DNA of 64,000 nucleotides from Vicinamibacterales bacterium. Lineage in GTDB: Bacteria; Acidobacteriota; Vicinamibacteria; Vicinamibacterales; UBA8438. Positions 1 to 64,000 of this stretch are shown one piece after another. Positions within the stretch are counted from its first letter, which is position 1; the number at the start of each line of letters is the position of its first letter. The position numbers were made by a program, and so were the translations under genes. The notes below the pieces were generated by a model, which saw only the letters and a program-made list of their open reading frames with translations, made no database searches and was not told the DNA's origin. The stretch lies in contig OZ250139.1 of assembly GCA_965237405.1 (NCBI GenBank), forward strand, positions 1,562,820 through 1,626,819, in the 5' to 3' direction.

Positions 1-6
1 CGCCCG

Positions 7-1599
7 ATGATCCTCATCGGATCGACCACGAAGGGGTGGTGGCCGACCGCCGAGGACGGTAAGGTCGGTGGGCATGACCAGCTCATCAGCTATCCATCTC
101 ACCCCTACGCGCTCAAGATGAACAGCGATTACTTCGTCGCTTTGGCCGAGTCCTTCGAGCGCACGTACGGCATCGAGTTTGAAGGCATCCGTGACGGAAT
201 CCCAAAGACTGACGCGGACCGCCTGGTCCAGTTCAAGACGAACGTCGACAAACTGATGTCGGTCATGGACCAGCGCGATGGGCTACGCGAATGGATCGCC
301 GAGCAGGTGATCGACATCGCGGAAATGGTTGATCGCAAGCCTTCCCTGAGAATCGATCCGACAGCTAACCCGTTTCTCGATGATCGTCTAAAGGTCGAGA
401 ATCTTCCGACCGACCCGTATGACGTCGTCGTCGAAAACGCATACTCCGGCGAAAACGTCAAACGCCGAATTGCTCTGTTCCTTGAACCAGGCCTAAAGAA
501 AGGCCCCCGACGTGCGATCAGCGAGATCGGAGCCTGGCTCAACTACGTGACAGACGGCCGCTTCATGACGATGGCTGCGGATCTGTCGGGGTCAATCAAC
601 ATCGAGAATGCCAACATCCTTGGCCACTACGACCCAGTCGACAATCCGTATGGAACGCGGCTCAAAGCCGCGATTCAAGAAGCCGGCAACGCATCGACAA
701 TCATCGGGCTGATTAGTCAGAATGCCTCCAGCGATCCCGATCAATTCGCGGGCATGTGGGGTATATCCGGCACCTACGGAGCCTTCACACCGCTGATGTA
801 CACGCCCGCGCGCGTCTTTTCCCAGATGAATCAGGACAGTCCGTTCAAGCTCGGAGTGTTGCACATCCTAGCTGGTCATTCCGGCCCGGAAACCGCGGCT
901 GACGCCCGCACACACTTTGGCATTTTTGCCCCGCAAGCCTGGACGCTCCTCCCTCGCGGCCAGGTCATCAACCTCTACTTCTGGGACTATAATGACGTGG
1001 CTCCGGGCTACTTTGCGGCCGTCCAAAAAGCACTCCAAATCAAGGAGATCGGCATCATCGTCATCCATGTGGCACGACCGGACTTCCCGGTATCCGATCG
1101 CTCAACCTTCGCCGACACCGACCTCAAAGCGGCGTCCAAGGGCCTCTACTTGATTCGAGAATACGACAATACCAAGCCCCCAATGGGAACGGTATTCGTG
1201 CAGGGTTCGAGTTCGACGATGAACCTCGTAAAAATCTTTCCACGGCTTGACGAGGACGGTATCAACGTTCGCATCGTGTCGGTCATCAGCACCGAGCTCT
1301 TCGGCTACCAGCCCCAAGAGTACCAGCAGAACTTATTACCAGCTTCGTCGCGCTACGACTGCATGGTCGTTAGTACGATGACCAAACGCGTTCCGCCGAT
1401 TCCGAACCTCGGACCCGTCACCGAGGACTACTCGCTCTATGCGGACTTCGACGATCGCTGGAGAAGCGGAGGAACGGAATCCGACGTTATTGCCGAATCC
1501 CACCTCGACGAGGAATCAATCTACCAGGGAATCGCCCGCTTCGCGCGAGAACGCGATGCCCGTCTCGATCGACAACGTACTGCACTGGAGACACTCTGA
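7..1599 (+). CDS. Transketolase-like / thiamine diphosphate-dependent enzyme, C-terminal part (gene begins before the window)
   Basis: Open frame from the window edge; motifs ADLSGS, TYGAF and GHSGPETAADARTH resemble the transketolase pyrimidine-binding and C-terminal domains. Confidence 0.75.
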   Translation: MILIGSTTKGWWPTAEDGKVGGHDQLISYPSHPYALKMNSDYFVALAESFERTYGIEFEGIRDGIPKTDADRLVQFKTNVDKLMSVMDQRDGLREWIAEQVIDIAEMVDRKPSLRIDPTANPFLDDRLKVENLPTDPYDVVVENAYSGENVKRRIALFLEPGLKKGPRRAISEIGAWLNYVTDGRFMTMAADLSGSINIENANILGHYDPVDNPYGTRLKAAIQEAGNASTIIGLISQNASSDPDQFAGMWGISGTYGAFTPLMYTPARVFSQMNQDSPFKLGVLHILAGHSGPETAADARTHFGIFAPQAWTLLPRGQVINLYFWDYNDVAPGYFAAVQKALQIKEIGIIVIHVARPDFPVSDRSTFADTDLKAASKGLYLIREYDNTKPPMGTVFVQGSSSTMNLVKIFPRLDEDGINVRIVSVISTELFGYQPQEYQQNLLPASSRYDCMVVSTMTKRVPPIPNLGPVTEDYSLYADFDDRWRSGGTESDVIAESHLDEESIYQGIARFARERDARLDRQRTALETL

Positions 1600-1640
1600 G
1601 GGGCCTATGGACGTCGAGCTTTACGGCATATGACGACTAG

Positions 1641-3431
1641 ATGAGATTACTCAGGTTATTGCTCTTCGTTGTGATGCTATTACTCGTGGGAGGCGCCTCA
1701 ACCCAGGTGCAGGTCCAAGACCGTTACCGCCCGGTCACGCAAGAAGCACTAAACGATCCCGACCCGGCGGATTGGCCCATGTGGCGACGGACGTACAACG
1801 GGTGGGGATACAGCCCGCTCGATCAGATCAACCGTGACAACGTGAACCAGTTGCAGCTCGTTTGGTCCTACGCGCTCGCTCCCTACGACAGAGGACTGCA
1901 GACCGAGCCCGTCGTCCACGATGGCATCCTCTATCTACGCCACCCGTCGGAACTGCTTGCCGCACACGACGCCACGACAGGCGACCTCATTTGGGACTAC
2001 CGCCGGCAGTTCCCCGACGACCTTGTTGGCCTCGGGGGAATCACGCTCCACAGGGGACGAGGTCTGGCGCTGTACGAGGAAAAGCTGATCAACTTCTCGA
2101 CGGACGGATTCCTCTACGCCGTTGACGCTCGGACCGGTCAGCTTATCTGGGAAACCCTGATGTTCGATGTCTTCGAGACGAGACACCAAGCGAGTGGCGC
2201 GCCGATCGTATACGACGGGGTCATCGCTGTCCCCGTCAACTGCACGAACAACGCGTCGGCCGCTGCTTGTCATTTGTCCGCCTACGACACCGACACGGGA
2301 CGACGATTGTGGCGATGGTATACGTCGCCAGGTCGAGACGATCCCCTGCACCATACGTGGGGAGAAGACCCTCAGAAGTACGCGCGTGAATCGCGGCTCA
2401 ACACCTCTCCCTGGATGACACCAGCCGTCGATGCCGAGCGCGGGCTGTTCATCGTTGGCATCGGATCGTCTGCACCGATGCAACCCGAGATCGTCGGCAC
2501 AAGCGGCGAGTGGCCCGACCGCCTATATCACGGGTCAACTGTCGCGCTGAACTACCAAACAGGCGAGGTGGTGTGGTGGGCGCAGCACCAGTCTGACATG
2601 CACAATAACGATTCGGTCTTTGACCGGATTCTCGTCGACGTACCGGTGGACCCATACGACACTGAGGCTCCGTGGCTGGGTCGGAACCCGAGTCTCCAGC
2701 CGGGCGAGACCCGACCCTTGGTCGTCGGCGCGTTCTCCAAGGACGGGATCTTCTACGCGTATGACAGAACAGATGGAAAGTTCGTCTACGCCCGGGAAAC
2801 GGCCCCGCAGAACGCTATCGTTCGCTACGATGGTGAAACTGGAGCATACGTCATGAACCCCGAAGTTTTCATGACGACCGACCTATCGCGCGTCGTGTCA
2901 GTCTGTAAAGAGAACCGCATGATCCCCCAGGGTGCCTATAGTCCGCTGACGAACGCCTACTACGTACCATTATGGGCCGGATGTGCTGACCTGCAAACAA
3001 CCACGCTGACGCCCTCGCTTGAGGATGGCTACAACTTTTCGATTCTGAGGAGTTACGTGAACCCCGAGTCCGCAACCTTCGGGCGGCCGGAGGCCATAGA
3101 GGTCACTACCGGGAAAACACTCTGGCGTTTGGACCGTGAGGCTCCACTTTACGGCATGCTGACCACCGGCGGTGGTCTCGTCTTCGCCGCGGACACTTAC
3201 CGGCGCTTTCAGGCCCTTGACCAGTGGACCGGCGAAGTCCTCTGGCAGACCATTCTCAGCGGGCTGAGCGATATGGCGCCGATTTCCTATGCGGTGGACG
3301 GTCGACAGTATGTAGCGGTGATCTCGCCCGGCGGCACATTCGTCGCCCGAGGCCACCGCGGGCGGTTGAACATCCAAGTTCCGACCACCGGCCAGACCTT
3401 GTTTGTCTTTGCGTTACCGGAAGCCCCGTAG
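1641..3431 (+). CDS. Secreted PQQ-dependent dehydrogenase-family beta-propeller protein
   Basis: Signal peptide; DWPMWRRTYNGWGYSPLDQIN; repeated AxDxxTGxxxW docking motifs; C-terminal PISYAVDGRQYVAV...FVFALP. Confidence 0.85.
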   Translation: MRLLRLLLFVVMLLLVGGASTQVQVQDRYRPVTQEALNDPDPADWPMWRRTYNGWGYSPLDQINRDNVNQLQLVWSYALAPYDRGLQTEPVVHDGILYLRHPSELLAAHDATTGDLIWDYRRQFPDDLVGLGGITLHRGRGLALYEEKLINFSTDGFLYAVDARTGQLIWETLMFDVFETRHQASGAPIVYDGVIAVPVNCTNNASAAACHLSAYDTDTGRRLWRWYTSPGRDDPLHHTWGEDPQKYARESRLNTSPWMTPAVDAERGLFIVGIGSSAPMQPEIVGTSGEWPDRLYHGSTVALNYQTGEVVWWAQHQSDMHNNDSVFDRILVDVPVDPYDTEAPWLGRNPSLQPGETRPLVVGAFSKDGIFYAYDRTDGKFVYARETAPQNAIVRYDGETGAYVMNPEVFMTTDLSRVVSVCKENRMIPQGAYSPLTNAYYVPLWAGCADLQTTTLTPSLEDGYNFSILRSYVNPESATFGRPEAIEVTTGKTLWRLDREAPLYGMLTTGGGLVFAADTYRRFQALDQWTGEVLWQTILSGLSDMAPISYAVDGRQYVAVISPGGTFVARGHRGRLNIQVPTTGQTLFVFALPEAP

Positions 3432-3560
3432 ACATCCACACTCTCTCTTCTACCGTTCGCGGCACGATCCCGGCATGAATGGATCGGTCGACGTGATTCC
3501 CCCGCCGAACCTCGCACTGTGGCGAGACGCGTGACTAGCTAATAACCAAGAGAGGATTAT

Positions 3561-3636
3561 TGGTGCCGAGGGGCAGAATCGAACTGCCGACACCGTGATT
3601 TTCAGTCACGTGCTCTACCGACTGAGCTACCTCGGC
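3561..3636 (-). tRNA. tRNA-Phe (GAA)
   Basis: Reverse complement GCCGAGGTAGCTCAGTCGGTAGAGCACGTGACTGAAAATCACGGTGTCGGCAGTTCGATTCTGCCCCTCGGCACCA: 76 nt, cloverleaf, GAA anticodon, TTCGA T-loop, CCA end. Confidence 0.97.
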
Positions 3637-3788
3637 ATTGGTGAGTACAACTGACCCCGCTGCAGGTAGTTAGGGCCGGCGGCGCTGGACAACGGAGTCT
3701 TAAAGATACGGCAGATCCCTCTCTGTGTGCAACGAATCACCAATTTATTCGCTTCGCCAGCCAGTGTCCAAATAAGTAAACTCCGTGC

Positions 3789-5828
3789 ATGACCTTGCGG
3801 ACCACTGCCTTGCGAGTCGGCTCTCTCATTCCTCTAGTACTTGTTCTGGCAGTCGCGGGACAGCCTGACTCGGTTCGGGTCGAACCGTCGTTCGGTATTG
3901 CGGGTGACTTCGGGACGTGGACTGTCACGTACGAGGTTGGGTCCGGCGGCATACAGCCTGGCGGATCAATCCGCGTCCAGCTGCCGGACACGTGGCACGC
4001 GGCGGGGCGCAACTCCGCAAACCGCCTGCAGGCGACCGACGCCAAGGACGATCACTACGTCTCGGCCCACGCCTCGCGACCCGACGTGCGCCTCCGGACC
4101 AAGGTCGAGGATGAATCGCCGAACTTTCTCGTGAAGTCGGACCGCAGAAGCATTGACCGGCGGCAAGAACGCTATGTCTTTGTCGTCCGTGTCACGGTCG
4201 AAGAAGGGAGCCTGTCGACGGGCGACACGATCGACGTCGTCTACGGCGAGACGTCCGGAGGCAGTCGCGGGATGCGCGCGGCCATCGTGAACACGACCCC
4301 CGAGCCGATTCTCATGGCTGTCGATCGCGACGGCAGCGGAAACTACGAGCTGCTGCCCGATGGTCCGACGCTCATCTCAAGAAGCGCGACGGCGACTGAG
4401 CTCCTGGTGGTGGGTCCGTCGACCCTCGTCGTCGGTGAGCCGGCAGTGCTTCACATCGCGGTCGTCGACGTCTACGCGAACCCGGTGACGTCCTTCCGGG
4501 ACAACGTCGCACTCCGGGTCATCCAAGGTGACGTCGACTTACCGGCGACGGTTCGGTTGACTGAAGACCGTGGACACGGCACGGTCAAGTTCACGCCGCG
4601 TAGCGCAGGGCTGATTCGCGTGGAAGCCGATACGCGGGACGGGCTCCTGCGGGCACGCGGCAATCCGATGCAGGTCTTCGATGTACCTCCCACGGATCGA
4701 ATCTACTGGGGGGATCTGCACTCCCACACCAGGCACAGCTGGGACGCCGTCGGTGTAGGCGATGCGGCATTTGAGTACGCGCGATACGTCTCGGGGCTCG
4801 ATTTCTACGCCGTGACCGACCACCTCGGCCGACGACGGGATCAAGAGGGGTTCACGCACGGGTTTGGACCGTGGGCCTGGGAAGAGTACACGGCTGCAAC
4901 CGACGCCCACAACGATCCTGGCAGCTTTGCCACCTTGCATGCGTATGAATCTGGGTTTGGTGCGCCCTATGGGCATCACAACGTGTTCTTTCGGAGCGCC
5001 GCGCCCGGACCACTCGCCTTGCCCTCGCTACCCGAGCTGTGGGCCGCGCTTGAAGCCGGCCAAGCCCTCACCATCCCCCACCACACGGGCAAGTTCCCCT
5101 TAGGCGTCACGAGCGAGGCCCACGATCCCGAACTCCGTCGGAACTTCGAGATCTACTCGGGACACGGGCTGAGCGAGGCCTATAACCCGGCGCATCCGCT
5201 AGCTCCCGAGAACGTGGTCTTCACCAACTCGTCGAGTTCCGCCTACCCAGGCTTCTCCGCTCAGGATGCATGGATCGACGGACTGGTCTTAAGCGCAATC
5301 GGATCATCAGACGATCACCGTTCGCACCCCGGCCAACCCCACTTCGGGCTCGCCGCGGTCACGGCGCCCGAGTTGACGCGCGAGGCAATTTTCGACGGGC
5401 TCTATCAGCGACGAACCTACGCCACGACCGGCGCACGCATCCTGCTCGACTTCCGTGTCAACGACGCGCCGATGGGCACCGAGACGACCGCCGAGTCGCA
5501 GGAGCCCGTGGCCATCAGTGAGGCGCCACAAGCAGGAACCATAGGTAAAATCAGGCCGACGAGCCGCCTACCACGCCTCCTGGTGTCTGCGCACGGCACC
5601 GACGTCATCGAGTCAGTCGAGATCCTGCGCTACTCGGAGCCGGACGGCGGCTTCACGGTCATCGTCGATCTGGAGCCCAACGCGCTCGACTTCGAGTGGT
5701 CGGGAATCGACGGGAACTTCCGTGACGACGCAGTCTACTACCTTCGCCTGCGACAACGTGGGACCATCCGAGGCCGGGCCGTCATGGCATGGTCGAGCCC
5801 GGTATGGGTTAAACGCGCCGCCGACTAG
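3789..5828 (+). CDS. Secreted DUF3604 / PHP-like metallohydrolase domain protein
   Basis: Signal peptide; WGDLHSHT, VTDH, IPHH and GSSDDH metal-binding motifs; C-terminal YYLRLRQ...AWSSPVW. Confidence 0.75.
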   Translation: MTLRTTALRVGSLIPLVLVLAVAGQPDSVRVEPSFGIAGDFGTWTVTYEVGSGGIQPGGSIRVQLPDTWHAAGRNSANRLQATDAKDDHYVSAHASRPDVRLRTKVEDESPNFLVKSDRRSIDRRQERYVFVVRVTVEEGSLSTGDTIDVVYGETSGGSRGMRAAIVNTTPEPILMAVDRDGSGNYELLPDGPTLISRSATATELLVVGPSTLVVGEPAVLHIAVVDVYANPVTSFRDNVALRVIQGDVDLPATVRLTEDRGHGTVKFTPRSAGLIRVEADTRDGLLRARGNPMQVFDVPPTDRIYWGDLHSHTRHSWDAVGVGDAAFEYARYVSGLDFYAVTDHLGRRRDQEGFTHGFGPWAWEEYTAATDAHNDPGSFATLHAYESGFGAPYGHHNVFFRSAAPGPLALPSLPELWAALEAGQALTIPHHTGKFPLGVTSEAHDPELRRNFEIYSGHGLSEAYNPAHPLAPENVVFTNSSSSAYPGFSAQDAWIDGLVLSAIGSSDDHRSHPGQPHFGLAAVTAPELTREAIFDGLYQRRTYATTGARILLDFRVNDAPMGTETTAESQEPVAISEAPQAGTIGKIRPTSRLPRLLVSAHGTDVIESVEILRYSEPDGGFTVIVDLEPNALDFEWSGIDGNFRDDAVYYLRLRQRGTIRGRAVMAWSSPVWVKRAAD

Positions 5829-6226
5829 CGGACGTGTCTTCTGTCAGGCACCATCATCTTGCTGCGAAGTAGCATTCGATCAAATGTTTTCTTCGTTACG
5901 CCCACGCGCCAAGTCCTCCGGATATTGCACGAAGCCCGAATGGCGGCCAAGGGCCTACAATCTTGGTTCCATTCGATTGTGGCCCGCCCTATTCGACACG
6001 AAGCACGAACGGATCGACCATCTGATCCGACTCGGAACGACGAACCTAGAAATTAACGGGGTGAGCCACTGCTGAAATCACCGTCGTAAAGACCCCGACC
6101 GGACATCAATGCTGTCGGCAATCGCTCAAGTCCTCAGCATCTAGAGGAATCGCTTGGCGCGACAAAATAATTCGGTGTAGGCTCTTCAAGCAACCAAAGA
6201 ACAGCGGCAATCCTAGGGAGATAAAC

Positions 6227-6874
6227 ATGCCTCAGGCATCAGAGACTACGTGCAAAGCATTAGGAATGGCAGTGCTCGTGTCGTTAGTTGCATCCGCGGC
6301 ATACGGGCAAGGGATCGTACGTGGCAAGCTTATGGACAAGTGGGGCAACACCCTGGCCAATGTTAGCGTCCTTGCCGAGCCCGTTTCTAATGATAAAGAC
6401 GGGCGCAACGATCGTCCCAAGGAAACGACGACCGACGAAAAAGGGCAATATGTTCTAGCGGGAATGTTCGCGACTGAATATCTCATCACGTACCGCTTAG
6501 CCGGCTATCAAGGGGTCCGCTTCAGGGTCAGGCCTACCTCACAGTTCGGGGCCAACTCAACAACTACGCACCGCCAAGACTTCGAGATGGACGCCCTTCC
6601 GCCCGGAGGCAAACTCCGGGGGAAGCAGACCTTTGAGGCCGATGGGGGAGTGCCCAAAATCTCCTTCGACGAAGATGGGACCTTTAAATTCGAGGATGTT
6701 GAGGGCGATGGTGAGGGCACCTACGGCGTGGTTGAACTGACTGGAATGTTAACCGTCCGAGACTACGACGGACCCGACGACAAATACTCGATCATGGCAC
6801 CGTTCAACATAGGCTTTACCAACGATCGATTCACGAGTTTCAGTTGGGGCGATGCGACGCTCATGAAGAAGTGA
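6227..6874 (+). CDS. Secreted protein with carboxypeptidase-regulatory-like (Ig-like) domain, paralog 1
   Basis: Signal peptide ending AYG-Q; VRGKLMDKWG..V.V..TTTDEKGQY pattern; SD GGGAGA upstream. Confidence 0.7.
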   Translation: MPQASETTCKALGMAVLVSLVASAAYGQGIVRGKLMDKWGNTLANVSVLAEPVSNDKDGRNDRPKETTTDEKGQYVLAGMFATEYLITYRLAGYQGVRFRVRPTSQFGANSTTTHRQDFEMDALPPGGKLRGKQTFEADGGVPKISFDEDGTFKFEDVEGDGEGTYGVVELTGMLTVRDYDGPDDKYSIMAPFNIGFTNDRFTSFSWGDATLMKK

Positions 6875-6911
6875 GCACGTCTAAAAGTTGAGGTTAAGGA
6901 GGAGGATATAG

Positions 6912-7562
6912 ATGGTTCGACGGCGGCACATAACGTTCATGGTGGTGGGAATTGCAGTGCTCTTGTCGGCCGCATCGTCGGCATACGCGCAGGGGGTTGT
7001 TCGCGGACAGGTTATGGATAAGTGGGATAACCCTATTCCCAATGTTCAAGTCAAAGCCGTAATCATACTGAACCAAGATATACAGTGCCGAGGTCTCGAC
7101 GACGACGAACTCGAGCCGCGGGAAATGACGAGCAACGATGATGGATGGTTCTTTGGCAGGGACTTTCGCTTGGGAGGAAGCTACGAAATCACGTACGAGG
7201 CTGATGGGTATTTAACAAATGACGACATGTTGACAATCTCCCGCGGCTTCGATCCAAATACCATCAAGATTGTGCTCCAGGTTAGTCCTACAGGGGAACG
7301 ATTTCGCGGTACGCGTGTCTACGAGGCCGAAGGGGGAATCCCAAAGTTCGCCTTCGAACAAAATGGAAGCTTTACGTTCACGGAAGCCGATGGCAAGGGC
7401 GAGGGCACCTACGGCATCGTCGAACGGACTGTTGTCCTAGTCGTCCGATCCTACGATGGGCCAGACGACAAGTATCCGATCGCAGTCCCGATCGAGGTGC
7501 CCTTCTACAGCAGCGTGTTTCCGAGCTTCACCTGGGAAGAGGTAAAGCTCAGCGTGCAATGA
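6912..7562 (+). CDS. Secreted protein with carboxypeptidase-regulatory-like domain, paralog 2
   Basis: Strong SD AAGGAGGAGG; shares MDKW, EAxGGxPK, GEGTYG and YDGPDDKY with the preceding gene. Confidence 0.7.
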   Translation: MVRRRHITFMVVGIAVLLSAASSAYAQGVVRGQVMDKWDNPIPNVQVKAVIILNQDIQCRGLDDDELEPREMTSNDDGWFFGRDFRLGGSYEITYEADGYLTNDDMLTISRGFDPNTIKIVLQVSPTGERFRGTRVYEAEGGIPKFAFEQNGSFTFTEADGKGEGTYGIVERTVVLVVRSYDGPDDKYPIAVPIEVPFYSSVFPSFTWEEVKLSVQ

Positions 7563-8077
7563 CCGAGCCCACGGGTTCGGTCGTGCGTCGCCGAGTGTCG
7601 CGGCGGGAGTTCGCCTCCATCGGTGCTGCGGCAATGCTTCCGGTTCACGCAGTCAGCTCCGCACAATCAGAGAGCACCGGGCTTCGGTCAGCATTCTTAA
7701 TGAACCTGGAGCTAGACGTCGGTGCCGCGCAGTCACTCGGCTCGCGTCAGATCCATCCGGTAATCGGCGGCACTTTCGAAGGCCCACGACTTCGGGGTGT
7801 CGTACTCGAGGGCGGAGGCGACTGGCTCATCCGCAGGCCAGACGGTGCGAACGAGCTCAACGTTCGCGCGACTCTGCAGGCCGATGACAATGAGTTAATC
7901 TACTTGTGGTACCGCGGCATTATCTTCACTCCCGAGAGCGGCGAGACCTATTGGCGCACCACGCCAGTCTTTGAAACTGCCTCTGAGCAGTACGGGTGGC
8001 TCAACCGGATTATCGCCGTTGGCGTGGGGCGGCCGGTGCCGGGCAAAGCAGCGTATCGAGTCTTCCAGATCCTGTAG
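7559..8077 (+). CDS. DUF3237 family protein with Tat-like signal
   Basis: SRREF twin-arginine-like motif; GGTFEGPRLRG..GGDW, YWRTTPVFET and YGWLNR motifs. Confidence 0.8.
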   Translation: MTEPTGSVVRRRVSRREFASIGAAAMLPVHAVSSAQSESTGLRSAFLMNLELDVGAAQSLGSRQIHPVIGGTFEGPRLRGVVLEGGGDWLIRRPDGANELNVRATLQADDNELIYLWYRGIIFTPESGETYWRTTPVFETASEQYGWLNRIIAVGVGRPVPGKAAYRVFQIL

Positions 8078-8409
8078 GTTCAAGGACGGCCTGGTCCGGT
8101 GCTGCGGGGCCGCTACCTCGCCTACACTCGGGCATCTCCACCTAGGGCCGGCCACTCCGGTCGCCCTCGGTAGCGCAACGACGGACCACGAGCAAAAGAG
8201 CGGGCCGCTGGACGCCTGCATCCGCTCTTCGTGCTCGACGAAATGCAGTTTAGCGTCGGACGAAACCAAGATCTCGACCGACCGTGCGCCAGACCCTAAT
8301 CGCGCGCCTAGACGGCGGGGATCCGACATTCTTCGTGCAACGCGGCGGCAACATCTTCGAGGTTACGGTGACCGAGTGAACCTCGTGGACTACGGCCCAA
8401 CGTAGAGCA

Positions 8410-8862
8410 CTACCAGTCCCAGTTCCGCTCGTCCTCCATCCAGTACGCCCAGCAGTCTTGCGCTAAACCTCGGTCTTGGTACACTTCGGGCAACGCCGTC
8501 ATGTTGCCCAAGTACTCGACGATCTCTCCGTTGGCGTACCAAGTGGAAGTCACGCGGCCCTCATAAGGCTGCTCCTCGTCGAAGACGCGAGGCTCGACGA
8601 GTAACGAATCGATCACGACACGCCAGGCAATGGTTCCGCCCTCGCCATCGGGACCGGTGAACCGGAACTCATCGCCACCATACACAAAATCAGTGACAAG
8701 CTCGGTCGTCTGGATTCGCTCCGCAAATGAGTCGCGAAGGCTCTCCTCGTTCATCACCTCTTTGCTCCGACCAGCGTCGGCGTTCGGCCCCTGCGCTCCC
8801 GCGCACTCCGCGAGCGCCACCGGCGCGACCAGCACCAAGATCCACATGAATCCACGTGTCAT
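8410..8862 (-). CDS. Hypothetical secreted protein
   Basis: SD GGAGGAG before ATG; hydrophobic N-terminus; protein-like composition. Confidence 0.65.
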   Translation of the reverse strand: MTRGFMWILVLVAPVALAECAGAQGPNADAGRSKEVMNEESLRDSFAERIQTTELVTDFVYGGDEFRFTGPDGEGGTIAWRVVIDSLLVEPRVFDEEQPYEGRVTSTWYANGEIVEYLGNMTALPEVYQDRGLAQDCWAYWMEDERNWDW

Positions 8863-9189
8863 CGTTCTACTCCTCCGTGTTATACGGCCTCGGCCTTGAC
8901 GTGGTTGTCATTGTGAAGAAAGAAGTAACAAGTTCACAGGATAAACCACTGGCACCTGGGTCACGGACGATTTGGACGCACTAGAGCCAGAAGGGTCGAC
9001 CCTCCTTGATACAGGGGCTGGGTCGCAGGAAGAAACGGCGGTCTCGGGTCCACTCGGGATAACCGTCGAGTATCTCTAGCCTATTGAAGACTTGGCAGAG
9101 GGACTGGGATTCGGCGGTACTGCACCGTCGCGGTGCATCTCAACGGTGGCCGGGAAACATTTCGATCTGCAGGGTGTAGACTTTGGGTC

Positions 9190-10917
9190 ATGCATCACCC
9201 GTCGTCGGCCGCAGCGGTGGTGGCGATAACCGTATTTACTCTGGCTCCGGCGCTTGCAAACGCTCAGCTGAACGCGCAAGACGGCACTCCCCTAGCCGAA
9301 CTGCTGACTGAGATCGAGACCGTCGCGGCGCTGAGCGGTGAGCCTCTGATTGTCAGTGCCGCTGGGTTAACACGAGACGAGATACCGCTCATCACCATTG
9401 AGAACCCCTCGACTTTCGACTTACCCGGCTTCGAACGTCGCCTAGTGATCGTGGCCGGACTCGACGGCAACCCCGAGAGCGCGCGAATCGCCCTGGACGC
9501 CGTCCGTTGGTTCAAGACGGCTGCTCCAGACCAAACGCGTGCGCGGTGGGCAGTCAGCGTGTTGCCGTTGGCTAATCCGATTGCCAGTAACCCACCCGAC
9601 ACCTTTCCACCTACTGACGGGTTCTTCAACGACCCCGACCGGCCCGACAGCCGGTACGTTTGGCGCTGGGTCACATATCAGGCACCCGACCTTGTCGTCG
9701 AGGTGCGCGTCGGGCCCGAGCTTCAGATCAAGCGCTCAACCGATGCGAGTGGGAGACAATCCGATGATTTGGCGCGGGGTTCGCTTTTAAATGCACTAGC
9801 TGACCCCATGAACGGTAGTGGGCTCGGCCCGGTCGAGACCATGCTCGTGACCGCGCCCGCAACCGATGGTGCGAATGTTCTGCGCGAGGTGCTGGCGCGA
9901 ACAACGGATCGTCGGTCGCCGCTTCGCGCGACCATCGCGGAGCGACTCGCACGCGACCCGATCACCATCGCGCGTGTTCTCGCGCACCGCTATCCTGAAA
10001 CACCTCGTATGAGCTACATCCCTGGGGTCGCCTGGGTGAATACACTACGTATGGCCGCATTAACGAACGACCAAACCCTGCGGACGAAAGTACTTCGAGA
10101 CGTTCGCCTTTGGTTGGATGGTGAAGAACCCACATTCGGTGACTTTCCCGGCTGTCCAACGATTGCAGGCACGATGGTATTTAGCGAGATTGCTCGGTCG
10201 AATACCCTTCTGAAAGAGGTAGCGGCCAAACTCGCAGCCCATGGTCTTTCTGTGGCAGCCGAAGAAAGAGCCCCCGGTGTTCCGAGCCATGGGTCCGGAT
10301 GGAGTGACGACATGTTTCTCTGTACCGTTGCCGCAGCACACGCAGCTGACCCTGATGGGCTGAGTGCGAATGTTAGGTTACTTTTGAGATATGCCGATCG
10401 GCTGCAACAAGCTAATGGTTTGTTTCACCATGCATCTGACGCGCGGACGGCCTGGGGACGTGGTAACGGCTTTGCCGCCATGGGTCTCGCGGAGACGCTC
10501 ACGGCGCTACCGCAGGACGATCCCGATCGACCCGCCCTTCTCGACGTTTATCGCCGCCACATGCGTGGGTTGAGAGCCAACCAAGCGCCTGATGGTATGT
10601 TGAGACAGGTGGTCGACCTGCCTGGGAGCTACCGCGAGGCGAGCGTGACCGCGCTGACGCTAACCGCGATGGGCAGGGGGATTCGGTTTGGCTGGCTCGA
10701 CGATTCGTATGTGCCGGTCGTTCAGCGCGCGTGGCGCGCGCTGCTGGCCCACGTAGCCAATGACGGTACGCTGGTCGATGTCTGCATTAGCACCGGATCG
10801 GGACCGACGCTAAGACACTATCTCGACCGTACCGCAGTAAACGGTGCCGATGACCGTGGCGCTGCGTTGGCGCTCGGCGCGGCCTTGGAGATGCATATCC
10901 TGTCTGAGAGTCTGTAG
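9190..10917 (+). CDS. Glycoside hydrolase family 88/105-like protein with N-terminal M14 peptidase-like domain
   Basis: C-terminal WSDDMF, GLFHH, WGRGNGF and EASVTA motifs of unsaturated glucuronyl/rhamnogalacturonyl hydrolases; N-terminal IVAGLDG..VLPLANP..PDLVVEV; start placed at ATG 9190 (ORF track starts at 9133). Confidence 0.7.
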   Translation: MHHPSSAAAVVAITVFTLAPALANAQLNAQDGTPLAELLTEIETVAALSGEPLIVSAAGLTRDEIPLITIENPSTFDLPGFERRLVIVAGLDGNPESARIALDAVRWFKTAAPDQTRARWAVSVLPLANPIASNPPDTFPPTDGFFNDPDRPDSRYVWRWVTYQAPDLVVEVRVGPELQIKRSTDASGRQSDDLARGSLLNALADPMNGSGLGPVETMLVTAPATDGANVLREVLARTTDRRSPLRATIAERLARDPITIARVLAHRYPETPRMSYIPGVAWVNTLRMAALTNDQTLRTKVLRDVRLWLDGEEPTFGDFPGCPTIAGTMVFSEIARSNTLLKEVAAKLAAHGLSVAAEERAPGVPSHGSGWSDDMFLCTVAAAHAADPDGLSANVRLLLRYADRLQQANGLFHHASDARTAWGRGNGFAAMGLAETLTALPQDDPDRPALLDVYRRHMRGLRANQAPDGMLRQVVDLPGSYREASVTALTLTAMGRGIRFGWLDDSYVPVVQRAWRALLAHVANDGTLVDVCISTGSGPTLRHYLDRTAVNGADDRGAALALGAALEMHILSESL

Positions 10918-10932
10918 AAGAGGGAGAACATC

Positions 10933-11886
10933 ATGAGATACGTTGCAGTCCTGGCACTCGCAGTCGTTGTGGCCGTCGTGCTTCTCCCGGCTGGGCAGTC
11001 GGATGACACCTATACGCCCAAGCGGATCAACAAGGTGGTGGAACTACTCGCGGAAGACCAACCCGTCTACTACACCCGGATCATAGGTGGAGGCTACGAG
11101 GAGGGGAAAGAGCTTGCCCAGACGTGGGCCGACTTTCTTGTCTACGACCTGGAACAGAACCCCTTCAACATGGACAACCTGCGCGCGTTCATGCAGGGAC
11201 TGGTCGACGGCGGACCGACCAAGAGCGGACATCGCACACCAGCGGTCGTGGTGGTGCCACCGTTCGGAGGTATTGACGATCGGGTGATGTGGGCCAACTA
11301 CTGGATGATCGAGCACATCCTTGCCACAGGTGCTCACGGCATTCTCCTCGCACACGCTCGGTCTCCCGAGGTTGTCCAAACCCTCGTCCAGGCCGCGCGT
11401 TACCCGCACAGCAATCCGCAAGTGGCTGATATCAAGGAGGGTCTCCGGGGCCATGGCGGACAGGCTTTTGCCGCCAGCATCTGGGGTGTCTCTGAAGTTG
11501 AGTATCGGCGACTGGCCGACCCCTGGCCGCTCAACCCGAACGGAGAGATCATCATCGGACTGAAGATCGAAGACCGACACGCCCTTGAAAACGCCGAGGC
11601 GACGGCGAGCGTACCCGGTGTCACGTTTGCGGAGTGGGGAACGGCAGACATGTCAATTTCGTTCAACATGCCGGATGGACGGGGTGTCGACGTGCTACCC
11701 AAGGTGCTCGCCGACGCGCGAACACGGGTCTTTGCCGCAACGCAACAAGCCGGGGTCAGATTCCTCGACGGAATGAGCCGCGACAACATCGAGCAGCGGA
11801 TCGACGAGGGTGTGCGCATCGGCGGAAGCGGAGCCGAGATCGCGGACCACGGCAGGCGCTATACGAATCGACAAATGCCCTGGTAG
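10933..11886 (+). CDS. HpcH/HpaI aldolase/citrate lyase-family protein with signal peptide
   Basis: YDLEQ, GLKIED and AEWGTADMS motifs of the TIM-barrel aldolase family; hydrophobic leader; SD GGGAGA. Confidence 0.75.
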   Translation: MRYVAVLALAVVVAVVLLPAGQSDDTYTPKRINKVVELLAEDQPVYYTRIIGGGYEEGKELAQTWADFLVYDLEQNPFNMDNLRAFMQGLVDGGPTKSGHRTPAVVVVPPFGGIDDRVMWANYWMIEHILATGAHGILLAHARSPEVVQTLVQAARYPHSNPQVADIKEGLRGHGGQAFAASIWGVSEVEYRRLADPWPLNPNGEIIIGLKIEDRHALENAEATASVPGVTFAEWGTADMSISFNMPDGRGVDVLPKVLADARTRVFAATQQAGVRFLDGMSRDNIEQRIDEGVRIGGSGAEIADHGRRYTNRQMPW

Positions 11887-11921
11887 ACGACACCAGTAAA
11901 GATCGAGTCCTGGATAGGACC

Positions 11922-12191
11922 TTATCGATCTCCCCGCTTCGCGATTGAGAACGTCGCACGTCTCCCCTGAGAGAGCCTGCGAGTACCTTGGGGTCCCGGC
12001 CTCGACCCGTCTGCGTGGAACACGTCATCGATGACCTTGACGTCCCCACTCGCGACTAGGGACTTGACCGACTCTCGGTCAGCATCTTGGGTGCCGATTT
12101 GTCCTTCCTTACGCGGACCGAGACGCAAGACCCGCCCGCGGGATAGCGGGATCTTGAGTGGACGGAGCGTTTTGTTCACGATTGTCTTCAT
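11922..12191 (-). CDS. Small basic hypothetical protein
   Basis: ATG ORF MKTIVNKTLRPLKIPLSRGRVLRLGP filling an intergenic gap. Confidence 0.5.
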   Translation of the reverse strand: MKTIVNKTLRPLKIPLSRGRVLRLGPRKEGQIGTQDADRESVKSLVASGDVKVIDDVFHADGSRPGPQGTRRLSQGRRATFSIAKRGDR

Positions 12192-12339
12192 TTGACACAA
12201 TGTTTAGCAATATCTTGATTATAACGCCCCACCGATTGCCATTCGGCCGCAGCCAAAAATTAACCCTCTCTACCTGCACAGGATTTATGCGTTCGTAAGG
12301 ACACAGGCATTGATTACTACAAGGGGGTAAAATGACGGG

Positions 12340-15300
12340 TTGCCTGTCCATCCCACACTCATTTCGGACGGCCATGCCCTTCTTTTGGCATCGTGTTTCC
12401 TCGTCACCTTGTTTAGTGGAACGACACATGGGCAAGCTGTGTCTCGGGAAGCTCAGGAGTGCGAGACGTGTTTCGCATCGGCGCCACTCCACCCACGCAC
12501 CGTGGTGGGTAATGCCCTTTACCAACATCTCCGGAAACCCCGACGATGACTGGCTGGCTCAAGGCTTTGCCGAAACGATCACCGCCAATCTTGAACGATT
12601 TTCAACCCTTCCTATCGTGTGGCGAGACACGTTCCTGAGTTCTACCTTGCACAGACCCAACGGCCAGCCTAACAACCAGGCCGTCCTCGACATGGCGCGA
12701 AATCTTGGCGTGTCCTGGGTCGTAACCGGAGCCTTCCAGCGGGTGGGCCGCCAGCTTCGAATCACAGCCCGGGTCATCAGTGCCGAGACCGCCACTGTGA
12801 CCCAAACCATCACGGTCGATGGGAGGCTTGATGATCTCTTCGCTCTGCAGGACCGGATTGTCGAAGGGCTGGGCAACGGATTCGCTGAGACCACCCAGGC
12901 CTCCACCGTGCCGAACAACCCGCCAGTAAACACACTCGGTCCAGCTGGCAAGGACTCGGGCTCAGAAGAGAGTACCGGTCTTATCGCCGGCACGATACCG
13001 CCACGAGGTAGGCCGCTTCGGGCAACGCCGAGAACACCACCCGTCCCCGACACGTCGCTTGAAGCTCGTGCGGTCAAACAACCGGAACCTCCTGTAACGG
13101 CTTGCCAACCGAGCGAATGTATAGCCAGCGAGATCACAGGAGAAATAGTTCTCGGAAATTCTCTCCCTCAACAGAGCATCGCAACCACCAGCCGGGCGCT
13201 GAACAGCCAGCTGGTAGCACGGCCGCCGCGGACCCAGATTGTTCCGAACGTCGACGGCCGGCTGGACGATCCCGTGTGGGCAAGTGCCCTTCACATCACG
13301 GACTTCGTGCAACTAGCCCCACTCGATGGTGCGCCAGGAACGGAGGAGACCGAAGTTTATGTCGCCTACGACGACACACATATCTATCTTGGCTTCTACG
13401 CACACTATGCCGATCCCAGCATTATCCGAGCGAACCAAACAGATCGGGATCAGGCACGCGGTGACGATGCCTTCTCTGTGTACCTCGATCCCTTTCTTGA
13501 CCAGCAACGTGCATACGTATTTACCGTAAATCCCTACGGCGTGCAGGCGGATTCGATTCTCAGTGCACAGAGAAGCAGTAGTCAGGGGTTCGGAAGCAGT
13601 CGTAGGGGCTTCGGATTCAGCGGCAGTGGCGGCGGATCCCGTAGTTTTTGGGGCGCCCCGCGCGGTGACGCCACCTGGGATGCGCTGTTCACCACGGGAG
13701 GACAATTCGTGCCAGACGGATTCACAGCAGAGATGGCGATTCCCTTGAAAAGCCTGCGCTATCCGAAGACAAAGGACGATGCTCCTCAGCGCTGGGGGTT
13801 CCAGATTGTACGGCGTATCCGTGGGAAGGCCGAAACGGTCGTTTGGTCCCCCGTGTCGAGAGCAGTGGCTGGATTTCTGACTCAAATGGGAATCCTCGAA
13901 AGGATGACTGATCTCTCGACCAGTCGAAATATTGAGATCTTGCCCACATTCACCGCGTCGCAATTCGGGTCCCTCAACGATGCAGGTAGTTTTGTTGACA
14001 AGGACACGAGCCCCGAAGCGGGAATCAATTTCAAATACGGGATTACATCGAATCTAACGGCTGACCTGACCTTTAATCCTGATTTCTCCCAGATCGAATC
14101 TGACATGCCGCAAATCGATGTAAACGAGCGTTTCCCGTTGTTCTTTCCCGAGCTGAAACCGTTTTTTCTTGAGGGCGCAGAGATCTTCCAGACTCTCACG
14201 CCGGTCAACCTGGTGCACACTCGCACCATTGTCAATCCCCGCTACGGTGCAAAGCTGACAGGCAAGACAGGCAAGACAACCATCGGGGTCATGTATGCCA
14301 ACGACGAAACACCGGAAGAACTCGCTGACCAATCTGGATTAGACATGGGCCCCACAGCCCAAACACTGGTGGGCCGGGTTCGCTATGACCTTTATTCGGA
14401 GTCGTACGTCGGCGGCATTTTTACCAGGCGAGAGTTTGGTGACAGCTACAACCAAGTTAGTGGTCTCGACACCAACTTCCGTTTAGGAGATACGCACTCG
14501 TTCGGCGCCAGCGTCGTCGGATCTCAAAGTCGCGATCTCGATGGTCACGAAACATCCGGATATCTGTTCAATACGACAATCCAAAAGGCCGGGCAAAACC
14601 TGAGCTACTCCTTAGTGAACTACGCGCTTTCGCCGGATTTTAAGACCGATGTCGGTTTCGTGCGACGCACTGATCAGCAAGTGACCTATGGCCAACTCTC
14701 GTACGCTTGGTGGCCCGAAAACTGGCTCGTCAGCTGGGGTCCCTCTGTCTCCTACATGCGAGGCTACAACTTTAAGCGAGTTCTCGAAGATGAACGTGCA
14801 AGCACGGGTCTCACCTTCTCGTTTACTAACAATATCTATTTCAGGTCCTCGATTATTCGGGAGATGGAACGATTCGGAGGAATCAACTTCCATAAAACCC
14901 GATACAACAACTCCGGTGTAATCTCAACCCGCCTTTTCGCGATCGGTCTTCGGGTAAGCGGTGGTGACCAGATCTTCTTTGATGCAATCAACCCCTATCT
15001 TGGCTACGAAAACGCATGGGACACCTTTATTAGTGTTCGAGCGATCTCACGATGGCGGGCACGAGTCAACTTCAACACAAGCCGGTTTGTCGATTCTCGC
15101 AACAACGACGCCCAGATCTTTAACGTCAAGATCATCCGTGCGCTGAACAGCTATCAGTTCACCGATCGGTTCCTGATTCGAAATATTAGCGAGTACAACA
15201 ACTTCGATCGACGGCTCAACTTAAACTTCCTACTCACCTATCGGATCAATGCTGGAACGGTGTTTTACGTTGGGTATGATGACCGCTATCAGCAAGCTGA

Positions 15301-15417
15301 CCGTATCGAACGCGACACGAACGGTAATGGGATCGATGACCGCCTCTTTTTTTGACAAATTTCAGGCGTACGAACCGAGCCGTCTTCACCAAGTTGCAGT
15401 ATCTCTTCAGACATTAG
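12340..15417 (+). pseudogene. DUF5916 / CBM9-like outer-membrane protein with N-terminal TolB-N/FlgO-like domain; two apparent single-base frameshifts
   Basis: Signal peptide in the 12340 frame joins the VMPFTNISG frame if one G is removed at ~12507-12509; main frame 12332..15355 has DGRLDD and NPDFSQIESD..FFPELKPFFLEG; a plausible tail TNFRRTNRAVFTKLQYLFRH* lies out of frame after a T7 run near 15350. Confidence 0.7.
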
Positions 15418-15467
15418 GAGTGGCTTCGTGACTGGCTCCTAGTCTCGTCACATAATCGGTTCGAATC

Positions 15468-16601
15468 TCACAGCCAACTCAGCAGCCGGTTACACACTTC
15501 GTCGAGCTGCGCCTCGGTGATCGCATTAAAGAAGGGGAGTGCCAACGTGCGCAGCGAAGCGTCCTCAGCCACTGGATAGTCACCCACTGCTCCACCCAGC
15601 GTCCGTCGGTAGTACGGCAACAGATGAATCGGCGCGAAATACCGACCGCAGGCAATACCCTGCTCGCGCATGTGCGTGGCGACCCGGTCCGCCGTTCCCG
15701 CATCGTGTTCGTCCGAGAACCGAACGACGTAGACGAACCAGCTCCGAGACAACCCAGCCGACTCAGCTTCTGGCAGAATCAGCCCATGAGCGCCAGCTAG
15801 GCGGCCCCGGTAGTCCTCTGCCACTTGCCGACGACGCTCAAGAATCGCGGCCAGTCGTTCGAACTGGATCACGCCCAACGCACAGTGCAGCTCCGACAGA
15901 CGGTAGTTGTATCCCGGACCGTCGGCCGAAAATGATCCGCTTGGCGAGCGCCCCTGGTTACGCATCGTGACGACCCGCATCGCAGCGGTTGCATCGTCGG
16001 TCACCACCATGCCACCCTCCCCCGTTGTAATCTGCTTGTTTGGGTAGAAGGAAAAGACTCCAACGTCACCCAGCGTGCCAAGCCAGCGACCGTTCAAACG
16101 GCCACCGATCGATTCACAGGCATCCTCGACTACGCGCAGGCGATGACGTCGGGCTACCTCGAGGATCAAGTTCATCGCGGCCGGGTGCGCGAAGACGTGC
16201 ACCGGCAAGATCGCTCGGGTCCGCGCTGTGACCGCTGCTTCGATTCGTGCTGGATCAATATTTAGACTGTACCGGTCGATGTCCACGAATACCGGTCGTG
16301 CACCCGCGTGAACGATCCCGTTGGCTGACGCAACGAAGCTGAACGGCGAGGTGATCACCTCGTCCCCGGGTCCAACGCCGGCGGCCTCCAACGCGAGGTG
16401 TAACCCCGCCGTGCCGGAGGATACCGCCACTGCGTGCGCGGCACCACAACGGACGGCCACGGCGCGCTCGAACTGCTCGAGCTTGGTTCCCAAGCTCAGA
16501 CGACCGCTACGCAACGAGCCCAATATCGCGGCCTCTTCGCGCTTACCGATATCAGGTGCAGAGAGAGGAATCCGCGGCCCTGCCTGAGGATCAGGATCCA
16601 T
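15468..16601 (-). CDS. DegT/DnrJ/EryC1/StrS PLP-dependent sugar aminotransferase
   Basis: SSGTAGLH, EDACES, FSFYPNKQITTGEGG and GYNYRL motifs. Confidence 0.93.
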   Translation of the reverse strand: MDPDPQAGPRIPLSAPDIGKREEAAILGSLRSGRLSLGTKLEQFERAVAVRCGAAHAVAVSSGTAGLHLALEAAGVGPGDEVITSPFSFVASANGIVHAGARPVFVDIDRYSLNIDPARIEAAVTARTRAILPVHVFAHPAAMNLILEVARRHRLRVVEDACESIGGRLNGRWLGTLGDVGVFSFYPNKQITTGEGGMVVTDDATAAMRVVTMRNQGRSPSGSFSADGPGYNYRLSELHCALGVIQFERLAAILERRRQVAEDYRGRLAGAHGLILPEAESAGLSRSWFVYVVRFSDEHDAGTADRVATHMREQGIACGRYFAPIHLLPYYRRTLGGAVGDYPVAEDASLRTLALPFFNAITEAQLDEVCNRLLSWL

Positions 16602-17790
16602 CGGACTCGACCGACAGCGGTACCGCCCGCTTCACCAATAGCTTCTCTCCTAGAGGCACTTCCCGTAGTAGCTTCACGATACGCTCTGCCGCACGACCAT
16701 CGCCGTAGGGATTCTCCATGCCAACGAGCGACTCGCAAAACGCCGGATCGACAGCACGTTTGAGTCCCGATCGGATGCTGCCGACCTCGGCCTCGACATC
16801 GATGATGTTGCGAGCTCGTTCGCGGCCCTGTTGCCGAATCCCGATGTTGACGCAGGGGAGTGCGAGCGCCGGCGTTTCCATGATCCCACTGCTTGAGTTA
16901 CCCAGCATGGCCGCGGCGTTCTGTAGCAGCGCCCAGTACATCGTCGGCCGAAGGTTGATACAAAGGGTTGTGTTGGGTCGAGCCTCGCAGAAGATCCGCG
17001 CGCGGCGGATCAGCTCTCGGCTTCCCGCATCGGCGTTCGGAAAACAAAACGCAACCGGCGCTTTGGTTTGTTCGAGTGCGCCGAACAGGGCAGCGGCCTC
17101 CCGAAGTGTGTCGCGGGCCAGGGTAACCGGATGGTAGGACACGACGACCGCGGGAGTCGAAGTGACGTCAAAGCCGATCTCTGCCGAGACCTCTACTCCG
17201 GAAGGTAGCTCCGATCGCCGCAGATGATCAAGTGAGGGCGCACCGACACAGTGAACACGCCACGCCTCCTCGCCCATCGCAAGTACACGACGGCGCGCGC
17301 GCACCGTCGACGTGAAGTGAAGGTGACTCATCTTGGTTAGGGCGTTACGAACCGCGTCGTCAACGGCGCCCTCGCTGATCTCACCGCCTTCGATGTGTGC
17401 GATTGGGATCCGCAGGGTCAAAGCCACCGAAGCCGGAGCGAGCACTTCATACCGATCAGCGACGAGCATCAGGATGTCGGGACGCTCACGACCGAGTAGA
17501 TCCGCCAGACCCATCGTGGCCACTCCGATCGTCTTGGCCATCCCTACGTCCGTATCCGAGCTGAGTAGGCACTCGACCCGGTGGTGGACCGGTAGCCCAT
17601 CACGCTCGATCTCTTGCTCAGCACGCCCGAACTCGTCGGTCAATTGAGCCCCGAGTGCGATCACCCGCAGATCAATCGTCGGTTCGTCTTCAAGGCTTCG
17701 TAGGACCCAGTGCAGATGACTGTAGTCAGCGCGCGAAGTTGTGACGACCCCGACCGTACGCTGGTGAGAAGACTCGTGAGATCGAGACAT
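16591..17790 (-). CDS. neuC: UDP-N-acetylglucosamine 2-epimerase (hydrolysing)
   Basis: VVTTSRADY, DRYE, HIEGGE, SYHPVT, PNADAG, GNSSSGI and NPYGDG motifs; start could be at 17823. Confidence 0.88.
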   Translation of the reverse strand: MSRSHESSHQRTVGVVTTSRADYSHLHWVLRSLEDEPTIDLRVIALGAQLTDEFGRAEQEIERDGLPVHHRVECLLSSDTDVGMAKTIGVATMGLADLLGRERPDILMLVADRYEVLAPASVALTLRIPIAHIEGGEISEGAVDDAVRNALTKMSHLHFTSTVRARRRVLAMGEEAWRVHCVGAPSLDHLRRSELPSGVEVSAEIGFDVTSTPAVVVSYHPVTLARDTLREAAALFGALEQTKAPVAFCFPNADAGSRELIRRARIFCEARPNTTLCINLRPTMYWALLQNAAAMLGNSSSGIMETPALALPCVNIGIRQQGRERARNIIDVEAEVGSIRSGLKRAVDPAFCESLVGMENPYGDGRAAERIVKLLREVPLGEKLLVKRAVPLSVESDGS

Positions 17791-18068
17791 GTATAGGGTG
17801 CTGGCGGTCACAGCGTCGAGCATGCCTGGAAAAGCTCATGATAATCCGTTACGGCATCTTGACGGATCCGATCGGTTTGCAGATCGAATGAGCCGGTCCA
17901 GCTGTCTGCCGGCGGGGAAATGGTGACGGTCATCTGCAACGACGACGGCCTGACAGCCTGAGCAATCAAGAACCGCGACCAACTACTGCTCACCGTGATC
18001 GCGTGCCGGTACGGCTGACCGGGGTTCTTTCCCGATTCAGAGATTTACCGAACGCGCGAACCAAAGGA

Positions 18069-19421
18069 TCACACGCCCGCAAGAGGCTCAAACGGGAACA
18101 CACCGGTGGCGTCGCCGAACCGCTCGGTGTTCACGCCGACCCGCTCTAACATCGCCATCAAAAGATTATTCATCGGCGTATCCTTCGAGTGACGAAGAAC
18201 GCGGCCGCCCCTGACTCCACCCGCGCCACCGACCAACACAAGCGGAAGGTCGATATGCGAGTGTTCGTTGGCGTCACTAATGCCCCCGCCATGTAGCACG
18301 AGCGAATGGTCAAGCAGACTACCGTCGCCGTCTGGTGTCGCCTTTAATTTGTCGAGAAAATGAGCGGTCAGCGTGATGTGGTACTGGTTAATCTTATGCC
18401 CCTGCTCGAACTTAACCGGGTCATGCTGATGGTGTGACACCGCGTGATGGGCCCCGTCGACACCAAGCTCAGGATAGGCGCGATTGGTTTGCTCCTTGCC
18501 GAGTGTGAAGACGAAAACCCGTGTGATATCAGCCTTAAAGGCAAGCGCCACTAGGTCGAACATCAACTTGGCGTGTTCGTCATAGGACTCGGGCACACCG
18601 ACCGGCCGGTCGGGTAGCTCAAGCGTCGACTCGCCATGCTGGCGCTCGGCGACCTGGAGCCGGCGCTCAATCTCACGCACGGAGTCAAAGTACTCGCTGA
18701 CACTATTCTTATCCGCAGGACTAAGCTGTGTCTTAAGGCGAGAAATGTCGGCCGTGACCCAATCCAGAATGCTGCGATCCTCCCGTATGCGAGCCAGTCG
18801 TTCTTCAGGCCGACCACCATCCCCAAACAGTCGTTGGAACACGACACGCGGATTTGTTTCGTGCGGATTCGGCGTCGTGGCCGTCCTCCACGAGATACTG
18901 TTGGTATAGACGCAGCTATAGCCGTTGTCGCAGTTACCGATGAGATAGGTCTGCTCCATGGCCAGTTCTAGCGACGTCAACGCGGTGTCACCGCCAATCT
19001 GCTGAGCCGCAATCTGGTCGGCCGTGGTGCCATTCTGCACGTCGGCGCCCTCGGTCTCCTTCGGATGCACACCGCTCAGCCATACAGTTCCGGCGCGCGA
19101 GTGCTCACCGTTGCCGTCACCGAGCGCCTCGGCCTGTTTCTGGCTCAGGCCGATCGGTACGATGACTTGGTCCTGAAACGGCGCGAGTGGACTCAATGTC
19201 GGTGAGAGTTCGACCATCGCACCGTCACCGGCTGGCTGCCAGTGGGACATCACGGCACCGTTTGGGATGTACACAAAGCCAAGGCGACGAACCGGCTTCG
19301 CCGCCGTCTTGGCGAGGGCCGACGCCGCAGGCACCATCGCGTCCAGCAATGGCAACGCCATTGTTACTCCCATGCCGTGGAGAAAGGTTCGACGTGGTAG
19401 AGCCTTCTTGGTGATGAACAT
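18069..19421 (-). CDS. DUF1552 domain protein (Tat-exported)
   Basis: MFITKKALPRRTFL twin-arginine leader; RLGFVYIPNG, CDNGYSCVY and HHAVSHH; directly downstream of the DUF1592 gene. Confidence 0.9.
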   Translation of the reverse strand: MFITKKALPRRTFLHGMGVTMALPLLDAMVPAASALAKTAAKPVRRLGFVYIPNGAVMSHWQPAGDGAMVELSPTLSPLAPFQDQVIVPIGLSQKQAEALGDGNGEHSRAGTVWLSGVHPKETEGADVQNGTTADQIAAQQIGGDTALTSLELAMEQTYLIGNCDNGYSCVYTNSISWRTATTPNPHETNPRVVFQRLFGDGGRPEERLARIREDRSILDWVTADISRLKTQLSPADKNSVSEYFDSVREIERRLQVAERQHGESTLELPDRPVGVPESYDEHAKLMFDLVALAFKADITRVFVFTLGKEQTNRAYPELGVDGAHHAVSHHQHDPVKFEQGHKINQYHITLTAHFLDKLKATPDGDGSLLDHSLVLHGGGISDANEHSHIDLPLVLVGGAGGVRGGRVLRHSKDTPMNNLLMAMLERVGVNTERFGDATGVFPFEPLAGV

Positions 19422-19432
19422 GACAGCGTCTC

Positions 19433-21850
19433 CTACTCAGCCTCGGCTAGCCTCATCTGAAACGGCGTGCTCTTGACGACGCCGACAATCAATGACGCCA
19501 GGCCGTAGTCGCTTGCAGCGGCCTCCCGCGTGATCTGTCGAACGGCTGGGGCATCATAGTATTCCAGGCCTCGACCAACTCCATAAGTCAACAGCTTCTC
19601 AGTCACGACCGTAGCAAACTGTTCCGGACTCCTCACTAATAGCCCGCGCAAATCGGCCGGGCCATCAAACGGTGTTCCATCAGGCATCGTGCCGGAGGCA
19701 TCGATAGGAGTCCCTCCCGGCATGTACCCTCGCCATCGCCCCACCGCATCGAAGTTCTCAAGTGCTAAGCCGAGCGGGTCCATTATCCGGTGACAACTGG
19801 CACACACGGGATTCGCGCGATGCTGTTCCATGCGCTCCCGCATCGCCAGCACCCGACCCGCGTCGGCATCGGACTCAAGTTCCGGCACGTTGGGTGGTGG
19901 TGGTGGTGGTGGTGTCCCCAAAACGTTCTCCAGTATCCACTTACCACGGCCCACAGGTGAGGTACGATCGGGATACGAAGTGACGGTCAGGATGCTGCCC
20001 TGGCCCAGCAGTCCCCGACGTATGTCGTCAGCGAGTGCCACCCGCCGAAAGTCGCTACCGTAGACACCCTCAATGCCATAGTGCTTGGCCAACCGCTCGT
20101 TCAGGAACGTGTAGTCCGCCGTTAGGAGCTGGGTAATGCTTCGGTCCTCGCGCAGGATGCTATCGAAGAACAGTTCAGTCTCGCGCACAAAATCCTGTCG
20201 AAGACTCTCACCGAAATGCGGAAAGATCACGTCAGACGGCAGCACTCCCGAGATGTTGCGCAAACGCAGCCATTGGCCGGCAAAGTTCGTTACGAGTGCC
20301 TCCGACCGAGGATCCGCAAGCATTCGTCGAACCTGGTGCTCAAGAATAGCTGGATCCCGAAGCTGCCCTTGCACGGCCACGGCCAATAGCTCGTCATCAG
20401 GAATGCTGCTCCACAGCAGAAACGAGACCCGCGATGCCAGCTCCAGATCGCCTAGCCGATAGGTGGTACCCGGCGTTGCATCGGACGGATCGGACACCAC
20501 GCGAAACAGAAAGTCTGGGCTCACGAGCAGCGCGCGGAGACCTCGCTCGATGCCCTGCTCGAAGCTGCCCGTCGCCCGACCCTCCGTGTAGAAAGTGAGC
20601 AGCTCTTCGAGATCCGCATCGGTGATCGGCCGCCGGTAGGCACGGCGTGCCAGCGTACCGAGCACCTGCTTGGCGCACGACGTCTCTTCGGATGGATTCG
20701 AGGGGGTGCAGATAAAAATCCGGCGACGGGTGGGGGTGTCCCCAATTCCAGACGGGCTGAACGGCCCCGTGATTCTCATCGTCCCGAGGTGTGGCTGGTA
20801 CATCAGGTAGTCGCCTTCACCATGTGGTCTCGCGAATGGCTGACGGACACTCTCGGGTAAAGCGTGGGTTTTCTCAATGAATGTCGCCGTCACGTCGCGG
20901 GGACCGGCTTCGACGGGCACGCGGACCTCGAGGTCATCCGGTCCACGGATGTATACAGACGATTGGCCGTTCTCCGAATCTGGTGGTCGGAGGTTGAAAA
21001 CTGTTGTCCGCTCGCCATCGATGCTCACCTCGAGTTGGTGCGGTTCTCGGATCGGAGCACCGGCGAACAGGTCGAGAAGCTGGATCTTGATATCGTATTC
21101 GCCATCGCGCGGAAAGTTGTACGTCACCGACATGCCACCGCGGGTGCCAAACGGTAACCCATCCCGATGTTGGTATTGCGACAGATCGGAGACGACACGA
21201 AACGTTTCACCGCTTGGTGCCATCGGCGATGCCCCCACGGCCAAACGGCTGATCTTTCGCGCCGCATTCATGTACCGCTCAAGTAGCGTGGGCGATACCT
21301 TTAGAACGCCCGCAATGTTGTCAAAGCCGTAGCTCTGGTCATCGGCGGGGACCAGCGCCGACACATCAATATCGAGCGTCAGCAGGTCGCGAATGGCGTT
21401 CTGATACTCCGTTCGGTTAAGACGATGTAACGGAACCGTACGGCCTGGGTTTGGCTGTGCAGCGGCCGCACGATCGATCCGAACCTCTAACCAGGACGCC
21501 AGATCGTCTAGCGCGGCCGAAGTTGGTCGTGGTCGTCCGGCTGGGGGCATCGAACCGGTCCGAAGTTTACGGATAACCGTTTCCCAAAGCTCCGCTCCGG
21601 CTGGAATGTTAGCCAGGTCCACCGACTGGAGCGAGACCGGAACCGTCCCCCTGGACCGCAATTCGTCGTTGTGGCAGGTGACGCAGTATTGATCAAGAAT
21701 TGCGTTCGGCGGATCAGTCGTCAAGCTCCGCTGCTCGGCCCCAGCGGTCATCAGGGGTCCCGATACGCACAAAAGAATCGTCAAAGATCCTAACCCCAGC
21801 CAGGAGCCGTTTCGCGATCGGCCGACGCCTCGCCTTTCTTGACCTATCAT
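19433..21850 (-). CDS. DUF1592/DUF1588/DUF1585 multi-domain cytochrome c-like protein
   Basis: Heme motifs CVTCH and CASCH; RLNRTEYQNAIRDLL, GFDN, LASRVSFLLWSSIPD and RTSPVGRGKW. Confidence 0.9.
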   Translation of the reverse strand: MIGQERRGVGRSRNGSWLGLGSLTILLCVSGPLMTAGAEQRSLTTDPPNAILDQYCVTCHNDELRSRGTVPVSLQSVDLANIPAGAELWETVIRKLRTGSMPPAGRPRPTSAALDDLASWLEVRIDRAAAAQPNPGRTVPLHRLNRTEYQNAIRDLLTLDIDVSALVPADDQSYGFDNIAGVLKVSPTLLERYMNAARKISRLAVGASPMAPSGETFRVVSDLSQYQHRDGLPFGTRGGMSVTYNFPRDGEYDIKIQLLDLFAGAPIREPHQLEVSIDGERTTVFNLRPPDSENGQSSVYIRGPDDLEVRVPVEAGPRDVTATFIEKTHALPESVRQPFARPHGEGDYLMYQPHLGTMRITGPFSPSGIGDTPTRRRIFICTPSNPSEETSCAKQVLGTLARRAYRRPITDADLEELLTFYTEGRATGSFEQGIERGLRALLVSPDFLFRVVSDPSDATPGTTYRLGDLELASRVSFLLWSSIPDDELLAVAVQGQLRDPAILEHQVRRMLADPRSEALVTNFAGQWLRLRNISGVLPSDVIFPHFGESLRQDFVRETELFFDSILREDRSITQLLTADYTFLNERLAKHYGIEGVYGSDFRRVALADDIRRGLLGQGSILTVTSYPDRTSPVGRGKWILENVLGTPPPPPPPNVPELESDADAGRVLAMRERMEQHRANPVCASCHRIMDPLGLALENFDAVGRWRGYMPGGTPIDASGTMPDGTPFDGPADLRGLLVRSPEQFATVVTEKLLTYGVGRGLEYYDAPAVRQITREAAASDYGLASLIVGVVKSTPFQMRLAEAE

Positions 21851-22004
21851 CTTCGTCCGCGGCGATTATGAGATCCCCAATCGCCGTAGCGTACCCAATC
21901 GTATAGATTTGGATAACGTTGTCAACGTACGATGCGGTAGCATACAAACGGTATTGGCCAGCCGAAATTTCAGACTGTGTGCCGCGACGGCGAGCGTAAA
22001 CGAG

Positions 22005-23606
22005 ATGTGGCGAAAACAACGGACCCGACTGCGGCTACACAAAGCGTCCGCTCTGGTCGTCGGCATCAGCGCGATTCTGTCGGCCGTCGCCTTGCCCGGT
22101 GAAACTTCGGCGCTGACTGGAGTCTTCGTCAAGGCCGAAGCGGAGACAAACGCCATTCCGCTCATCGAGGCCGTCAAAGCCCGGAACCACACTGCGGTAC
22201 GTGCACTCATCTCCAAGCAGATCGACATCGACGCCGCGCAAGCAGACGGCACGACCGCACTACATTGGGCGTCTCACAAGGGAGACCTCGAAGCGGTCCG
22301 ATTGCTGCTCCGCGCCGGTGCGACCGCCGATATCTCCAACCGCTATTCGGTGACACCGCTGTCGCTGGCGTGCGGTCGGGGACATGCGACGATCGTCGAT
22401 GCGCTCCTAGAGGCCGGAGCCGAACCCAACGCGAGCCTGCCAGAGGGCGAGACGGTCCTTATGACCGCCGCACGGACAGGGAGTGTCGATGTTTTACGAC
22501 TGCTCGTGGGCCGCGGCGCCAACCTCGATGCGCGGGAACACTGGCACGGCCAGACCGCACTGATGTGGGCAGCGGCAGAAAACCATCCGACTGCAATCCA
22601 TACTCTCGTTGAACTTGGTGCCAACGTCGACGAACGGTCGTCCGGCGGCTGGTCCGCGTTGCTGTTCGCCGTCCGGGCGGGCCACAGCGAAGCCATGCGC
22701 GCGTTGCTCGAGGCCGGGGCGGACGTGAACGACACGATTCATGCACCGGCCGACAACCCGGAATCGTCGCAGGCAACTGACGTAGCTCCACGGGGCCAAG
22801 CCACGGGAACGAGCGCCTTGGTCATCGCGGTCACCAACGCCCACTATTCGCTCGCTAAGCACCTAGTCGAGCAAGGAGCCGACCCAAACGCCGCGGGCCA
22901 GGGATGGACGGCGCTCCACCAACTCGCCTACACTCGGCGACCCAACTCCGACAAGGGAATGCCACCGGTCGAACGAGTCGACCAACTGGATTCACTGGAG
23001 CTCGGCAAATTCCTCCTACTAAATGGCGCCGATCCGAATCAGCGACAGACCGGACGGTTCAACAACGGCGAGCGAAACAACCTTAATCGGATCGGCGCGA
23101 CACCGTACTTGCTCGCGGCCAAGCACGCCGACCTACCCTTCATGCGCTTACTGGCGGCTCGCGGGGCCGACCCACGGGAGCCGACCGAGGGCAACGCGTC
23201 ACCGCTGATGGTTGCGGCAGGCGTGGGTATTTTCAACGTCGGTGAGAGTGCCGGAACCAACGCGGAGGCGTTCGAAGCCGTGCAGCTCGCCTACGAGTTA
23301 GGCGACCGAGACATAAACCGGACCAGCGATAAAGGCTACACCGCGCTGCACGGTGCGACGCTTCGCGGGGCCAACCCGATCGTGCAGTTCCTGGTCGACA
23401 ACGGCGCCAATCTCCTCGTCGAGACACGTGAGCAATGGACACCGCTCCGTATCGCTGACGGGGTGCACTACACCGGAACGGTCAAGCGAGCCGATCACAC
23501 CGCCGAGCTATTGCGCCAACTCATGAAGACGCATGGCGTCTACTCGACGGAACACGAGCGTGACGTCAATAGCGTGGCCATCGCGAAGCCGCCTGAGTCA
23601 CAGTAG
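22005..23606 (+). CDS. Secreted ankyrin repeat protein
   Basis: Repeated GxTALHWA / TPLSLA / TALMWAA ankyrin units; signal peptide; start placed at ATG 22005 (ORF track starts at 21909). Confidence 0.9.
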   Translation: MWRKQRTRLRLHKASALVVGISAILSAVALPGETSALTGVFVKAEAETNAIPLIEAVKARNHTAVRALISKQIDIDAAQADGTTALHWASHKGDLEAVRLLLRAGATADISNRYSVTPLSLACGRGHATIVDALLEAGAEPNASLPEGETVLMTAARTGSVDVLRLLVGRGANLDAREHWHGQTALMWAAAENHPTAIHTLVELGANVDERSSGGWSALLFAVRAGHSEAMRALLEAGADVNDTIHAPADNPESSQATDVAPRGQATGTSALVIAVTNAHYSLAKHLVEQGADPNAAGQGWTALHQLAYTRRPNSDKGMPPVERVDQLDSLELGKFLLLNGADPNQRQTGRFNNGERNNLNRIGATPYLLAAKHADLPFMRLLAARGADPREPTEGNASPLMVAAGVGIFNVGESAGTNAEAFEAVQLAYELGDRDINRTSDKGYTALHGATLRGANPIVQFLVDNGANLLVETREQWTPLRIADGVHYTGTVKRADHTAELLRQLMKTHGVYSTEHERDVNSVAIAKPPESQ

Positions 23607-23618
23607 CCGAGTTCTGGC

Positions 23619-25745
23619 ATGTGTTCGGCCCCACGATGTGTTCTGGTCGGTGCCGTGTGTGGTCTGGGTGCGTTTGGAATGCTCGTCGAAGCACAGCAAC
23701 GTGCCGACGATGGCGCATTCACAGCCGAACAGGCAACTCGTGGACTCGAGGGCTACGAACGATCGTGTGCCGAGTGTCACGGAGATGACCTGCGAGGTTC
23801 GTCCCACGGCGCGGAGCTCGTCGGTCCACCCTTTCTCGACCGGTGGGAATCGCGCACGATAAACGAGTTATTCGGCTACATCCGAACTAGTATGCCGCCT
23901 GGACTGGCGGGGTCACTAACCGACGAGTCTTACCTCACCATCGTCGCGCACATTCTGCAATCCAATGGTCACCAGTCTGGCTCTCGATCGCTTGAGGCAA
24001 CCTCCGCGGTGAGCGTCGACCCGGCCAGTGGAAATCCGGGGCCGGCTCCAGCTGACGTCAAGGTCTCGGAGGAAGCTGAGTTCGATCCATCGCGGGCACC
24101 ACGTTTCATCAATGCGAAGATCGCAAGCTACGCGCCGGTTACGGACGTACTTCTGCATCAACCGCCGGCTGCAGATTGGCTCTCGTGGCGACGCACGCTT
24201 GATAACCACGGTCATACTCCGCTGAGCCAGATTACCAAGGACAACGTCAGCGAGTTACGGCTCGCGTGGGTCCTGGCGATGCACGACGGCAATAACCAGA
24301 CGACGCCGTTGGTTCATGACGGGGTGATGTTCCTCGTCAACCCCGGCAACGTGATACAGGCACTCGACGCGGCCACGGGCGACGTGATCTGGGTGTACCG
24401 GTACCCCGTCCCAGCCGACGCGAGAGCTCGTGGAGCGACACGCACGATCGCACTGTATGACGACAAGGTCTTCCTCACAACGTACGACGCAGCACTGGTG
24501 GCCCTCGACGCTCGAACCGGCGACGAGCTATGGAAGACGGTCAAGGCCGACTACACCCAGGGGTTCATGCAGGCGGGCGGCCCAATCGTCGCGAATGGCG
24601 TTGTCGTCAGTGGAATCAACGGGTGCGAACGGTACAAAGACCAAACCTGCTTCATCACGGGTCACAACCCCGAGACTGGAGCGGAGCTGTGGCGGACGTC
24701 GACCATCGCGCTACCCGGCGACCCAAACGATGCGTCCTGGGGCGATGTCGCACCGCACCTGCGCGCCGGTGGCGACATGTGGATTCCAGGCAGCTTCGAT
24801 CCTCAGTTGGGCCTTTTCTACATTGGCACAGCACAGGCTAAACCCTGGGTAGCGGCCAGTCGTGGCATGTCAACCCGACAGGCGGCGCTCTACACCAACT
24901 CGACGCTTGCACTGGATCCGCGCACCGGTCAGGTCGAGTGGTATTTCCAGCATGTGCCTGGCGAAACGCTTGATCTGGACATCGTGTACGAGCGCGTCCT
25001 AATCGACATTGACGACCAGAAGTTACTCTTCACGATCGGCAAGGACGGCATCCTGTGGAAGCTTGATCGCGAGACGGGCAAGTTCGTCGACCTCACGGAG
25101 ACGGTCTACCAAAATGTTTTCGAATCGATTGACCGCGAGACCGGACGGGTAACTTACCGGCCCGATATTCGCGAGGCCAGGGTTGGCGATCCAGTCGAGG
25201 CCTGTCCGGGTCTTCTTGGCGGACACAACTGGCAAGCATCCTCATACAGCCCTGAAACCGGCGCACTCATCATTCCGCTCGTGCAGGCGTGCATGACCCT
25301 GACTGGCCGTCCCGTCGAAATGGTGGAGGGCGGAGGCGGCGAGGCCGGCCGAACGGTGCTTCGGGAGATGCCTGGTACGAACGGCAACCTTGGGAGGCTC
25401 GCAGCCTTCGACGTCCGCACCATGGAGGAGCTTTGGAGCCGCGAACAGCGCGCGGTGTTTCTGACGTCGGTATTGACAACCGCGAGTGGGCTAGCCTTTG
25501 TCGGTGATGTCGACCGTCGCTTCCGGGCGTTCGACGTCCGCACGGGCGACATGCTCTGGGAGACCCGTCTCGGTGCCGCCGCCCACGGGTTTCCGATCTC
25601 GTACGCAGCCGGCGAAAAACAGTACATCGCTGTCCCCAGTGGCCTCGGGATCTTTCGCGGACTGACTGGGATACTCAGCCCCGAGATCTACCAGCCCAGC
25701 AACGGGAACGCGCTCTACGTCTTCACGCTACCGGACCGGCCGTGA
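23619..25745 (+). CDS. PQQ-dependent dehydrogenase with N-terminal cytochrome c domain
   Basis: CAECH heme motif with MPP axial Met, followed by a PQQ propeller (DWLSWRRT, TGxxxW repeats, PISY..KQYIAV). Confidence 0.88.
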
Positions 25746-25822
25746 CCGCGACGACTTGACTTAGGCTTGAGAGCCGATGGCATGGGTTGATTCTAGACCC
25801 AGAGACAGTGACGGACTCGGTT

Positions 25823-27187
25823 CTAGTTGGCTTGGCGGCGAATCCCGTAGACGTGCGAACCCGTTCGCAAGACAAGTGTCAAACCGGCGACCGCTGGCGA
25901 AGCGAGTGACATTTCCCCGATGACATTCTTGCCGATCAAGCGGTAGTCGAGGCCGGCATCGATTACGTAGGTGTCGCCGTGTTCGCTAAGCGCGAAGATC
26001 TTACCGTTGTAGGCCCAGGGCGAGGCGGTAAACGTCGCGCCCGTTTCGATCCGAACTCGATCGTAGATGGTTTGCCCCGTCCGCGCGTCGTGTGCGGTGA
26101 AGAATCCTCGGTCATGCAGCGTGTAGTAGATGCCTCGGTAAAGGAGCGGTGAGGGGTTGTACGACGCCACGCGCGGCTGATACCAGCGAATGTACTCATT
26201 GACCCGCTGGTTGGGCCTCAATGAAATGTCGCCCTCGGCCCCGGGCAGCACGGCGTACACCGGACGATGGTTGTCTCCCACATAACCCGAGCTCACGTAG
26301 ACAGTCCCGTCGCCCGGCACCGGCGTTGGAATCGTCACCTCGGTCATTCGTCCAGAGAAAAACCAAAGCAGATTACCCAACGGATCGTAAGACCGCACCT
26401 TGTTCTGGCCGACCGTGATGATCTCGGTTCGCAGGTCGTTCCTCCACACGACTGGTGTCGAAAACCCGCTACCCTCGTCCCGCGCCACCCGCCAGTTCTC
26501 GATCCCCGTCGCCGTATCAAACGACACTAAATACGACTCGTCGTCGTTGTCGTGCAGAACAAGGAGTTGATCATCGAGCAACGTTGGCGAGGAGCCGGTG
26601 CCCACGTGCCCTCGGTCCGACCGGGGCTCCAACTCGCGGGACCACACCAAAATGCCGTCGTAATCGTAGGCAAAGAGCCCGAGGTTTTCGAAGAGCGCGA
26701 AAATTCGCTCGCCGTCAGTTGCCGGCGTGGCGGACGCGAAGGAGTTCTTCGGGTGTATGGATGACGGCGCCGGTCCTGCGTGCGCTGTCCCTTGCCAGAG
26801 TAACTGACCGCTCCCTAGGTCCAGACAAAACACCATCCACGAGTGGAGTCCGGGCGGGGGTTTCCCTTCAACGTAGGCACCGGACTCGGGCAACCATAAC
26901 CCTGGCTTCGGGTCCTCGTATTCCTCGTCGGAAATGACCGACGTGAGGAAGACGCGGTCACCCCACACGATCGGACTCGACCACCCGCGCCCAGGAATAG
27001 CGGTTCTCCACGCAATATTATTGGTCGCACTCCACGTTTCGGGAAGCTGCGGGTCATCTGGAACAACGCCAGTTCTCTTGGACCCACGGAATTGTGACCA
27101 ATTGTCTGACTCAACGGAGGCGAGTGGTAGGGCAATCGATGTAAGTAATCCCACTGCGCAGAGGGAAACGCGAAAGGATCCTCTCAC
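25823..27187 (-). CDS. PQQ-like (BamB-type) beta-propeller repeat protein
   Basis: NWSQFRG, WRTAIPGRGWSSPIV, ASATP and FTASP repeats; start placed at GTG 27187 to avoid overlap. Confidence 0.8.
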   Translation of the reverse strand: MRGSFRVSLCAVGLLTSIALPLASVESDNWSQFRGSKRTGVVPDDPQLPETWSATNNIAWRTAIPGRGWSSPIVWGDRVFLTSVISDEEYEDPKPGLWLPESGAYVEGKPPPGLHSWMVFCLDLGSGQLLWQGTAHAGPAPSSIHPKNSFASATPATDGERIFALFENLGLFAYDYDGILVWSRELEPRSDRGHVGTGSSPTLLDDQLLVLHDNDDESYLVSFDTATGIENWRVARDEGSGFSTPVVWRNDLRTEIITVGQNKVRSYDPLGNLLWFFSGRMTEVTIPTPVPGDGTVYVSSGYVGDNHRPVYAVLPGAEGDISLRPNQRVNEYIRWYQPRVASYNPSPLLYRGIYYTLHDRGFFTAHDARTGQTIYDRVRIETGATFTASPWAYNGKIFALSEHGDTYVIDAGLDYRLIGKNVIGEMSLASPAVAGLTLVLRTGSHVYGIRRQAN

Positions 27188-27194
27188 CTGGCCC

Positions 27195-28241
27195 TCACGG
27201 CTGGGAGCCCGTAGCGAACTCCGCCATCCGCGCACCGGACAGAAGGTTTTCCATACCGTAATTACCCTCGTGACATGCATACTCGAAGATCGGCACCTTC
27301 CCCTTCTGCATCTGCAGCGCGCCAGTGAACGGCTCAGTGAAGGTTTCGGGGTCCTTTACCGTGAACTCATAGTGCAATGTGTCGAAGTCCACCATCGTGA
27401 ACCGCTCCGTCAAGTGTAGGGTTGTGCCGGTACCCAGTGCGACAAAGAATCCGGCATTAAAGCTTGGCACCCGATCGCTGAAGTTCCTCGTCTCAATCAC
27501 CAACGTATCGCCATCCCAGTAGCCCCGGCCATCTCCCAGCCACTGGCGTACGACACCCGTAATGTGCGGGCGTGCATCAAGGGGAATGATTCGAATTTCG
27601 TGGACCATCTCGGTCAGGATGGCCACATAATCTCGCGTCTGGAACAACTGGAGGTTCTGGTTGTAGGCGCCTGGCAGAATTGGAGGTCCGGAATTGAACC
27701 CCAGAATGCAACGCTCCGCCACTCCGCGGTCCTCGGGACCGTCGGCGCCAATGCCGCCCGTCCGGTAGCGAACCGGACGCTCGCCAGGCAGGTCCTCGAG
27801 AAGCGACCCGACCTGCCTGAGCACATTTGGCTGTAACTCAGGAACGCGACCGGTCGGCGGGTCAATGATCAGCGATGTACGACGATCATTGACGACCCGA
27901 GCACCCCGGTCGAGCCAGAAGCGGTTATAACCACCCACGGGCTGACCGGCGGGCAGGGTCTCGGTTCGGACCTCGCTAGGAGCGTCTGCCCGTGCCACCC
28001 TTGTGGCGGCCCGAAGTTCAAGATCTGCGGCTTCCTCTTCGGTCAGCACGGCCTTGTCTTGATCCTCGGGGCGCTGCAGCGGTGTCATCGTCCGAAAATC
28101 CCATACACCCGACAGATCGGGACGACCCTCCGTGGTGCGCGGGACCGGCCAGCCGTCTGTCTTGCTCTGGGCCGCAGCGTGACTCGGATTGAAGGCAATG
28201 CTTAGCGCGAATACCGCTAAAGCCATTTGTCGCATGCTCAT
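27195..28241 (-). CDS. Uncharacterised secreted protein, EYACHEGNY family, paralog 1
   Basis: Signal peptide; PDLSGVW..TPLQRP, GRGYWDGDTLVIET and C-terminal FEYACHEGNY. Confidence 0.8.
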   Translation of the reverse strand: MSMRQMALAVFALSIAFNPSHAAAQSKTDGWPVPRTTEGRPDLSGVWDFRTMTPLQRPEDQDKAVLTEEEAADLELRAATRVARADAPSEVRTETLPAGQPVGGYNRFWLDRGARVVNDRRTSLIIDPPTGRVPELQPNVLRQVGSLLEDLPGERPVRYRTGGIGADGPEDRGVAERCILGFNSGPPILPGAYNQNLQLFQTRDYVAILTEMVHEIRIIPLDARPHITGVVRQWLGDGRGYWDGDTLVIETRNFSDRVPSFNAGFFVALGTGTTLHLTERFTMVDFDTLHYEFTVKDPETFTEPFTGALQMQKGKVPIFEYACHEGNYGMENLLSGARMAEFATGSQP

Positions 28242-28296
28242 TCCGATACCTCCTGGATACCACGTGGAGCGGCCACTAGCTTATACCCAAGAAATT

Positions 28297-29461
28297 TCAA
28301 CCGCCGGTCACGGCACGTCGCGGCAGCGTAAAGACGTACATCGCGTTCGTTCGATCGCCCCTGACCGGAACCGCGAGTTACTGCCGGCCGGCGACGGCGT
28401 AAGTAATCGGGAAGCCCTGCACCGGAGCAGGCAAACGCGTATAAAAACAAGACCGTACCCGTCACCACATCGTGGATATAGAGATTTCTGTCGGAATCTG
28501 AACTGAGTAATAGGACTCCTCCTGTTGTCAACGTGGCAGCCATCGCGTGGCACCACAGGATTCGACCAGTTCCGATGTCCATCGCGATCAAGTGCCCGCG
28601 ATGATCCGGACTATCTGGGTGTGTCGTGCTCCCTCGCGAGATGGTGGCCCACGGCTTCGCCTGCGACGTCGACCAGTACGTTAGGTTGGTTTCCGGATAG
28701 TAGCTCCCGGGAATCCACGCGTCGCCACACGCACAAAACATCAACGGTAGGTCACCCCATGTGTCACCCCGGGGTCTCCTGGCCGCGCAATGGTCGACGT
28801 CCGCCACAGTTCGGTACCAGACTCGACGTCGTGGGCGGAAATGAAGCAGACGTCGTTCTTATAGCGCTCGCACCCGGTCATGCCAGCCACGATCTTGTCA
28901 TTCGCGATGATCGGCCCGCTGGTGTATCGATAACCGAACGCGTTGTCAGCGACCTCCTGGTCCCACACGACCTCTCCGGTCCACGCGTCGAGCGGGAGCG
29001 ACGATGTGGGCGTCCGCGGTGTTCATGTAGATCTTGTCGTCGTAAATCGCGATGGACCGGCTACGCGGACTCAAGACCGATTCCGTGAGCTCATCGAACT
29101 CCCGTTGGTACTCCCAGAACCGATCCCCGGTGGCCCCGTCCAACGCCTGCACCACAGCGGGGATTGGGAAGATACATGACGCCGTCGTAGACAAGCGGAG
29201 TGGGCCGTTAACACCGGAACCCATCTGCCACGCCCACGCGAGCTGTAGCTGGTGGGCGTTATTAGTGTTGATCTGATCGAGCGTACTGTAGCCCCAACCA
29301 TCGAGCGTCCGTCTCCAGTTCAGCCAGTCGGCAGGATCGGGGCTTTGGAGCATTGCATCAGTGACAGGCAGTCAAGCGCTTCCCTGGGTATTTAACGCCA
29401 CGACACCCCCAATGCTAGGAGCGCTGCGATGAAGGCCCGTCCGTGCTGGATGGTTTCGCAT
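28297..29461 (-). pseudogene. Decayed PQQ dehydrogenase (paralog of 23619..25745) with frameshifts and internal deletions
   Basis: Ordered fragments in different frames: DWLNWRRTLDGWGYS, GCERYKNDVCFISAHD..WRTSTIARPG, QAKPW, NAMYVFTLP; only ~1.2 kb. Confidence 0.85.
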
Positions 29462-29668
29462 GAAAGTCTCCTTCTGGGTCATGCACGGCTCTACTGAGCC
29501 CAGATCCCTCCGCGCGGCCGCCTAGTAGAGGCCGCAGATCTGGAGAACTCTTGTGCTTCATAATCTCACAGACAGCAAGTTACATCCGGGCTACAGCTGT
29601 GACTTGGCTGTCACCTATACCCCCATCCGAGCTATCGTCATGTGGATAAATTCGAAACCTGACAACGC

Positions 29669-31975
29669 ATGACGACTCCGTTCCAGTCGACACGTCTGCT
29701 CTTCGCCTTCACGCTCGTCGTCGTTCTTTCGACACGAGGCTTCGCCCAGGAATCTGAGCTGCAAGTTCAGCAAGAAACAGTGGCACGCGCAACGACCCCG
29801 GCAGGAATTCCTCTCGCACATTCCGTGCGAACGACGACCGCACCTGTAGTCGACGGCGCCATCCTGAACGACCCAGCGTACGCGAATGCGCGACCGGTTT
29901 CTGGATTTCTCCAGAACACGCCAGATGCAGGACGCCCCGCGTCCGAACGTACCGAAGTCCGGATCGTCCACACCAACGACACCATTTTTTTCGGCGTGAT
30001 CTGCTACGTGCGCGACCCGAACACCATCATCATCGCAGACAGCCGCCGCGACTCGTCGCTCAACGAAACAGACAGTTTTCAGATCATTCTTGACACTTAT
30101 CTCGACAAACAAAACGGCTTTGTCTTCGGTACGAATCCGGCTGGAATCGAGTACGACGGTCAGGTCACAAACGAGGGACAAGGAAGCGGTCGCTTCAGGG
30201 GTAGAGGAGGCGGACGCCGAACCGGAGGCAGCCGTCAGCAGCGGGGATCGGGTGGAGGCTTTAACCTTAACTGGGACGGCGTGTGGCAGGTCAGCACGAA
30301 AGTGCTGGATTACGGTTGGACTGCTGAGATCGCAATCCCGTTCCGAACACTGCGCTATCCGACGGGTGAGAAACAGACCTGGGGCATCAATTTTCAGCGC
30401 AATATCCGGCAACGGAACGAGCGGTCGTACTGGGCACCGCTGCCGCGGCAGTTCGATCTCAACCGTATTTCACTCGCCGGCGAGCTGCGAGGCCTCGAGG
30501 TTCCAACACAGCGCAACATGAAATTCACCCCGTATGTGCTGGCTGAAGCCATGCACAGAACGGAGACACTACGAACGACACAAGTCGGTAATGTCGGCGC
30601 CGATTTCAAGTACAGCATTACACCCAGCCTAACGCTCGATGCCACTTACAACACGGACTTTGCGCAGGTCGAGGTGGACGACGAGCAGATCAACCTGGAC
30701 CGCTTTAATCTGTTCTTTCCCGAGAAGCGACCTTTCTTCCTCGAGAATGCAGGTCTGTTTTCAGTTGGTGAACCTGGGCAGGTAGAGATCTTCTTCAGCC
30801 GCCGCATCGGGCTCGGAGAAAACGGCGAACAGATCCCGATTCTTGGTGGCGGACGGCTATCGGGCAAGATCGGAAACACGAATATAGGAGTGTTGAACAT
30901 GCAGACCGGATCAGTTGATTCAACTGGAACCCCGTCGCAGAATTTTAGTGTGGCACGCGTACGCCAGGATTTCGCGAATCGCTCCAACATCGGTGCGATT
31001 GTGGTCAACCGACAGGCGATGGGTGACCTCACACCGAACCGGGATTCCAACCGCGTCTTTGCTGTCGATGGGCTCCTTGGTATCGGACAGGGGGGAACGG
31101 TCTCTGGTTTCCTCGCCCAAACCGAGACGCCCGGCGGTGAACCCCAAGACACTCACGCCTACGGGATCTCAGCCAGACACGACTCCGAGCGAACTCGCTT
31201 AAGGATCGGTTACACGGAAGTCGCGCCAAACTTCACGCCAGAGGTCGGATTCCTGGCGCGCGAAGGCTACCGGCAGATGAGCGCCAGCGTCTTTACTTTC
31301 TTTCGCCCGGACAACTCGCACGGCATCCATGAGTTCAGACCGCACGTCAACCACACCACGACGCTCGACTTCACGACCGGCCTCCACGAGAGCCAGCGAA
31401 CTCACGTCGACAACCACATTGAATGGACTAATGGCTACGAGATTCGCACAGGCATGAACATCACACGTGAGGGAGTGTTCGAACCCTTCCCGATTTCTCC
31501 CAACGTCACCGTTCCTGCTGGGCGGTACGACCATCAGGAGGCACAGATCGGCTTTAACACCAATCAGGGAGCGCCTGTGAGTTTCGAGATGCGCACATAT
31601 ATTGGCGGCTTCTTTGGCGGTAACCGCACCGAACTCCGCCCGTCACTGTCGGTTCGAACAGGGGAAACGCTTAGCGCACAGGTGGAATGGGGCTACAACG
31701 ACATCCGGCTACCCGGAGGAAACTTCGTGACTAACCTTGGTCGCATCCGAATCTCGTATTCGTTCTCGACCCGGATGTTCGTGCAAGCATTAGTCCAGTA
31801 CAACGACTTGGCCGACCTCTGGTCGTCGAACGTTCGCTTCGGTCTGCTATCTGATGCCAACACCGGCCTGTTCATCGTCTACAACGACATCCAGGGATTT
31901 GGGAGCCGGAACCCAATCGGGGCAGGCCAGACCCTGACGATCAAGTACAGCCACCTCTTCGACATCCTTCACTAG
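29669..31975 (+). CDS. DUF5916 / CBM9-like outer-membrane protein
   Basis: Signal peptide; GWTAEIAIPF and NTDFAQVEVD..LFFPEKRPFFLE; beta-barrel-like C-terminus. Confidence 0.85.
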   Translation: MTTPFQSTRLLFAFTLVVVLSTRGFAQESELQVQQETVARATTPAGIPLAHSVRTTTAPVVDGAILNDPAYANARPVSGFLQNTPDAGRPASERTEVRIVHTNDTIFFGVICYVRDPNTIIIADSRRDSSLNETDSFQIILDTYLDKQNGFVFGTNPAGIEYDGQVTNEGQGSGRFRGRGGGRRTGGSRQQRGSGGGFNLNWDGVWQVSTKVLDYGWTAEIAIPFRTLRYPTGEKQTWGINFQRNIRQRNERSYWAPLPRQFDLNRISLAGELRGLEVPTQRNMKFTPYVLAEAMHRTETLRTTQVGNVGADFKYSITPSLTLDATYNTDFAQVEVDDEQINLDRFNLFFPEKRPFFLENAGLFSVGEPGQVEIFFSRRIGLGENGEQIPILGGGRLSGKIGNTNIGVLNMQTGSVDSTGTPSQNFSVARVRQDFANRSNIGAIVVNRQAMGDLTPNRDSNRVFAVDGLLGIGQGGTVSGFLAQTETPGGEPQDTHAYGISARHDSERTRLRIGYTEVAPNFTPEVGFLAREGYRQMSASVFTFFRPDNSHGIHEFRPHVNHTTTLDFTTGLHESQRTHVDNHIEWTNGYEIRTGMNITREGVFEPFPISPNVTVPAGRYDHQEAQIGFNTNQGAPVSFEMRTYIGGFFGGNRTELRPSLSVRTGETLSAQVEWGYNDIRLPGGNFVTNLGRIRISYSFSTRMFVQALVQYNDLADLWSSNVRFGLLSDANTGLFIVYNDIQGFGSRNPIGAGQTLTIKYSHLFDILH

Positions 31976-32271
31976 TGACCTGAAGCCGTTCAATAAAGAG
32001 CATCGCCACGGCGATCATGCTGCCGCCAGCGAGAACCCCCGATTGTTATCCTTCCCGGCAAGCACGAACACCGGGCAGCGACCTGGCGCCTGTGGTGAAC
32101 CGTCGGAATACCGTCCCGCAAAAGTAGCCACCCCGGAAAAACGGCGAGTGGAGCTGTCCGACCTGAGGTTGGTGAGGTCCATTCGCACGACCGTCGCTTG
32201 ACAAGCGGCAGGCTTTCTGCGAGCGTCGCGAGGACCAACCACAGGACTCGTCGGTTAGCGCAGGATGGGAT

Positions 32272-32430
32272 ATGAGCCCGAAGCAATCAAGCAGGCGCCG
32301 ATTTCTGAAGAAGGGTGCTGCCGTCGCAGGTTTTGCCGCACCGGGCAGACTACCAGGTCCCAGAACCCTGGATACCAGGAACGCCGAGAGGGTTCAAGAT
32401 TCTGCCGTGACCCTCAAGGACGGCTACTAA
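32272..32430 (+). pseudogene. Remnant ORF consisting mainly of a Tat signal peptide
   Basis: MSPKQSSRRRFLKKGAAVAGFAA... ends after 52 aa; SD-like AGGATGGGA upstream. Confidence 0.4.
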
Positions 32431-32509
32431 AACTGGACGTCTGTGTTTAAACGAAATTATCGTGGGCCTAGGTGGATTGAAGGTGCATAAGGCACCTGAG
32501 GCAGGAACA

Positions 32510-33433
32510 ATGAATATCACCGCTTTACGACGTCACAGCCAGATGGCTCTACTGCTCACGGCCGTAACCTGGCTGCCTGGAACAACAAGCCTTGATGCAC
32601 AATCCTCGGAACGTCAGATGATCGTGTCGGTCCTCGACGACGATGGGGCACCAGTTGGCGACCTCGAAATTCCTGACTTTGAGATTCGTGAGGACGGAAC
32701 CATCCGCGAGGTGCTCCGGATTGAGCCGGCCGGCGCGAACCGACAGATCGCATTGCTGGTCGACACAAGCACGGCGGCCACGCGGGCACTCTCCGATTTT
32801 CGGAGCGGTCTGACGGCCTTCGTCGACGGCATGCACGACGGAAATCAGATTTCGCTCATCACATTCGGCGGACCGCCTCGTATTCGGGTCGAGTCGACAT
32901 CGAGTGCCGACCGGCTGCGAGATGCCGTTGGTGAAATCTTTGCGCTGCCCGGCCAAGCGGCGTACATGCTCGATGCGATGTCTCAGGCCGCGGAAGGCTT
33001 CACGCGTCAAGGCGTCGCCCGGCCTGTTATAGTGGTGTTGACGACGGAGGGCCTTGAGGGCAGCAATGCGAGTTCAAGGCAAGTCCTCGAACGACTCAAT
33101 GAAAGTGGATCAGCAGTCTACACTCTCCTCCTACGGGGTCGGCCCGGCGGATTGGGTGCCGGCGCGAACTTCTCAACCCGCCAGTTTCGGGATCAAGAAA
33201 TGGAGCGCGATCTCGTGTTCGTGCGGGGAACGGGCGACAGCGGCGGACACCATCGAGAGCTGTTGGTGAGCACGGGCATTGAAGAAGCGATGAACGATAT
33301 CGTCGCCGAACTGCGTAATCAGTATCTGGTGGTCTACTCCCGGCCCAACACCCTCATTCCTCCCGAAGAAATCACGGTGAGTGTCACGAAGGCTGGTCTC
33401 ATTGCGCGCGGCACCCCGCTCCGAACCGAATAG
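32510..33433 (+). CDS. Secreted VWA domain protein
   Basis: VSVLDDDGAPV..DFEIREDG, LLVDTS, VVLTTEG and ELRNQYLVVY; start placed at ATG 32510 (ORF track starts at 32462). Confidence 0.8.
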   Translation: MNITALRRHSQMALLLTAVTWLPGTTSLDAQSSERQMIVSVLDDDGAPVGDLEIPDFEIREDGTIREVLRIEPAGANRQIALLVDTSTAATRALSDFRSGLTAFVDGMHDGNQISLITFGGPPRIRVESTSSADRLRDAVGEIFALPGQAAYMLDAMSQAAEGFTRQGVARPVIVVLTTEGLEGSNASSRQVLERLNESGSAVYTLLLRGRPGGLGAGANFSTRQFRDQEMERDLVFVRGTGDSGGHHRELLVSTGIEEAMNDIVAELRNQYLVVYSRPNTLIPPEEITVSVTKAGLIARGTPLRTE

Positions 33434-33459
33434 ACACGATCCGGGCAGCGCAATCAGAG

Positions 33460-34527
33460 ATGCTCTCGATGAATCATCCCCGCCTCACAACACTGGGCCT
33501 TCTCATGGCGATGCTCGCGGGCACATTGCTCGCACCGCTCCCAGTAGCATCGCAGGCCCAGACGGCCACAGCGAATGGATCGCTGCCGCTCCGAACGGCA
33601 TGGGGTGATCCGCGGCTTCAGGGGATGTGGAGCAATTCCACCCTTACGCCGCTCGAACGTCCTACGAGACAGGCCGACCGAGAGTTTCTAAGCGTGGAAG
33701 AGGCGGCCGAGCTCCATCAGGCAGCCGTTGACCGAAGCATACGCCTCGCAAATCGGGCTGCCCTGCGTACAGTGGTTGGCGGAAGCGTGGACCAAGGAGT
33801 GGACGGGGCACCAGGCTCGTTCAACGACCTTTGGTGGGAACGCGGAACAACGGTCGTTCCAACGAGACGTACGTCGTTTATCGTGGATCCGCCAGACGGC
33901 AGGCTCCCCCCTGTAACACCCGAAATGCGTGAACGGATGAGTTCACCAGAGGCACAGCGGATCGAGAATGTCAGACGCGGACGTCTCCCTGCCGCCTCAT
34001 GGGAGGAGCTTGATCTACGCGTACGCTGCATCTGGTACCGCGGCATCCCCACGTTTCCAACCGGGTACAACGATAACTATCACTTCGTGCAGACACCTGA
34101 TTACGTGGCAATCCTCCAAGAACATATCCACGACGTGCGCTTCATTTCCCTGGGCAATCGCCCACATCTGACGCCGGCCATCCGTCAATATGCGGGAGAC
34201 TCACGCGGCAGGTGGGACGGTGACTCACTCATCGTCGAGACCACCAACTTCAACGATCGGGCCTTTATTCGAAGGTTCAATGGCGTGCTCAGCAAGGCCT
34301 TGCACGTCGTCGAACGGTTTACGCGTGTCAGCCCAGACAGGCTGGACTACCAGTTCACGGTGAACGATCCGAAGACCTGGACGAAACCCTGGACGGGCAC
34401 CCTTTCGTACAGACGCATTCAGGGTCCGTTATTCGAGTACGCGTGTCACGAGGGAAACTACGGCCTGACGAATATCCTCGCCGGGTCGCGCACCCAGGAC
34501 CCGGAGAGAGCTGCTACGGACAGGTAG
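33460..34527 (+). CDS. Uncharacterised secreted protein, EYACHEGNY family, paralog 2
   Basis: RTAWGDPRLQGMW..TPLERP, GDSRGRWDGD and FEYACHEGNY. Confidence 0.8.
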   Translation: MLSMNHPRLTTLGLLMAMLAGTLLAPLPVASQAQTATANGSLPLRTAWGDPRLQGMWSNSTLTPLERPTRQADREFLSVEEAAELHQAAVDRSIRLANRAALRTVVGGSVDQGVDGAPGSFNDLWWERGTTVVPTRRTSFIVDPPDGRLPPVTPEMRERMSSPEAQRIENVRRGRLPAASWEELDLRVRCIWYRGIPTFPTGYNDNYHFVQTPDYVAILQEHIHDVRFISLGNRPHLTPAIRQYAGDSRGRWDGDSLIVETTNFNDRAFIRRFNGVLSKALHVVERFTRVSPDRLDYQFTVNDPKTWTKPWTGTLSYRRIQGPLFEYACHEGNYGLTNILAGSRTQDPERAATDR

Positions 34528-34668
34528 TCCAGCTGCCAACGCGAGGTCGAGCATCGTCACCCTCCGACTGTGCGTCACGATCCATCGGCGCCTGCTACAT
34601 CCACGTCGAACGCCGCCGTTTCGACGACTCCGCCGACTTTGACCGGAATTAACGAATACAACAATCTG

Positions 34669-35508
34669 CTACTGACTGGCGGCCGCCTGCTGCTGCATCA
34701 GCAACATCGCCTGGAAACGCTGCTCTTGCATGTCAACATGTGCGAGGTAGCCAGCACGATCGATGAAAGGATTCGGGTCTCCGTCCTTGCGCTGTTGTAA
34801 CCGCTCGTATTTTGTTGCCATGTTGTACCAATTACCGTGAGCCCCGAGGAATACGTCAACCGGGAGTGAACGAGCCTTCGCGAACGTCGACCTGTAGTCC
34901 TCTGCAATACTTGGATAGTCCGGATTGTCGACGAGTATGTAGCCGGGGTTGACGCCAAAGCTGCACACGATCAAAGCGGTGTAGCTTTTGTTGTCTTCTG
35001 TCACCTCAAGGCCCCAACTTGTGCATCCTTTCGTGTGGCCCGGTGTGTGATGTGCGACCAGGGTGGTACCACCGAGCGTCACTTGGTCTCCGTCATCCAG
35101 AATCCGGTCAATGGGATGCACTTTGTCGCCCGGTTGCATTCGACGTAGCCGTTCGACGTCTTCCCGCATCACCATTACCGTCGCGCTAGTTAGTTCCTTC
35201 GTCAGCGCATCCCCTTCCATGTGATCAGCATGAGCGTGACTGCCAAGGATGATCTCAATAGCGGTGAAATCAAATCCCAACTCCTCGACGGCGGCACGAA
35301 TCGACGGAACCGTCGCTTCAAAGTCAGTATTAATGAGTACGTGACCCTCCGAAGTTGCAATCAAGTACGTCGCGAGAGCCTCCGTACCTACAAAGTAAAT
35401 GTTATCGATGACGTGGTGGGCCGGGAATGGAGCAGCGTAGTCACGCTGAGCGAGAATTAAGACTGATCCAAAGAAAACTACGACGGCAGCCAGTAGTGCT
35501 CTACGCAT
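34669..35508 (-). CDS. bla: Subclass B3 metallo-beta-lactamase
   Basis: Signal peptide; PFPAHHVIDNIYFVG, HAHADH, PGHTKGCT and FLGAH give the complete HHH/DHH ligand set; NPF near the C-terminus. Confidence 0.85.
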   Translation of the reverse strand: MRRALLAAVVVFFGSVLILAQRDYAAPFPAHHVIDNIYFVGTEALATYLIATSEGHVLINTDFEATVPSIRAAVEELGFDFTAIEIILGSHAHADHMEGDALTKELTSATVMVMREDVERLRRMQPGDKVHPIDRILDDGDQVTLGGTTLVAHHTPGHTKGCTSWGLEVTEDNKSYTALIVCSFGVNPGYILVDNPDYPSIAEDYRSTFAKARSLPVDVFLGAHGNWYNMATKYERLQQRKDGDPNPFIDRAGYLAHVDMQEQRFQAMLLMQQQAAASQ

Positions 35509-35572
35509 GCTTACTTCTCTTCAGTCCATGGGGCGAACGTGCGTCGCCATAAACCCAGTCGTGGTAGGTCCA

Positions 35573-36529
35573 TCAGTCGCGGCGAGTGATCGCTCTTTTG
35601 ATTGCGTCGGTGTAGTTGGCGGTCGCTCTCAGGCTCACGGGTGCGGTCGGGGCGATAATGTCGAAGGCATGAAAGGCCCCAGGGTACATGTGCAGCTCCG
35701 TGTTCACATCTGCCCTAATCAAGCGACGCGCGTAATCGATGTCTTCGTCCAATAAGTTGTCACGCTCCGCCACCATGACATACGCGGGTGGCAGATGCGA
35801 TAAGTCCTCTGCTCTTGAGGGCGCAGCGTACGGCGACACGTCATCGGTCTTTCCACTCAGATAGGCATTCCAGCACGCCGTGACATTGTCCCGATAGAAC
35901 AGACGGCGGTCGGTAACGCTATACCGCGACGGCGGCTCGTCGCGATCGTCCAACATCGGGTAAATCAAAAGTTGCAGGTTTAACCGCGGGCCCCGTCGGT
36001 CACGGGCCATGAGCGCCAACGCAGCAGCCAATCCCCCCCCAGCACTCGCCCCGCCAACCGCCAACAATTCAGGATCGACCTGAAGCTCATCCGCAGCCCC
36101 GTGAATCCATTCGAGCGCTGCGTAGCAATCCTCAGGAGCCGCCGGGAACGGAGACTCGGGAGCGAACCGGTAGTCGACCGACACAACAACGCACCCAGTC
36201 TTTCTAGTAATCTGTCCGCAGAGCGCGTCACTCTGATCGAGGTCGCCAAGAATAAAGCCGCCTCCATGAATCCATAGGAGACAACCAGAGCGACCGCTAG
36301 TCCGAGTAGTGGGGCTGTAGATCCGAACCGGAACCGGTGGAGATGACGCCGGTCCATCGATGGTTCGGTTCGTAACGTTGACGTGCTGACTTAGAGTGCC
36401 GGATGCCGTCTTCCTTAAGTTCGCCAGCCATTTTCGGGTTACTGGTGGATCGGCAGCCATATTCGGGAACTCTGGCAACTGCGCGAGCACCGCTCTTAGA
36501 TCGGGGTCAAGAAGCGGTTCGATACTCAT
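35573..36529 (-). CDS. Alpha/beta hydrolase, hormone-sensitive lipase (family IV esterase) type
   Basis: HGGG oxyanion motif, GASAG nucleophile, D..HAF catalytic residues. Confidence 0.92.
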   Translation of the reverse strand: MSIEPLLDPDLRAVLAQLPEFPNMAADPPVTRKWLANLRKTASGTLSQHVNVTNRTIDGPASSPPVPVRIYSPTTRTSGRSGCLLWIHGGGFILGDLDQSDALCGQITRKTGCVVVSVDYRFAPESPFPAAPEDCYAALEWIHGAADELQVDPELLAVGGASAGGGLAAALALMARDRRGPRLNLQLLIYPMLDDRDEPPSRYSVTDRRLFYRDNVTACWNAYLSGKTDDVSPYAAPSRAEDLSHLPPAYVMVAERDNLLDEDIDYARRLIRADVNTELHMYPGAFHAFDIIAPTAPVSLRATANYTDAIKRAITRRD

Positions 36530-36571
36530 GCGTGCTGGCCGCCTGCCGTAGCGATGGCCTCCAGCCGATTA

Positions 36572-37624
36572 TCACCCTGCCGCGACGGCACGTTCGTCAG
36601 CGCGGGATCCGGCGAGCATGTTCATCATCCCATAGTTCCCCTCGTGACACGCGAACTCGTAAACCGGTCCCTCCGTACGTGCCATCGGCAAAGCCCCCTC
36701 CCACGGGCTGGTCCACGTCCCAGGATCGTCAACAGTGAACTGGTAGTCCAGCGTATCGGGTCCCGTGCGCGTGAAACGCTCGACAAGCGTCACCTGGCCA
36801 CTGAGATTACCCCGTCCCATCGAGTGTTGGGGTAGATTCCACCGCCGGATAAACGCCTCCCTGATATTGGTGGTCTCAACGACAAGCGTGTCCCCGTCCC
36901 AATGACCCCGAGAATCGCCCGCATACTGGCGAATCGTCGCCGGGAGGTGAGGACGCCCGTCCAACGGAACATAGCGGACATCGTGGATATGTTCCTGGAG
37001 AATGACGACGTGGTCGGGCGTCTGGAAGAACTGATAGTTGTTGTTGTAGCCGGTGGGCGAGATATGACCAATCCCGCGGTACCACAGGCATCGCTCGCTC
37101 AGCCCCATCTCCTCCGGACCATCCGCGGGCACCCGCCCGTCTGGGACATCTGCAAGCCGATGGTACGCCGACGATGCAATACGATCCTCTGCCTCTGCGG
37201 TTAACGGCGGCAGTCGACCATTCGACGGTTCCGAGATCAAAGACGTGCGTCGAGTCTGAACAACCGCCGTCCCCTGCTCCGTCCAGAAGCTGTTGTACGC
37301 ACCGACCCCCCCACCTACCGGCAGCGGCTCCGTCCTCACTTCGCTGGGAGCATTCGCTTGGCTGTGACGGTCAGCGGCTCGCTGCTCGGTCTCGGCGACT
37401 TCTTCGGCCGTTAGGAACGCCTTGTCGCCGAGAGACTCGGGACGCTGGAGCGGTGTAATGGTGGCGTTGTTCCAGATTCCCTGTAGATCCGGATCCCCCC
37501 ACGCGGTCCGCGGTACCGCTCCCCCCTCCGACTGGGGCTGGACGCAGGCCGGCAACCCGGCCAAAAAGGCAACTGTGACGACTGCCGCGTACACACAGAA
37601 CGACCGGGTAAATTGATTGCTCAT
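36572..37624 (-). CDS. Uncharacterised secreted or lipoprotein, EYACHEGNY family, paralog 3
   Basis: LPAC lipobox-like; RTAWGDPDLQGIW..TPLQRP and YEFACHEGNY. Confidence 0.8.
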   Translation of the reverse strand: MSNQFTRSFCVYAAVVTVAFLAGLPACVQPQSEGGAVPRTAWGDPDLQGIWNNATITPLQRPESLGDKAFLTAEEVAETEQRAADRHSQANAPSEVRTEPLPVGGGVGAYNSFWTEQGTAVVQTRRTSLISEPSNGRLPPLTAEAEDRIASSAYHRLADVPDGRVPADGPEEMGLSERCLWYRGIGHISPTGYNNNYQFFQTPDHVVILQEHIHDVRYVPLDGRPHLPATIRQYAGDSRGHWDGDTLVVETTNIREAFIRRWNLPQHSMGRGNLSGQVTLVERFTRTGPDTLDYQFTVDDPGTWTSPWEGALPMARTEGPVYEFACHEGNYGMMNMLAGSRADERAVAAG

Positions 37625-37759
37625 TTAACGCCTCCTTGCGTACACGCCAATCATACGAGCCCAGGAGTGTGGGTCAAGGGCTCATGACGAAAAGAGGTGT
37701 TGAACGTGAGAACTCGACAGTTTACCCGCAGAGACCTATCGGACCGCTGAACCAAACAA

Positions 37760-38944
37760 CTACAGCGGCGCGAGTGTCATGCTGTCGATGACCCTCAATA
37801 GATCTTCGGCGGCACGCTCCCAGGAATGGTGCTCGTCGACGCGGGCCCGGCCTCGTTCTCCCATCGCACGACCGCCGTCATCACTCCACAACACCTTCTC
37901 GATCGCTTTAGCCAGCGATCTGGCGTCAGCGTCCGTCAGAACGCCGGTCTCACCGTCAACGATATTGTCGACCACACCGCCTTCCGCCACCGCTACAACT
38001 GGCAGACCGCAGTAGGCCGCCTCGATCACCGATAGACCGAAGGACTCTTCGCGTGTGGCGTGTACGTAGCAGCTCGCCGCACGATAATGTGCAGACAGCT
38101 GCTCATCTTCAACGAACCCAGTGAACCTTACTCTCGCGGACACCTTCAGAGCAACAGCCTGCTCCTCAAGTCTGGCGCGTTCGGGCCCGTCACCCACCAC
38201 TTCGAGGGTCACGGGAAACCCATCAGGCGTCGTCTCAGGTACCTTGGCGAACGCCTGAACGACGAGATCGACGCGTTTGCGCGGATGCAGATAGTTGACA
38301 GTAATCAGCCGCGCCGGGTCGCGCTCGACGCTGCTGTGCCGGTCAAGCAAGGCACGTGACAGCCCGTGAGAAATCGGGGTGGCCGACCTTCCGTAGATGG
38401 CCTGGAAACGAGGGGCTGCGTAGGACCCAGGGGCTGTCGTAATGGCCGGAACGCGCTGAACCAGCCGACGGTCGATACTCTTGTACACCGCCAGCGCAAC
38501 CGTGAGTGGCCACCGCGCTGCACCGGCTCGAGCCAAAACCGCGTCCCGATCTTGGTAGAGAACTCGCGGTGGCTCAAAGCAGTGATATACCTGCGGCACG
38601 TTCAACCGCTGGCCACGGATCAAGCGTAGGGCGGGGCCGAAGAGCACGTGACCATCCGCCGATGGGTCGAGCAAACGGCGGAGGGCACCGACACGCGCAT
38701 AGTCGAAGACCGCGTTGAAATATCGGTTGGTGAACCAGTCGAGCTTAGTGCCACTTTCTACCAGCTCGACACCAGGAGACAGCAAGGGCCTGCAGGAATC
38801 GTCAAAGCAGTGACAAATAACTCTGGACCGATGTCCCTGCCGCGCCAGCGCGCCGGCGAGTTCGAGAATCAGACGCTCGGCACCCGACAGCAGCTTGAAC
38901 CGTGGAAACACCAGATCGATCTTTCGACGGCTCACCGGTCGCAC
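37760..38944 (-). CDS. Glycosyltransferase family 4
   Basis: SGAER, KRVD, VGDGPE and ESFGLSVIEA (EX7E) motifs. Confidence 0.92.
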   Translation of the reverse strand: MRPVSRRKIDLVFPRFKLLSGAERLILELAGALARQGHRSRVICHCFDDSCRPLLSPGVELVESGTKLDWFTNRYFNAVFDYARVGALRRLLDPSADGHVLFGPALRLIRGQRLNVPQVYHCFEPPRVLYQDRDAVLARAGAARWPLTVALAVYKSIDRRLVQRVPAITTAPGSYAAPRFQAIYGRSATPISHGLSRALLDRHSSVERDPARLITVNYLHPRKRVDLVVQAFAKVPETTPDGFPVTLEVVGDGPERARLEEQAVALKVSARVRFTGFVEDEQLSAHYRAASCYVHATREESFGLSVIEAAYCGLPVVAVAEGGVVDNIVDGETGVLTDADARSLAKAIEKVLWSDDGGRAMGERGRARVDEHHSWERAAEDLLRVIDSMTLAPL

Positions 38945-38993
38945 TCCTCAGCGCGGTCTCCTACTCGCTAGACGATTCGAAGCGGCCCGAGGC

Positions 38994-39350
38994 TCAGAAC
39001 CCGCGCTTGCGACCCCGGATACCCCGACGGCTTCCTTTCGGCTTGGAGAACGTTGGCCGAGCGGCGTCGCCAGGCGGTCCAAAGTTGCCCCTAGGCCTAG
39101 GTGGTCGTTCCCGTGCTTCGTTGACCGCCAGCGTTCGACCTTGCAACTCGGTGCCGTCGAACCGAGAGATCGCTTCCTGGACGACGGATGCATCGTTAAA
39201 CTCAACGAACGCGAACCCGCGCGGCTGTCCCGTCGTGCGGTCGATCGGAAGGAACACTTCCTTGACGTCGCCAACCTGGGCAAAGAGTGTCTCAAGCTCC
39301 GTCTGTGTAGTGCTGAAGCTGAGTTTACCGACAAAGATCTTTGCAGAAAT
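38994..39350 (-). CDS. RRM RNA-binding protein, probable ATT start codon
   Basis: RNP2 KIFVGKL and RNP1 RGFAFVEF lie in one frame; SD AAGGAGG is followed 5 nt later by in-frame ATT; no in-frame ATG/GTG/TTG upstream of RNP2. Confidence 0.85.
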   Translation of the reverse strand: MSAKIFVGKLSFSTTQTELETLFAQVGDVKEVFLPIDRTTGQPRGFAFVEFNDASVVQEAISRFDGTELQGRTLAVNEARERPPRPRGNFGPPGDAARPTFSKPKGSRRGIRGRKRGF

Positions 39351-39742
39351 AACATCCTCCTTTAACTGTTGAGTGCGGTCTACGTGACCCGACCGAGCGG
39401 CGGCAGCACTTCATCCGCTCACCGGAACCCGCGGCTGTTTGTCGCGCGACGCACTCGGTCGCGTTTCGTTCACGGCGATCCGACGTTCGGCCATCTCGGT
39501 CGTCTTTTCGACATCCAACTTGCGATTAATCAACCGGGCCCACCGAAATCTAGCCGAGAACGACGGGCACGCCGTCAGCTCTACGCTGCTTGATCACCTA
39601 AAAGAAGGAAAGGCGAGGCTAACAAAACTCGTCGGTCCCGGTTCGGGTGCTCTGCGGCGGCGAGAACTTGACCTTTCGAGGGTAACGGAGACACGACGGG
39701 AAAGCAAAGCCAAGTGTCACCGTTCACTGCTACCATGAGCGC

Positions 39743-40159
39743 ATGGCTCTCGACGAGCAAGCTTTATTTAGGCAAAAATCAGAAATACGACTGGGACGGT
39801 ACCAGTGCCCCAGGTGCCGACGGGACGGCGACTACAGCATCCGGTGGGTGCGGCACTCGAAGAAGGACAGGCTGCCGGCGGGAACTGATAGAGGCGACCG
39901 GGCTAAGTTCGACAAGCTGCGTGACTACCTGCTTCGCATAGACGACGCGGTCACGTGCAAGACGTGCGGTAAGAAATTCGAGATCCCGTCGCAGCACTCC
40001 CTCGTGTTCGTGGACCAGCTTGAAGGCCTACCCAACGAAGAAGACCTCGAGCGAGAAATCAGTGCCGCGTCTGGGGAACCGGAACCTACAGCACCTGCAG
40101 CTGACCGTAATCCGGCGTTGCCAGCGCGGTTCACCAGGAAGTCAAGTGGCTGGAAGTAG
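39743..40159 (+). CDS. Hypothetical zinc-ribbon protein
   Basis: Two CxxC pairs (CPRC, CKTC); ATG ORF. Confidence 0.7.
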   Translation: MALDEQALFRQKSEIRLGRYQCPRCRRDGDYSIRWVRHSKKDRLPAGTDRGDRAKFDKLRDYLLRIDDAVTCKTCGKKFEIPSQHSLVFVDQLEGLPNEEDLEREISAASGEPEPTAPAADRNPALPARFTRKSSGWK

Positions 40160-40706
40160 CGAACTTCTTCTCGGAACGGATCCAAACGTACCCGCTTCCA
40201 GACGTAGCAGCGGCGACCACTAGGACTGCCCTAGTCAGGTGACCATATGAACACCAGCGACACTTAACGTTAGCAGCAGGTCAAGCAGGATACTCGGTCC
40301 TGTTCCTGTTCACGGGCTAAAGTACGCTCAGCCGCCGAAGGCACTCATAACGACTGGGACGAATTCCCTTCCGTGGCGCTTGATGAGTTGCAGAACGAAT
40401 AGGCGGATGAACTCGAACCATAGTGGCGTCAAACTCCTTCTCTCCCGCCTAGTCTACTGAGAGTAGGACAGTCCGATGGCATGTTTTGAAGCACATGAGG
40501 TGCATCAGACAATGGCACAAAATGTCAAAGTCCTATCGTGCATCAATTGATGAGATGAGGATCTTACCGGCGTGGAAAACTCGTGCCTGGCCCCAAGTCC
40601 ACATGCCGCTGACATTAAAGTCGGCCACGGCATTTCCAAGTGCTCCTGTAAGAAAGTTGCGATCGGTGTATAAAGGTAGTCATAAGGTAATCATCCGGTG
40701 GGCACG

Positions 40707-41828
40707 ATGGAATCTCTGGCCAAGTCTCTACGTCACGCAGTTTGTGGAGGTGGGTTCCGTATTAGCGTTGTTGCTTTCGTCATGCTCGTCGTACAGGCCC
40801 GAGCGCACCAACCGGATGTAAATCTACCCGTCATCGATCTCATCCTTGTCACGATCAACAGCGAAACCATCACCGAAAGCGACCTTCAGACCTATCAGGT
40901 AAAAGCAATTCGGCAACGTGCTCGCTCCCCGGTGACCACCGCGGCGCTGGCGCGCGTAATCTCGGAAGTCACTCCTGGCGCAATCGCCGCGGCCGTCGAC
41001 GAAACGCTCATGGCCCAGAGGGCCCGCGTGTTGGGCTACGCCTTCACCGACGACATGTTTGAACAGTTTCTCTCGAACGCAAGAGGCGTCTTCCGCTTCC
41101 AGGGGCAAACCGAAGACTTCAAAACCAATGAAGAAGTCCTGAAGGCTATCCAGAAATCAGAAAGAATAACAGCGCAGGAAATTCGCCGGATGATCGAGCG
41201 CCAGATGCTTGCCCAACAAGCGATGCAGATCGACATTCTGGACCAGGTCAGCCTGACAGAGGCTGAAGCTCGTGAGTACTACAACACCCATATCAGTGAG
41301 TACACGACGCCCGCAACCGCGACATTGCGTGAGATCCTTATTGCAGTGCCGAATGGGGAAGGTGACGCGCGAGCCGAGGATCACGCAAGAATGTTGGCAG
41401 AAACAACCGTGGTCCAACTGCGCAATGGCGAAGACTTTTCGGTGCTCGCAGCCGAGTTGTCCGATTCCCCATCGAAAGCGAATGGAGGTCGGGTTGGACC
41501 ACTTGTGGTGACCGAATATTCCCAAGCAATCCAGGAGCTTATTGCCGAACTTGAGGTCGGTGACGTCGCAGACCCCATTCGGACGGCGCAGGGCTATCAG
41601 ATCGTGATGTTGGACTTGAGTGTCGAGGTCTATGTACGTCCGTTCGATGAACTTCGCGAGGAAATTACAGGCAGCGTCTTCGGCAACCGTCGGACTGACA
41701 TGTACAACACGCTGCTTCAGACGTTACGAAACCAGGCTGTCATCGAATGGCAGGACCAGGACCTTCGGCTGGCGTACGAAAGCTATCGCGCGGCCAATCC
41801 CGAAGTGCAGGCGCTCCCGCTGCGCTAG
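40707..41828 (+). CDS. SurA/PrsA-like parvulin peptidyl-prolyl isomerase
   Basis: SurA N-terminal-like region; LREILI, GEDFSVLAAELSDSPSKANGG and PIRTAQGYQI rotamase motifs. Confidence 0.88.
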   Translation: MESLAKSLRHAVCGGGFRISVVAFVMLVVQARAHQPDVNLPVIDLILVTINSETITESDLQTYQVKAIRQRARSPVTTAALARVISEVTPGAIAAAVDETLMAQRARVLGYAFTDDMFEQFLSNARGVFRFQGQTEDFKTNEEVLKAIQKSERITAQEIRRMIERQMLAQQAMQIDILDQVSLTEAEAREYYNTHISEYTTPATATLREILIAVPNGEGDARAEDHARMLAETTVVQLRNGEDFSVLAAELSDSPSKANGGRVGPLVVTEYSQAIQELIAELEVGDVADPIRTAQGYQIVMLDLSVEVYVRPFDELREEITGSVFGNRRTDMYNTLLQTLRNQAVIEWQDQDLRLAYESYRAANPEVQALPLR

Positions 41829-41864
41829 CCGTTGGGCGCACGGGATAGTGGGACAAATCGGGTC

Positions 41865-42545
41865 ATGCACAAGACAGAGATTCGTCGGGACGTCATTGAC
41901 CGAATCTTGAGCCGACGCGGCCACTTGCACATCCACAATCAGCTTGATCCTTCGCGTACCGCCCTGGTGGTCATCGACATGCAGAACGCGTTCGTCCAAC
42001 CTGGACTTCCCTCTGCGGTACCGGTGGCCCGTGAGATCGTTCCCAATATCAATCGCCTGGCAGCAGCATTGCGCAAACAGGGTGGCACCGTGGTGTGGGT
42101 CTATACGACGTTCACACCTTCGAACATCAAGGACTGGTCGGTGCTGTTCAGGGGTGTGTATTCGACCGAGTTTGGCGACGTAACGATTGCAAGCTTGTGC
42201 GCCGGCACGGATGCGCATGCCCTTTGGCCCGAACTTGATGTGCACGATGGGGACTGGCAGTTGAGTAAGAATCGTTTCAGTGCTTTTCTGCCGGGCGCCT
42301 GTGACCTTGAGTTCCGGCTACGACAGGCCGCTATCGATACGGTATTGGTTGGCGGGACGCTAACCAACGTCTGCTGTGAGTCATCGGCTCGCGATGCGAT
42401 GATGCGAAACTTTAACGTCGTTATGGTTACCGATGGCAACGCCGCTCTCGCTGACGCTGATCACAATGCTAGCCTAACGGCTCTCGCACAAACCTTCGCC
42501 GATGTCATGAGCACCGATGAAGTCATCGCGCGACTCACTGCTTAA
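41865..42545 (+). CDS. Cysteine hydrolase (isochorismatase family)
   Basis: ALVVIDMQNAF, KNRFSAF and TNVCCESSARDA. Confidence 0.92.
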   Translation: MHKTEIRRDVIDRILSRRGHLHIHNQLDPSRTALVVIDMQNAFVQPGLPSAVPVAREIVPNINRLAAALRKQGGTVVWVYTTFTPSNIKDWSVLFRGVYSTEFGDVTIASLCAGTDAHALWPELDVHDGDWQLSKNRFSAFLPGACDLEFRLRQAAIDTVLVGGTLTNVCCESSARDAMMRNFNVVMVTDGNAALADADHNASLTALAQTFADVMSTDEVIARLTA

Positions 42546-42954
42546 TCCGAAATCCGTCGGCGGTCTCCTCACGGAACTGCTCATGGCACGACTGGCACGT
42601 GCTGCGCATCAGGCTCACGGCGGCGCCGGCAGCCTGCGGGTCCTTGTTGTCGGCCGCAGCCAGGATGGGCTCGAGCTGGCCGATTGCCTCCCGCGCCAGC
42701 GCCGCGGCCGCATCGGTGCCACGCGCGGTCCAGAATGCTTCGACCGCCTCAAACTGGGTTCTCAGCTTCTGGACATCATCGGCCAGCTCTGGCCAGTAGC
42801 GCGCGTCGACGTGCTGGTTGGCATCGCCCATCAGAAAGCGAATTTCAGTCATGGATTTCGCGTAGTCATCCTCGCTCGCGATGTTCTGGGACGTCACGGG
42901 AACGGCGCACACCAGGATGATGCCAACCGCAGCTGCTGGTTGATGAATTTGCAT
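42535..42954 (-). CDS. Cytochrome c' (class II)-like protein
   Basis: Signal peptide, helical body, C-terminal CQSCH; SD GGAGGAG before ATG 42954. Confidence 0.8.
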   Translation of the reverse strand: MQIHQPAAAVGIILVCAVPVTSQNIASEDDYAKSMTEIRFLMGDANQHVDARYWPELADDVQKLRTQFEAVEAFWTARGTDAAAALAREAIGQLEPILAAADNKDPQAAGAAVSLMRSTCQSCHEQFREETADGFRIKQ

Positions 42955-43167
42955 CAAGATCTCCTCCTGAGGACGTAACGATCTGAGAGGCAATTATAGC
43001 GGCGTACGGATTTGAACCTGCGATGGAGGTATTACAGTCGGTCCACGTGACTCAGCACATGAACAAGATTGGAGTGAAATCCCTTATGATGGCCGGAAAC
43101 TTAGTCACGCTTGGCCATGAGCCACCCTTCAGAGGGTCGCTACGAGATTGTTAGAGCAAGATTCCAT

Positions 43168-45132
43168 ATGCGAGGAGTCCGCAGGTTCCTGATATTGGGT
43201 CACGGTGGGTTGATAGTCATCGCCGTCGTAGCGAATACCGCCACGGCGCAACCAGCCCAGGTTGGGGAATGGCGTGCCTTTGGCGCCGACCCGAGCAACA
43301 CGAAATACTCACCGCTCGATCAGATCACGGTCACGAACTTCACCGACCTGGAAATCGCCTGGCGCTGGACCTCGATCTCGACCGAGGTGGCGACCCAGCA
43401 TGAGCGAATCGTCCCTGGTCTCTTCAAGGGCACGCCACTCATGGTGGGTCGGCTGGTCTATATCGCCACCGCACTGGGGCAGGTGGCGGCGCTCGACGCC
43501 GGCACGGGGAAGCAGGTCTGGGCCTACGACCCACGGGCCTACGACCGTCTCGAACGACCGGCCAACATTGGCTGGCAGCACCGCGGGGTCTCTTACTGGA
43601 GCGACGCCAGCAGCGATGACGCCCGCATCTTCATCGCGACCCATGATCTGCGCCTGATCGCCCTTGACGCCCGGACGGGTGATTTGAAGCCAGGCTTCGG
43701 CGACAACGGTATCGTCGACCTGAGCGGCACGCTTGGGCGTCCAATCGACCGCTCGCGCATCACCCACTCGACACCGGTTGCCGTCGTGCGCAACATAGTC
43801 GTTGTCGGCAGCACCCTAACAGATCAGACCACGACCCGGGAGGCGCCGCCGGGACACGTCCGCGGATTCGACGCGCGCACCGGTGCCATGAAATGGATCT
43901 TCCACACCATTCCCCAGGGCGACGACTTCGGCGTCGACTCTTGGCAAAACGAGTCGTGGCGCTACAGCGGGCACACCAACGTCTGGGGAACGATGGCCGT
44001 CGACGAGGAGCTCGGCTACGTCTACCTGCCAATCAGCACTCCCACGAATGACTGGTACGGCGGAATGCGCCCCGGTGACAACCTGTTCGCGGAGAGCATC
44101 GTGTGTGTCGACGCCGAGACCGGCCAGCGGGTCTGGCACTTCCAAGCGGTGCACCACGGGCTGTGGGACTACGACTTCCCAACCGCCGCGAATCTGCTCG
44201 ACATCACGGTCGACGGACGCGAAATCAAGGCGATCGCCCAGACCAGCAAACAGGCGTTCACCTACGTCTTCGACCGAACGACCGGTGAGCCGGTCTGGCC
44301 AATCGAAGAGCAACCAGTGCCCGCGGGAAACGTTCCGGGCGAATGGTACTCGCCCACGCAGCCGTTTCCAACGAAGCCGGCGCCATTCGATCTGCAGGGC
44401 ATCACGGTCAATGACTTGATCGACTTCACTCCCGAGCTTCGAGAAGCAGCACTCAGGATCGCAGAACGGGCACAGCTGGGTCCGATCTTCATGCCGCCCC
44501 AGGTTCGAGGACAAGGGAAACCGATCATCCAGTCGCCGGGACCGGGTGGCGGTGTGAACTGGCCCGGCGCCGCGGCCGACCCCGAGACTGGACGGCTGTT
44601 CGTACCTTCACAGACCAGACTACGGGCCGTGGAGCTCGTCAAATACCCACCGCCCGCCACGGTCGGCTACTTCACCGACCCCTGGGCAGTCCCCGTCCCT
44701 GGGCCGCGGGGGCTCCCGCTAGTCAAGCCGCCGTACAAGCGGATCACCGCCATTGACCTGAACTCTGGGGACCATGTCTGGATGAGCCCGCACGGGGATG
44801 GCCCAAGAAACCACCCGGCGTTACGTGAACTGAACCTACCGGCGCTCGGTGGCCACATTGGCAGACACGGTGGCGGCCCGCTCGTGACGAAGACCCTATT
44901 GATCGTCAATTCCGGCGGGCGGTACGTCACCGACCCGGCAGCCGGAGCACGCACCATCACCGCCTATCACAAGGAGAATGGTGAGTATCTCGGCTCGGTG
45001 ACACTGCCCGCAGTGCCGTCCGGCAACCCCATCACCTACCTGCACGAAGGCAGGCAGTACATCGCGGTGGCCGTTGGAGGCGGAGGTGGCAACGCCGTGC
45101 CAGAACTGATCGCCTTGGCCCTACCGGAGTAA
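43168..45132 (+). CDS. PQQ-dependent dehydrogenase, glucose/quinate dehydrogenase-like, soluble
   Basis: KYSPLDQI, PPGHVRGFDARTG, WHFQAVHHGLWDYD, SPTQPFP and PITY..GRQYIAV. Confidence 0.9.
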   Translation: MRGVRRFLILGHGGLIVIAVVANTATAQPAQVGEWRAFGADPSNTKYSPLDQITVTNFTDLEIAWRWTSISTEVATQHERIVPGLFKGTPLMVGRLVYIATALGQVAALDAGTGKQVWAYDPRAYDRLERPANIGWQHRGVSYWSDASSDDARIFIATHDLRLIALDARTGDLKPGFGDNGIVDLSGTLGRPIDRSRITHSTPVAVVRNIVVVGSTLTDQTTTREAPPGHVRGFDARTGAMKWIFHTIPQGDDFGVDSWQNESWRYSGHTNVWGTMAVDEELGYVYLPISTPTNDWYGGMRPGDNLFAESIVCVDAETGQRVWHFQAVHHGLWDYDFPTAANLLDITVDGREIKAIAQTSKQAFTYVFDRTTGEPVWPIEEQPVPAGNVPGEWYSPTQPFPTKPAPFDLQGITVNDLIDFTPELREAALRIAERAQLGPIFMPPQVRGQGKPIIQSPGPGGGVNWPGAAADPETGRLFVPSQTRLRAVELVKYPPPATVGYFTDPWAVPVPGPRGLPLVKPPYKRITAIDLNSGDHVWMSPHGDGPRNHPALRELNLPALGGHIGRHGGGPLVTKTLLIVNSGGRYVTDPAAGARTITAYHKENGEYLGSVTLPAVPSGNPITYLHEGRQYIAVAVGGGGGNAVPELIALALPE

Positions 45133-45315
45133 TCACGAAACTGTTAGGTTAATCAGCGAAGGGGAATGTCGTCGGCTTCCGAGAAATGATTCAAGCTAGC
45201 AAAACCCTGTGCTTCACGCTGGCACCTGGCGAGGTGGGTAGGACTATTCCCGAGTCGTGATGAAGGTTGCGAGAACCTCCATTACCTCCTCGTCAGGCGG
45301 ACGCGTGACAACCCC

Positions 45316-47418
45316 CTAGCGGGTCCGAACGCTAGTGACCACCTGACCCGTTGGCGAACCGGCTGCTGTTGTACTCTCGAACGTCAGTCTGACACGTCCG
45401 TCCGTAGTCTCGTAAGTCCATATAGTCAACGCTGGCACAGCCCCTGGCACCAACGCTTCCTGCTGCGGCGATCCAACCCTTTCACGTACCTGCTCCATAT
45501 TCAGCCCGACCAACGTGCCAGGATCAACGCCTTGGATAGACCCTGTCAATATGAAATTCACAGTCTCCGTCATGATGATGGGAACGGCAACGCCGTCAAG
45601 CATCGTCGGGGTGTAGACCCACTGGCGTGCGGCTTCAACCGCCGCCTGGTCGACGAGCGGGTCTACGGAACGCAACACCTTAACGTCAGTAACCCGACCG
45701 GTTGCACTGAGTTCCGTCTCGAGAATGACAATGCCCTGAATACTTGCATTACGCGCGCCCTCCGGATACGTCGGAGCTACATCCTGAGTTCTTGTTGGTC
45801 GGGGAATGTTGCCCGCGACACGGACTGGTTGAGGCATCACGAAGTTAACGGTCTCCGTCATGATGACGGGAACCGCAACTCCGTCAAGTACCGTCGGGGT
45901 GTAGACCCACTGGCGTGCGGCTTCGACCGCCGCCTGGTCGACGATCGGGTCTACGGAACGCAACACTTTAACGTCAGTAACCAGACCTGTTGCGCTGATC
46001 ACGGTCTCGAGAATGACAAGACCTTGGATACGTGCACCACGCGCGGCCTCCGGATACGTTGGAATCACGTCCGTGGTTCTTGTTGGTCGAACAACGTCGC
46101 CCCCAACCCGTACGGGGCCAGCCAGCCGAAATGTAGGTGGAGCCTCCTCCCTAGGTGACGCCGACCTTGCTGCCGGTTGAGACGCGGGCGGAGCCTCCTC
46201 CCTAGGCGACGCTGATCTGGCTACAGGCGGGGAGACAGGCGGAACTTCCTCCCTAGGCGACGCCGATCGCGATACCGGCTGGAAGACGGGTGGAGCCTCC
46301 TCCCTAGGCGAAGCCGGTCTCGCCACTTGGACAGAGTCACCGCGTGCGGGCGCGATAGCCGAAGCTCGTGCCTCTATTTCAGTAGTCGGCTCAGACGCGG
46401 GCTCCGGTCCTAGGGTTGAAATCGGCGGCTGTTCAAAGATTGTCAGAGGGAGAATAGGCTCCGCTCGTGAAACCAACTCACTGCTGGTGGCCTCCGGTGC
46501 TGCCCCCCTGCCCAAGAAGAATCCCAGCATTCCCACGACAATAGCCATCGCACCGACACCAAGGAGTAGCCGGATGTCCCAGAGGGCAGAGAACCGACGA
46601 CCCTCATTCGGGTGATCGTCAACTAAGGGCAGACTAGCGGCTCCACTGCCTTCCTTGGAAACCGCCCCAAAGTTGTCCGATCCTTTTGCTCTGTGTGTGT
46701 CTGTCACCTCTTCGGGCCTAGGCTGAGGAACAGCGACTCTAATGGTCGCTGTGGACTCTTCCGGCAACGTCGGAGGCGGACCTTTAGGCGATTTCGCTTC
46801 ACTGGTGGTCCGCAAGGCGTGCTTTAGTACGTCGGACTGAAGTGACATCGCTTCGACATGGGCAGGATGCTGCCCAAGTACCTGCTCGATTAACGTGGCC
46901 GCCTCGGTCAGCGCGCCTTCCGTCAGCCGCTGACGGGCCAGCGTAAGCGACTGGACGATCTGACGCTCCTGCTCAGCTTGATCCACCGTCTCCAGCAGTG
47001 ACACGACCTTTAGGTCGTCCGGACTGAGGACAACGGCTTGCTCGATCGCGGCCCTGGCCTGCGCGAGATCGTTGCCGGCAAGCGCCGACTCGGCTTCCTC
47101 CAAGTGCATCTTGATCTGCGTGTCTCGCCGCTCACGCAGCTCTCGGAGACGGTCGCTCTGAGGTGGTTTAGGGTTACCCTCCATAGACGGCGACCGACGG
47201 TGGATGGTCCCACTTCCCTTGTTTTCGTTCACGTCGGCTTCATCAGCACTCCGGGCCAATGCGCCGCCGATGCCCAAAGTAGTAAACCGCTCTCCCTCTT
47301 GGCTTTCGTCCGAGGCGGCTTCATCACCACTCTCGGCCGAGGCGCCACCGATGCCAAGGGTGGTAAACGCCTTCTTTTTTTCGTCTGACTTGGTCAGGTT
47401 GTCTCTCCCTCTAAACAC
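45316..47418 (-). CDS. TonB-family protein: TPR-like region, one TM helix, Pro-rich repeats and two tandem TonB C-terminal domains
   Basis: Two copies of PTYPExAR..IQG.VILE..G.VTDVKVLRSV..DQAAVEAARQWVYTP; TM segment LLLGVGAMAIVVGMLGFFL. Confidence 0.85.
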   Translation of the reverse strand: MFRGRDNLTKSDEKKKAFTTLGIGGASAESGDEAASDESQEGERFTTLGIGGALARSADEADVNENKGSGTIHRRSPSMEGNPKPPQSDRLRELRERRDTQIKMHLEEAESALAGNDLAQARAAIEQAVVLSPDDLKVVSLLETVDQAEQERQIVQSLTLARQRLTEGALTEAATLIEQVLGQHPAHVEAMSLQSDVLKHALRTTSEAKSPKGPPPTLPEESTATIRVAVPQPRPEEVTDTHRAKGSDNFGAVSKEGSGAASLPLVDDHPNEGRRFSALWDIRLLLGVGAMAIVVGMLGFFLGRGAAPEATSSELVSRAEPILPLTIFEQPPISTLGPEPASEPTTEIEARASAIAPARGDSVQVARPASPREEAPPVFQPVSRSASPREEVPPVSPPVARSASPREEAPPASQPAARSASPREEAPPTFRLAGPVRVGGDVVRPTRTTDVIPTYPEAARGARIQGLVILETVISATGLVTDVKVLRSVDPIVDQAAVEAARQWVYTPTVLDGVAVPVIMTETVNFVMPQPVRVAGNIPRPTRTQDVAPTYPEGARNASIQGIVILETELSATGRVTDVKVLRSVDPLVDQAAVEAARQWVYTPTMLDGVAVPIIMTETVNFILTGSIQGVDPGTLVGLNMEQVRERVGSPQQEALVPGAVPALTIWTYETTDGRVRLTFESTTAAGSPTGQVVTSVRTR
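45553..46118. repeat. Tandem duplication with 288-bp period encoding two TonB-C domains
   Basis: GTCTCCGTCATGATGA at 45563 and 45851 with long near-identical flanks. Confidence 0.9.
46139..46320. repeat. Four 51-bp tandem repeats (ASPREEAPP units)
   Basis: GGAGCCTCCTCCCTAGG-like motif at 46139, 46190, 46241 and 46292. Confidence 0.85.
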
Positions 47419-47838
47419 TCAATATTGAGCTTATTAACGTCAGTACGAGAATTATATGCTTGGTTTTGTCACCTGGGGCCACAAGTGCAACAGAAAGCCC
47501 AAAGCGTTTCATCCGACCGTCAGAGAGGACAACTCCCCGAAGCGATATCGTCGACCCATTCGTGAGCGACACCCAACGACCCCGGATGAAGGCCCGCATG
47601 CGGAGGTGGCGCTAGAGGACCAGTACCTCGAACCGGCGATATGCTTCGGTGGAACTATTTATTTCGGATTCTGGATCCACAGGAATCTTATCCATGCCAA
47701 CCCAGGCAACGTCGTGAGCTACACCACGATTGACCCATCGACACAGTTGGGGAGCGCACTACTCTGACAACGCACGTTGCATTGACCCTTAGTTACAAGG
47801 AGTCTGGTTGTCATGTAATCAAGGATTGTGGGCCTGAC

Positions 47839-49329
47839 CTACTCCTTGAGCCACTGCCGACGACGCGGCCACTTCGGCCCGTCCTCGAAGAACCGTACTC
47901 CACTTCCGATTCGATCGTAGTCACCAAGTTCCTTCCGAGCAGCATCAGCGAGCGCTCTTAGCCGGTCGATGACCTCTGGGTGTTGTTTCGCAACGTTTCG
48001 TTGTTCACCGATGTCGGTATCGAGATTGTAGAGCTCAAGCTCCTTTACCGGCTCGCGAATTTCCCCCAAGAACGCGCCAAAACGCGAGAGTAGCCACGGC
48101 GATTCGTGCTGCCCCGGGCGCGGAAAAACGAGTTTCCACGGACCGCTGCGAACGGCGTCGAGATGGGTTTCCTGGTAGTAGTAGAACGCCTCATGCGGAC
48201 TCGTCGCCCCGGGATCGCCGAGCATCAGAGACGAGATATCGCGGCCGTCAAGCGTACGGTCGGCGGGGAGGTCCGCGCCGGCCATCGCAATGAACGTGGG
48301 TAAGAGATCCATTGTCGTTGCGATTTCGCTCGTCTCGGTGCCAGCGGGTATGTACCCGGGACCCCACATGACGGTGGGGACACGGACGCCACCCTCCCAT
48401 GTTGTTCCTTTCGCGCTCCGCAAAGGGCCTGCCGAACCGGCACGTTCCGTTATCGACGGGTCGAATTGAGGCACTGACCCAGATCTCCACCCTGGCCAGT
48501 AATTGCTCCATGGTCCGTTGTCTGAGGTGTAGACAATGATTGTCTTCTGGTCGAGACCAAGCTCTCGGATGAGGTCGACAATTTCGCCCGTACTGGCATC
48601 GAGTTCTTCGATAACGTCGCCATAGAGACCCCGGTCTGAGCGTCCCCTAAATGGCTCGGTGGCACCAAGTGCTACGTGCGGCATGGTATGCGCAATATAG
48701 AGAAAGAAGGGATCGTCTTCGTGCCTTCGGATAAAGGCCAGTGCTTCGTCGGTGTATCGCCGGGTCAGGTCGTCAACATCCGCCGACTCTTCGATCTTGT
48801 CTTCATTACGATGCACCCAGTGAACCTGACCACTGTCATTTGCCCCAACGACGCCGAACCAATAATCAAAGCCACGCCGGACGGGGTTGAGCTCAGGCGT
48901 AAACCCCTCCAGGCGTTTCGTAATGTCGAGTTTGCCAATCATCCCCGTAGCGTAGCCGGCCTGCTGGAGGATCGCGGGCAGTAAAACCTCTTCTTTATGC
49001 ACGTACGGGAAACTATTCTTCGCGTTGCCGATCTCTCCAACGCGAATCGGATAGCTTCCGGTCAAGAGGGCTGTCCGAGACGGCCCACACTTGGGCTGAG
49101 CGTAGAAGTCGGTGAACCGAATTCCTTCGAGAGCCATTTGGTCAATTCGGGGAGTCGAAAAGTCCGTCGCGCCAAACACACCAAGGTCCCCGTACCCTTG
49201 GTCATCGGCGAAAACGATAATAAAGTTCGGTGGGATCGGTGCCACGTCAAGCGCCGTCGAAGAGCATCCCCAGGAACCGGATACCGCAACGACCAGTATC
49301 AATCGCGAGAGCATGGCTCGTAGTGTCAT
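47839..49329 (-). CDS. Sulfatase (formylglycine-dependent, arylsulfatase A-like)
   Basis: PNFIIVFADDQGYGD, CGPSRTALLTG (CxPxR), SDNGPW and EGGVRVP. Confidence 0.93.
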   Translation of the reverse strand: MTLRAMLSRLILVVAVSGSWGCSSTALDVAPIPPNFIIVFADDQGYGDLGVFGATDFSTPRIDQMALEGIRFTDFYAQPKCGPSRTALLTGSYPIRVGEIGNAKNSFPYVHKEEVLLPAILQQAGYATGMIGKLDITKRLEGFTPELNPVRRGFDYWFGVVGANDSGQVHWVHRNEDKIEESADVDDLTRRYTDEALAFIRRHEDDPFFLYIAHTMPHVALGATEPFRGRSDRGLYGDVIEELDASTGEIVDLIRELGLDQKTIIVYTSDNGPWSNYWPGWRSGSVPQFDPSITERAGSAGPLRSAKGTTWEGGVRVPTVMWGPGYIPAGTETSEIATTMDLLPTFIAMAGADLPADRTLDGRDISSLMLGDPGATSPHEAFYYYQETHLDAVRSGPWKLVFPRPGQHESPWLLSRFGAFLGEIREPVKELELYNLDTDIGEQRNVAKQHPEVIDRLRALADAARKELGDYDRIGSGVRFFEDGPKWPRRRQWLKE

Positions 49330-49534
49330 TGTCTCTTCTCAATTTACCCAGAAAGACCCTCGCTTCGGCTGCCACACTTCTTACAGTGGCGTCGGCGTGA
49401 GACGAGAACAACGGGTAGTGCAAGGGAATAGCCCCTTAGACTACGCACTAAGTGTCAGAAAAATGGAGGTGCCGCCAAAAAACCATCAAGTCCGGTTTCC
49501 AGGAAAGTCAGAACGGTTAGGCGCCGGCGAAAAT

Positions 49535-50395
49535 CTACCCTTGTGGTAACAAGAACTGCCATCCTTCGTCGAGTCGCCTCTGGTGAAGATCCCTTGCATA
49601 CGCAGCTCCGCACATGACTTTGTCTTGCGCCTTGCACGCCTCAAGGACCACCTGGTACATGGCCTCAACCTCCGGATGGGTCTGAATATCGCCAAAAGGC
49701 CCGAGCCCCATAGAGATACTTGTATCGCTGTGAACCATCAGGATCGCACTGATGGGCGCGGCGAGGATATCGTGGATGTTCTCGACGGCTTCAACCGATT
49801 CAATCATCGCCACCGCGAAAAGCTCCCCGGCAGGATTTAGGGGCCACACATCAGCCTTGCTGTGGTATTCGACGTCGTCCGCCAAGCGCCACAAACGGGT
49901 CGCTCTCCCAGGTCCCCAGCCCCGTTCACCTTTTGGCTCGGGGTACGCCGAGTCCAGAGTCTGCGGGTAACGCATGGCGCGCACAAACCTCCAAGCTTCT
50001 TCTCCAGTGTCGACGTGCGTGAGCGCGACGCCCAGAGTGCCCTGATCCAAGACCTGCTTGATGGCCCATCTGAAATCCTCGTCACCTTCCTGGGGAATGC
50101 GGACTACAGGCGTCACGCTGAGTCGGCCGTCCGGATCTCGGCTCTCTCCCATTTCAGCGAGCGTCGTTACCAACAGCTCCGCCGAGAACGGCGAATGCTC
50201 CATATCGATGAACCGCCATTCCTCGCCCGCGATCGCAGGCCGCCCTTCTTCGATCGCCTCGATAATCTTGTTTAGGCGGGGTCGCTCCTGCGGCGCCGGG
50301 CCACACGCGCTGAGGCTGGCCACAGCCAGAGCCACCCCGGCCACCAGTGTCACATGCGTCCACGCCATCAACCGTCGCAGTATTGAACCGTTCAT
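49535..50395 (-). CDS. HpcH/HpaI aldolase-family lipoprotein
   Basis: LSAC lipobox; FIDMEH, VVRIP and AMIES; shares WPLNPxGE with the 10933 gene; SD GGAGG before ATG 50395. Confidence 0.75.
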   Translation of the reverse strand: MNGSILRRLMAWTHVTLVAGVALAVASLSACGPAPQERPRLNKIIEAIEEGRPAIAGEEWRFIDMEHSPFSAELLVTTLAEMGESRDPDGRLSVTPVVRIPQEGDEDFRWAIKQVLDQGTLGVALTHVDTGEEAWRFVRAMRYPQTLDSAYPEPKGERGWGPGRATRLWRLADDVEYHSKADVWPLNPAGELFAVAMIESVEAVENIHDILAAPISAILMVHSDTSISMGLGPFGDIQTHPEVEAMYQVVLEACKAQDKVMCGAAYARDLHQRRLDEGWQFLLPQG

Positions 50396-50465
50396 CGGAC
50401 CTCCATAATCTCGTCGTTGTCCTCTGCCGATGTGACACAAAAAAACGTCACATAGCATACCGATT

Positions 50466-51386
50466 CTACTCTCCCGCGTTCGACGGCGCCATATAGCTCC
50501 GTTTGGCTCGAGCTGTCATACCTTCACGCACGACTCGGATATCAATTTCATGTATCCCACCATCACGATGCGACGCCGCGAAGGCCAGTACGTACTGGCT
50601 ATGCAACTCCTCTGACACCCGTTGGAACGTCTGAAGTAGTAAATCAGTTTTCTTGAGCAAAAAATACCCACCGCCCGTCTCTTCGGCCAGTCTCCGAAGG
50701 CGGCTATCCGGCCTTGTCCGTACCCTGCGAAAGCCGTCGAAATAATCTGCCTCTAGTCCGATCACGTAGATCATTACCTCATCTGCAATCGCACGCTTGA
50801 GCAAATCCCCCGGTCCCGCGTTAAAACTGCCGTGGTCCTGACCATCGGTCAGAACCAAGATAACCTTTCGCCCACCCACCTCCGCTAGCGCATCGAGGCC
50901 CACCGATATCCCGTCGAACAGGCGCGTGAACCACCCGTAAGTGAGCTGGGCGAGCGCGCGGTTCAGCCAATACACATCATCGATGAACACGGAAGGCATT
51001 AGGGAAACCGTGTCATGGAATGCCCCGATACGCGCGCGATCGCCAGGCAACATATATTTCAGGAAATTTTGGGCGCCAGCCACAATCAAAGACATGATGC
51101 CGCTCTTGGTCACGCTGACGCTTGTGTCAAGCATGATGACTACAGAAATCGGGCGAGTTTCCTTATCGAACAACACTAGTTCTTGCTTTCGCTCGTCGTC
51201 ATAGACGAGGAAGTCGCCTTCACCGAGGTCGCCAACGAGTCGGCCATTGTCGTCAGTCACCGTCACGTAGAGGTCGACCGTTTCGGTCCCACCCCGAAAG
51301 AGAGGCTGCTGGCCCGAAAGCGGTGCAATCTGCACCGTGCTCAAAAGCGCAAGTACGCCTGCGGACTGGATATCCTGCATGCGCAT
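50466..51386 (-). CDS. Secreted VWA domain protein
   Basis: DTSVS MIDAS motif, LTDGQD, LAEETGG and ELHSQYVL. Confidence 0.85.
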   Translation of the reverse strand: MRMQDIQSAGVLALLSTVQIAPLSGQQPLFRGGTETVDLYVTVTDDNGRLVGDLGEGDFLVYDDERKQELVLFDKETRPISVVIMLDTSVSVTKSGIMSLIVAGAQNFLKYMLPGDRARIGAFHDTVSLMPSVFIDDVYWLNRALAQLTYGWFTRLFDGISVGLDALAEVGGRKVILVLTDGQDHGSFNAGPGDLLKRAIADEVMIYVIGLEADYFDGFRRVRTRPDSRLRRLAEETGGGYFLLKKTDLLLQTFQRVSEELHSQYVLAFAASHRDGGIHEIDIRVVREGMTARAKRSYMAPSNAGE

Positions 51387-51491
51387 GCTACTAATCTATC
51401 ATTGTCGACAAGGATTTTCGAGTGACGGTGACCTACCGGGTAGCGCAAACGGACCGTTGCTTCAAACGATTACGCTAAGCACTTGAAAAAA

Positions 51492-51536
51492 TGGAGGCGG
51501 CGCCAGGATTTGAACCGGGGATGGATGTTTTGCAGT
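51492..51536 (-). repeat. att core: 3' half of tRNA-Cys(GCA), left island boundary
   Basis: Reverse complement ACTGCAAAACATCCATCCCCGGTTCAAATCCTGGCGCCGCCTCCA runs from the anticodon loop to CCA; 43 of 45 bases match 61185..61229; no 5' half present. Confidence 0.88.
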
Positions 51537-51641
51537 GCTCAGCACCGGCCGAAAACAAAGGGAAACTTGGGTGTTTTGTTGAGGTTCTCGCGTCCTAACT
51601 TGGTTGACGTTGGGCTGGTTTTGGCTGACAACGGCTCAGGG

Positions 51642-51663
51642 TTGGGCACAGTCTTGGGCACAG
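51642..51663 (+). promoter_or_regulatory. Putative integrase arm-type binding sites (TTGGGCACAG x2, 12-bp period)
   Basis: Direct repeat near the att core; related pairs at 61109..61130 and 61336..61356. Confidence 0.6.
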
Positions 51664-51670
51664 CACCCGC

Positions 51671-51696
51671 GTAACCCCCGTTCCCGTTGAACCGCC
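51671..51696 (+). repeat. Cassette-boundary element copy 1, with -35 TTGAAC (51687) and -10 TAGGCT (51710), 17-bp spacer
   Basis: GTAACCCCCGTTCCCGTTGAACCGCC, preceded by GCACCCGC. Confidence 0.85.
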
Positions 51697-51721
51697 CGCC
51701 GCCGCGCGCTAGGCTAGCGGT

Positions 51722-52255
51722 GTGTCTGAGGCACAGTCGATGAGTCGCATCGAAATCATCACTAACGACATTACGACACTGACGGTTGCTGCCATTGTGA
51801 ATGCCGCGAATGAAAGCTTGCTTGGTGGAGGTGGCGTCGATGGTGCCATTCATAGAGCTGCTGGACCAGCCTTGCTCGCTGAATGCCGAATGCTTGGTGG
51901 GTGTGCTACCGGAGCTGCGAAGATAACGGCTGGCTACGATCTCCCCGCGCGGCACGTGATTCATGCCGTCGGTCCACGTTGGCACGGTGGGACACGTGAC
52001 GAGTCTCGTTTACTAGCCGACTGCTATCGTCAGGCGCTTGAAATTGCGCGAACGCACAACCTGAAAACAGTGGCATTTCCGGCGATCAGTTGTGGAATTT
52101 ACGGCTATCCGGTGAAGGAGGCTGCCGGGATCGCGGTGCGAGAGGTGTCCCGGTTCTTGCGGCTGGAACCGAGCATTGAAAAGGTGTACCTCGTGTGTTT
52201 TGAGCCAAATGTTGAGGCCGCGTACCGCCAAGTACTTCAGTTGGCCGACTCGTAA
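51722..52255 (+). CDS. Macrodomain protein (O-acetyl-ADP-ribose deacetylase / ADP-ribosylhydrolase, YmdB-like)
   Basis: [33 protein letters not shown] and [13 protein letters not shown]; alternative start ATG 51740; stop TAA lies inside element copy 2. Confidence 0.95.
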
Positions 52256-52324
52256 CCCCCGTCGCCGTTGAACCGCCAGCCGCGCACTCGCGTGAGCCGT
52301 AACACCCGTCCCCATTGAACCGCC
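52252..52324 (+). repeat. Cassette-boundary element copies 2 and 3 back to back; copy 3 has -35 TTGAAC (52315) and -10 TAGGCT (52338), 17-bp spacer
   Basis: GTAACCCCCGTCGCCGTTGAACCGCC-A-GCCGCGCACTCGCGTGAGCC-GTAACACCCGTCCCCATTGAACCGCC. Confidence 0.85.
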
Positions 52325-52368
52325 CGCCGTCCCGCGGTAGGCTACACACCTCACCGGTCGCTGTCGGT

Positions 52369-52896
52369 ATGGACCAGGACATCCGTCACACCCGCAAACA
52401 GTGCCGACACATTCTGTGGCTACAACTCCATCTCCTGCTCGTCGCACTTCTGTGTCCGGAGTTGGTGTCTGGCCAGGTCGGCGACACCTTCTCTGGCGCG
52501 GTTATCCGTGTGGCCGATGGCGACACGATCTCGGTCCGGCGTGACGGTGCAACGGTGCGCATCAGACTCGACGGGATCGACACACCAGAATCCGACCAGC
52601 CGTTTGGGACACGTGCGAGTGCCTTTACGTCCGCGCAAGTTCTCAATAAGCGTGTCACTGTGCATGTGCGTGATGTAGACCGGTACGGACGGCTCGTCAG
52701 TCGGGTGCAAATCGATGACCAGGACCTCAGTGTGGCGTTGGTGACGGCGGGACTCGCGTGGCACTACACCCGGTATTCCGATGACCCCGTGTTGGCACGG
52801 GCGGAAGTGCAGGCTCGAACGACCAGAACAGGGCTTTGGAGTCAGCCGTCGCCGATGCCACCGTGGGAATTTCGACGACGTTCCCGTCCCCGTTGA
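52369..52896 (+). CDS. Thermonuclease (SNase) family protein, secreted
   Basis: VADGDTI, IRLDGIDTPE..QPFG, DRYGRLV, GLAW and GLWS..PPWEFR; start placed at ATG 52369. Confidence 0.93.
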   Translation: MDQDIRHTRKQCRHILWLQLHLLLVALLCPELVSGQVGDTFSGAVIRVADGDTISVRRDGATVRIRLDGIDTPESDQPFGTRASAFTSAQVLNKRVTVHVRDVDRYGRLVSRVQIDDQDLSVALVTAGLAWHYTRYSDDPVLARAEVQARTTRTGLWSQPSPMPPWEFRRRSRPR

Positions 52897-52898
52897 CC
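52883..52898 (+). repeat. Partial cassette-boundary element copy 4, overlapping the SNase stop codon
   Basis: CCCGTCCCCGTTGACC; its TGA is the stop of the SNase gene; followed by the inverted repeat ACTTTTGT...ACAAAAGT. Confidence 0.65.
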
Positions 52899-53055
52899 TG
52901 CTACTTTTGTACCGGGGGACAAAAGTCGGTAACAACCCCCGATCGCACCCTCAGTCTGCGAGTGGGAGGGTGCGTCCTCATCCTCGACGGGGTGCATCCA
53001 CCCGTCACGGTCAACCCCCTACACAACCCGTCGAAGGAGCCGTAAACTGATCGGC

Positions 53056-54615
53056 ATGGCTCCTTCAATACTCCGTCGGTTGGCACTCGCCTGGATGGTC
53101 GCGTTACTGGTGGGGGCCGCTCCGCTCGCCCAGACGCCCGAACCTGCTCAAGACGACGTCAAGGCGCTCCGAATCCTTGCAAATGCCGGGGACGGGGAGG
53201 CGCAGTACCTCCTTGGCATGAGGTACTACCACGGCGAGGATGTACCGCAGGACCACGTCGAAGCGGCGGCGTGGTTTCGCCAATCCGCGGAGCAAGGGAA
53301 TGCGGACCCGCAGTACACCCTTGGCGTGATGTACGCCAACGGCGAGGGCGTACCGCAGGACTTCGGCGAAGCGGCGGCGTGGTTTCGCCAAGCCGCGGAG
53401 CAAGGGGATGCGGACGCGCAGTACTACCTTGGCGAGGCGTACCGCACCGGCCGGGGCATGCCGGAAGACGACGTCGAAGCGGCGGCGTGGTATCGCCAAG
53501 CCGCGGAGCAAGGGTTTGCGGCCGCGCAGTACACCCTTGGCGTGATGTACGCCAACGGCGAGGGCGTGCCGCAGGACTTCGGCGAAGCAGCGGCGTGGTA
53601 TCGCCAAGCCGCGGAGCAAGGGGATGCGGACGCGCAGTACACCCTTGGCGTGATGTACGCCACCGGCGAGGGCGTGCCGCAGGACTTCGGCGAAGCAGCG
53701 GCGTGGTATCGCCAAGCCGCGGAGCAAGGGGATGCGGACGCGCAGTACAACCTTGGCGTGGCGTACCGCACCGGCCGGGGCGTGCCGGAGGACGACGTCG
53801 AAGCGGCGGCGTGGTATCGCCAAGCCGCGGAGCAAGGGGATGCGGCCGCGCAGTACACCCTTGGCGTGATGTACGCCAACGGCGAGGGCGTGCCGCAGGA
53901 CTTCGGCGAAACGGCGGGGTGGTATCGCCAAGCCGCGGAGCAAGGGCATGCGGCCGCGCAGTACTACCTTGGCGTGGCGTACGCCAACGGCGAGGGCGTG
54001 CCGCAGGACTTCGGCGAAGCGGCGGCGTGGTATCGCCAAGCCGCGGAGCAAGGGGATGCGGACGCGCAGTACAACCTTGGCGTGATGTACGTCAACGGCG
54101 AGGGCGTGCCGCAGGACTTCGGCGAAGCGGCGGCGTGGTATCGCCAAGCCGCGGAGCAAGGCCATGCGGAGGCACAGAACAACCTTGGCGTGATGTACGC
54201 CACCGGCGAGGGCGTGCCGGAGGACTTCGTCGAAGCGGCGGCGTGGTATCGCCAAGCCGCGGAGCAAGGGGATGCGGACGCGCAGTACAACCTTGGCGTG
54301 GCGTACCGCACCGACCGGGGCGTGCCGGAGGACTTCGTCGAAGCGGCGGCGTGGTATCGCCAAGCCGCGGAGCAAGGGGATGCGGCCGCGCAGTACAGCC
54401 TTGGCGTGATGTACGTCAACGGCGAGGGCGTGCCGCAGGACTTCGGCGAAGCATACAAATGGTTCAACCTCGCGACGACCTATGCCGACGCGTCGCAACG
54501 AGAAGAGCACGCCGAGGCGCGTGACACCGTCGCCGAGCATCTCACCCCGGAGCAACGCGCCGAAGGCCAGAAGCTGGTGCGGGAGTGGATCGCCGCGCAC
54601 CCGCGTGAGCCGTAA
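53056..54615 (+). CDS. Secreted Sel1-like repeat protein (12 repeats)
   Basis: Signal peptide; 36-aa units AQYxLGVMYxxGEGVPQDxxEAAAWYRQAAEQG encoded by near-identical 108-bp repeats; ends AAHPREP* inside element copy 5. Confidence 0.95.
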   Translation: MAPSILRRLALAWMVALLVGAAPLAQTPEPAQDDVKALRILANAGDGEAQYLLGMRYYHGEDVPQDHVEAAAWFRQSAEQGNADPQYTLGVMYANGEGVPQDFGEAAAWFRQAAEQGDADAQYYLGEAYRTGRGMPEDDVEAAAWYRQAAEQGFAAAQYTLGVMYANGEGVPQDFGEAAAWYRQAAEQGDADAQYTLGVMYATGEGVPQDFGEAAAWYRQAAEQGDADAQYNLGVAYRTGRGVPEDDVEAAAWYRQAAEQGDAAAQYTLGVMYANGEGVPQDFGETAGWYRQAAEQGHAAAQYYLGVAYANGEGVPQDFGEAAAWYRQAAEQGDADAQYNLGVMYVNGEGVPQDFGEAAAWYRQAAEQGHAEAQNNLGVMYATGEGVPEDFVEAAAWYRQAAEQGDADAQYNLGVAYRTDRGVPEDFVEAAAWYRQAAEQGDAAAQYSLGVMYVNGEGVPQDFGEAYKWFNLATTYADASQREEHAEARDTVAEHLTPEQRAEGQKLVREWIAAHPREP

Positions 54616-54625
54616 CACCCGTCCC
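54592..54625 (+). repeat. Cassette-boundary element copy 5, cut by IS6
   Basis: GCCGCGCACCCGCGTGAGCCGTAACACCCGTCCC followed directly by the IS6 terminal repeat. Confidence 0.8.
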
Positions 54626-55432
54626 GGTATTGTCAGGTTGAAGGCGAAGGGATCAGAGTAGTGGGATGGACAGCGACGCCTCCAGCTACCACGGATATCG
54701 ATTCCCCGCCGCCATCATCGCCCACGCCGTCTGGCTCTACTTTCGGTTCAGCCTGAGTTTCCGGAATGTCGAAGACCTCCTCGCCCAGCGCGGGATCACG
54801 GTCACTTACGAGACCATTCGTCAATGGTGTCGAACATTCGGTTGTGCTTACGCCCGACGACTCCGGAAACGCCGTGGCCACCTCGGCGATACGTGGCATT
54901 TCGACGAACTGTTCGTGACGTTGCAAGGCCGCCGACAGTATCTGTGGCGCGCCGTCGATGAGGACGGCGACGTCCTCGACATCCTCGTGCAAGCGCGACG
55001 AAATCGGCGAGCCGCTGTCCGATTCTTCCGGAAGCTGCTGAAGCGCCAGGGATGTGTCCCGCGCCGGTTGGTCACGGACAAGCTGCGGAGCTACCCAGCA
55101 GCCCGCCGCATCGTGATGCCTTCTGTGGTCCACGTCACGGACCAGTACGCCAATAACCGCGCTGAAGTCTCGCATCAACCGACTCGACAGCGCGGACGCC
55201 AGATGCGCCGCTTCAAGTCGACCACCCATCTGCAACGCTTCGCGTCCGTCCACGGCGCCATACAGAATCTCTTCCGGGTCGGTCGACATTTGCTGCGGTC
55301 GGTGCATCACCGTTCGCTTCGCACGCGAGCGTTCGTCGAATGGGAGGCGGTGACGTGTGCCTGCTGACTGACGGCGGAGGCCCGGCTCGATCGGGGAGAA
55401 AAGAGCCCTTCTTCGATCAAGTTGACAGTGCC
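54626..55432 (+). mobile_element. IS6-family insertion sequence (807 bp)
   Basis: Terminal IRs GGTATTGTCAGGTTGA and TCAAGTTGACAGTGCC enclose the transposase; no target duplication seen. Confidence 0.88.
54666..55367 (+). CDS. IS6-family DDE transposase
   Basis: YHGYRFP..IIAHAVWLYFRFSLSFRNVEDLL, WHFDE, YLWRAVD, VTDK and NNRAEVSH. Confidence 0.95.
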   Translation: MDSDASSYHGYRFPAAIIAHAVWLYFRFSLSFRNVEDLLAQRGITVTYETIRQWCRTFGCAYARRLRKRRGHLGDTWHFDELFVTLQGRRQYLWRAVDEDGDVLDILVQARRNRRAAVRFFRKLLKRQGCVPRRLVTDKLRSYPAARRIVMPSVVHVTDQYANNRAEVSHQPTRQRGRQMRRFKSTTHLQRFASVHGAIQNLFRVGRHLLRSVHHRSLRTRAFVEWEAVTCAC

Positions 55433-55523
55433 CCGCGGCATACAATGCCCTCGATCTCAACCTGACAAGCCATGGCACTAGCAGTTGGCTCGCAACTCGT
55501 CGACCTTTCAAAAAGGCTTTAGC

Positions 55524-57530
55524 GTGGATCATCGTCCATGGCTCGTCTTTCTCGTCTGGTGCAGCGTCGTGACGCTGTCACCTGGCCAGGCCTGGGCTCA
55601 ATATGGCGCGACCGATGGCGAGTGGCGCAGCTACGGCGGTGACCTGGGCAGCACCAAGTACTCGCCGCTCGACCAGATCGACGCCGGCAACTTCAGCGAC
55701 CTGCGACCCGCATGGCGGTGGCAGTCGGCTGACGGGCTGCTCGATCTGGACGCGATCAGAGCGAAGCTACCGCGCCTGGGGGCTTCCCGCCTCCCGGGGC
55801 GCCAATTCGGAATCCGGATGTTCCAGGCTACGCCGCTGATGATTGACGGAGTGCTCTATATCTCGACGGCGCTGCACCAGGTGGCGGCGATCGACGCCGG
55901 AACCGGCGAGCCCCTCTGGGTCCACGATCCGGAGGCCTACCTCGCGGGCCTGCCGACTCACTTCTACAATTCGCGGGGTGTCGCGTACTGGGCCGACGGT
56001 GACGATGCACGGATCTTCTTCGGCACCAACGGGGGCTACTTGCTGGCCCTCAATGCTCGCACCGGAGAGCCAATTCGAGACTTCGGAGACGACGGACGCG
56101 TCGATCTCATGGAGGACATTCCGCGGGCCACCCGTGGTGAAACCAATCACAACGGGCGAACCCTGGTCGGGGTCGCCTCGCCGCCGATCGTGGTGCGCGA
56201 CGTCGTCGTCACGCCAACGATCATCTCCGATCGCGCGATCCGCAAGGAAGCGCCACCCGGGTGGCTGAAGGGCGTCGACGCTCGCACCGGCGAGGTCAAG
56301 TGGATATTCCGCACCGTGCCACAGGCGGACGATTTCGGCGTCGAGACCTGGCTAAACGAATCGTGGCGATACTCGGGGAATACCAACGTCTGGACGATGT
56401 TGAGCGCCGACAACGAGCTTGGGTACGTTTTCCTGCCGACCGGTGCCCCGACCGGCGACTACTACGGCGGCCACCGACCAGGTGACAACCTGTTCTCGCA
56501 GAGCGTCGTCGCCCTCGACATCGAAACCGGCCAGCGGATGTGGCACTTCCAGGCCGTCCACCATGGGGTCTGGGACTACGACTTTCCCGCCGCCCCGAAC
56601 CTCGTCGACATCGTGGTCGACGGTCGCCGCATCAAGGCGGTCGCTCAGGTCAGCAAGCAGGGCTTCACCTACGTCGTCGACCGACAGACCGGTGAACCGG
56701 TGTGGCCGATCGAGGAGCGTCCCGTCGAAACCGACACCAACCTCGAGGGTGAAGTCCTCTCTCCGACCCAGCCGTTCCCGACCAAGCCGCCGCCGTTCGA
56801 GTATCAGGGCGTCACCATCGACGATCTGGTCGACTTCACCCCCGAGATCCGGGCGATGGCCGTTGAGGCGGTGAAGGCGTTCCGACTCGGGCCGCTTTAC
56901 TCACCGCCGATGCTTAGCGTGGAGGGTGAATTGCAGGGAACCATTCAGCGCCCGCATGTCGGAGGTGGCGCAAGCTGGACCGGCGCCGCAGTCGATCCAG
57001 AAACCGGCATGCTTTATGTGCCATCGGAAAACCGATTCTCGGTAATCAAGTACTACACACCCGATCTGGCCCGAGGTGGGAACCTCCGGTTTACGATGCG
57101 CGGACTCGCGGCCGGGACCCAGCCCCAGATGCCTCAGGGGCTGCCGCTGCTGAAGCCGCCGTACTCACGAATGACGGCGATCGACCTGAACGAAGGCCAG
57201 CACGCTTGGATGCAGGCCAACGGCAACGGCGACCGGTACCGGAATCATCCGCTGCTGCGGGATCTCGACTTGTCCCCGCTGGGCGGAGAGGGACACGGGG
57301 GACCGGTTCTCACCAAGACACTGCTCGTGAGCGCGCTCTCGGCTGGCGGCCGCGACGGTGGTCCTCGGCTCGTGGCCCGCGACAAGACCACCGGTGAGAT
57401 CGTGGGGTCGGTCGATCTGCCGGCCGGCGCCATCGGCACGCCGATGACCTATCTGCACGAGGGCAAGCAGTACATCGCGCTGACGATCGGCGGCGACGTG
57501 CCCGAATTGATCGCGCTGGCGCTGCCATGA
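55524..57530 (+). CDS. PQQ-dependent dehydrogenase, glucose/quinate dehydrogenase-like
   Basis: Paralog of the 43168 gene: KYSPLDQI, WHFQAVHHGVWDYD and SPTQPFP; start placed at GTG 55524 (ORF track starts at 55485). Confidence 0.9.
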   Translation: MDHRPWLVFLVWCSVVTLSPGQAWAQYGATDGEWRSYGGDLGSTKYSPLDQIDAGNFSDLRPAWRWQSADGLLDLDAIRAKLPRLGASRLPGRQFGIRMFQATPLMIDGVLYISTALHQVAAIDAGTGEPLWVHDPEAYLAGLPTHFYNSRGVAYWADGDDARIFFGTNGGYLLALNARTGEPIRDFGDDGRVDLMEDIPRATRGETNHNGRTLVGVASPPIVVRDVVVTPTIISDRAIRKEAPPGWLKGVDARTGEVKWIFRTVPQADDFGVETWLNESWRYSGNTNVWTMLSADNELGYVFLPTGAPTGDYYGGHRPGDNLFSQSVVALDIETGQRMWHFQAVHHGVWDYDFPAAPNLVDIVVDGRRIKAVAQVSKQGFTYVVDRQTGEPVWPIEERPVETDTNLEGEVLSPTQPFPTKPPPFEYQGVTIDDLVDFTPEIRAMAVEAVKAFRLGPLYSPPMLSVEGELQGTIQRPHVGGGASWTGAAVDPETGMLYVPSENRFSVIKYYTPDLARGGNLRFTMRGLAAGTQPQMPQGLPLLKPPYSRMTAIDLNEGQHAWMQANGNGDRYRNHPLLRDLDLSPLGGEGHGGPVLTKTLLVSALSAGGRDGGPRLVARDKTTGEIVGSVDLPAGAIGTPMTYLHEGKQYIALTIGGDVPELIALALP

Positions 57531-57807
57531 ACCCCAGAGTTGGCGTTGGTACATCGACCCATTGAATTCACCAGCACTTCATACTCTTAGCTTTCGCATA
57601 CGATTCAGACACACACGGTAAAGAGTAAGCACGCAGTCTGTCTCCGGCACGAATCCTACTATTCAATCAAGAAGTTCGTGATTGTCCAATCGGCAGGATT
57701 CTCTCCAGAGCCCTTCGTTTCGCAATAAAAATTGGTTCATATGGTGGCTCCAAAGGCGTTCTGAGAATCAACGTAGGACACCACCACGGTACCTTAAAAG
57801 CGGAAGA

Positions 57808-57857
57808 CGGTTCAACGGGGACGGGGGTTACGGCTCACGCGGGTGCGCGGCGTCCCA
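57808..57857 (-). repeat. Cassette-boundary element copy 6 (minus strand) with Sel1-tail stub WDAAHPREP*
   Basis: Reverse complement TGGGACGCCGCGCACCCGCGTGAGCCGTAACCCCCGTCCCCGTTGAACCG. Confidence 0.85.
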
Positions 57858-57888
57858 TTAGCGGGTGCTTCAAGAGCCCTCGTTTGCG

Positions 57889-59109
57889 CTAGTTCCTCTT
57901 GCGCAGCTTCACCCGAGCGTGTTCGCTGTACGCCAGATACTTGTTCACTGCTTCCCGCTGGTCATCCGGCCAGGCGTCCGAGTCGGCAAGCTTCTTCAGT
58001 TTGCTCGATGAGAGCTGATCGACTTGGTCCCAGAGTCCGATCGACTTGAGGACACGCTCAAGCTCGAGCCGCGGTTCGCTCCCTGCTTTTGGCACGTCAA
58101 CCGATGTGGTAGTGGAGACAGTGGCGTAGTGTTCAGCACCGTAGATCGAGGCATTGCCGGTCTCGGCCGAGTACGCCGTCAGCTTCTCCCGTATCTCGTC
58201 AGCCCGTTCATCCATCTCACCTGTAATACGCTGCTTCTCGTCCCTCAGGCTCACGAGTTCATCCACCAGCGCTGACGCCTCGGAGGCGGTGATGACCGAG
58301 ACTAGTAGTGTCTCCTCCTGGTTCTCCATTTCGTAGAGGTTCGCGAACTCTGGGCACAGCGGACGGTATTCACACCAGTCGCAGAGCGCGCTGGTCTTCG
58401 TCGGTAGGTTCCTTCTCGCCACCGCAGCATCAACGGTCTCGATCAGACTCGCGGTCTGTTCGGCCATGTTCTGCAACTGTTCATCGGTCCGCTGCGACCA
58501 CACATCCTCGTCAAATCGCACGAAATGCCAGACCAGGTCGATCTTCTTCAGGTCGGGATAGCGCTGCTTGATTCCGAGCATGTAGAGCGCCAACTGCCGG
58601 TCATTCTTGGTTGCGTTCGGCGTAGGTAACTTGCCGCTGGTCTTGTAGTCGTGGATCACGAAGTGTTTATTGCCGACTTTCTCAAGACGGTCTATGTAAC
58701 CCATCACCTTCCCGCCACCGGGCAGGTCTATGAAGACCTTGCACTCCAGGTCGATGGTGATGCCCTGGTCGAACGGCTGATAGCGATCCCAGTACTGCTC
58801 GACCCACTTCTGTCCGTTCGACCGGTAGTGCTCGACCTCCAACTCTTGCTTGATGACGCGAATCTCGTCTTCCCATTTCGCTTCCCACAGCGCCTGGTAC
58901 TTCTGCACGAGTTCTTCCTTGGTCGCAACGCGGCCGTCGCGTGCCAACCTGTACAGCCATTCCAGAGCGTCGTGGACCCTGCTCCCCACAAATGCCTCGA
59001 TGGTGGTGCCGAGGGGTGCCTGGACTTGGTCCACATACCTCAACTTGTACTGGAACGGGCAGTTTTCGTAACTGGAAAGCCGGGAGTGCGAGTAGAGAGT
59101 CGAGGACAT
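57889..59109 (-). CDS. PD-(D/E)XK nuclease, Cas4/AddB/RecB-like, with a putative four-cysteine Fe-S staple
   Basis: SHSRLSSYENCP..Y, GSRVHDALE, GYIDRL, IHDYKT, QLALY and CDWCEYRPLCP. Confidence 0.9.
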   Translation of the reverse strand: MSSTLYSHSRLSSYENCPFQYKLRYVDQVQAPLGTTIEAFVGSRVHDALEWLYRLARDGRVATKEELVQKYQALWEAKWEDEIRVIKQELEVEHYRSNGQKWVEQYWDRYQPFDQGITIDLECKVFIDLPGGGKVMGYIDRLEKVGNKHFVIHDYKTSGKLPTPNATKNDRQLALYMLGIKQRYPDLKKIDLVWHFVRFDEDVWSQRTDEQLQNMAEQTASLIETVDAAVARRNLPTKTSALCDWCEYRPLCPEFANLYEMENQEETLLVSVITASEASALVDELVSLRDEKQRITGEMDERADEIREKLTAYSAETGNASIYGAEHYATVSTTTSVDVPKAGSEPRLELERVLKSIGLWDQVDQLSSSKLKKLADSDAWPDDQREAVNKYLAYSEHARVKLRKRN

Positions 59110-59183
59110 TAATTGCGATAGACTGGCTTCGTCTCATGCTCCCACTATGGTGGCGAGCGACCCGATCCTACCGCGGCGCACCG

Positions 59184-59226
59184 GGCGGTTCAACGGGGAC
59201 GGGGGTTAGTTACGTGGGTGGGCGGC
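59184..59226 (-). repeat. Cassette-boundary element copy 7 (minus strand), with -35 TTGAAC and -10 TAGGAT (59165-59170), 17-bp spacer
   Basis: Reverse complement GCCGCCCACCCACGTAACTAACCCCCGTCCCCGTTGAACCGCC; the promoter faces the PD-(D/E)XK gene. Confidence 0.85.
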
Positions 59227-59569
59227 GGCATACCTCGGTTGCAGCTACTGGACGGTCCGAGACTGGCTCCTGGCCGGTCACATCCCATCGGTCGACCTTC
59301 CGCCCATGCGGCCTCGAACCGGCGACAGGAAAAGGCTGCGCCTGCGAAGGGTACTGATCGACAAGTGTGATCTGGACGCCTTCATCGAGACAAGGAAAAC
59401 GGGAACGGGTAGTCCAGACACGGGAGGCGTGGAAGAAGGCGCGAAGGTTGTCGAAACCTCAGCGCCGGCAGAGCAGCGGGAAACGCTTAACAATATAGTC
59501 ATGTTCCTTGAGATGTGTGCCCAAGCTGTGCCTAGACATCCAGGCGAACTGTTTGTCTCCACGCCGTGA
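59222..59569 (+). pseudogene. 5'-truncated excisionase-type HTH gene
   Basis: Frame reads AAAYLGCSYWTVRDWLLAGHIP...RRVLIDKCDLDAFIE; in-frame stop at 59207 inside element copy 7 and no start codon before the HTH. Confidence 0.7.
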
Positions 59570-59619
59570 CATGGAACACTTGATAACATAAATAGGTCTA
59601 TTTATTATCTGCATGTCAC

Positions 59620-59805
59620 ATGAGCCCCAGAAAGCTCTACAACTTTCTGATCGATTCGGACCTCGCTGTGGGGTTGAAGACCGTCAAGGCCCGCGACGGA
59701 ATCTCGGAGAGCGAGCAAGTCCTGAGGGCGATCAGGGACTGGCTGAGCAAGAAGGGGGTCATGAAAACGGGACGCACGCGGGTGGTACCCCGCGCGCGCC
59801 CCTAA
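59620..59805 (+). CDS. Ribbon-helix-helix (CopG-like) regulator
   Basis: KLYNFLID strand followed by helices ...GISESEQVLRAIRDWL; directly upstream of the integrase. Confidence 0.7.
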   Translation: MSPRKLYNFLIDSDLAVGLKTVKARDGISESEQVLRAIRDWLSKKGVMKTGRTRVVPRARP

Positions 59806-59909
59806 ACCCGTCAGCAGCGTGCACTGCCGACGAGCCTGCCGCGTATTTCTCACACACGCAGACTCGCCGGCCTCACCCGGCACCGAACGGCACCAGGGGG
59901 GCAACCGTA

Positions 59910-61077
59910 ATGGGCAGTCTCTACAAGAGGACGTACAAGACTTCGGACGGTGAGATCAGGGAGCGGCCAACTTGGTGGCTGAAGTATCACCAGAATGGCC
60001 GGGCGATTCGCGAGAGCACTGGCACCACCAAGGAGACCGTCGCCAAGCGGATGCTGCGGCTCCGGGAGGGCGACGTCGAGCGTGGCATTCCCGTCAACCC
60101 GCGCATGGACCGGCTGACGTTTAAAGAGACCGCCCAGGACGTGATCCACGACTACGAAACGAACGGCAAGAAGTCGCTTCGGGTGCTGCGCCAGCGCATC
60201 AATCACCTGCGGCCCTTCTTCGGCGAGGGCCGACGAATGGCCGGTGTTCGAGTCAGCGACATCCGCGCTTACATCGTGCACCGGCAACGCTCGTACATCG
60301 TGACCGGCATGGGTGACCACCAACGTAAACGGCAACCATCGAACGGCCAGATCAACCGGGAACTGACCACCTTGAAGCGGATGTCCAGCCTCGCTGTCCA
60401 GTCCAAGAAGCTGGCGCGGAAGCCCCACATCCCGCTACTAGCCGAGGCTCCGGCACGGTTCCGGGTTCTTCGAGCGGGAACAGCTGGACGCGGTGTGTCG
60501 GCATCTCCCCTCCCCTATTACGGCGGTGGTGCGGTTCGCCCACCTCACAGGGTGGCGGGTCAACTCGGAGGTCCTAGCCCTTCGATGGGCCAACGTCGAT
60601 TGGACCGGAGAGAGCATCCGCCTGGAGGCCGGTACGACGAAGAGCGGAGAGCCCCGCGTATTCCCGTTCACCGACGAACTTCGGGACCTCCTGCGCGAGC
60701 GATGGGCCGGGCACGAGGAACTGAGACGCTCGGGCACGATCTGCCCGTCCGTGTTCCATCGGGCCGGTAAGCCAATCAAGAGCTTCATCAAGATCTGGCG
60801 ATCCGCGTGCAGGGCCGCCGGCTGTCCGGGCCGCATCCCCCATGACCTCCGGCGAACAGCCGTCCGAAATCTCGAACGCGCCGGCGTGCCACGCTCCACG
60901 GCTATGGCGATGGTTGGACACAAGACTGAGTCCATCTACCACCGATATGCCATCGTTGACGAAACCTCCCGCCGGGAGGCGGCTCAAAAAGTGAACCTGT
61001 TTGGTCGCGAGAACAGTTCCGAACACCGCCCACCACTCAGCCGAGCCACCGGCACTGAGAAGCCCAGGGAAAGTTGA
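59910..61077 (+). pseudogene. int: Phage-type tyrosine integrase with a single +1 frameshift at ~60459
   Basis: N-part MGSLYKR..WWLKY..RESTGT..INRELTTLKR; removing one T gives APARSGFFEREQL, continuing to TGWR, TTK, HDLRR, GH and YHRY catalytic residues. Confidence 0.88.
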
Positions 61078-61108
61078 AAAGCGCCACCTTGGACCGGATG
61101 GCCCGCCC

Positions 61109-61130
61109 TGGGCACAGTTCCTGGCACAGT
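61109..61130 (+). promoter_or_regulatory. Putative integrase arm-type sites (GGCACAGT x2, 12-bp period)
   Basis: TGGGCACAGT-TC-CTGGCACAGT between int and the att core. Confidence 0.6.
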
Positions 61131-61184
61131 GACCCTCTCAGCCGGTCACCGGCGTCGAAAACCGTCGAAAACGCTGATGAAAAA

Positions 61185-61229
61185 TGGAGGCGCCGCCAGG
61201 ATTTGAACCGGGGATGGAGGTTTTGCAGT
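61185..61229 (-). repeat. att core: 3' half of tRNA-Cys(GCA), right island boundary
   Basis: Reverse complement ACTGCAAAACCTCCATCCCCGGTTCAAATCCTGGCGGCGCCTCCA; no D-arm or 5' acceptor strand adjacent. Confidence 0.88.
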
Positions 61230-61335
61230 CCCTCGCCACCCGCAAGAAACGTTCGAGAAAATGCTAGTTTCTGAACGAACTCGAACGACACCAGGTGCTG
61301 GAGTGAGCCAGAGTGAGCAGGAGTTGGCTCCTCGC

Positions 61336-61356
61336 GGGCATAGTTCTGGACATAGT
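61336..61356 (+). promoter_or_regulatory. Putative arm-type sites of the next island (GGGCATAGT / GGACATAGT)
   Basis: Same 12-bp period and similar offset from the att core as 51642..51663. Confidence 0.5.
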
Positions 61357-61454
61357 CTTTGCTGATTTAGACTAACCCTTATGGTTATGGTTGCTAATCT
61401 GTGAAATGATCTTGAACATATGTCGAGAGACGCCGATCTTACCGCCGCGACCGC

Positions 61455-63638
61455 TCACTTCTCGCAGACCCAGCCGCCGATCCCCTCACGCGTCTCGCCG
61501 CACGGGGCGCTATCAGCTGGCACGTCGTACGAGTAATACACCCTGAAGTCACTGCCGGCCTGTTTGTTGTAGTCGAACACGGCGATGGGATCACGCGGCT
61601 GGGTGTCGCGAGGCCTCATCCCCCAATTCATCGAGATCGACTCGGCGGGCCAATCGTTCCCCGCCTGTGGGCTAAAAGTCTCGAACACGGAGCTTCGCAC
61701 TTCCGCGGTCTTGACCGGCGCCCCACCGGCGGCGTTGGAGGTGTACGCCGTCGCAATGCTGACGCCGATCTGGCTCGCGAAATACCCGTTCTCGACCACC
61801 AATGAGCCGACCCCTCGTCCCGGTGCCGGCGTCTGGCCGTAGAAGAACGGACTGAGGACACCGACGCGCATGGCCTGCACATCGGCGCCGGTGACCTCAA
61901 CCTGTCTCGAGATGTAGTTGCCGATCGCGATACCGACAGGATTCTCCGCGGGGTCGTCGAGGACTGCGAGGTCGCCGCGGACCGTGACTGCACTGAGGGT
62001 GAGCTGATCCGGCGGGATGCCGTTGAAGCCGTGGTGCGAGGGGTGCCAGACCGTGAAGTTGGAGACCGCGCCGTTCCAGACCCACTCGAGGCCCGTCTCG
62101 AACCTGCCATACGCTTCGTTGTTCGTGAACTCGAGCACCGCTGCGGCGGTCATGTCGACGCGGACCCATTCATCCGCCTGGCTCGTATCGGCTCCCTTGA
62201 ACGCCGGGGTGCGGACACTGCGGAGTCCCTCCGGCAGTGCGAACCCGTAGGTGGCGGCGCTGGCGGCGACGTTGTTGCGGATGTAGTTGTTCGGCCCGCG
62301 GAACCAAAAGCCCGCGCCCTCGATGCCGATGCCTCTCGTTGCCCCCGCGTACCCGGCACTAGACGCCGAGCTGCGCTGTCCCGCCGACTGGAGGGAGAAG
62401 TTATGGTCGAACACGTTGAAGCTCTCGCTCCCATCCTCGGTGGCGATGCCGGCGCCACGGGTGTCGTAAACGACGTTGTCCTGGATGAGGCCATAGTGGC
62501 TGCGATGAACTGTGATACCCCATTTGGGCGCACCTACGACGGCGTTGCCGATGAGCGTGAACTGGTGGCCGTTGGTCGGCGTTGTCCGTGGCCCGAACGC
62601 GTGGTGGAAGTGAACGGCATAGCGGCCGAGCTGATTCGACCCGAGTCGTCCCACTTGGCCGCGTGTATCGAAGCGCGTGCTATCGACCGCGCCATTCTTC
62701 GTGCGGCCGAGGTCTCTGAACGCCGCGTACCGAAGATCGACATCGGCACGTGAGATGAATATGGTGTGCCCGCGCGTGCCATCGGGGTTTTCTGAGCGCA
62801 CCGTCACGTTGCGGCTCAAATTGCCGACGTGCGGCAGCAGCTCCAGCTCGCCGCCCACGCTGCGGGCCCCACGGTGGTCAAACCTGAGCGGCGTGGCTAG
62901 CGTGACCGTGGTGCCGGAGACCGCCGCGATCTGAACCCTCTCTGTCTGCGACCGGTATCGATCCCCGCTCTCGCCGGCGCGGAGCTGCCGTGTGTCGGGG
63001 ATGACGACGTAGTCGCCAGGTGCCCACCCGGAGACGGGCTGCTCCACCTCGAGTGTCGTGTGACCCGCACGTGGCTCGCGGCTGAGCCGGACGAACGTCG
63101 GGGTCTTCTCCGCGCCATGCATGGTCACTTTTCCCAGGCCCACTAGGCCGTTCCCGACCTGGCCCGGATCCGTGCGAGGGTCGATCGGCTGGTCGGTGAT
63201 CGCAACCTCAGCCGTCACCCGATGGCCGATCGGTTGTGTTGAACTGCCGATCTCGAGATGGCCACCCTCGAGGACCATCAGGGTTCCGACGCGCATGCGA
63301 GTGTCGGCGTCAGTCGCGAAGGCCAGATGCCCCCGCACCTCGACGCAGTCCAACGTCGCGTCGGCGACAACGTCGTAGGTCACCTTGTGGGATGCCGCGA
63401 TCGCGACCTTGTCGCCCGCGGCGGGAACGGCGCCGGTCGACCAGACTTTCGAATCCGACCACGCGCCGCTACCGGCGCTCACGACAGTGGCGTTCGCGCA
63501 GAGCAACGGCACGCCGCGCGGCATGCCGCTCACCCTAGGCGTATGTGGGAGAGTGTCCTGTGCGACACCGAGGTCGGCAACGCTGAGGAGCATCCCCATC
63601 GCGCCCGCGAGTGGCAGTATGCGTCTTACGCCCATCAT
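61455..63638 (-). CDS. Secreted G8-domain protein with right-handed beta-helix repeats
   Basis: SGAWSDSKVWSTGAVPAAGDKVAI..VTYD G8 motif, VGNLSRNVTVRS, LGRYAVHFHH, ITVHRS and EDGSE; start placed at ATG 63638 before the signal peptide (ORF track starts at 63863). Confidence 0.85.
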   Translation of the reverse strand: MMGVRRILPLAGAMGMLLSVADLGVAQDTLPHTPRVSGMPRGVPLLCANATVVSAGSGAWSDSKVWSTGAVPAAGDKVAIAASHKVTYDVVADATLDCVEVRGHLAFATDADTRMRVGTLMVLEGGHLEIGSSTQPIGHRVTAEVAITDQPIDPRTDPGQVGNGLVGLGKVTMHGAEKTPTFVRLSREPRAGHTTLEVEQPVSGWAPGDYVVIPDTRQLRAGESGDRYRSQTERVQIAAVSGTTVTLATPLRFDHRGARSVGGELELLPHVGNLSRNVTVRSENPDGTRGHTIFISRADVDLRYAAFRDLGRTKNGAVDSTRFDTRGQVGRLGSNQLGRYAVHFHHAFGPRTTPTNGHQFTLIGNAVVGAPKWGITVHRSHYGLIQDNVVYDTRGAGIATEDGSESFNVFDHNFSLQSAGQRSSASSAGYAGATRGIGIEGAGFWFRGPNNYIRNNVAASAATYGFALPEGLRSVRTPAFKGADTSQADEWVRVDMTAAAVLEFTNNEAYGRFETGLEWVWNGAVSNFTVWHPSHHGFNGIPPDQLTLSAVTVRGDLAVLDDPAENPVGIAIGNYISRQVEVTGADVQAMRVGVLSPFFYGQTPAPGRGVGSLVVENGYFASQIGVSIATAYTSNAAGGAPVKTAEVRSSVFETFSPQAGNDWPAESISMNWGMRPRDTQPRDPIAVFDYNKQAGSDFRVYYSYDVPADSAPCGETREGIGGWVCEK

Positions 63639-63817
63639 CGCAGGCAGGTTGGCAGGGTCACCGGTAGTCGTTGACCCGTCTGACACAGCAGGCCTGATGT
63701 CCGATCGACTGAATATACGAACACTTCGTCGCTCTCGGTCGTCGCCGCCAGCACCCAGCGGCGAAGGATCGATAGGCAGTGACGGTCCTCGCGGCGGGCG
63801 TGTGCGCCAGCTGATTT

Positions 63818-64000
63818 CTACGGCACCGGCGTTGTCCAGGGCCGCGGCCTCCCGGGCTGCCAATCTGCGGGCGGCTCGGTGTAACGCGATCGATGCGGCA
63901 TGACCACCCTGGGCAGGCTGTCGGCATCCATCACGTCCTCTTCCTCGATCAGGCCGTTGCGATGAAGGAGCAGCGCAGTCAGCGCGTAGGACTCGTCGTC
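63818..64000 (-). CDS. C-terminal end of a probable cytochrome c (SoxD-like), partial
   Basis: DDESYALTALLLHRNGLIEEEDVMDADSLPRVVMP resembles the tail of that cytochrome family; the gene continues beyond the window and the heme motif is not visible. Confidence 0.6.
   Translation of the reverse strand, partial: DDESYALTALLLHRNGLIEEEDVMDADSLPRVVMPHRSRYTEPPADWQPGRPRPWTTPVP

Follow-up and report, generated by a model that had tools for sequence, protein, structure and literature searches.

A short repeat that recurs between the genes of a genomic island, found in a 64-kb stretch of acidobacterial DNA (the window, meaning the whole of the stretch analysed), is best classed as a new promoter-bearing module-boundary repeat, the promoter being a predicted one. 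Exchange of gene modules is well supported, the conserved element probably carries a promoter of its own, judging from its sequence, and the arrangement as a whole resembles a cassette system of a non-integron kind. The explanation that we favour, and hold to be slightly better than an even bet, is that of a portable, promoter-bearing boundary element at which modules are joined and exchanged. Here, the element would end translation of the gene upstream and provide the downstream gene with a ribosome site and a promoter of housekeeping type, so that each module would form its own expression unit. Modules of one to three genes would be joined and exchanged at the element, with upstream-linked sequence stopping in the core of the repeat and downstream-linked sequence starting there, and integrase-bearing islands beside tRNA genes would be the likely vehicles between cells.

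The full boundary element is intergenic and some 75–110 nt long, with the 26–45-nt repeat as its conserved heart. At its centre is a nearly invariant 17-nt core, CCCCGTCCCCGTTGAAC, which consists of two CCCCGT hexamers followed by TGAAC. The 5' part is optional, being a stub, 12–35 nt long, of a Sel1-type gene's 3' end (...AREWDAAHPR[DE] and stop), after which come TAA, the core and CGCC; about half of the copies then continue with a G+C-rich spacer of 17 nt and the hexamer TAnnnT, and a leader that ends in GGAGGA ahead of the start codon is often shared as well. All three reading frames are closed, by the TAA, by the TGA within GTTGAAC and by the TAG of the -10 box. Across an alignment of 51 copies, conservation is 85–100% over core positions 0–16, 91–100% over GTTGAAC and 76–83% over the TAAC just 5' of the core, with 41–70% in the stub and 48–78% in the spacer and -10 region. 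On its 5' side the element ends raggedly (stubs of 0, 12, 23 or 35 nt), and stubs differ at synonymous sites, as though derived from different genes. RNAalifold predicted 0 pairs at an energy of 0 for the 51 aligned copies with 45-nt flanks, a repeat search and fold revealed no inverted symmetry in the boundary element, and Rfam scans gave no match at the repeat copies. Of the features that define a MITE, namely terminal inverted repeats, fixed ends and a target-site duplication, the element has no inverted repeats and its 5' limit is ragged, which places it outside that class.

The copies in the window, together with the genes and mobile elements around them, are as follows.

51487–51536, minus strand: left direct repeat of the island, resembling the 3' half of a tRNA-Cys
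51664–51715, plus strand: copy 1, with a short stub CACCCGCG, TAAC and the core at 51676–51692; predicted promoter part with -35 TTGAAC at 51687–51692, a 17-nt spacer and -10 TAGGCT at 51710–51715
51740–52255, plus strand: macro-domain gene (PF01661, E 2.2e-47)
52252–52277, plus strand: copy 2, without a promoter part; the stub of copy 3 follows directly 3', leaving a 47-nt 'empty' unit
52279–52343, plus strand: copy 3, with a Sel1-end stub at 52279–52298, TAAC and the core at 52304–52320; predicted promoter part with -35 at 52315–52320 and -10 TAGGCT at 52338–52343
52369–52896, plus strand: SNase gene (PF00565, E 9.1e-25)
52882–52898, plus strand: copy 4, with the core variant TCCCGTCCCCGTTGACC
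52899–53016, plus strand: miniature 'H' element, inserted behind copy 4
53056–54615, plus strand: Sel1-repeat gene (PF08238, E 7.6e-130), with 12 repeats of 108 nt
54612–54625, plus strand: copy 5, truncated after GTAACACCCGTCCC beside the IS6/IS240 element
54630–55468, plus strand: IS6/IS240-family insertion sequence that cut copy 5 (inverted repeats 54630–54653 and 55445–55468; transposase 54666–55367, PF13610, E 1.1e-35)
55485–57530, plus strand: PQQ-dependent dehydrogenase gene (PF01011)
57806–57851, minus strand: copy 6, including a Sel1-end stub at 57832–57851; no recognisable -10 box behind it
57889–59109, minus strand: PD-(D/E)XK nuclease gene (PF12705, E 1.3e-31), bounded by copies 7 and 6
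59165–59209, minus strand: copy 7, with the 26-mer at 59184–59209, -35 at 59188–59193, a 17-nt spacer and -10 TAGGAT at 59165–59170
59613–61077, plus strand: the island's tyrosine integrase, which a frameshift divides in two (59613–60770 and 60493–61077) and divergent from copy 7
61180–61229, minus strand: right direct repeat of the island, resembling the 3' half of a tRNA-Cys

The seven copies claimed by the first-pass annotation are thus all present, five of them full and two partial, at the positions it gave except for the minus-strand copy placed at 57808, which starts at 57806. The full 26-mers (51671–51696, 52252–52277 and 52299–52324 on the plus strand; 57806–57831 and 59184–59209 on the minus strand) have one or two mismatches each, where 100 shuffles gave 0.00 expected matches, and the partial copy at 52883–52901 matches a 19-mer at 84%. 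Copies 2 and 3 do stand back to back, 47 nt apart. A 20-nt extension, located at 52279–52298, 54592–54611 and 57832–57851 (minus strand), had been taken as part of the element; it proves instead to be the end of the Sel1 gene, for which it encodes the final residues (AAHPREP and stop) at copy 5; at the other sites it is a stub of such a gene end and does not code. The bracketed genes are indeed unrelated, the calls of a macro domain, SNase, Sel1 (12 repeats) and PD-(D/E)XK nuclease all holding, and the copies flanking these four units are in direct orientation. Genes run into the element: the TAA stop of the macro gene (52253–52255) is the TAA of copy 2, and the SNase frame enters copy 4 to end at the TGA of GTTGA. 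The 'H' element behind it contains a hairpin (CTACTTTTGTACC...GGACAAAAGT), a second hairpin and a right end ...GGGGTGCATCCA, and is closed by a decayed second half-core, CCCGTCACGGTCAACC (53001–53016); in relatives the same build is found with the second half-core intact.

The island itself, described previously as a tRNA-Cys island, is bounded by 50-nt direct repeats that are 96% alike and do resemble the 3' half of tRNA-Cys, although neither is a whole tRNA by ARAGORN or Rfam; an intact tRNA-Cys lies 2.8 kb past the window end, accompanied by an integrase 55% identical. A tRNA-linked genomic island is recognised by direct repeats derived from the 3' part of a tRNA and by a tyrosine integrase at one of its ends, and both are found here.

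The earlier observation that no copy lies outside this island is correct for the 64-kb window. In the genome (G000), however, there are 39 copies of the 26-mer with up to three mismatches (10 forward, 29 reverse) and 54 of the 17-nt core with up to two, the reversed-pattern control giving 0 in each case, and these, with the copies in relatives, refute the notion of an element private to the tRNA-Cys island. Core copies are grouped in about a dozen clusters, with some standing singly, and 48 of 54 fall between genes, compared with 63 of 300 random positions (using a crude gene caller). Arrays are co-oriented and sit in variable regions and in integrase-bearing islands beside tRNA genes; tRNA genes are found at or near five core clusters, and synteny with the repeat-free genome G004 ends at a tRNA-Pro where one array begins. 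IS elements are very plentiful in G000. Among 41 related genomes, 11–46 copies occur in seven and none in 29, five of the ten other genomes of the same genus are without any copy, and at least 10 copies are present in just three genomes of a class-wide sample of 201. The core is identical between genera and two families, and its carriers are a few lineages of marine Vicinamibacterales (Acidobacteriota).

What suggests a promoter is the spacing of two hexamers. TAnnnT follows TTGAAC at exactly 17 nt in 63 of 136 distinct copies, against 0–7 copies at the other spacings between 10 and 25; a -10 box is missing (at spacings of 16–18) from 65 of the 136. The T, A and T of this box are fixed and its inner letters vary (TAGGCT 28, TAGGAT 10, TACGCT 6, and others). 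A generic sigma-70 scan did not call the element promoters, because TAGGCT fits just three of the six letters of TATAAT. Open frames of at least 100 codons on the same strand start 40–260 nt 3' of 98 out of 145 copies, compared with 68 out of 145 for a mirror control, and the genes behind the element are non-homologous (Macro, SNase, PD-(D/E)XK, NfeD, katG, ferredoxin, SelO-like and others), which is the pattern, seen here by sequence, of near-identical promoters before non-homologous genes that characterizes putative mobile promoters. G040 and G011 have the element before katG, and the katG of G000, 89% identical, lacks it. GTTGAAC had been read as the integron core GTTRRRY, and the sequence does fit, but the same letters also form the -35 box with TAnnnT 17 nt on; the promoter aspect was absent from the first-pass annotation.

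Module exchange is seen most directly in comparisons between loci. Modules of one to three genes between cores recur in other genera at 91–99% identity with their order shuffled, and whole modules are shared together with both flanking copies at 95–99%. The SNase unit has a duplicate at 2311384–2311962 of G000, 99.0% identical over 616 nt and with different flanks, the duplication starting 23 nt ahead of one core and running 14 nt into the following one. The PD-(D/E)XK unit is found in another genus at 96.0% over 1415 nt, core to core, and the units that make up one array in G011 have their counterparts in G000 at 2.95, 0.857, 0.854, 3.526, 3.14, 0.08, 1.11, 1.425 and 1.437 Mb. An NfeD-SPFH unit shares 98% identity with its counterpart in another genus, and 87% and 81% with those of repeat-free genomes of its own genus, with homology to the latter ending before the repeat. 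For some modules, the gene alone is common and the flanks are not (e.g. L034 2234–3182).

Ends of homology fall within 50 nt of a core in 16 of 36 cases, where a shifted control gave a mean of 2.0 and a maximum of 8 in 500, and within 120 nt in 23 of 36 (control mean 4.8, maximum 11); 20 of 36 lie more than 50 nt away, and the sample is an ascertained one, since related loci were picked for containing cores, which the shifted control corrects only in part. In pairs with a common downstream gene, similarity is lost between -23 and +8 of the core start, and in those with a common upstream gene mostly between +8 and +25 (full range -36 to +49). Public contigs of runs X15 and X18 contain a joint from 51717 to 55515 that fuses the putative core promoter before the PQQ-dependent dehydrogenase gene, and a further public contig joint removes the PD-(D/E)XK unit, its shorter side matching just 22 letters. 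No clean pair of filled and empty sites in an otherwise syntenic region was found among the genomes compared. Together, the SNase duplicate, the PD-(D/E)XK unit and the 16 of 36 homology ends bear out the claim that the element borders units of single or few genes that are found elsewhere in other contexts, and gene order between copies does vary among relatives.

A recombinase or HUH gene that co-occurs with the repeat had also been envisaged, and among the families searched none does. The search covered IntI, Y1 HUH transposases and two core-adjacent integrase families. For IntI (TIGR02249), the best match in G000 scored 102.6 bits against a cut-off of 265, and those in the repeat-rich genomes G006, G011, G016, G022 and G040 at most 84.3 bits. 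Y1 HUH transposases (PF01797) are absent from G006, G009, G011, G022 and G040, five of the seven repeat-rich genomes, and abundant in repeat-poor G003 and repeat-free G004. The tyrosine integrase family of the island does not track the repeat, and the largest arrays lie 75–200 kb from any tyrosine recombinase. Because no enzyme was found, the earlier 'recombination or capture site' keeps the standing of an inference.

The sole gene family found to track the repeat is a mini-gene encoding a DUF5681 protein of 99 residues, present in all seven repeat-rich genomes, compared with three weak matches in 34 others, and, in the class sample, in all three repeat-rich genomes, compared with two weak or partial matches in 198 others. 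This co-occurrence could be trivial if the gene is simply the commonest module. The gene always ends at a core, and both the DUF5681 unit (about 520 nt) and a miniature derivative (105–170 nt) sit inside cores, with a core before and a second CCGTCCCCGTTGAAC after. Unlike the boundary element, the 'H' miniature has fixed ends, with a second 15-nt half-core behind it, and other insertion sequences occupy the same spot of the core. The protein is small, basic and helical, with no known catalytic motif, and its structure model (three helices) is poor, at a pLDDT of 58.7. Since the core is better conserved than the -10 box, a protein would seem to read it, and the DUF5681 protein is the best candidate.

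For the exchange of modules at the favoured boundary element there are two candidate mechanisms. RecA-type exchange at the invariant stretch of 17–30 nt is, in our judgement, somewhat more likely than the action of a dedicated site-specific enzyme, because no such enzyme was found and the site is without dyad symmetry. The data are explained equally by homologous exchange at the invariant core. That this is a true site-specific cassette system is a tentative reading, which we consider possible and clearly short of probable; DNA would be cut and rejoined within the core by a factor of the system's own, either an unrecognised recombinase or the DUF5681 protein acting with a host enzyme. Core-to-core units would then leave as circles and re-enter at other cores, a function like that of integrons with an unrelated site and enzyme. 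It would account for a core conserved far above its flanks and identical over genera and two families, for joints inside the core, for the back-to-back copies (52252, 52299) and like joints in public contigs, for other insertion sequences at the same core spot, and for the second CCGTCCCCGTTGAAC behind a DUF5681 unit or miniature, such as integration at a 15-nt segment of identity would leave; the DUF5681 gene also tracks the repeat in both related genomes and class sample. It sits poorly with the lack of a tracking recombinase among IntI, Y1 HUH and the two integrase families, the distance of the largest arrays from tyrosine recombinases, a site lacking dyad symmetry or hairpin, and a 99-residue protein with no known catalytic motif and a poor model. 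To its fullest form we give the same tentative weight: an unrecognised gene-cassette system of marine Acidobacteria with the site (CCCCGT)2-TGAAC, DUF5681 as recognition factor, a separate catalytic partner, a promoter per cassette, and the DUF5681 mini-element and its miniature as the system's own selfish cassettes.

An unlikely alternative is that the repeat is a small self-spreading element, either a 'mobile promoter' resembling a MITE or an outward-reading end of the DUF5681 mini-element standing alone, that inserts before genes, shared modules ending at it only as the sole sequence common to unrelated regions. The same promoter-like sequence before unrelated genes, katG with and without it, the miniature derivative of the DUF5681 unit and the patchy presence among close relatives agree with this, and homologous promoters before non-homologous genes are already on record (PMC3575422). 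Such spread leaves unexplained the sharing of whole modules with both flanking copies at 95–99%, and is at odds with the ragged 5' limit, stubs that differ at synonymous sites and the absence of terminal inverted repeats and hairpin; nor, among the genomes compared, did any conserved gene pair turn up in both states, with the element and lacking it. Less likely again is that the core is only a regulon signal, an operator (for the DUF5681 protein, for example) 5' of or overlapping the -35 box, with shuffling left to ordinary island and IS traffic. The conserved stretch does lie at about -36 to -52 of the predicted promoter, in overlap with its -35 box, the repeat is accompanied by a protein that is small, basic and helical, and IS elements abound in G000, but homology ends at cores would go unexplained, as would copies without a -10 box and second half-cores behind inserted units. 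An operator and the boundary element that we favour can both be true.

Integron cassettes offer the closest comparison. Their attC sites are 57–141 nt long, forming an imperfect palindrome (R''-L''...L'-R'), and the cassettes are as a rule promoterless. Shared with them are co-oriented arrays of mostly single unrelated genes, a conserved site often overlapping a stop codon, units that occur in other genomes in another order, insertion sequences within sites, and GTTRRRY in the site, the sequence of an R' core site being found at the module border. In contrast, the site here is 26–45 nt, non-palindromic and without hairpin, a promoter is predicted for the next gene, no IntI was found, and the arrays are many and scattered with no attI/integrase platform. 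That the arrays are attC arrays without an integrase (CALIN) is accordingly very improbable, despite the fit of GTTGAAC to GTTRRRY, genes that stop in the element and co-orientation, given integron-integrase matches far below the cut-off, 0 pairs in 51 aligned copies and a conserved part shorter than attC. The first-pass annotation had also set the element apart from attC, which the lack of IntI in six genomes and of a hairpin in 51 copies upholds.

Other short repeats were compared in the same way. REP/REPIN sequences with their RAYT, and Correia-type MITEs, include some that carry promoters or overlap gene ends, and like the present element they are short repeats lying between genes, present in tens of copies and distributed patchily over related genomes; they differ in that no hairpin or inverted repeat is present here and Y1 transposases do not track the repeat. 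REP/REPIN with RAYT was rejected for want of a hairpin and with PF01797 absent from five of seven repeat-rich genomes. The pdif site is a 28-bp dyad (11-6-11) of two 11-bp Xer-binding arms round a 6-bp spacer, in alternating or inverted orientation, whereas the core here is asymmetric (a direct hexamer repeat plus TGAAC), module-flanking copies are direct, and the element is chromosomal, in islands, with a predicted promoter. A pdif site was likewise rejected, there being no dyad symmetry and no inverted flanking copies. In the accounts of Acinetobacter plasmid dif modules (pdif, XerC/XerD) drawn on here, short conserved sites bound small accessory modules that are non-integron and shuffled between replicons with no element-borne recombinase, and certain insertion sequences target the sites (PMC6449649, PMC13141974, PMC10132070); to that extent, small non-integron modules bounded by short conserved sites are common to both. 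Near-identical promoters before non-homologous genes, common to several genomes, were described by Nijveen, Matus-Garcia and van Passel (2012, PMC3575422); what that description covers is the promoter pattern rather than a module boundary, whereas here the element stands at both module ends, includes a gene-end stub and is where homology ends.

Arrays of exchangeable single-gene units are known mainly from integrons and, of late, from dif modules, and the present case would be a third arrangement, in a poorly studied uncultured group, with a different site, no recognisable recombinase and a predicted promoter at each joint. If exchange is site-specific, the recombination system would be a new one, and a first testable role would fall to DUF5681, a phage domain that is widespread and has no known function; if each cassette brings its own promoter, captured genes would be expressed wherever they land. 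If, instead, exchange is homologous at a portable promoter, about 30 nt of conserved sequence can organise an accessory gene pool across genera. The shared pool contains nucleases, a macro domain, a sirtuin-like gene, methylases, katG and efflux genes, and on both views the core gives ready access to it by cassette-targeted PCR or read mining. In public contigs, summed depth at the core is 4876–20912 against 25–35 for the flanks, and in a seawater run pieces of the PD-(D/E)XK unit reach 97–127x where the chromosome flanks are at 0–8x.

The first-pass annotation described a short repeat that sets off unrelated genes within a tRNA-Cys island, and a search of the window with the 26-mer GTAACCCCCGTCCCCGTTGAACCGCC recovers five full copies with 1-2 mismatches each, where 0 are expected (100 shuffles), as well as one partial and one truncated copy. 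The genes between the copies also stand as described, namely Macro, SNase, a Sel1 protein of 12 repeats and a PD-(D/E)XK nuclease, and a PQQ dehydrogenase gene is present 3' of the IS6/IS240 element.

Repeat copies and island features in the window
51487: first 50-nt island direct repeat, 3' half of a tRNA-Cys-like sequence
51671, + strand: 26-mer copy
52252, + strand: 26-mer copy
52299, + strand: 26-mer copy
52883: partial 26-mer copy
54612: 26-mer copy truncated after 14 nt by the IS6/IS240 element
57806, - strand: 26-mer copy
59184, - strand: 26-mer copy
59613-61077: tyrosine integrase, frameshifted
61180: second 50-nt island direct repeat, 3' half of a tRNA-Cys-like sequence

Neither direct repeat is a whole tRNA. 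An intact tRNA-Cys lies 2.8 kb past the window end, beside an integrase 55% identical to that of the island, which makes the window's island a member of a tandem series there. A third piece of the tRNA-Cys-like repeat (20 nt, 49458-49477) is found 2 kb to the left and suggests that 49478-51486 held another island, now decayed. The Sel1 gene (53080-54567) consists of 12 tandem 108-nt units, whose DNA likeness of 62-89% points to recent internal expansion. The stretch from the PQQ dehydrogenase gene to the sixth copy (57531-57805) is A+T-rich and without a convincing gene, and a 25-codon frame lies on the minus strand behind that copy (57806).

The claim that the repeat is private to the island fails. 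The source genome, G000, a single contig of 4.65 Mb (60.8% G+C), matches the 26-mer at 39 places when up to 3 mismatches are allowed, 10 forward and 29 reverse (control 0), and holds 54 copies of a 17-nt core, CCCCGTCCCCGTTGAAC, at up to 2 mismatches. Forty-eight of these 54 are intergenic, compared with 63 of 300 random positions, according to a crude GC3-based gene caller that is noisy because many modules are atypical in composition, and from which only this count and the mirror comparison were taken as evidence.

Clusters of the core in the source genome, in addition to some single sites, with tRNA genes at or near which they start
~80 kb
849-869 kb: tRNA-Pro, 848359
1258-1263 kb: tRNA-Gly, 1263258
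1424-1480 kb: tRNA-Glu, 1418647
window: tRNA-Cys
2311-2320 kb
2954-2967 kb
3503-3527 kb
4222-4233 kb: tRNA-Lys, 4235452

Among 41 relatives, a 21-mer form (up to 2 mismatches) occurs at 11-46 copies in seven, among them G040, from another family of the order. Five have 1-2 copies and 29 have none, and that last group includes five of the ten remaining members of the source genus. Across 201 genomes sampled evenly from the class, only three have at least 10 copies and 12 have a single match (up to 2 mismatches). Across GTDB species genomes, exact matches fall in 36 stretches, nearly all titled Vicinamibacterales or Vicinamibacteria MAGs, the rest being a few other MAGs, some on short contigs; IMG/VR holds 0 exact matches to the 21-mer. 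A sequence so short, yet identical across genera and absent from close relatives, has either been transferred or is read by something that has.

Copies of the 21-mer and of a small DUF5681 gene in the repeat-rich genomes
G000: 41 copies, 7 genes
G006: 46 copies, 9 genes
G009: 11 copies, 1 gene
G011: 25 copies, 5 genes
G016: 46 copies, 6 genes
G022: 20 copies, 6 genes
G040: 16 copies, 1 gene

The core, two CCCCGT hexamers and TGAAC, is conserved at 85-100% over its positions 0-16 when copies are aligned on it, with 76-83% in the preceding TAAC and 78-83% in the following CGCC, and 41-70% further upstream and 48-78% further downstream. Upstream lies the terminal portion of a reading frame, ...AEAQRLAREWDAAHPR[DE] and a stop, which is intact in the window Sel1 gene and in several other Sel1 genes, and elsewhere is a 12-35-nt stub behind an unrelated gene. 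The stubs vary at synonymous positions (GAG/GAA), and Sel1 is the gene family most often adjoining cores, with 19 open frames in five genomes. Downstream, roughly half of the copies run on as CGCCCGCCG...GCGG and then TAGGCTAGAC, and in 63 of 136 distinct copies, excluding those with a hairpin element behind, a TAnnnT with constant T, A and T and varying inner letters stands exactly 17 nt past TTGAAC, the other spacings from 10 to 25 yielding 0-7 each. Many copies share a leader, ...CACCGTTCGTTGTTGTGGTCGGAGGA, directly before the start codon. The three frames are closed one apiece, by TAA, by the TGA of GTTGAAC and by the TAG of the -10 box, and the commonest end points of open frames that terminate near the core are -4, with nine cases, and +12, with eight. 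From this arrangement of sequence signals we infer that the element may combine a stop signal with a promoter and a ribosome site. A generic sigma-70 scan does not call it, because TAGGCT shares only three of six letters with TATAAT; in high-G+C actinomycetes, the reported -10 consensus is TAGRRT.

Two hexamers are present in 103 contexts, one in 32 (a figure that includes unrelated chance matches of the searched 10-mer) and three in none. RNAalifold predicts zero base pairs over 51 aligned copies with their flanks, a repeat search found no inverted symmetry inside a copy, and Rfam gives no matches at copies. A tRNA or tmRNA remnant was rejected as the origin of the core, the only likeness being 11-12 nt of the tmRNA 3' end, which is taken as chance. 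At 1303822 and 4028528 of the source genome, an element of at least 820 nt (97.9% alike) starts directly after the GTTGAACCGCC of two cores, at the identical core position and behind different upstream genes, and looks like an IS inserted site-specifically into the core.

This asymmetric core stands at the joints between gene modules, which are common to different genera and have been reshuffled. The window SNase unit recurs at 2311384-2311962 of the source genome, 99.0% identical over 616 nt and with different flanks, the duplicate starting 23 nt ahead of one core and ending 14 nt inside the next; the PD-(D/E)XK unit matches a unit of G016 at 96.0% over 1415 nt, core to core, among different neighbours; and the units of one array in G011 map to nine separate places in the source genome. 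An NfeD-SPFH unit is 98% identical between the source genome and G011, which are of different genera, as against 87% and 81% in repeat-free genomes of the source genus, where homology ends before the repeat. We also compared nine related loci with the source genome, two overlapping loci being excluded, and counted only non-repetitive matches of at least 400 nt and at least 90% identity, of which there were 18. In this ascertained sample, its loci having been chosen for holding cores, 16 of 36 homology ends are no more than 50 nt away from a core (control mean 2.0, maximum 8 in 500 shifted trials) and 23 of 36 no more than 120 nt (control mean 4.8, maximum 11).

The position of the joint can be read from pairs of copies. 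In those with only the downstream gene in common, similarity breaks off between -23 and +8 relative to the core start, and in most of those with only the upstream gene in common it does so at +8 to +25 (full range -36 to +49). The spacer and -10 region therefore go with the downstream gene and the stub with the upstream gene, which places the joint inside the invariant core and allows no finer placing. Cargo includes a sirtuin-like gene, methyltransferases, ferredoxin, katG, a SelO-like gene, an RND efflux operon, DNA methylases and a TonB receptor. At katG the element is present in G040 and G011 and absent in the source genome (katG 89% identical). In a search for empty sites, the flanks of arrays and single copies were compared with repeat-free relatives, and these regions proved non-syntenic or crowded with IS copies. 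A DEAD-box helicase gene (2308871-2310211, - strand), in a low-G+C (51%) segment of the source genome common to G040 at 91%, stands between a hairpin-type core and a DUF5681 gene.

Four public runs, all assembled contigs, were also searched, with uncovered parts of the window excluded as evidence. In runs X15 and X18 the organism appears as 1.7-2.5 kb pieces with 0-12 differences at a depth of ~25-35; there the macro gene has single and the SNase gene roughly double depth (57), in keeping with a gene present twice in the genome. At the core, depths add up to 4876-20912 in these two runs and to 11024 in a seawater run, so those communities contain the element in great abundance. PD-(D/E)XK pieces from the seawater run have a depth of 97-127 against 0-8 for the chromosome flanks, so the module resides there in other, commoner genomes. 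A joint from 57857 to 59182, seen in two runs, amounts to precise loss of the PD-(D/E)XK unit, although its shorter side has only 22 matching letters and it may come from a back-to-back copy pair elsewhere. A second joint, from 51717 to 55515, sets the PQQ dehydrogenase gene immediately behind the promoter-like part of a core, consistent with a form that lacks the IS.

The first-pass annotation proposed looking for a recombinase or HUH/RT gene that co-occurs with the repeat, and the one gene family found to do so is of another kind. A small open frame of 99 residues adjoins cores in five genomes and carries an N-terminal Pfam DUF5681 motif (33.3 bits, cut-off 27.5). Among the 41 relatives its co-occurrence with the repeat is exact: it is found in all seven repeat-rich genomes (E at most 1e-8, 53-93% identity) and in none of the five with 1-2 cores, and matches elsewhere are weak or partial (G002, 40%; G033, 34%; G038, N-terminal 50 residues only). 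Five of the 201 genomes in the class sample have it: the three rich in the repeat, together with G033 and G038. The stop codon is the TAA directly before the core in the 99-residue form, and the TGA of GTTGAAC in a form of 104-106 residues. In these forms the end of the frame is always at a core. Of 80 metagenome loci returned, 44 were examined (match reaching at least residue 80, plus two distant loci; 36 excluded), and in the 42 left after two contigs that end too early to judge, a full core lies at or just after the stop in 16, a half core in nine and none in 17.

The fullest DUF5681 unit, of ~520 nt, lies directly behind a core and consists of a hairpin, C[G/T]CTACTTTTGTA.CGGG.TACAAAAG, a ~150-nt leader, the frame, a 33-nt right end (...CGCGGTGCA[C/T]CCGAG) and a second CCGTCCCCGTTGAAC, this second half-core being 15 nt long.

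Examples of the ~520-nt unit
119004-119303 of the source genome, - strand: equals 2004-2303 of related locus L092
8520-9035 of related locus L109
1220-1700 of related locus L111, reverse strand

Hairpin, right end and second half-core are the same in the H element (105-170 nt), a hairpin element behind some cores of which 52899-53016 in the window is a decayed copy, and which by its sequence looks like a miniature of this unit. The DUF5681 unit may be a very small mobile element without a recognisable transposase. Its protein has a basic N-terminus, is predicted with low confidence to form three helices (pLDDT 58.7) and resembles viral DUF5681 proteins; in the part of the literature available to us, DUF5681 is named in a phage virion proteome with its function not assigned. 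We infer a small DNA-binding protein whose role in reading the core would be that of a regulator or of a recognition factor in recombination, while the same co-occurrence would follow if this were merely the commonest module.

None of the enzymes searched, namely IntI, HUH Y1/RAYT and two integrase families, tracks the repeat. HUH Y1/RAYT enzymes are absent from five of the seven repeat-rich genomes, and both the family of the island integrase and the integrase (119561-120679) beside the core at 118986 of the source genome are as frequent in repeat-free genomes. Relatives of the latter stand beside tRNA- or tmRNA-like ends, the integrases near cores belong to unrelated families, and no tyrosine recombinase lies closer than 75-200 kb to the largest arrays. 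The Xer/dif reading was ruled out on site shape only. The family of the island integrase (60493-61077) has 16 matches in the source genome and 15 in G016; the source genome has 66 Phage_integrase matches in all, and 13 copies, ~100% identical, of a 1.44-kb insertion sequence.

We consider it somewhat better than an even bet that the repeat is a boundary element with its own promoter and the place of module exchange, with homologous exchange slightly favoured as the mechanism and the core as the candidate exchange site. A dedicated site-specific system, for which one may cite the joints inside the core and which has to be set beside the failure of the recombinases searched to track the repeat, is possible and rather unlikely; if a dedicated enzyme exists, this would be a new kind of system. 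Doubtful, to a greater degree, is a promoter that spreads by itself, a reading that draws on the promoter-like sequence before unrelated genes, as at katG, and has to accommodate whole units shared core to core. That the element is purely an operator, perhaps one read by the DUF5681 protein, we judge improbable as a full account, and it is compatible with the boundary-element reading. An attC site is scarcely credible: the features of an integron are absent, with no IntI and no hairpin in the copies, and the best match to the integron-integrase model scores 102.6 bits in the source genome, against a cut-off of 265, and at most 84.3 bits in five repeat-rich relatives.

The boundary element is like integron arrays and the dif modules of Acinetobacter plasmids in function, and like the 'putative mobile promoters' (PMC3575422) in its promoter aspect; by their defining tests it falls outside attC, pdif, REP and MITE. 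We file the system among module arrays bounded by short conserved sites. Literature searches on Vicinamibacter cassettes or mobile elements, on sponges, Acidobacteria and Sel1, and on DUF5681 found no description of the repeat, supplementary files aside.

Synteny between the source genome and the repeat-free G004 breaks at ~848258, just before tRNA-Pro (848359), and this break, together with the clusters at tRNA genes, makes ordinary tRNA-targeting islands the likely vehicles, whose cargo the cores would organise. Partial tmRNA matches, probably left as att remnants by islands that target ssrA, lie a short way upstream of DUF5681 genes, next to an integrase (L092 2397-2546, + strand, 27.8 bits; L109 1906-2055, - strand, 28.5 bits; gathering score 47); the source genome has its intact tmRNA gene at 2451071-2451422. 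Locus L092 also holds a match resembling group II intron domains V-VI (1623-1706, - strand, or 118623-118706 of the source genome; 31.5 bits, gathering score 40, E 0.013), ~300 nt behind a core with hairpin and adjoining an IS6 fragment.

Follow-up and report, generated by a model that had tools for sequence, protein, structure and literature searches.

In integrons, attC sites are imperfect inverted repeats which fold into a hairpin in single-stranded DNA, and the core-site consensus is GTTRRRY. Correia elements, ERIC and REPINs are either palindromes or bounded by terminal inverted repeats; REPINs also come with a cognate RAYT transposase. According to two papers, integron cassettes are generally promoterless and rely on Pc (PMC11014356, PMC13108822). 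Putative mobile promoters (PMPs), presented by Matus-Garcia, Nijveen and van Passel in 2012, are homologous non-coding upstream sequences before unrelated genes of one genome, some of them common to genera or families, given a threshold of 80% identity over 50 nt in the -150..-50 window (PMC3575422). The -35 region is part of the PMP sequence, PMP families mostly have two members, and their way of moving is unknown; Correia elements, ERIC and REPINs are named as promoter-bearing in the same paper (PMC3575422).

The locus studied here lies in a window of 64,000 nt, the whole stretch of DNA that was analysed, on contig OZ250139.1 of a Vicinamibacterales bacterium (an uncultured Acidobacteriota), whose own genome of 4.65 Mb is coded G000. 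It was compared with 41 related genomes (codes G0xx), metagenome contigs and a wider genome collection. Some long-read DNA runs contain 67-77% of the sequence words of this stretch. Our literature search found no paper on repeats or promoters in Vicinamibacteria, and no transcription start map for Acidobacteria.

The repeat and its copies in the window

The original prediction reported three promoter-like sites with a 17-bp spacing, each pointing into the next gene, and a pattern search of the window agrees with that reading. TTGAAC, a 17-nt spacer and TAGGCT are found at 51687-51692 and 51710-51715 on the plus strand (copy A), and again at 52315-52320 and 52338-52343 on the plus strand (copy B2), while TTGAAC, a 17-nt spacer and TAGGAT are found at 59193->59188 and 59170->59165 on the minus strand (copy F). 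The spacing, which is sigma70-like, holds at all three sites, and these face the ATG at 51740 of a macro-domain gene, the ATG at 52369 of a staphylococcal-nuclease-like (SNase) gene and the ATG at 59109 of a PD-(D/E)XK nuclease gene, with predicted leaders of ~18, 19 and 49 nt. That these are three unrelated sigma70-like matches produced by chance is scarcely credible. Weak hexamers are common in any genome, and a consensus promoter scanner expects 1.6 stronger sites by chance in a 9-kb stretch; however, TTGAAC-N17-TAGGMT has three matches in the window versus none in 100 dinucleotide shuffles, and all three lie within one repeat family, which refutes the chance reading. The scanner itself placed the three sites below its threshold and called none of them, and their hexamers match the E. 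coli consensus at only 7-8 of 12 positions.

As read from the sequence, the three sites are the right half of an oriented, non-palindromic intergenic repeat of ~90 nt, whose core, CCCGTCCCCGTTGAACCG, is nearly invariant and has the layout CCCCGTCCCCG-TTGAAC-CGCCCGCCG. A full copy begins with a left part of ~45 nt, located right behind the stop codon of the gene before it or, in some copies, providing that codon itself. The core follows, then a G+C-rich stretch filling out the 17-nt spacer, then a TAnnnT hexamer (mostly TAGGCT) and, in many copies, a common leader of ~40 nt with GGAGG at its end, after which comes the start codon. There is also an alternative 'hairpin' right part (ACTTTTGT..ACAAAAGT, copy C), and left-only and right-only copies have just ~CCG-TTGAAC-CG in common. 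Counted on the consensus, the sense strand has ~55% C versus 21% G over ~33 nt, and the consensus contains stop codons in all three frames.

Seven copies are present in the window. Copy A (51670..51716, plus strand) directly follows the attL arm of an island and is composed of a short left part (TAACCCCCGTTCCCG), TTGAAC, the 17-nt spacer and TAGGCT, upstream of the macro-domain gene (51740..52255, plus strand). A possible leaderless GTG start had been proposed for this gene. A GTG does lie 6 nt past the first -10, at 51722, and opens the longest frame, but an in-frame ATG with GAGG (51728-51731) is found at 51740, and in the GTG frame the Pfam macro domain does not begin before residue 26. Given an ATG with GAGG 18 nt further on, a leaderless GTG start is unlikely, and ATG 51740 is the likely start. 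The TAA of copy B1 (52251..52281, plus strand) is the stop of the same gene; this copy is composed of TAACCCCCGTCGCCG, TTGAAC (52268-52273) and CGCCAGCC, then is broken off, without a -10. Copy B2 (52282..52343, plus strand), with its left part at 52282-52314, then TTGAAC, the 17-nt spacer and TAGGCT, lies upstream of the SNase gene (52369..52896, plus strand; likely start ATG 52369), whose TGA stop lies within the core, CCCGTCCCCGTTGACC, of copy C (52883..52935, plus strand). In copy C the core is followed by the 'hairpin' right part, without a 17-nt promoter.

The left part of copy D (54586..54628, plus strand) provides the last codons and stop of the Sel1-repeat gene (53056..54615, plus strand; 12 repeats of 108 nt), which runs into it, and the core of this copy is interrupted by an IS6-family insertion sequence. 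The PD-(D/E)XK gene (57889..59109, minus strand) is located between copy F, upstream (59165..59232, minus strand; left part 59232->59194, TTGAAC, 17-nt spacer, TAGGAT), and copy E, downstream (57786..57857, minus strand; full left part and core). The original prediction listed copy E as copy 6, with an 18-bp spacing between TTGAAC and TACCGT. Both hexamers are present (57815->57810 and 57791->57786, minus strand, 18 nt apart), but this is a left-half-only copy, and TACCGT falls in the unrelated, A+T-richer DNA past TTGAAC.

The island is bounded at 51487..51536 by a copied 3' portion of tRNA-Cys, of which a direct repeat is found at 61180..61229, with an integrase just inside (59911-61077). 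A tRNA scan found no tRNA at the island ends, which are partial tRNA-Cys copies; the tRNA-Cys attachment repeat and the repeat core have TTGAACCG in common.

When four promoter-type copies were folded as DNA on both strands, no excess folding was found (z from -0.30 to +2.13), and 66 to 198 of 200 shuffles folded at least as well. Folding was seen only for the alternative 'hairpin' right part (z of -1.81 in copy C). A MITE-like reading was rejected on the absence of excess folding in the promoter-type copies. A search of 49000-62000 for known RNA families, at E up to 1, yielded nothing on the repeat, the hairpin module or the tRNA-like repeats, its sole match being a chance one at 49059-49098.

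Promoter likeness of the right half

TANNNT stands exactly 17 nt past TTGAAC in 35 of 69 anchored genomic copies, and at 18, 16 and 19 nt in four, two and one of them. Among the 67 distinct copies obtained by a metagenome scan, it stands at 17 nt in 23 and at 16 or 18 nt in none. The claim that each slot has its own promoter holds insofar as each gene unit comes with a conserved copy of the repeat, the putative promoter with TANNNT at 17 nt being present in those 35 genomic and 23 metagenome copies. A -10-like hexamer is missing at 16-19 nt in 27 of the 69 genomic copies and in 38 of the 67 metagenome copies (12-25 nt scanned), so the core also occurs without a promoter. Copies with a degraded -10 were found (CAGGCT, GAGGCT, TCGGCT), and the orthologue of copy F in G016 has a 13-nt spacer. 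The spacers of the three window copies had been described as varying in sequence while keeping their length. Their length is indeed equal, but they are homologous (CGCCCGCCG..C.CGCGG), so the equality is explained by shared ancestry and cannot count as separate evidence of function.

The repeat's TTGAAC-17-TANNNT fits the putative promoter pattern of the organism's own tRNA genes. This house pattern, TTGNNN-16..18-TANNNT, was found upstream of 8 of the 55 tRNA genes of the genome, versus downstream of 1 of 55 and 0.77 per 55 random 100-mers, which is an enrichment of ~tenfold; the -10s include TACGCT and TAGCAT. Across the genome, TTGAAC-N17-TANNNT has 46 matches, versus 8 for the control. A co-oriented ORF is faced by 32 of the 42 copies with a -10-like hexamer versus 13 of the 27 without, and the distance from TTGAAC to the start codon has a median of ~67 nt, both figures resting on crude ORF calling. 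The downstream families are unrelated, and include macro, SNase, PD-(D/E)XK, ACC-like carboxylase, MscS, aldo-keto reductase and LRR proteins, among others. A housekeeping-sigma promoter is the likeliest identity of the right half, and we infer that RNA polymerase would start at the repeat.

Across 53 copies, conservation peaks, at 81-100%, in a 26-nt block around the -35. The letters of the -10 are 60-72% conserved, no better than neighbouring positions, and no selection signature on its T-A---T letters was found in these copies. A promoter alone does not account for the 26-nt peak around the -35. In another reading, there is no working promoter, the likeness to TTGAAC/TAGGCT is incidental, and the 26-nt block, asymmetric and C-rich, would be the site of a regulator or silencer of island genes, an unstructured Rho-loading tract that insulates adjacent genes, or just a young selfish repeat. 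We consider it somewhat unlikely. In line with it are the position of the conservation peak on the core and not on the -10, a C-rich sense strand and an element less structured than its shuffles, the roughly half of copies without a -10, the weak fit of the hexamers to the E. coli consensus, and RNA contigs that pass through copies of the repeat, described below. It is opposed by the excess of co-oriented ORFs past copies with a -10-like hexamer, by the fit to the house pattern at tRNA genes, by the common leader with its terminal GGAGG past the -10 in many copies, and by the linkage of the spacer and -10 to the downstream gene. Moreover, the exact core is preserved across genera and also in a further family of the order; this favours function over drift, although recent transfer could mimic it.

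The RNA evidence consists of assembled metatranscriptome contigs with a depth of 2-9, from which depth, strand and starts are not readable and whose uncovered parts are uninformative. Two studies contributed three runs with contigs covering the PD-(D/E)XK gene; these contigs end at 59110, 59110 and 59117 and thus fail by 41-48 nt to reach the start predicted at ~59158, and among the RNA pieces listed none spans copy F. These ends near copy F are a weak hint at a transcription start. The contigs over the SNase gene continue through the -35 and -10 of copy B2, to 52311 and 52281, which may reflect read-through, DNA in the library or a second genomic copy, and in copy E the left part and core are likewise crossed by RNA contigs.

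Distribution of the family and exchange of gene units

The original prediction placed the motif in a boundary element, and its conservation is confirmed by 77 profile matches in the 4.65-Mb genome, which are clustered in tRNA-linked islands. With at most one mismatch, the core was found 50 times in the genome, versus 0-2 times for the reversed control. The exact 18-mer of the repeat is present in 12 of the 41 related genomes, with 39 copies in G006, 46 in G016, 23 in G011, 18 in G022 and 11 in G040, versus 0-1 for controls. Within the genome collection, only records of Vicinamibacterales/Vicinamibacteria have it in multiple copies. The plasmid collection presented no match to the 82-nt element, and the viral contigs only two single chance matches to the repeat, without flanking parts.

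Single-gene units bounded by cores are common to genera at 95-97% identity, versus 70-80% for ordinary orthologues. The PD-(D/E)XK unit, from the core of copy E to that of copy F, is 96% identical to G016:3434121-3435524, which belongs to another genus and has a different context. The SNase unit (52281-52896) has a second copy, 99% identical, at G000:2311386-2312001 and a 95% identical counterpart in G016; for the macro unit of copy A, the identity in G009 is 97%. Two genomes that lack the repeat have orthologues of the ACC-like gene, which do not have it, and one gene, 98% identical in two genomes, bears two differing versions of the module. Same-genus synteny is too eroded to reveal empty sites (orthologues 70-80% identical, genes scattered).

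Pairs with the same downstream gene and different upstream DNA are informative as to where the joints lie. In all five such pairs, it is the downstream gene that the spacer and -10 accompany, which contradicts the suggestion that the promoter is assembled across the junction. Nor does the alignment of copies place the crossover between the -35 and the -10: the breaks coincide with the core that bears the -35 or are found to its left, and break points range from ~-45 to +17 around TTGAAC. The left part stays with the upstream gene in three of six pairs. Four more segments common to one G016 array and the own genome at >90% identity were considered, and none of the four is core-bounded at both ends; exchange is thus not confined to core-bounded units.

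Alternatively, the core may be a site-specific recombination site, like attC or a core site, served by an unrecognised recombinase and carrying the promoter as secondary cargo, an explanation we regard as distinctly improbable. The GTTGAAC at the centre of the repeat fits GTTRRRY, with its two T's in 53 of 53 copies, and the little that left-only and right-only copies have in common lies around TTGAAC. The core delimits the PD-(D/E)XK and SNase units in more than one context; six co-oriented single genes in a row, each bounded by copies, are found at 1448-1459 kb of G000; G016 has short, gene-less core-bounded units 120-142 nt apart; and the three-frame stop codons of the element are also in keeping with such a site. 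However, there is neither dyad symmetry nor a hairpin in four copies, the break points are scattered, and no dedicated recombinase was found beside the arrays of G000 (87 ORFs) and G016 (60 ORFs), which hold only ordinary transposases of the IS3, IS6, IS256 and IS4/5 types and remnants of island integrases. The integron integrase profile TIGR02249 obtained at best 102.6 bits in G000, versus a cut-off of 265, and none of five carrier genomes was over the cut-off (best 84.3 bits). The integron frame in which the sites were originally viewed is not supported, and an integron was rejected on the integrase profile in these six genomes and on the folding of four promoter-type copies. The Y1 transposase PF01797 was not found in the carriers G006, G011, G022 and G040, whereas it has 61 matches in G003, with two copies of the repeat, and 27 in G004, with none; a link to IS200/RAYT was rejected because the presence of Y1 transposases does not follow the repeat.

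We favour, at slightly better than even odds, an explanation in which each gene of an island array owns the right half of the repeat before it as a housekeeping-sigma promoter and 5' UTR, moves together with them and would thus form a transcription unit of its own. The core and left part would mark the joints at which promoter-plus-gene units are exchanged within and between genomes. As to how the units move, we infer that the exchange would most simply be recombination in the common ~90 nt after horizontal transfer of island DNA.

Comparison with known systems

If the right half works as proposed, accessory genes (nucleases, macro domain, Sel1, ankyrin, LRR, metabolic enzymes) bring a ready-made expression signal and would be expressed regardless of position or neighbour, which is the opposite of integron logic, and this would explain how units common to genera at 95-97% identity still function. 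The family, with tens of copies per genome in several genera, is large enough to provide a promoter consensus in a phylum for which our literature search found no start map, and is a clean marker of the flexible genome of Vicinamibacterales. If the core is a recombination site, it would represent a new cassette-exchange system. A broader version, which we judge unlikely, is a gene-cassette system of Vicinamibacterales that does without an integron integrase, in which single genes, equipped with their own promoter and leader, would be swapped among island arrays and among genera at the asymmetric 26-nt core by an unrecognised enzyme or by tRNA-targeting island integrases; if true, this would be a second, promoter-equipped solution to the integrons' problem.

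The arrays resemble integron cassette arrays that have homogeneous attC sites, such as the V. cholerae repeats in sedentary chromosomal integrons, in having co-oriented, mostly single genes split by one conserved repeat, a GTTRRRY-like heptamer that ends the repeat, some gene-less units, and ORFs that run into the repeat. Unlike in integrons, there are many scattered clusters and not one platform, and, in contrast to promoterless cassettes read from Pc, about half of the units bring their own promoter-like sequence, which is putative. The repeat is like Correia elements, ERIC and REPINs in being short, dispersed, intergenic and able to supply -35 and -10 boxes, but, unlike these, it is asymmetric and unstructured.

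In classification, the repeat fits best among the putative mobile promoters, as a large family of them. As in PMPs, a homologous non-coding sequence is found upstream of unrelated Pfam families, a likeness judged here by the 77 profile matches and not by the authors' threshold. In contrast to PMP families, which are mostly pairs, those matches all fall in one genome. The repeat further differs from PMPs in coming from an uncultured lineage, which would be outside the 2011 complete-genome set, in its location where single-gene units of tRNA-linked islands meet, and in its halves, of which the left one is bound to the upstream gene's end and the right one exists in alternative forms.

The repeat family behind the promoter-like sites

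The three TTGAAC-17-TAGGCT/TAGGAT sites of the original prediction are all present. As read from the sequence, TTGAAC (51687-51692) is followed after 17 nt by TAGGCT (51710-51715) at copy A, TTGAAC (52315-52320) after 17 nt by TAGGCT (52338-52343) at copy B2, both on the plus strand, and TTGAAC (59193->59188) after 17 nt by TAGGAT (59170->59165) at copy F on the minus strand. The TACCGT reported 18 nt past TTGAAC at its sixth copy (here copy E) was likewise found, with TTGAAC at 57815->57810. The pattern TTGAAC-N17-TAGGMT has three matches in the window, versus none in 100 shuffles. The three spacers, all variants of CGCCCGCCG..C.CGCGG, therefore share their length by common descent and do not represent separate events. 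The hexamers are weak by E. coli standards, matching 7-8 of 12 consensus positions, and the sole site called by a consensus scanner in 51000-60000 is TTGATA-17-TATTAT (59580-59608), before the small gene adjoining the integrase.

These sites belong to a large repeat family. The window copies are A (51670), B1 (52251), B2 (52282), C (52883) and D (54586) on the plus strand, and E (57857->57786) and F (59232->59165) on the minus strand. The core of copy D is interrupted by an IS6-family element (54626-55433, transposase 54666-55367), of which an identical copy exists at 2810062-2810869 of the same genome (G000). The 4.65-Mb genome contains 50 matches to the repeat's 16-nt core with at most one mismatch (reversed control, 0 and 2), and a profile made from copies of the repeat matches 77 places. 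Clusters are found at ~80 kb, 850-868 kb, 1259-1304 kb, 1419-1480 kb, 1614-1622 kb (the window), 2311-2320 kb, 2954-2967 kb, 3525 kb, 3765 kb and 4222-4233 kb, several of them beginning beside tRNA genes or integrase remnants.

The repeat's anatomy was obtained from 53 copies aligned on TTGAAC. The best-conserved block is CCCCGTCCCCG-TTGAAC-CGCCCGCCG (81-100% per column), with the TT of TTGAAC in 53/53. The left part (~45 nt, ..GGGACGCCGCGCACCCGCGTGAGCCGTAAC..) usually begins directly past the upstream gene's stop codon, and in some genes it is translated as the last codons (e.g., ..REWIAAHPREP* of the Sel1 gene, 54586-54615). All three reading frames are closed within the repeat, by TAA at -15, TGA in TTGAAC and TAG in TAGGCT. 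Right of the core come the remainder of the 17-nt spacer, TAGGCT (T 72%, A 72%, G 60%, G 72%, C 60%, T 68%) and, in many copies, a leader AGACCTCTCGCCGTTCGT..GTGGTCGGAGGA followed by ATG. Left-only and right-only copies exist, which overlap each other only in ~CCG-TTGAAC-CG.

Other modules can follow the core, the commonest being a hairpin of the form ACTTTTG-NNN..NNN-CAAAAGT, seen for instance in copy C (52899-52935); it is also found at 79.8 kb, 119 kb, 1419 kb and 4232.8 kb of the genome and at loci L076-L132. Across 16 copies from several genomes, the three pairs of its upper stem co-vary (score 0.247 versus 0.115 in shuffles, with 0/500 shuffles as high), and no Rfam match to the module was found. 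In G016, a genome of another genus, gene-less hairpin units lie 120-142 nt ahead of the next core.

Unit exchange and the position of the joints

The DNA between the cores of copies E and F, which comprises the PD-(D/E)XK gene with its promoter-like right part, matches G016:3434121-3435524 at 96% identity. Its neighbours there are a transposase and a BrxC-like gene, and past both cores the flanks differ. The SNase unit (52281-52896) is 99% identical at G000:2311386-2312001 and 95% identical in G016, its identity stopping at GTTGA of copy C, and the macro-domain unit is 97% identical in a further related genome (G009), preceded there by a full left part. Ordinary orthologues among the same genomes are 70-80% identical.

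All pairs of 159 copies, among them single chance matches in unrelated genomes, were compared, and pairs with one flank shared at ≥85% were taken. Among pairs sharing only the downstream flank, the spacer and -10 follow the downstream gene in 5/5 (0.83-1.0). Among the six pairs sharing only the upstream flank, the left part follows the upstream gene in three (0.85-1.0) and is at the family background (0.73) in three. Hence, the joints lie at the invariant core or on its left side and not between -35 and -10, and a promoter assembled across the junction is not supported. Judging from these comparisons, the downstream gene carries the promoter-like part, which is not assembled upon integration.

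Modules can also differ before the same gene: one gene, 98% identical between G000 and G016, is preceded by two differing module versions with differing leaders, and a third copy has no module. The upstream DNA of ACC-like gene orthologues in two repeat-free genomes is unrelated. In a 46-kb array of G016, five unique segments are >90% identical to G000; since only one of them, the PD-(D/E)XK unit, has cores at both ends, exchange goes beyond core-bounded units.

In an alternative reading, the core would be the recombination site of some other enzyme. No dyad symmetry was found in the core, the presence of IS200/RAYT-type Y1 transposases does not follow the repeat, and the only mobile elements in the G000 and G016 arrays are ordinary insertion sequences and integrase remnants. 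We regard this alternative as quite improbable.

Promoter-like signals

TANNNT lies exactly 17 nt past TTGAAC in 35/69 anchored genomic copies, a count that omits copy B2 by de-duplication (36/70 with it), and at 18, 16 and 19 nt in 4, 2 and 1 copies. A metagenome scan matched 118 stretches; among the 80 listed, 67 distinct copies were readable, with TANNNT at 17 nt in 23/67 and at 16 or 18 nt in 0/67. Genome-wide, TTGAAC-N17-TANNNT occurs 46 times versus 8 for the control. In ~half of all copies, the -10 is absent. Spoiled boxes (CAGGCT, GAGGCT, TCGGCT) are seen, and in the orthologue of copy F from G016 the spacer measures 13 nt.

TTGNNN-16..18-TANNNT is found upstream of 8/55 tRNA genes, downstream of 1/55 and at 0.77 per 55 random 100-mers, with -10 boxes such as TACGCT, TAGCAT and TACACT 10-66 nt ahead of the tRNA; promoters of this form are used by the organism. 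A co-oriented ORF is faced by 32/42 copies with a -10-like hexamer versus 13/27 without, with crude ORF calls (longest non-overlapping frames). Distances to the ORFs faced centre on ~67 nt, and the genes downstream are mutually unrelated.

In the 53 aligned copies, the -10 letters are no better conserved than adjoining positions, and the maximum is the 26-nt core, whose conservation a promoter alone does not explain. Alternatively, promoter activity may be absent, and the core may bind a regulator, act as an insulator or belong to a young selfish repeat; we consider this unlikely, if less so than a recombination site. On balance, we favour reading the repeat as a putative portable module of promoter plus leader, placed where single-gene units of Vicinamibacterales islands meet. 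Under this portable-module reading, it is best described as a large new family of "putative mobile promoters", a category already named in PMC3575422.

A leaderless start had been proposed at GTG 51722, which begins the longest frame of the macro-domain gene. An in-frame ATG (51740) preceded by GAGG (51728-51731), and a macro-domain profile match that sets in at residue 26 counted from the GTG, make a leaderless message unnecessary. If transcription begins near 51722, as predicted, the leader would be ~18 nt.

The RNA data are metatranscriptome runs in contig form, at depth 2-9. PD-(D/E)XK contigs stop at 59110 in two runs of one study and at 59117 in one run of another, 41-48 nt inside the predicted start at ~59158, and none of the pieces listed crosses copy F, which is weakly compatible with a start there. 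SNase contigs extend to 52311 and 52281, through the B2 promoter-like sequence, and show at 52314 the G of the second genomic copy; a related-strain contig covers copy E from its left part through the core and then passes into unlike sequence. Contigs at B2 and E show read-through, or DNA in the library.

Island setting, distribution and comparison with integrons

The window's cluster sits within an island flanked by 50-nt direct repeats (51487-51536 and 61180-61229), copies of the 3' part of tRNA-Cys(GCA), whose real gene (G000:1629624-1629697) lies 2.8 kb past the window end. A further such copy at 49458-49477 was observed. This suggests islands inserted in tandem at tRNA-Cys. The island's tyrosine integrase (59911-61077) is apparently split across frames: the 59613-60770 frame contains the N-terminal SAM-like part and the 60493-61077 frame the catalytic part, whereas the frame from ATG 59911 ends within 190 nt. 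Directly at the edge of copy F begins an excisionase-like frame (59210-59566, +; HTH_17, E 1.2e-5, 25.9 bits, slightly below the cut-off of 27). Profile positions 1-6 are missing from it and its sequence up to 59306 offers no start codon, as though the adjacent unit had truncated it. Paired TTGGGCACAG-like words directly inside both island ends (51631-51663 and 61109-61129) are possibly integrase arm sites; at metagenome loci L214 and L279, the core is followed by a comparable pair, two TGTGGGCAAC words.

The island's PQQ-dependent dehydrogenase (55485-57530) is ~72-77% identical to a paralogue at 44001-45300 and 92% identical to a gene of a repeat-free genome (G004). Small DUF5681 ORFs recur in arrays (G000 1429314-1429598; G016 L210:6149-6463 and L210:12685-12984), the two in G016 directly upstream of a repeat copy, one ending at the core and the other ~40 nt short. 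A 1361-nt IS3-family element has 27 copies in G000 at 99-100% identity (e.g., 1447178-1448538), and at 46135-46377 a 51-nt unit (GGAGCCTCCTCCCTAGGCGACGC..) stands in four tandem copies within a long minus-strand ORF.

An exact 18-mer of the repeat is patchily present in 12/41 related genomes, own genome counted, and in 4/10 others of the genus, with copy numbers of 39 (G006), 46 (G016), 23 (G011), 18 (G022) and 11 (G040, another family of the order), versus 0-1 for controls. In a one-genome-per-species collection, only records with Vicinamibacterales or Vicinamibacteria in the title contain several copies of the repeat, other records showing lone chance matches without flanking parts. It was not found in the plasmid collection, and viral contigs gave two chance matches only.

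An integron frame is not supported. Against a cut-off of 265 bits, the integron-integrase model scored at best 102.6 in the own genome and 84.3 in five carrier genomes, and four promoter-type copies, folded as single-stranded DNA on each strand, formed hairpins no better than shuffles (z -0.30 to +2.13); by these results the arrays are not integrons. The missing dyad symmetry of the core, the distribution of Y1 transposases and the mobile elements seen in the G000 and G016 arrays also speak against an integron. Like integrons, the Vicinamibacterales arrays present runs of co-oriented single genes, each with a preceding copy (six consecutive at G000 1448-1459 kb), a GTTRRRY-like heptamer at the joint, and short gene-less units between two cores.
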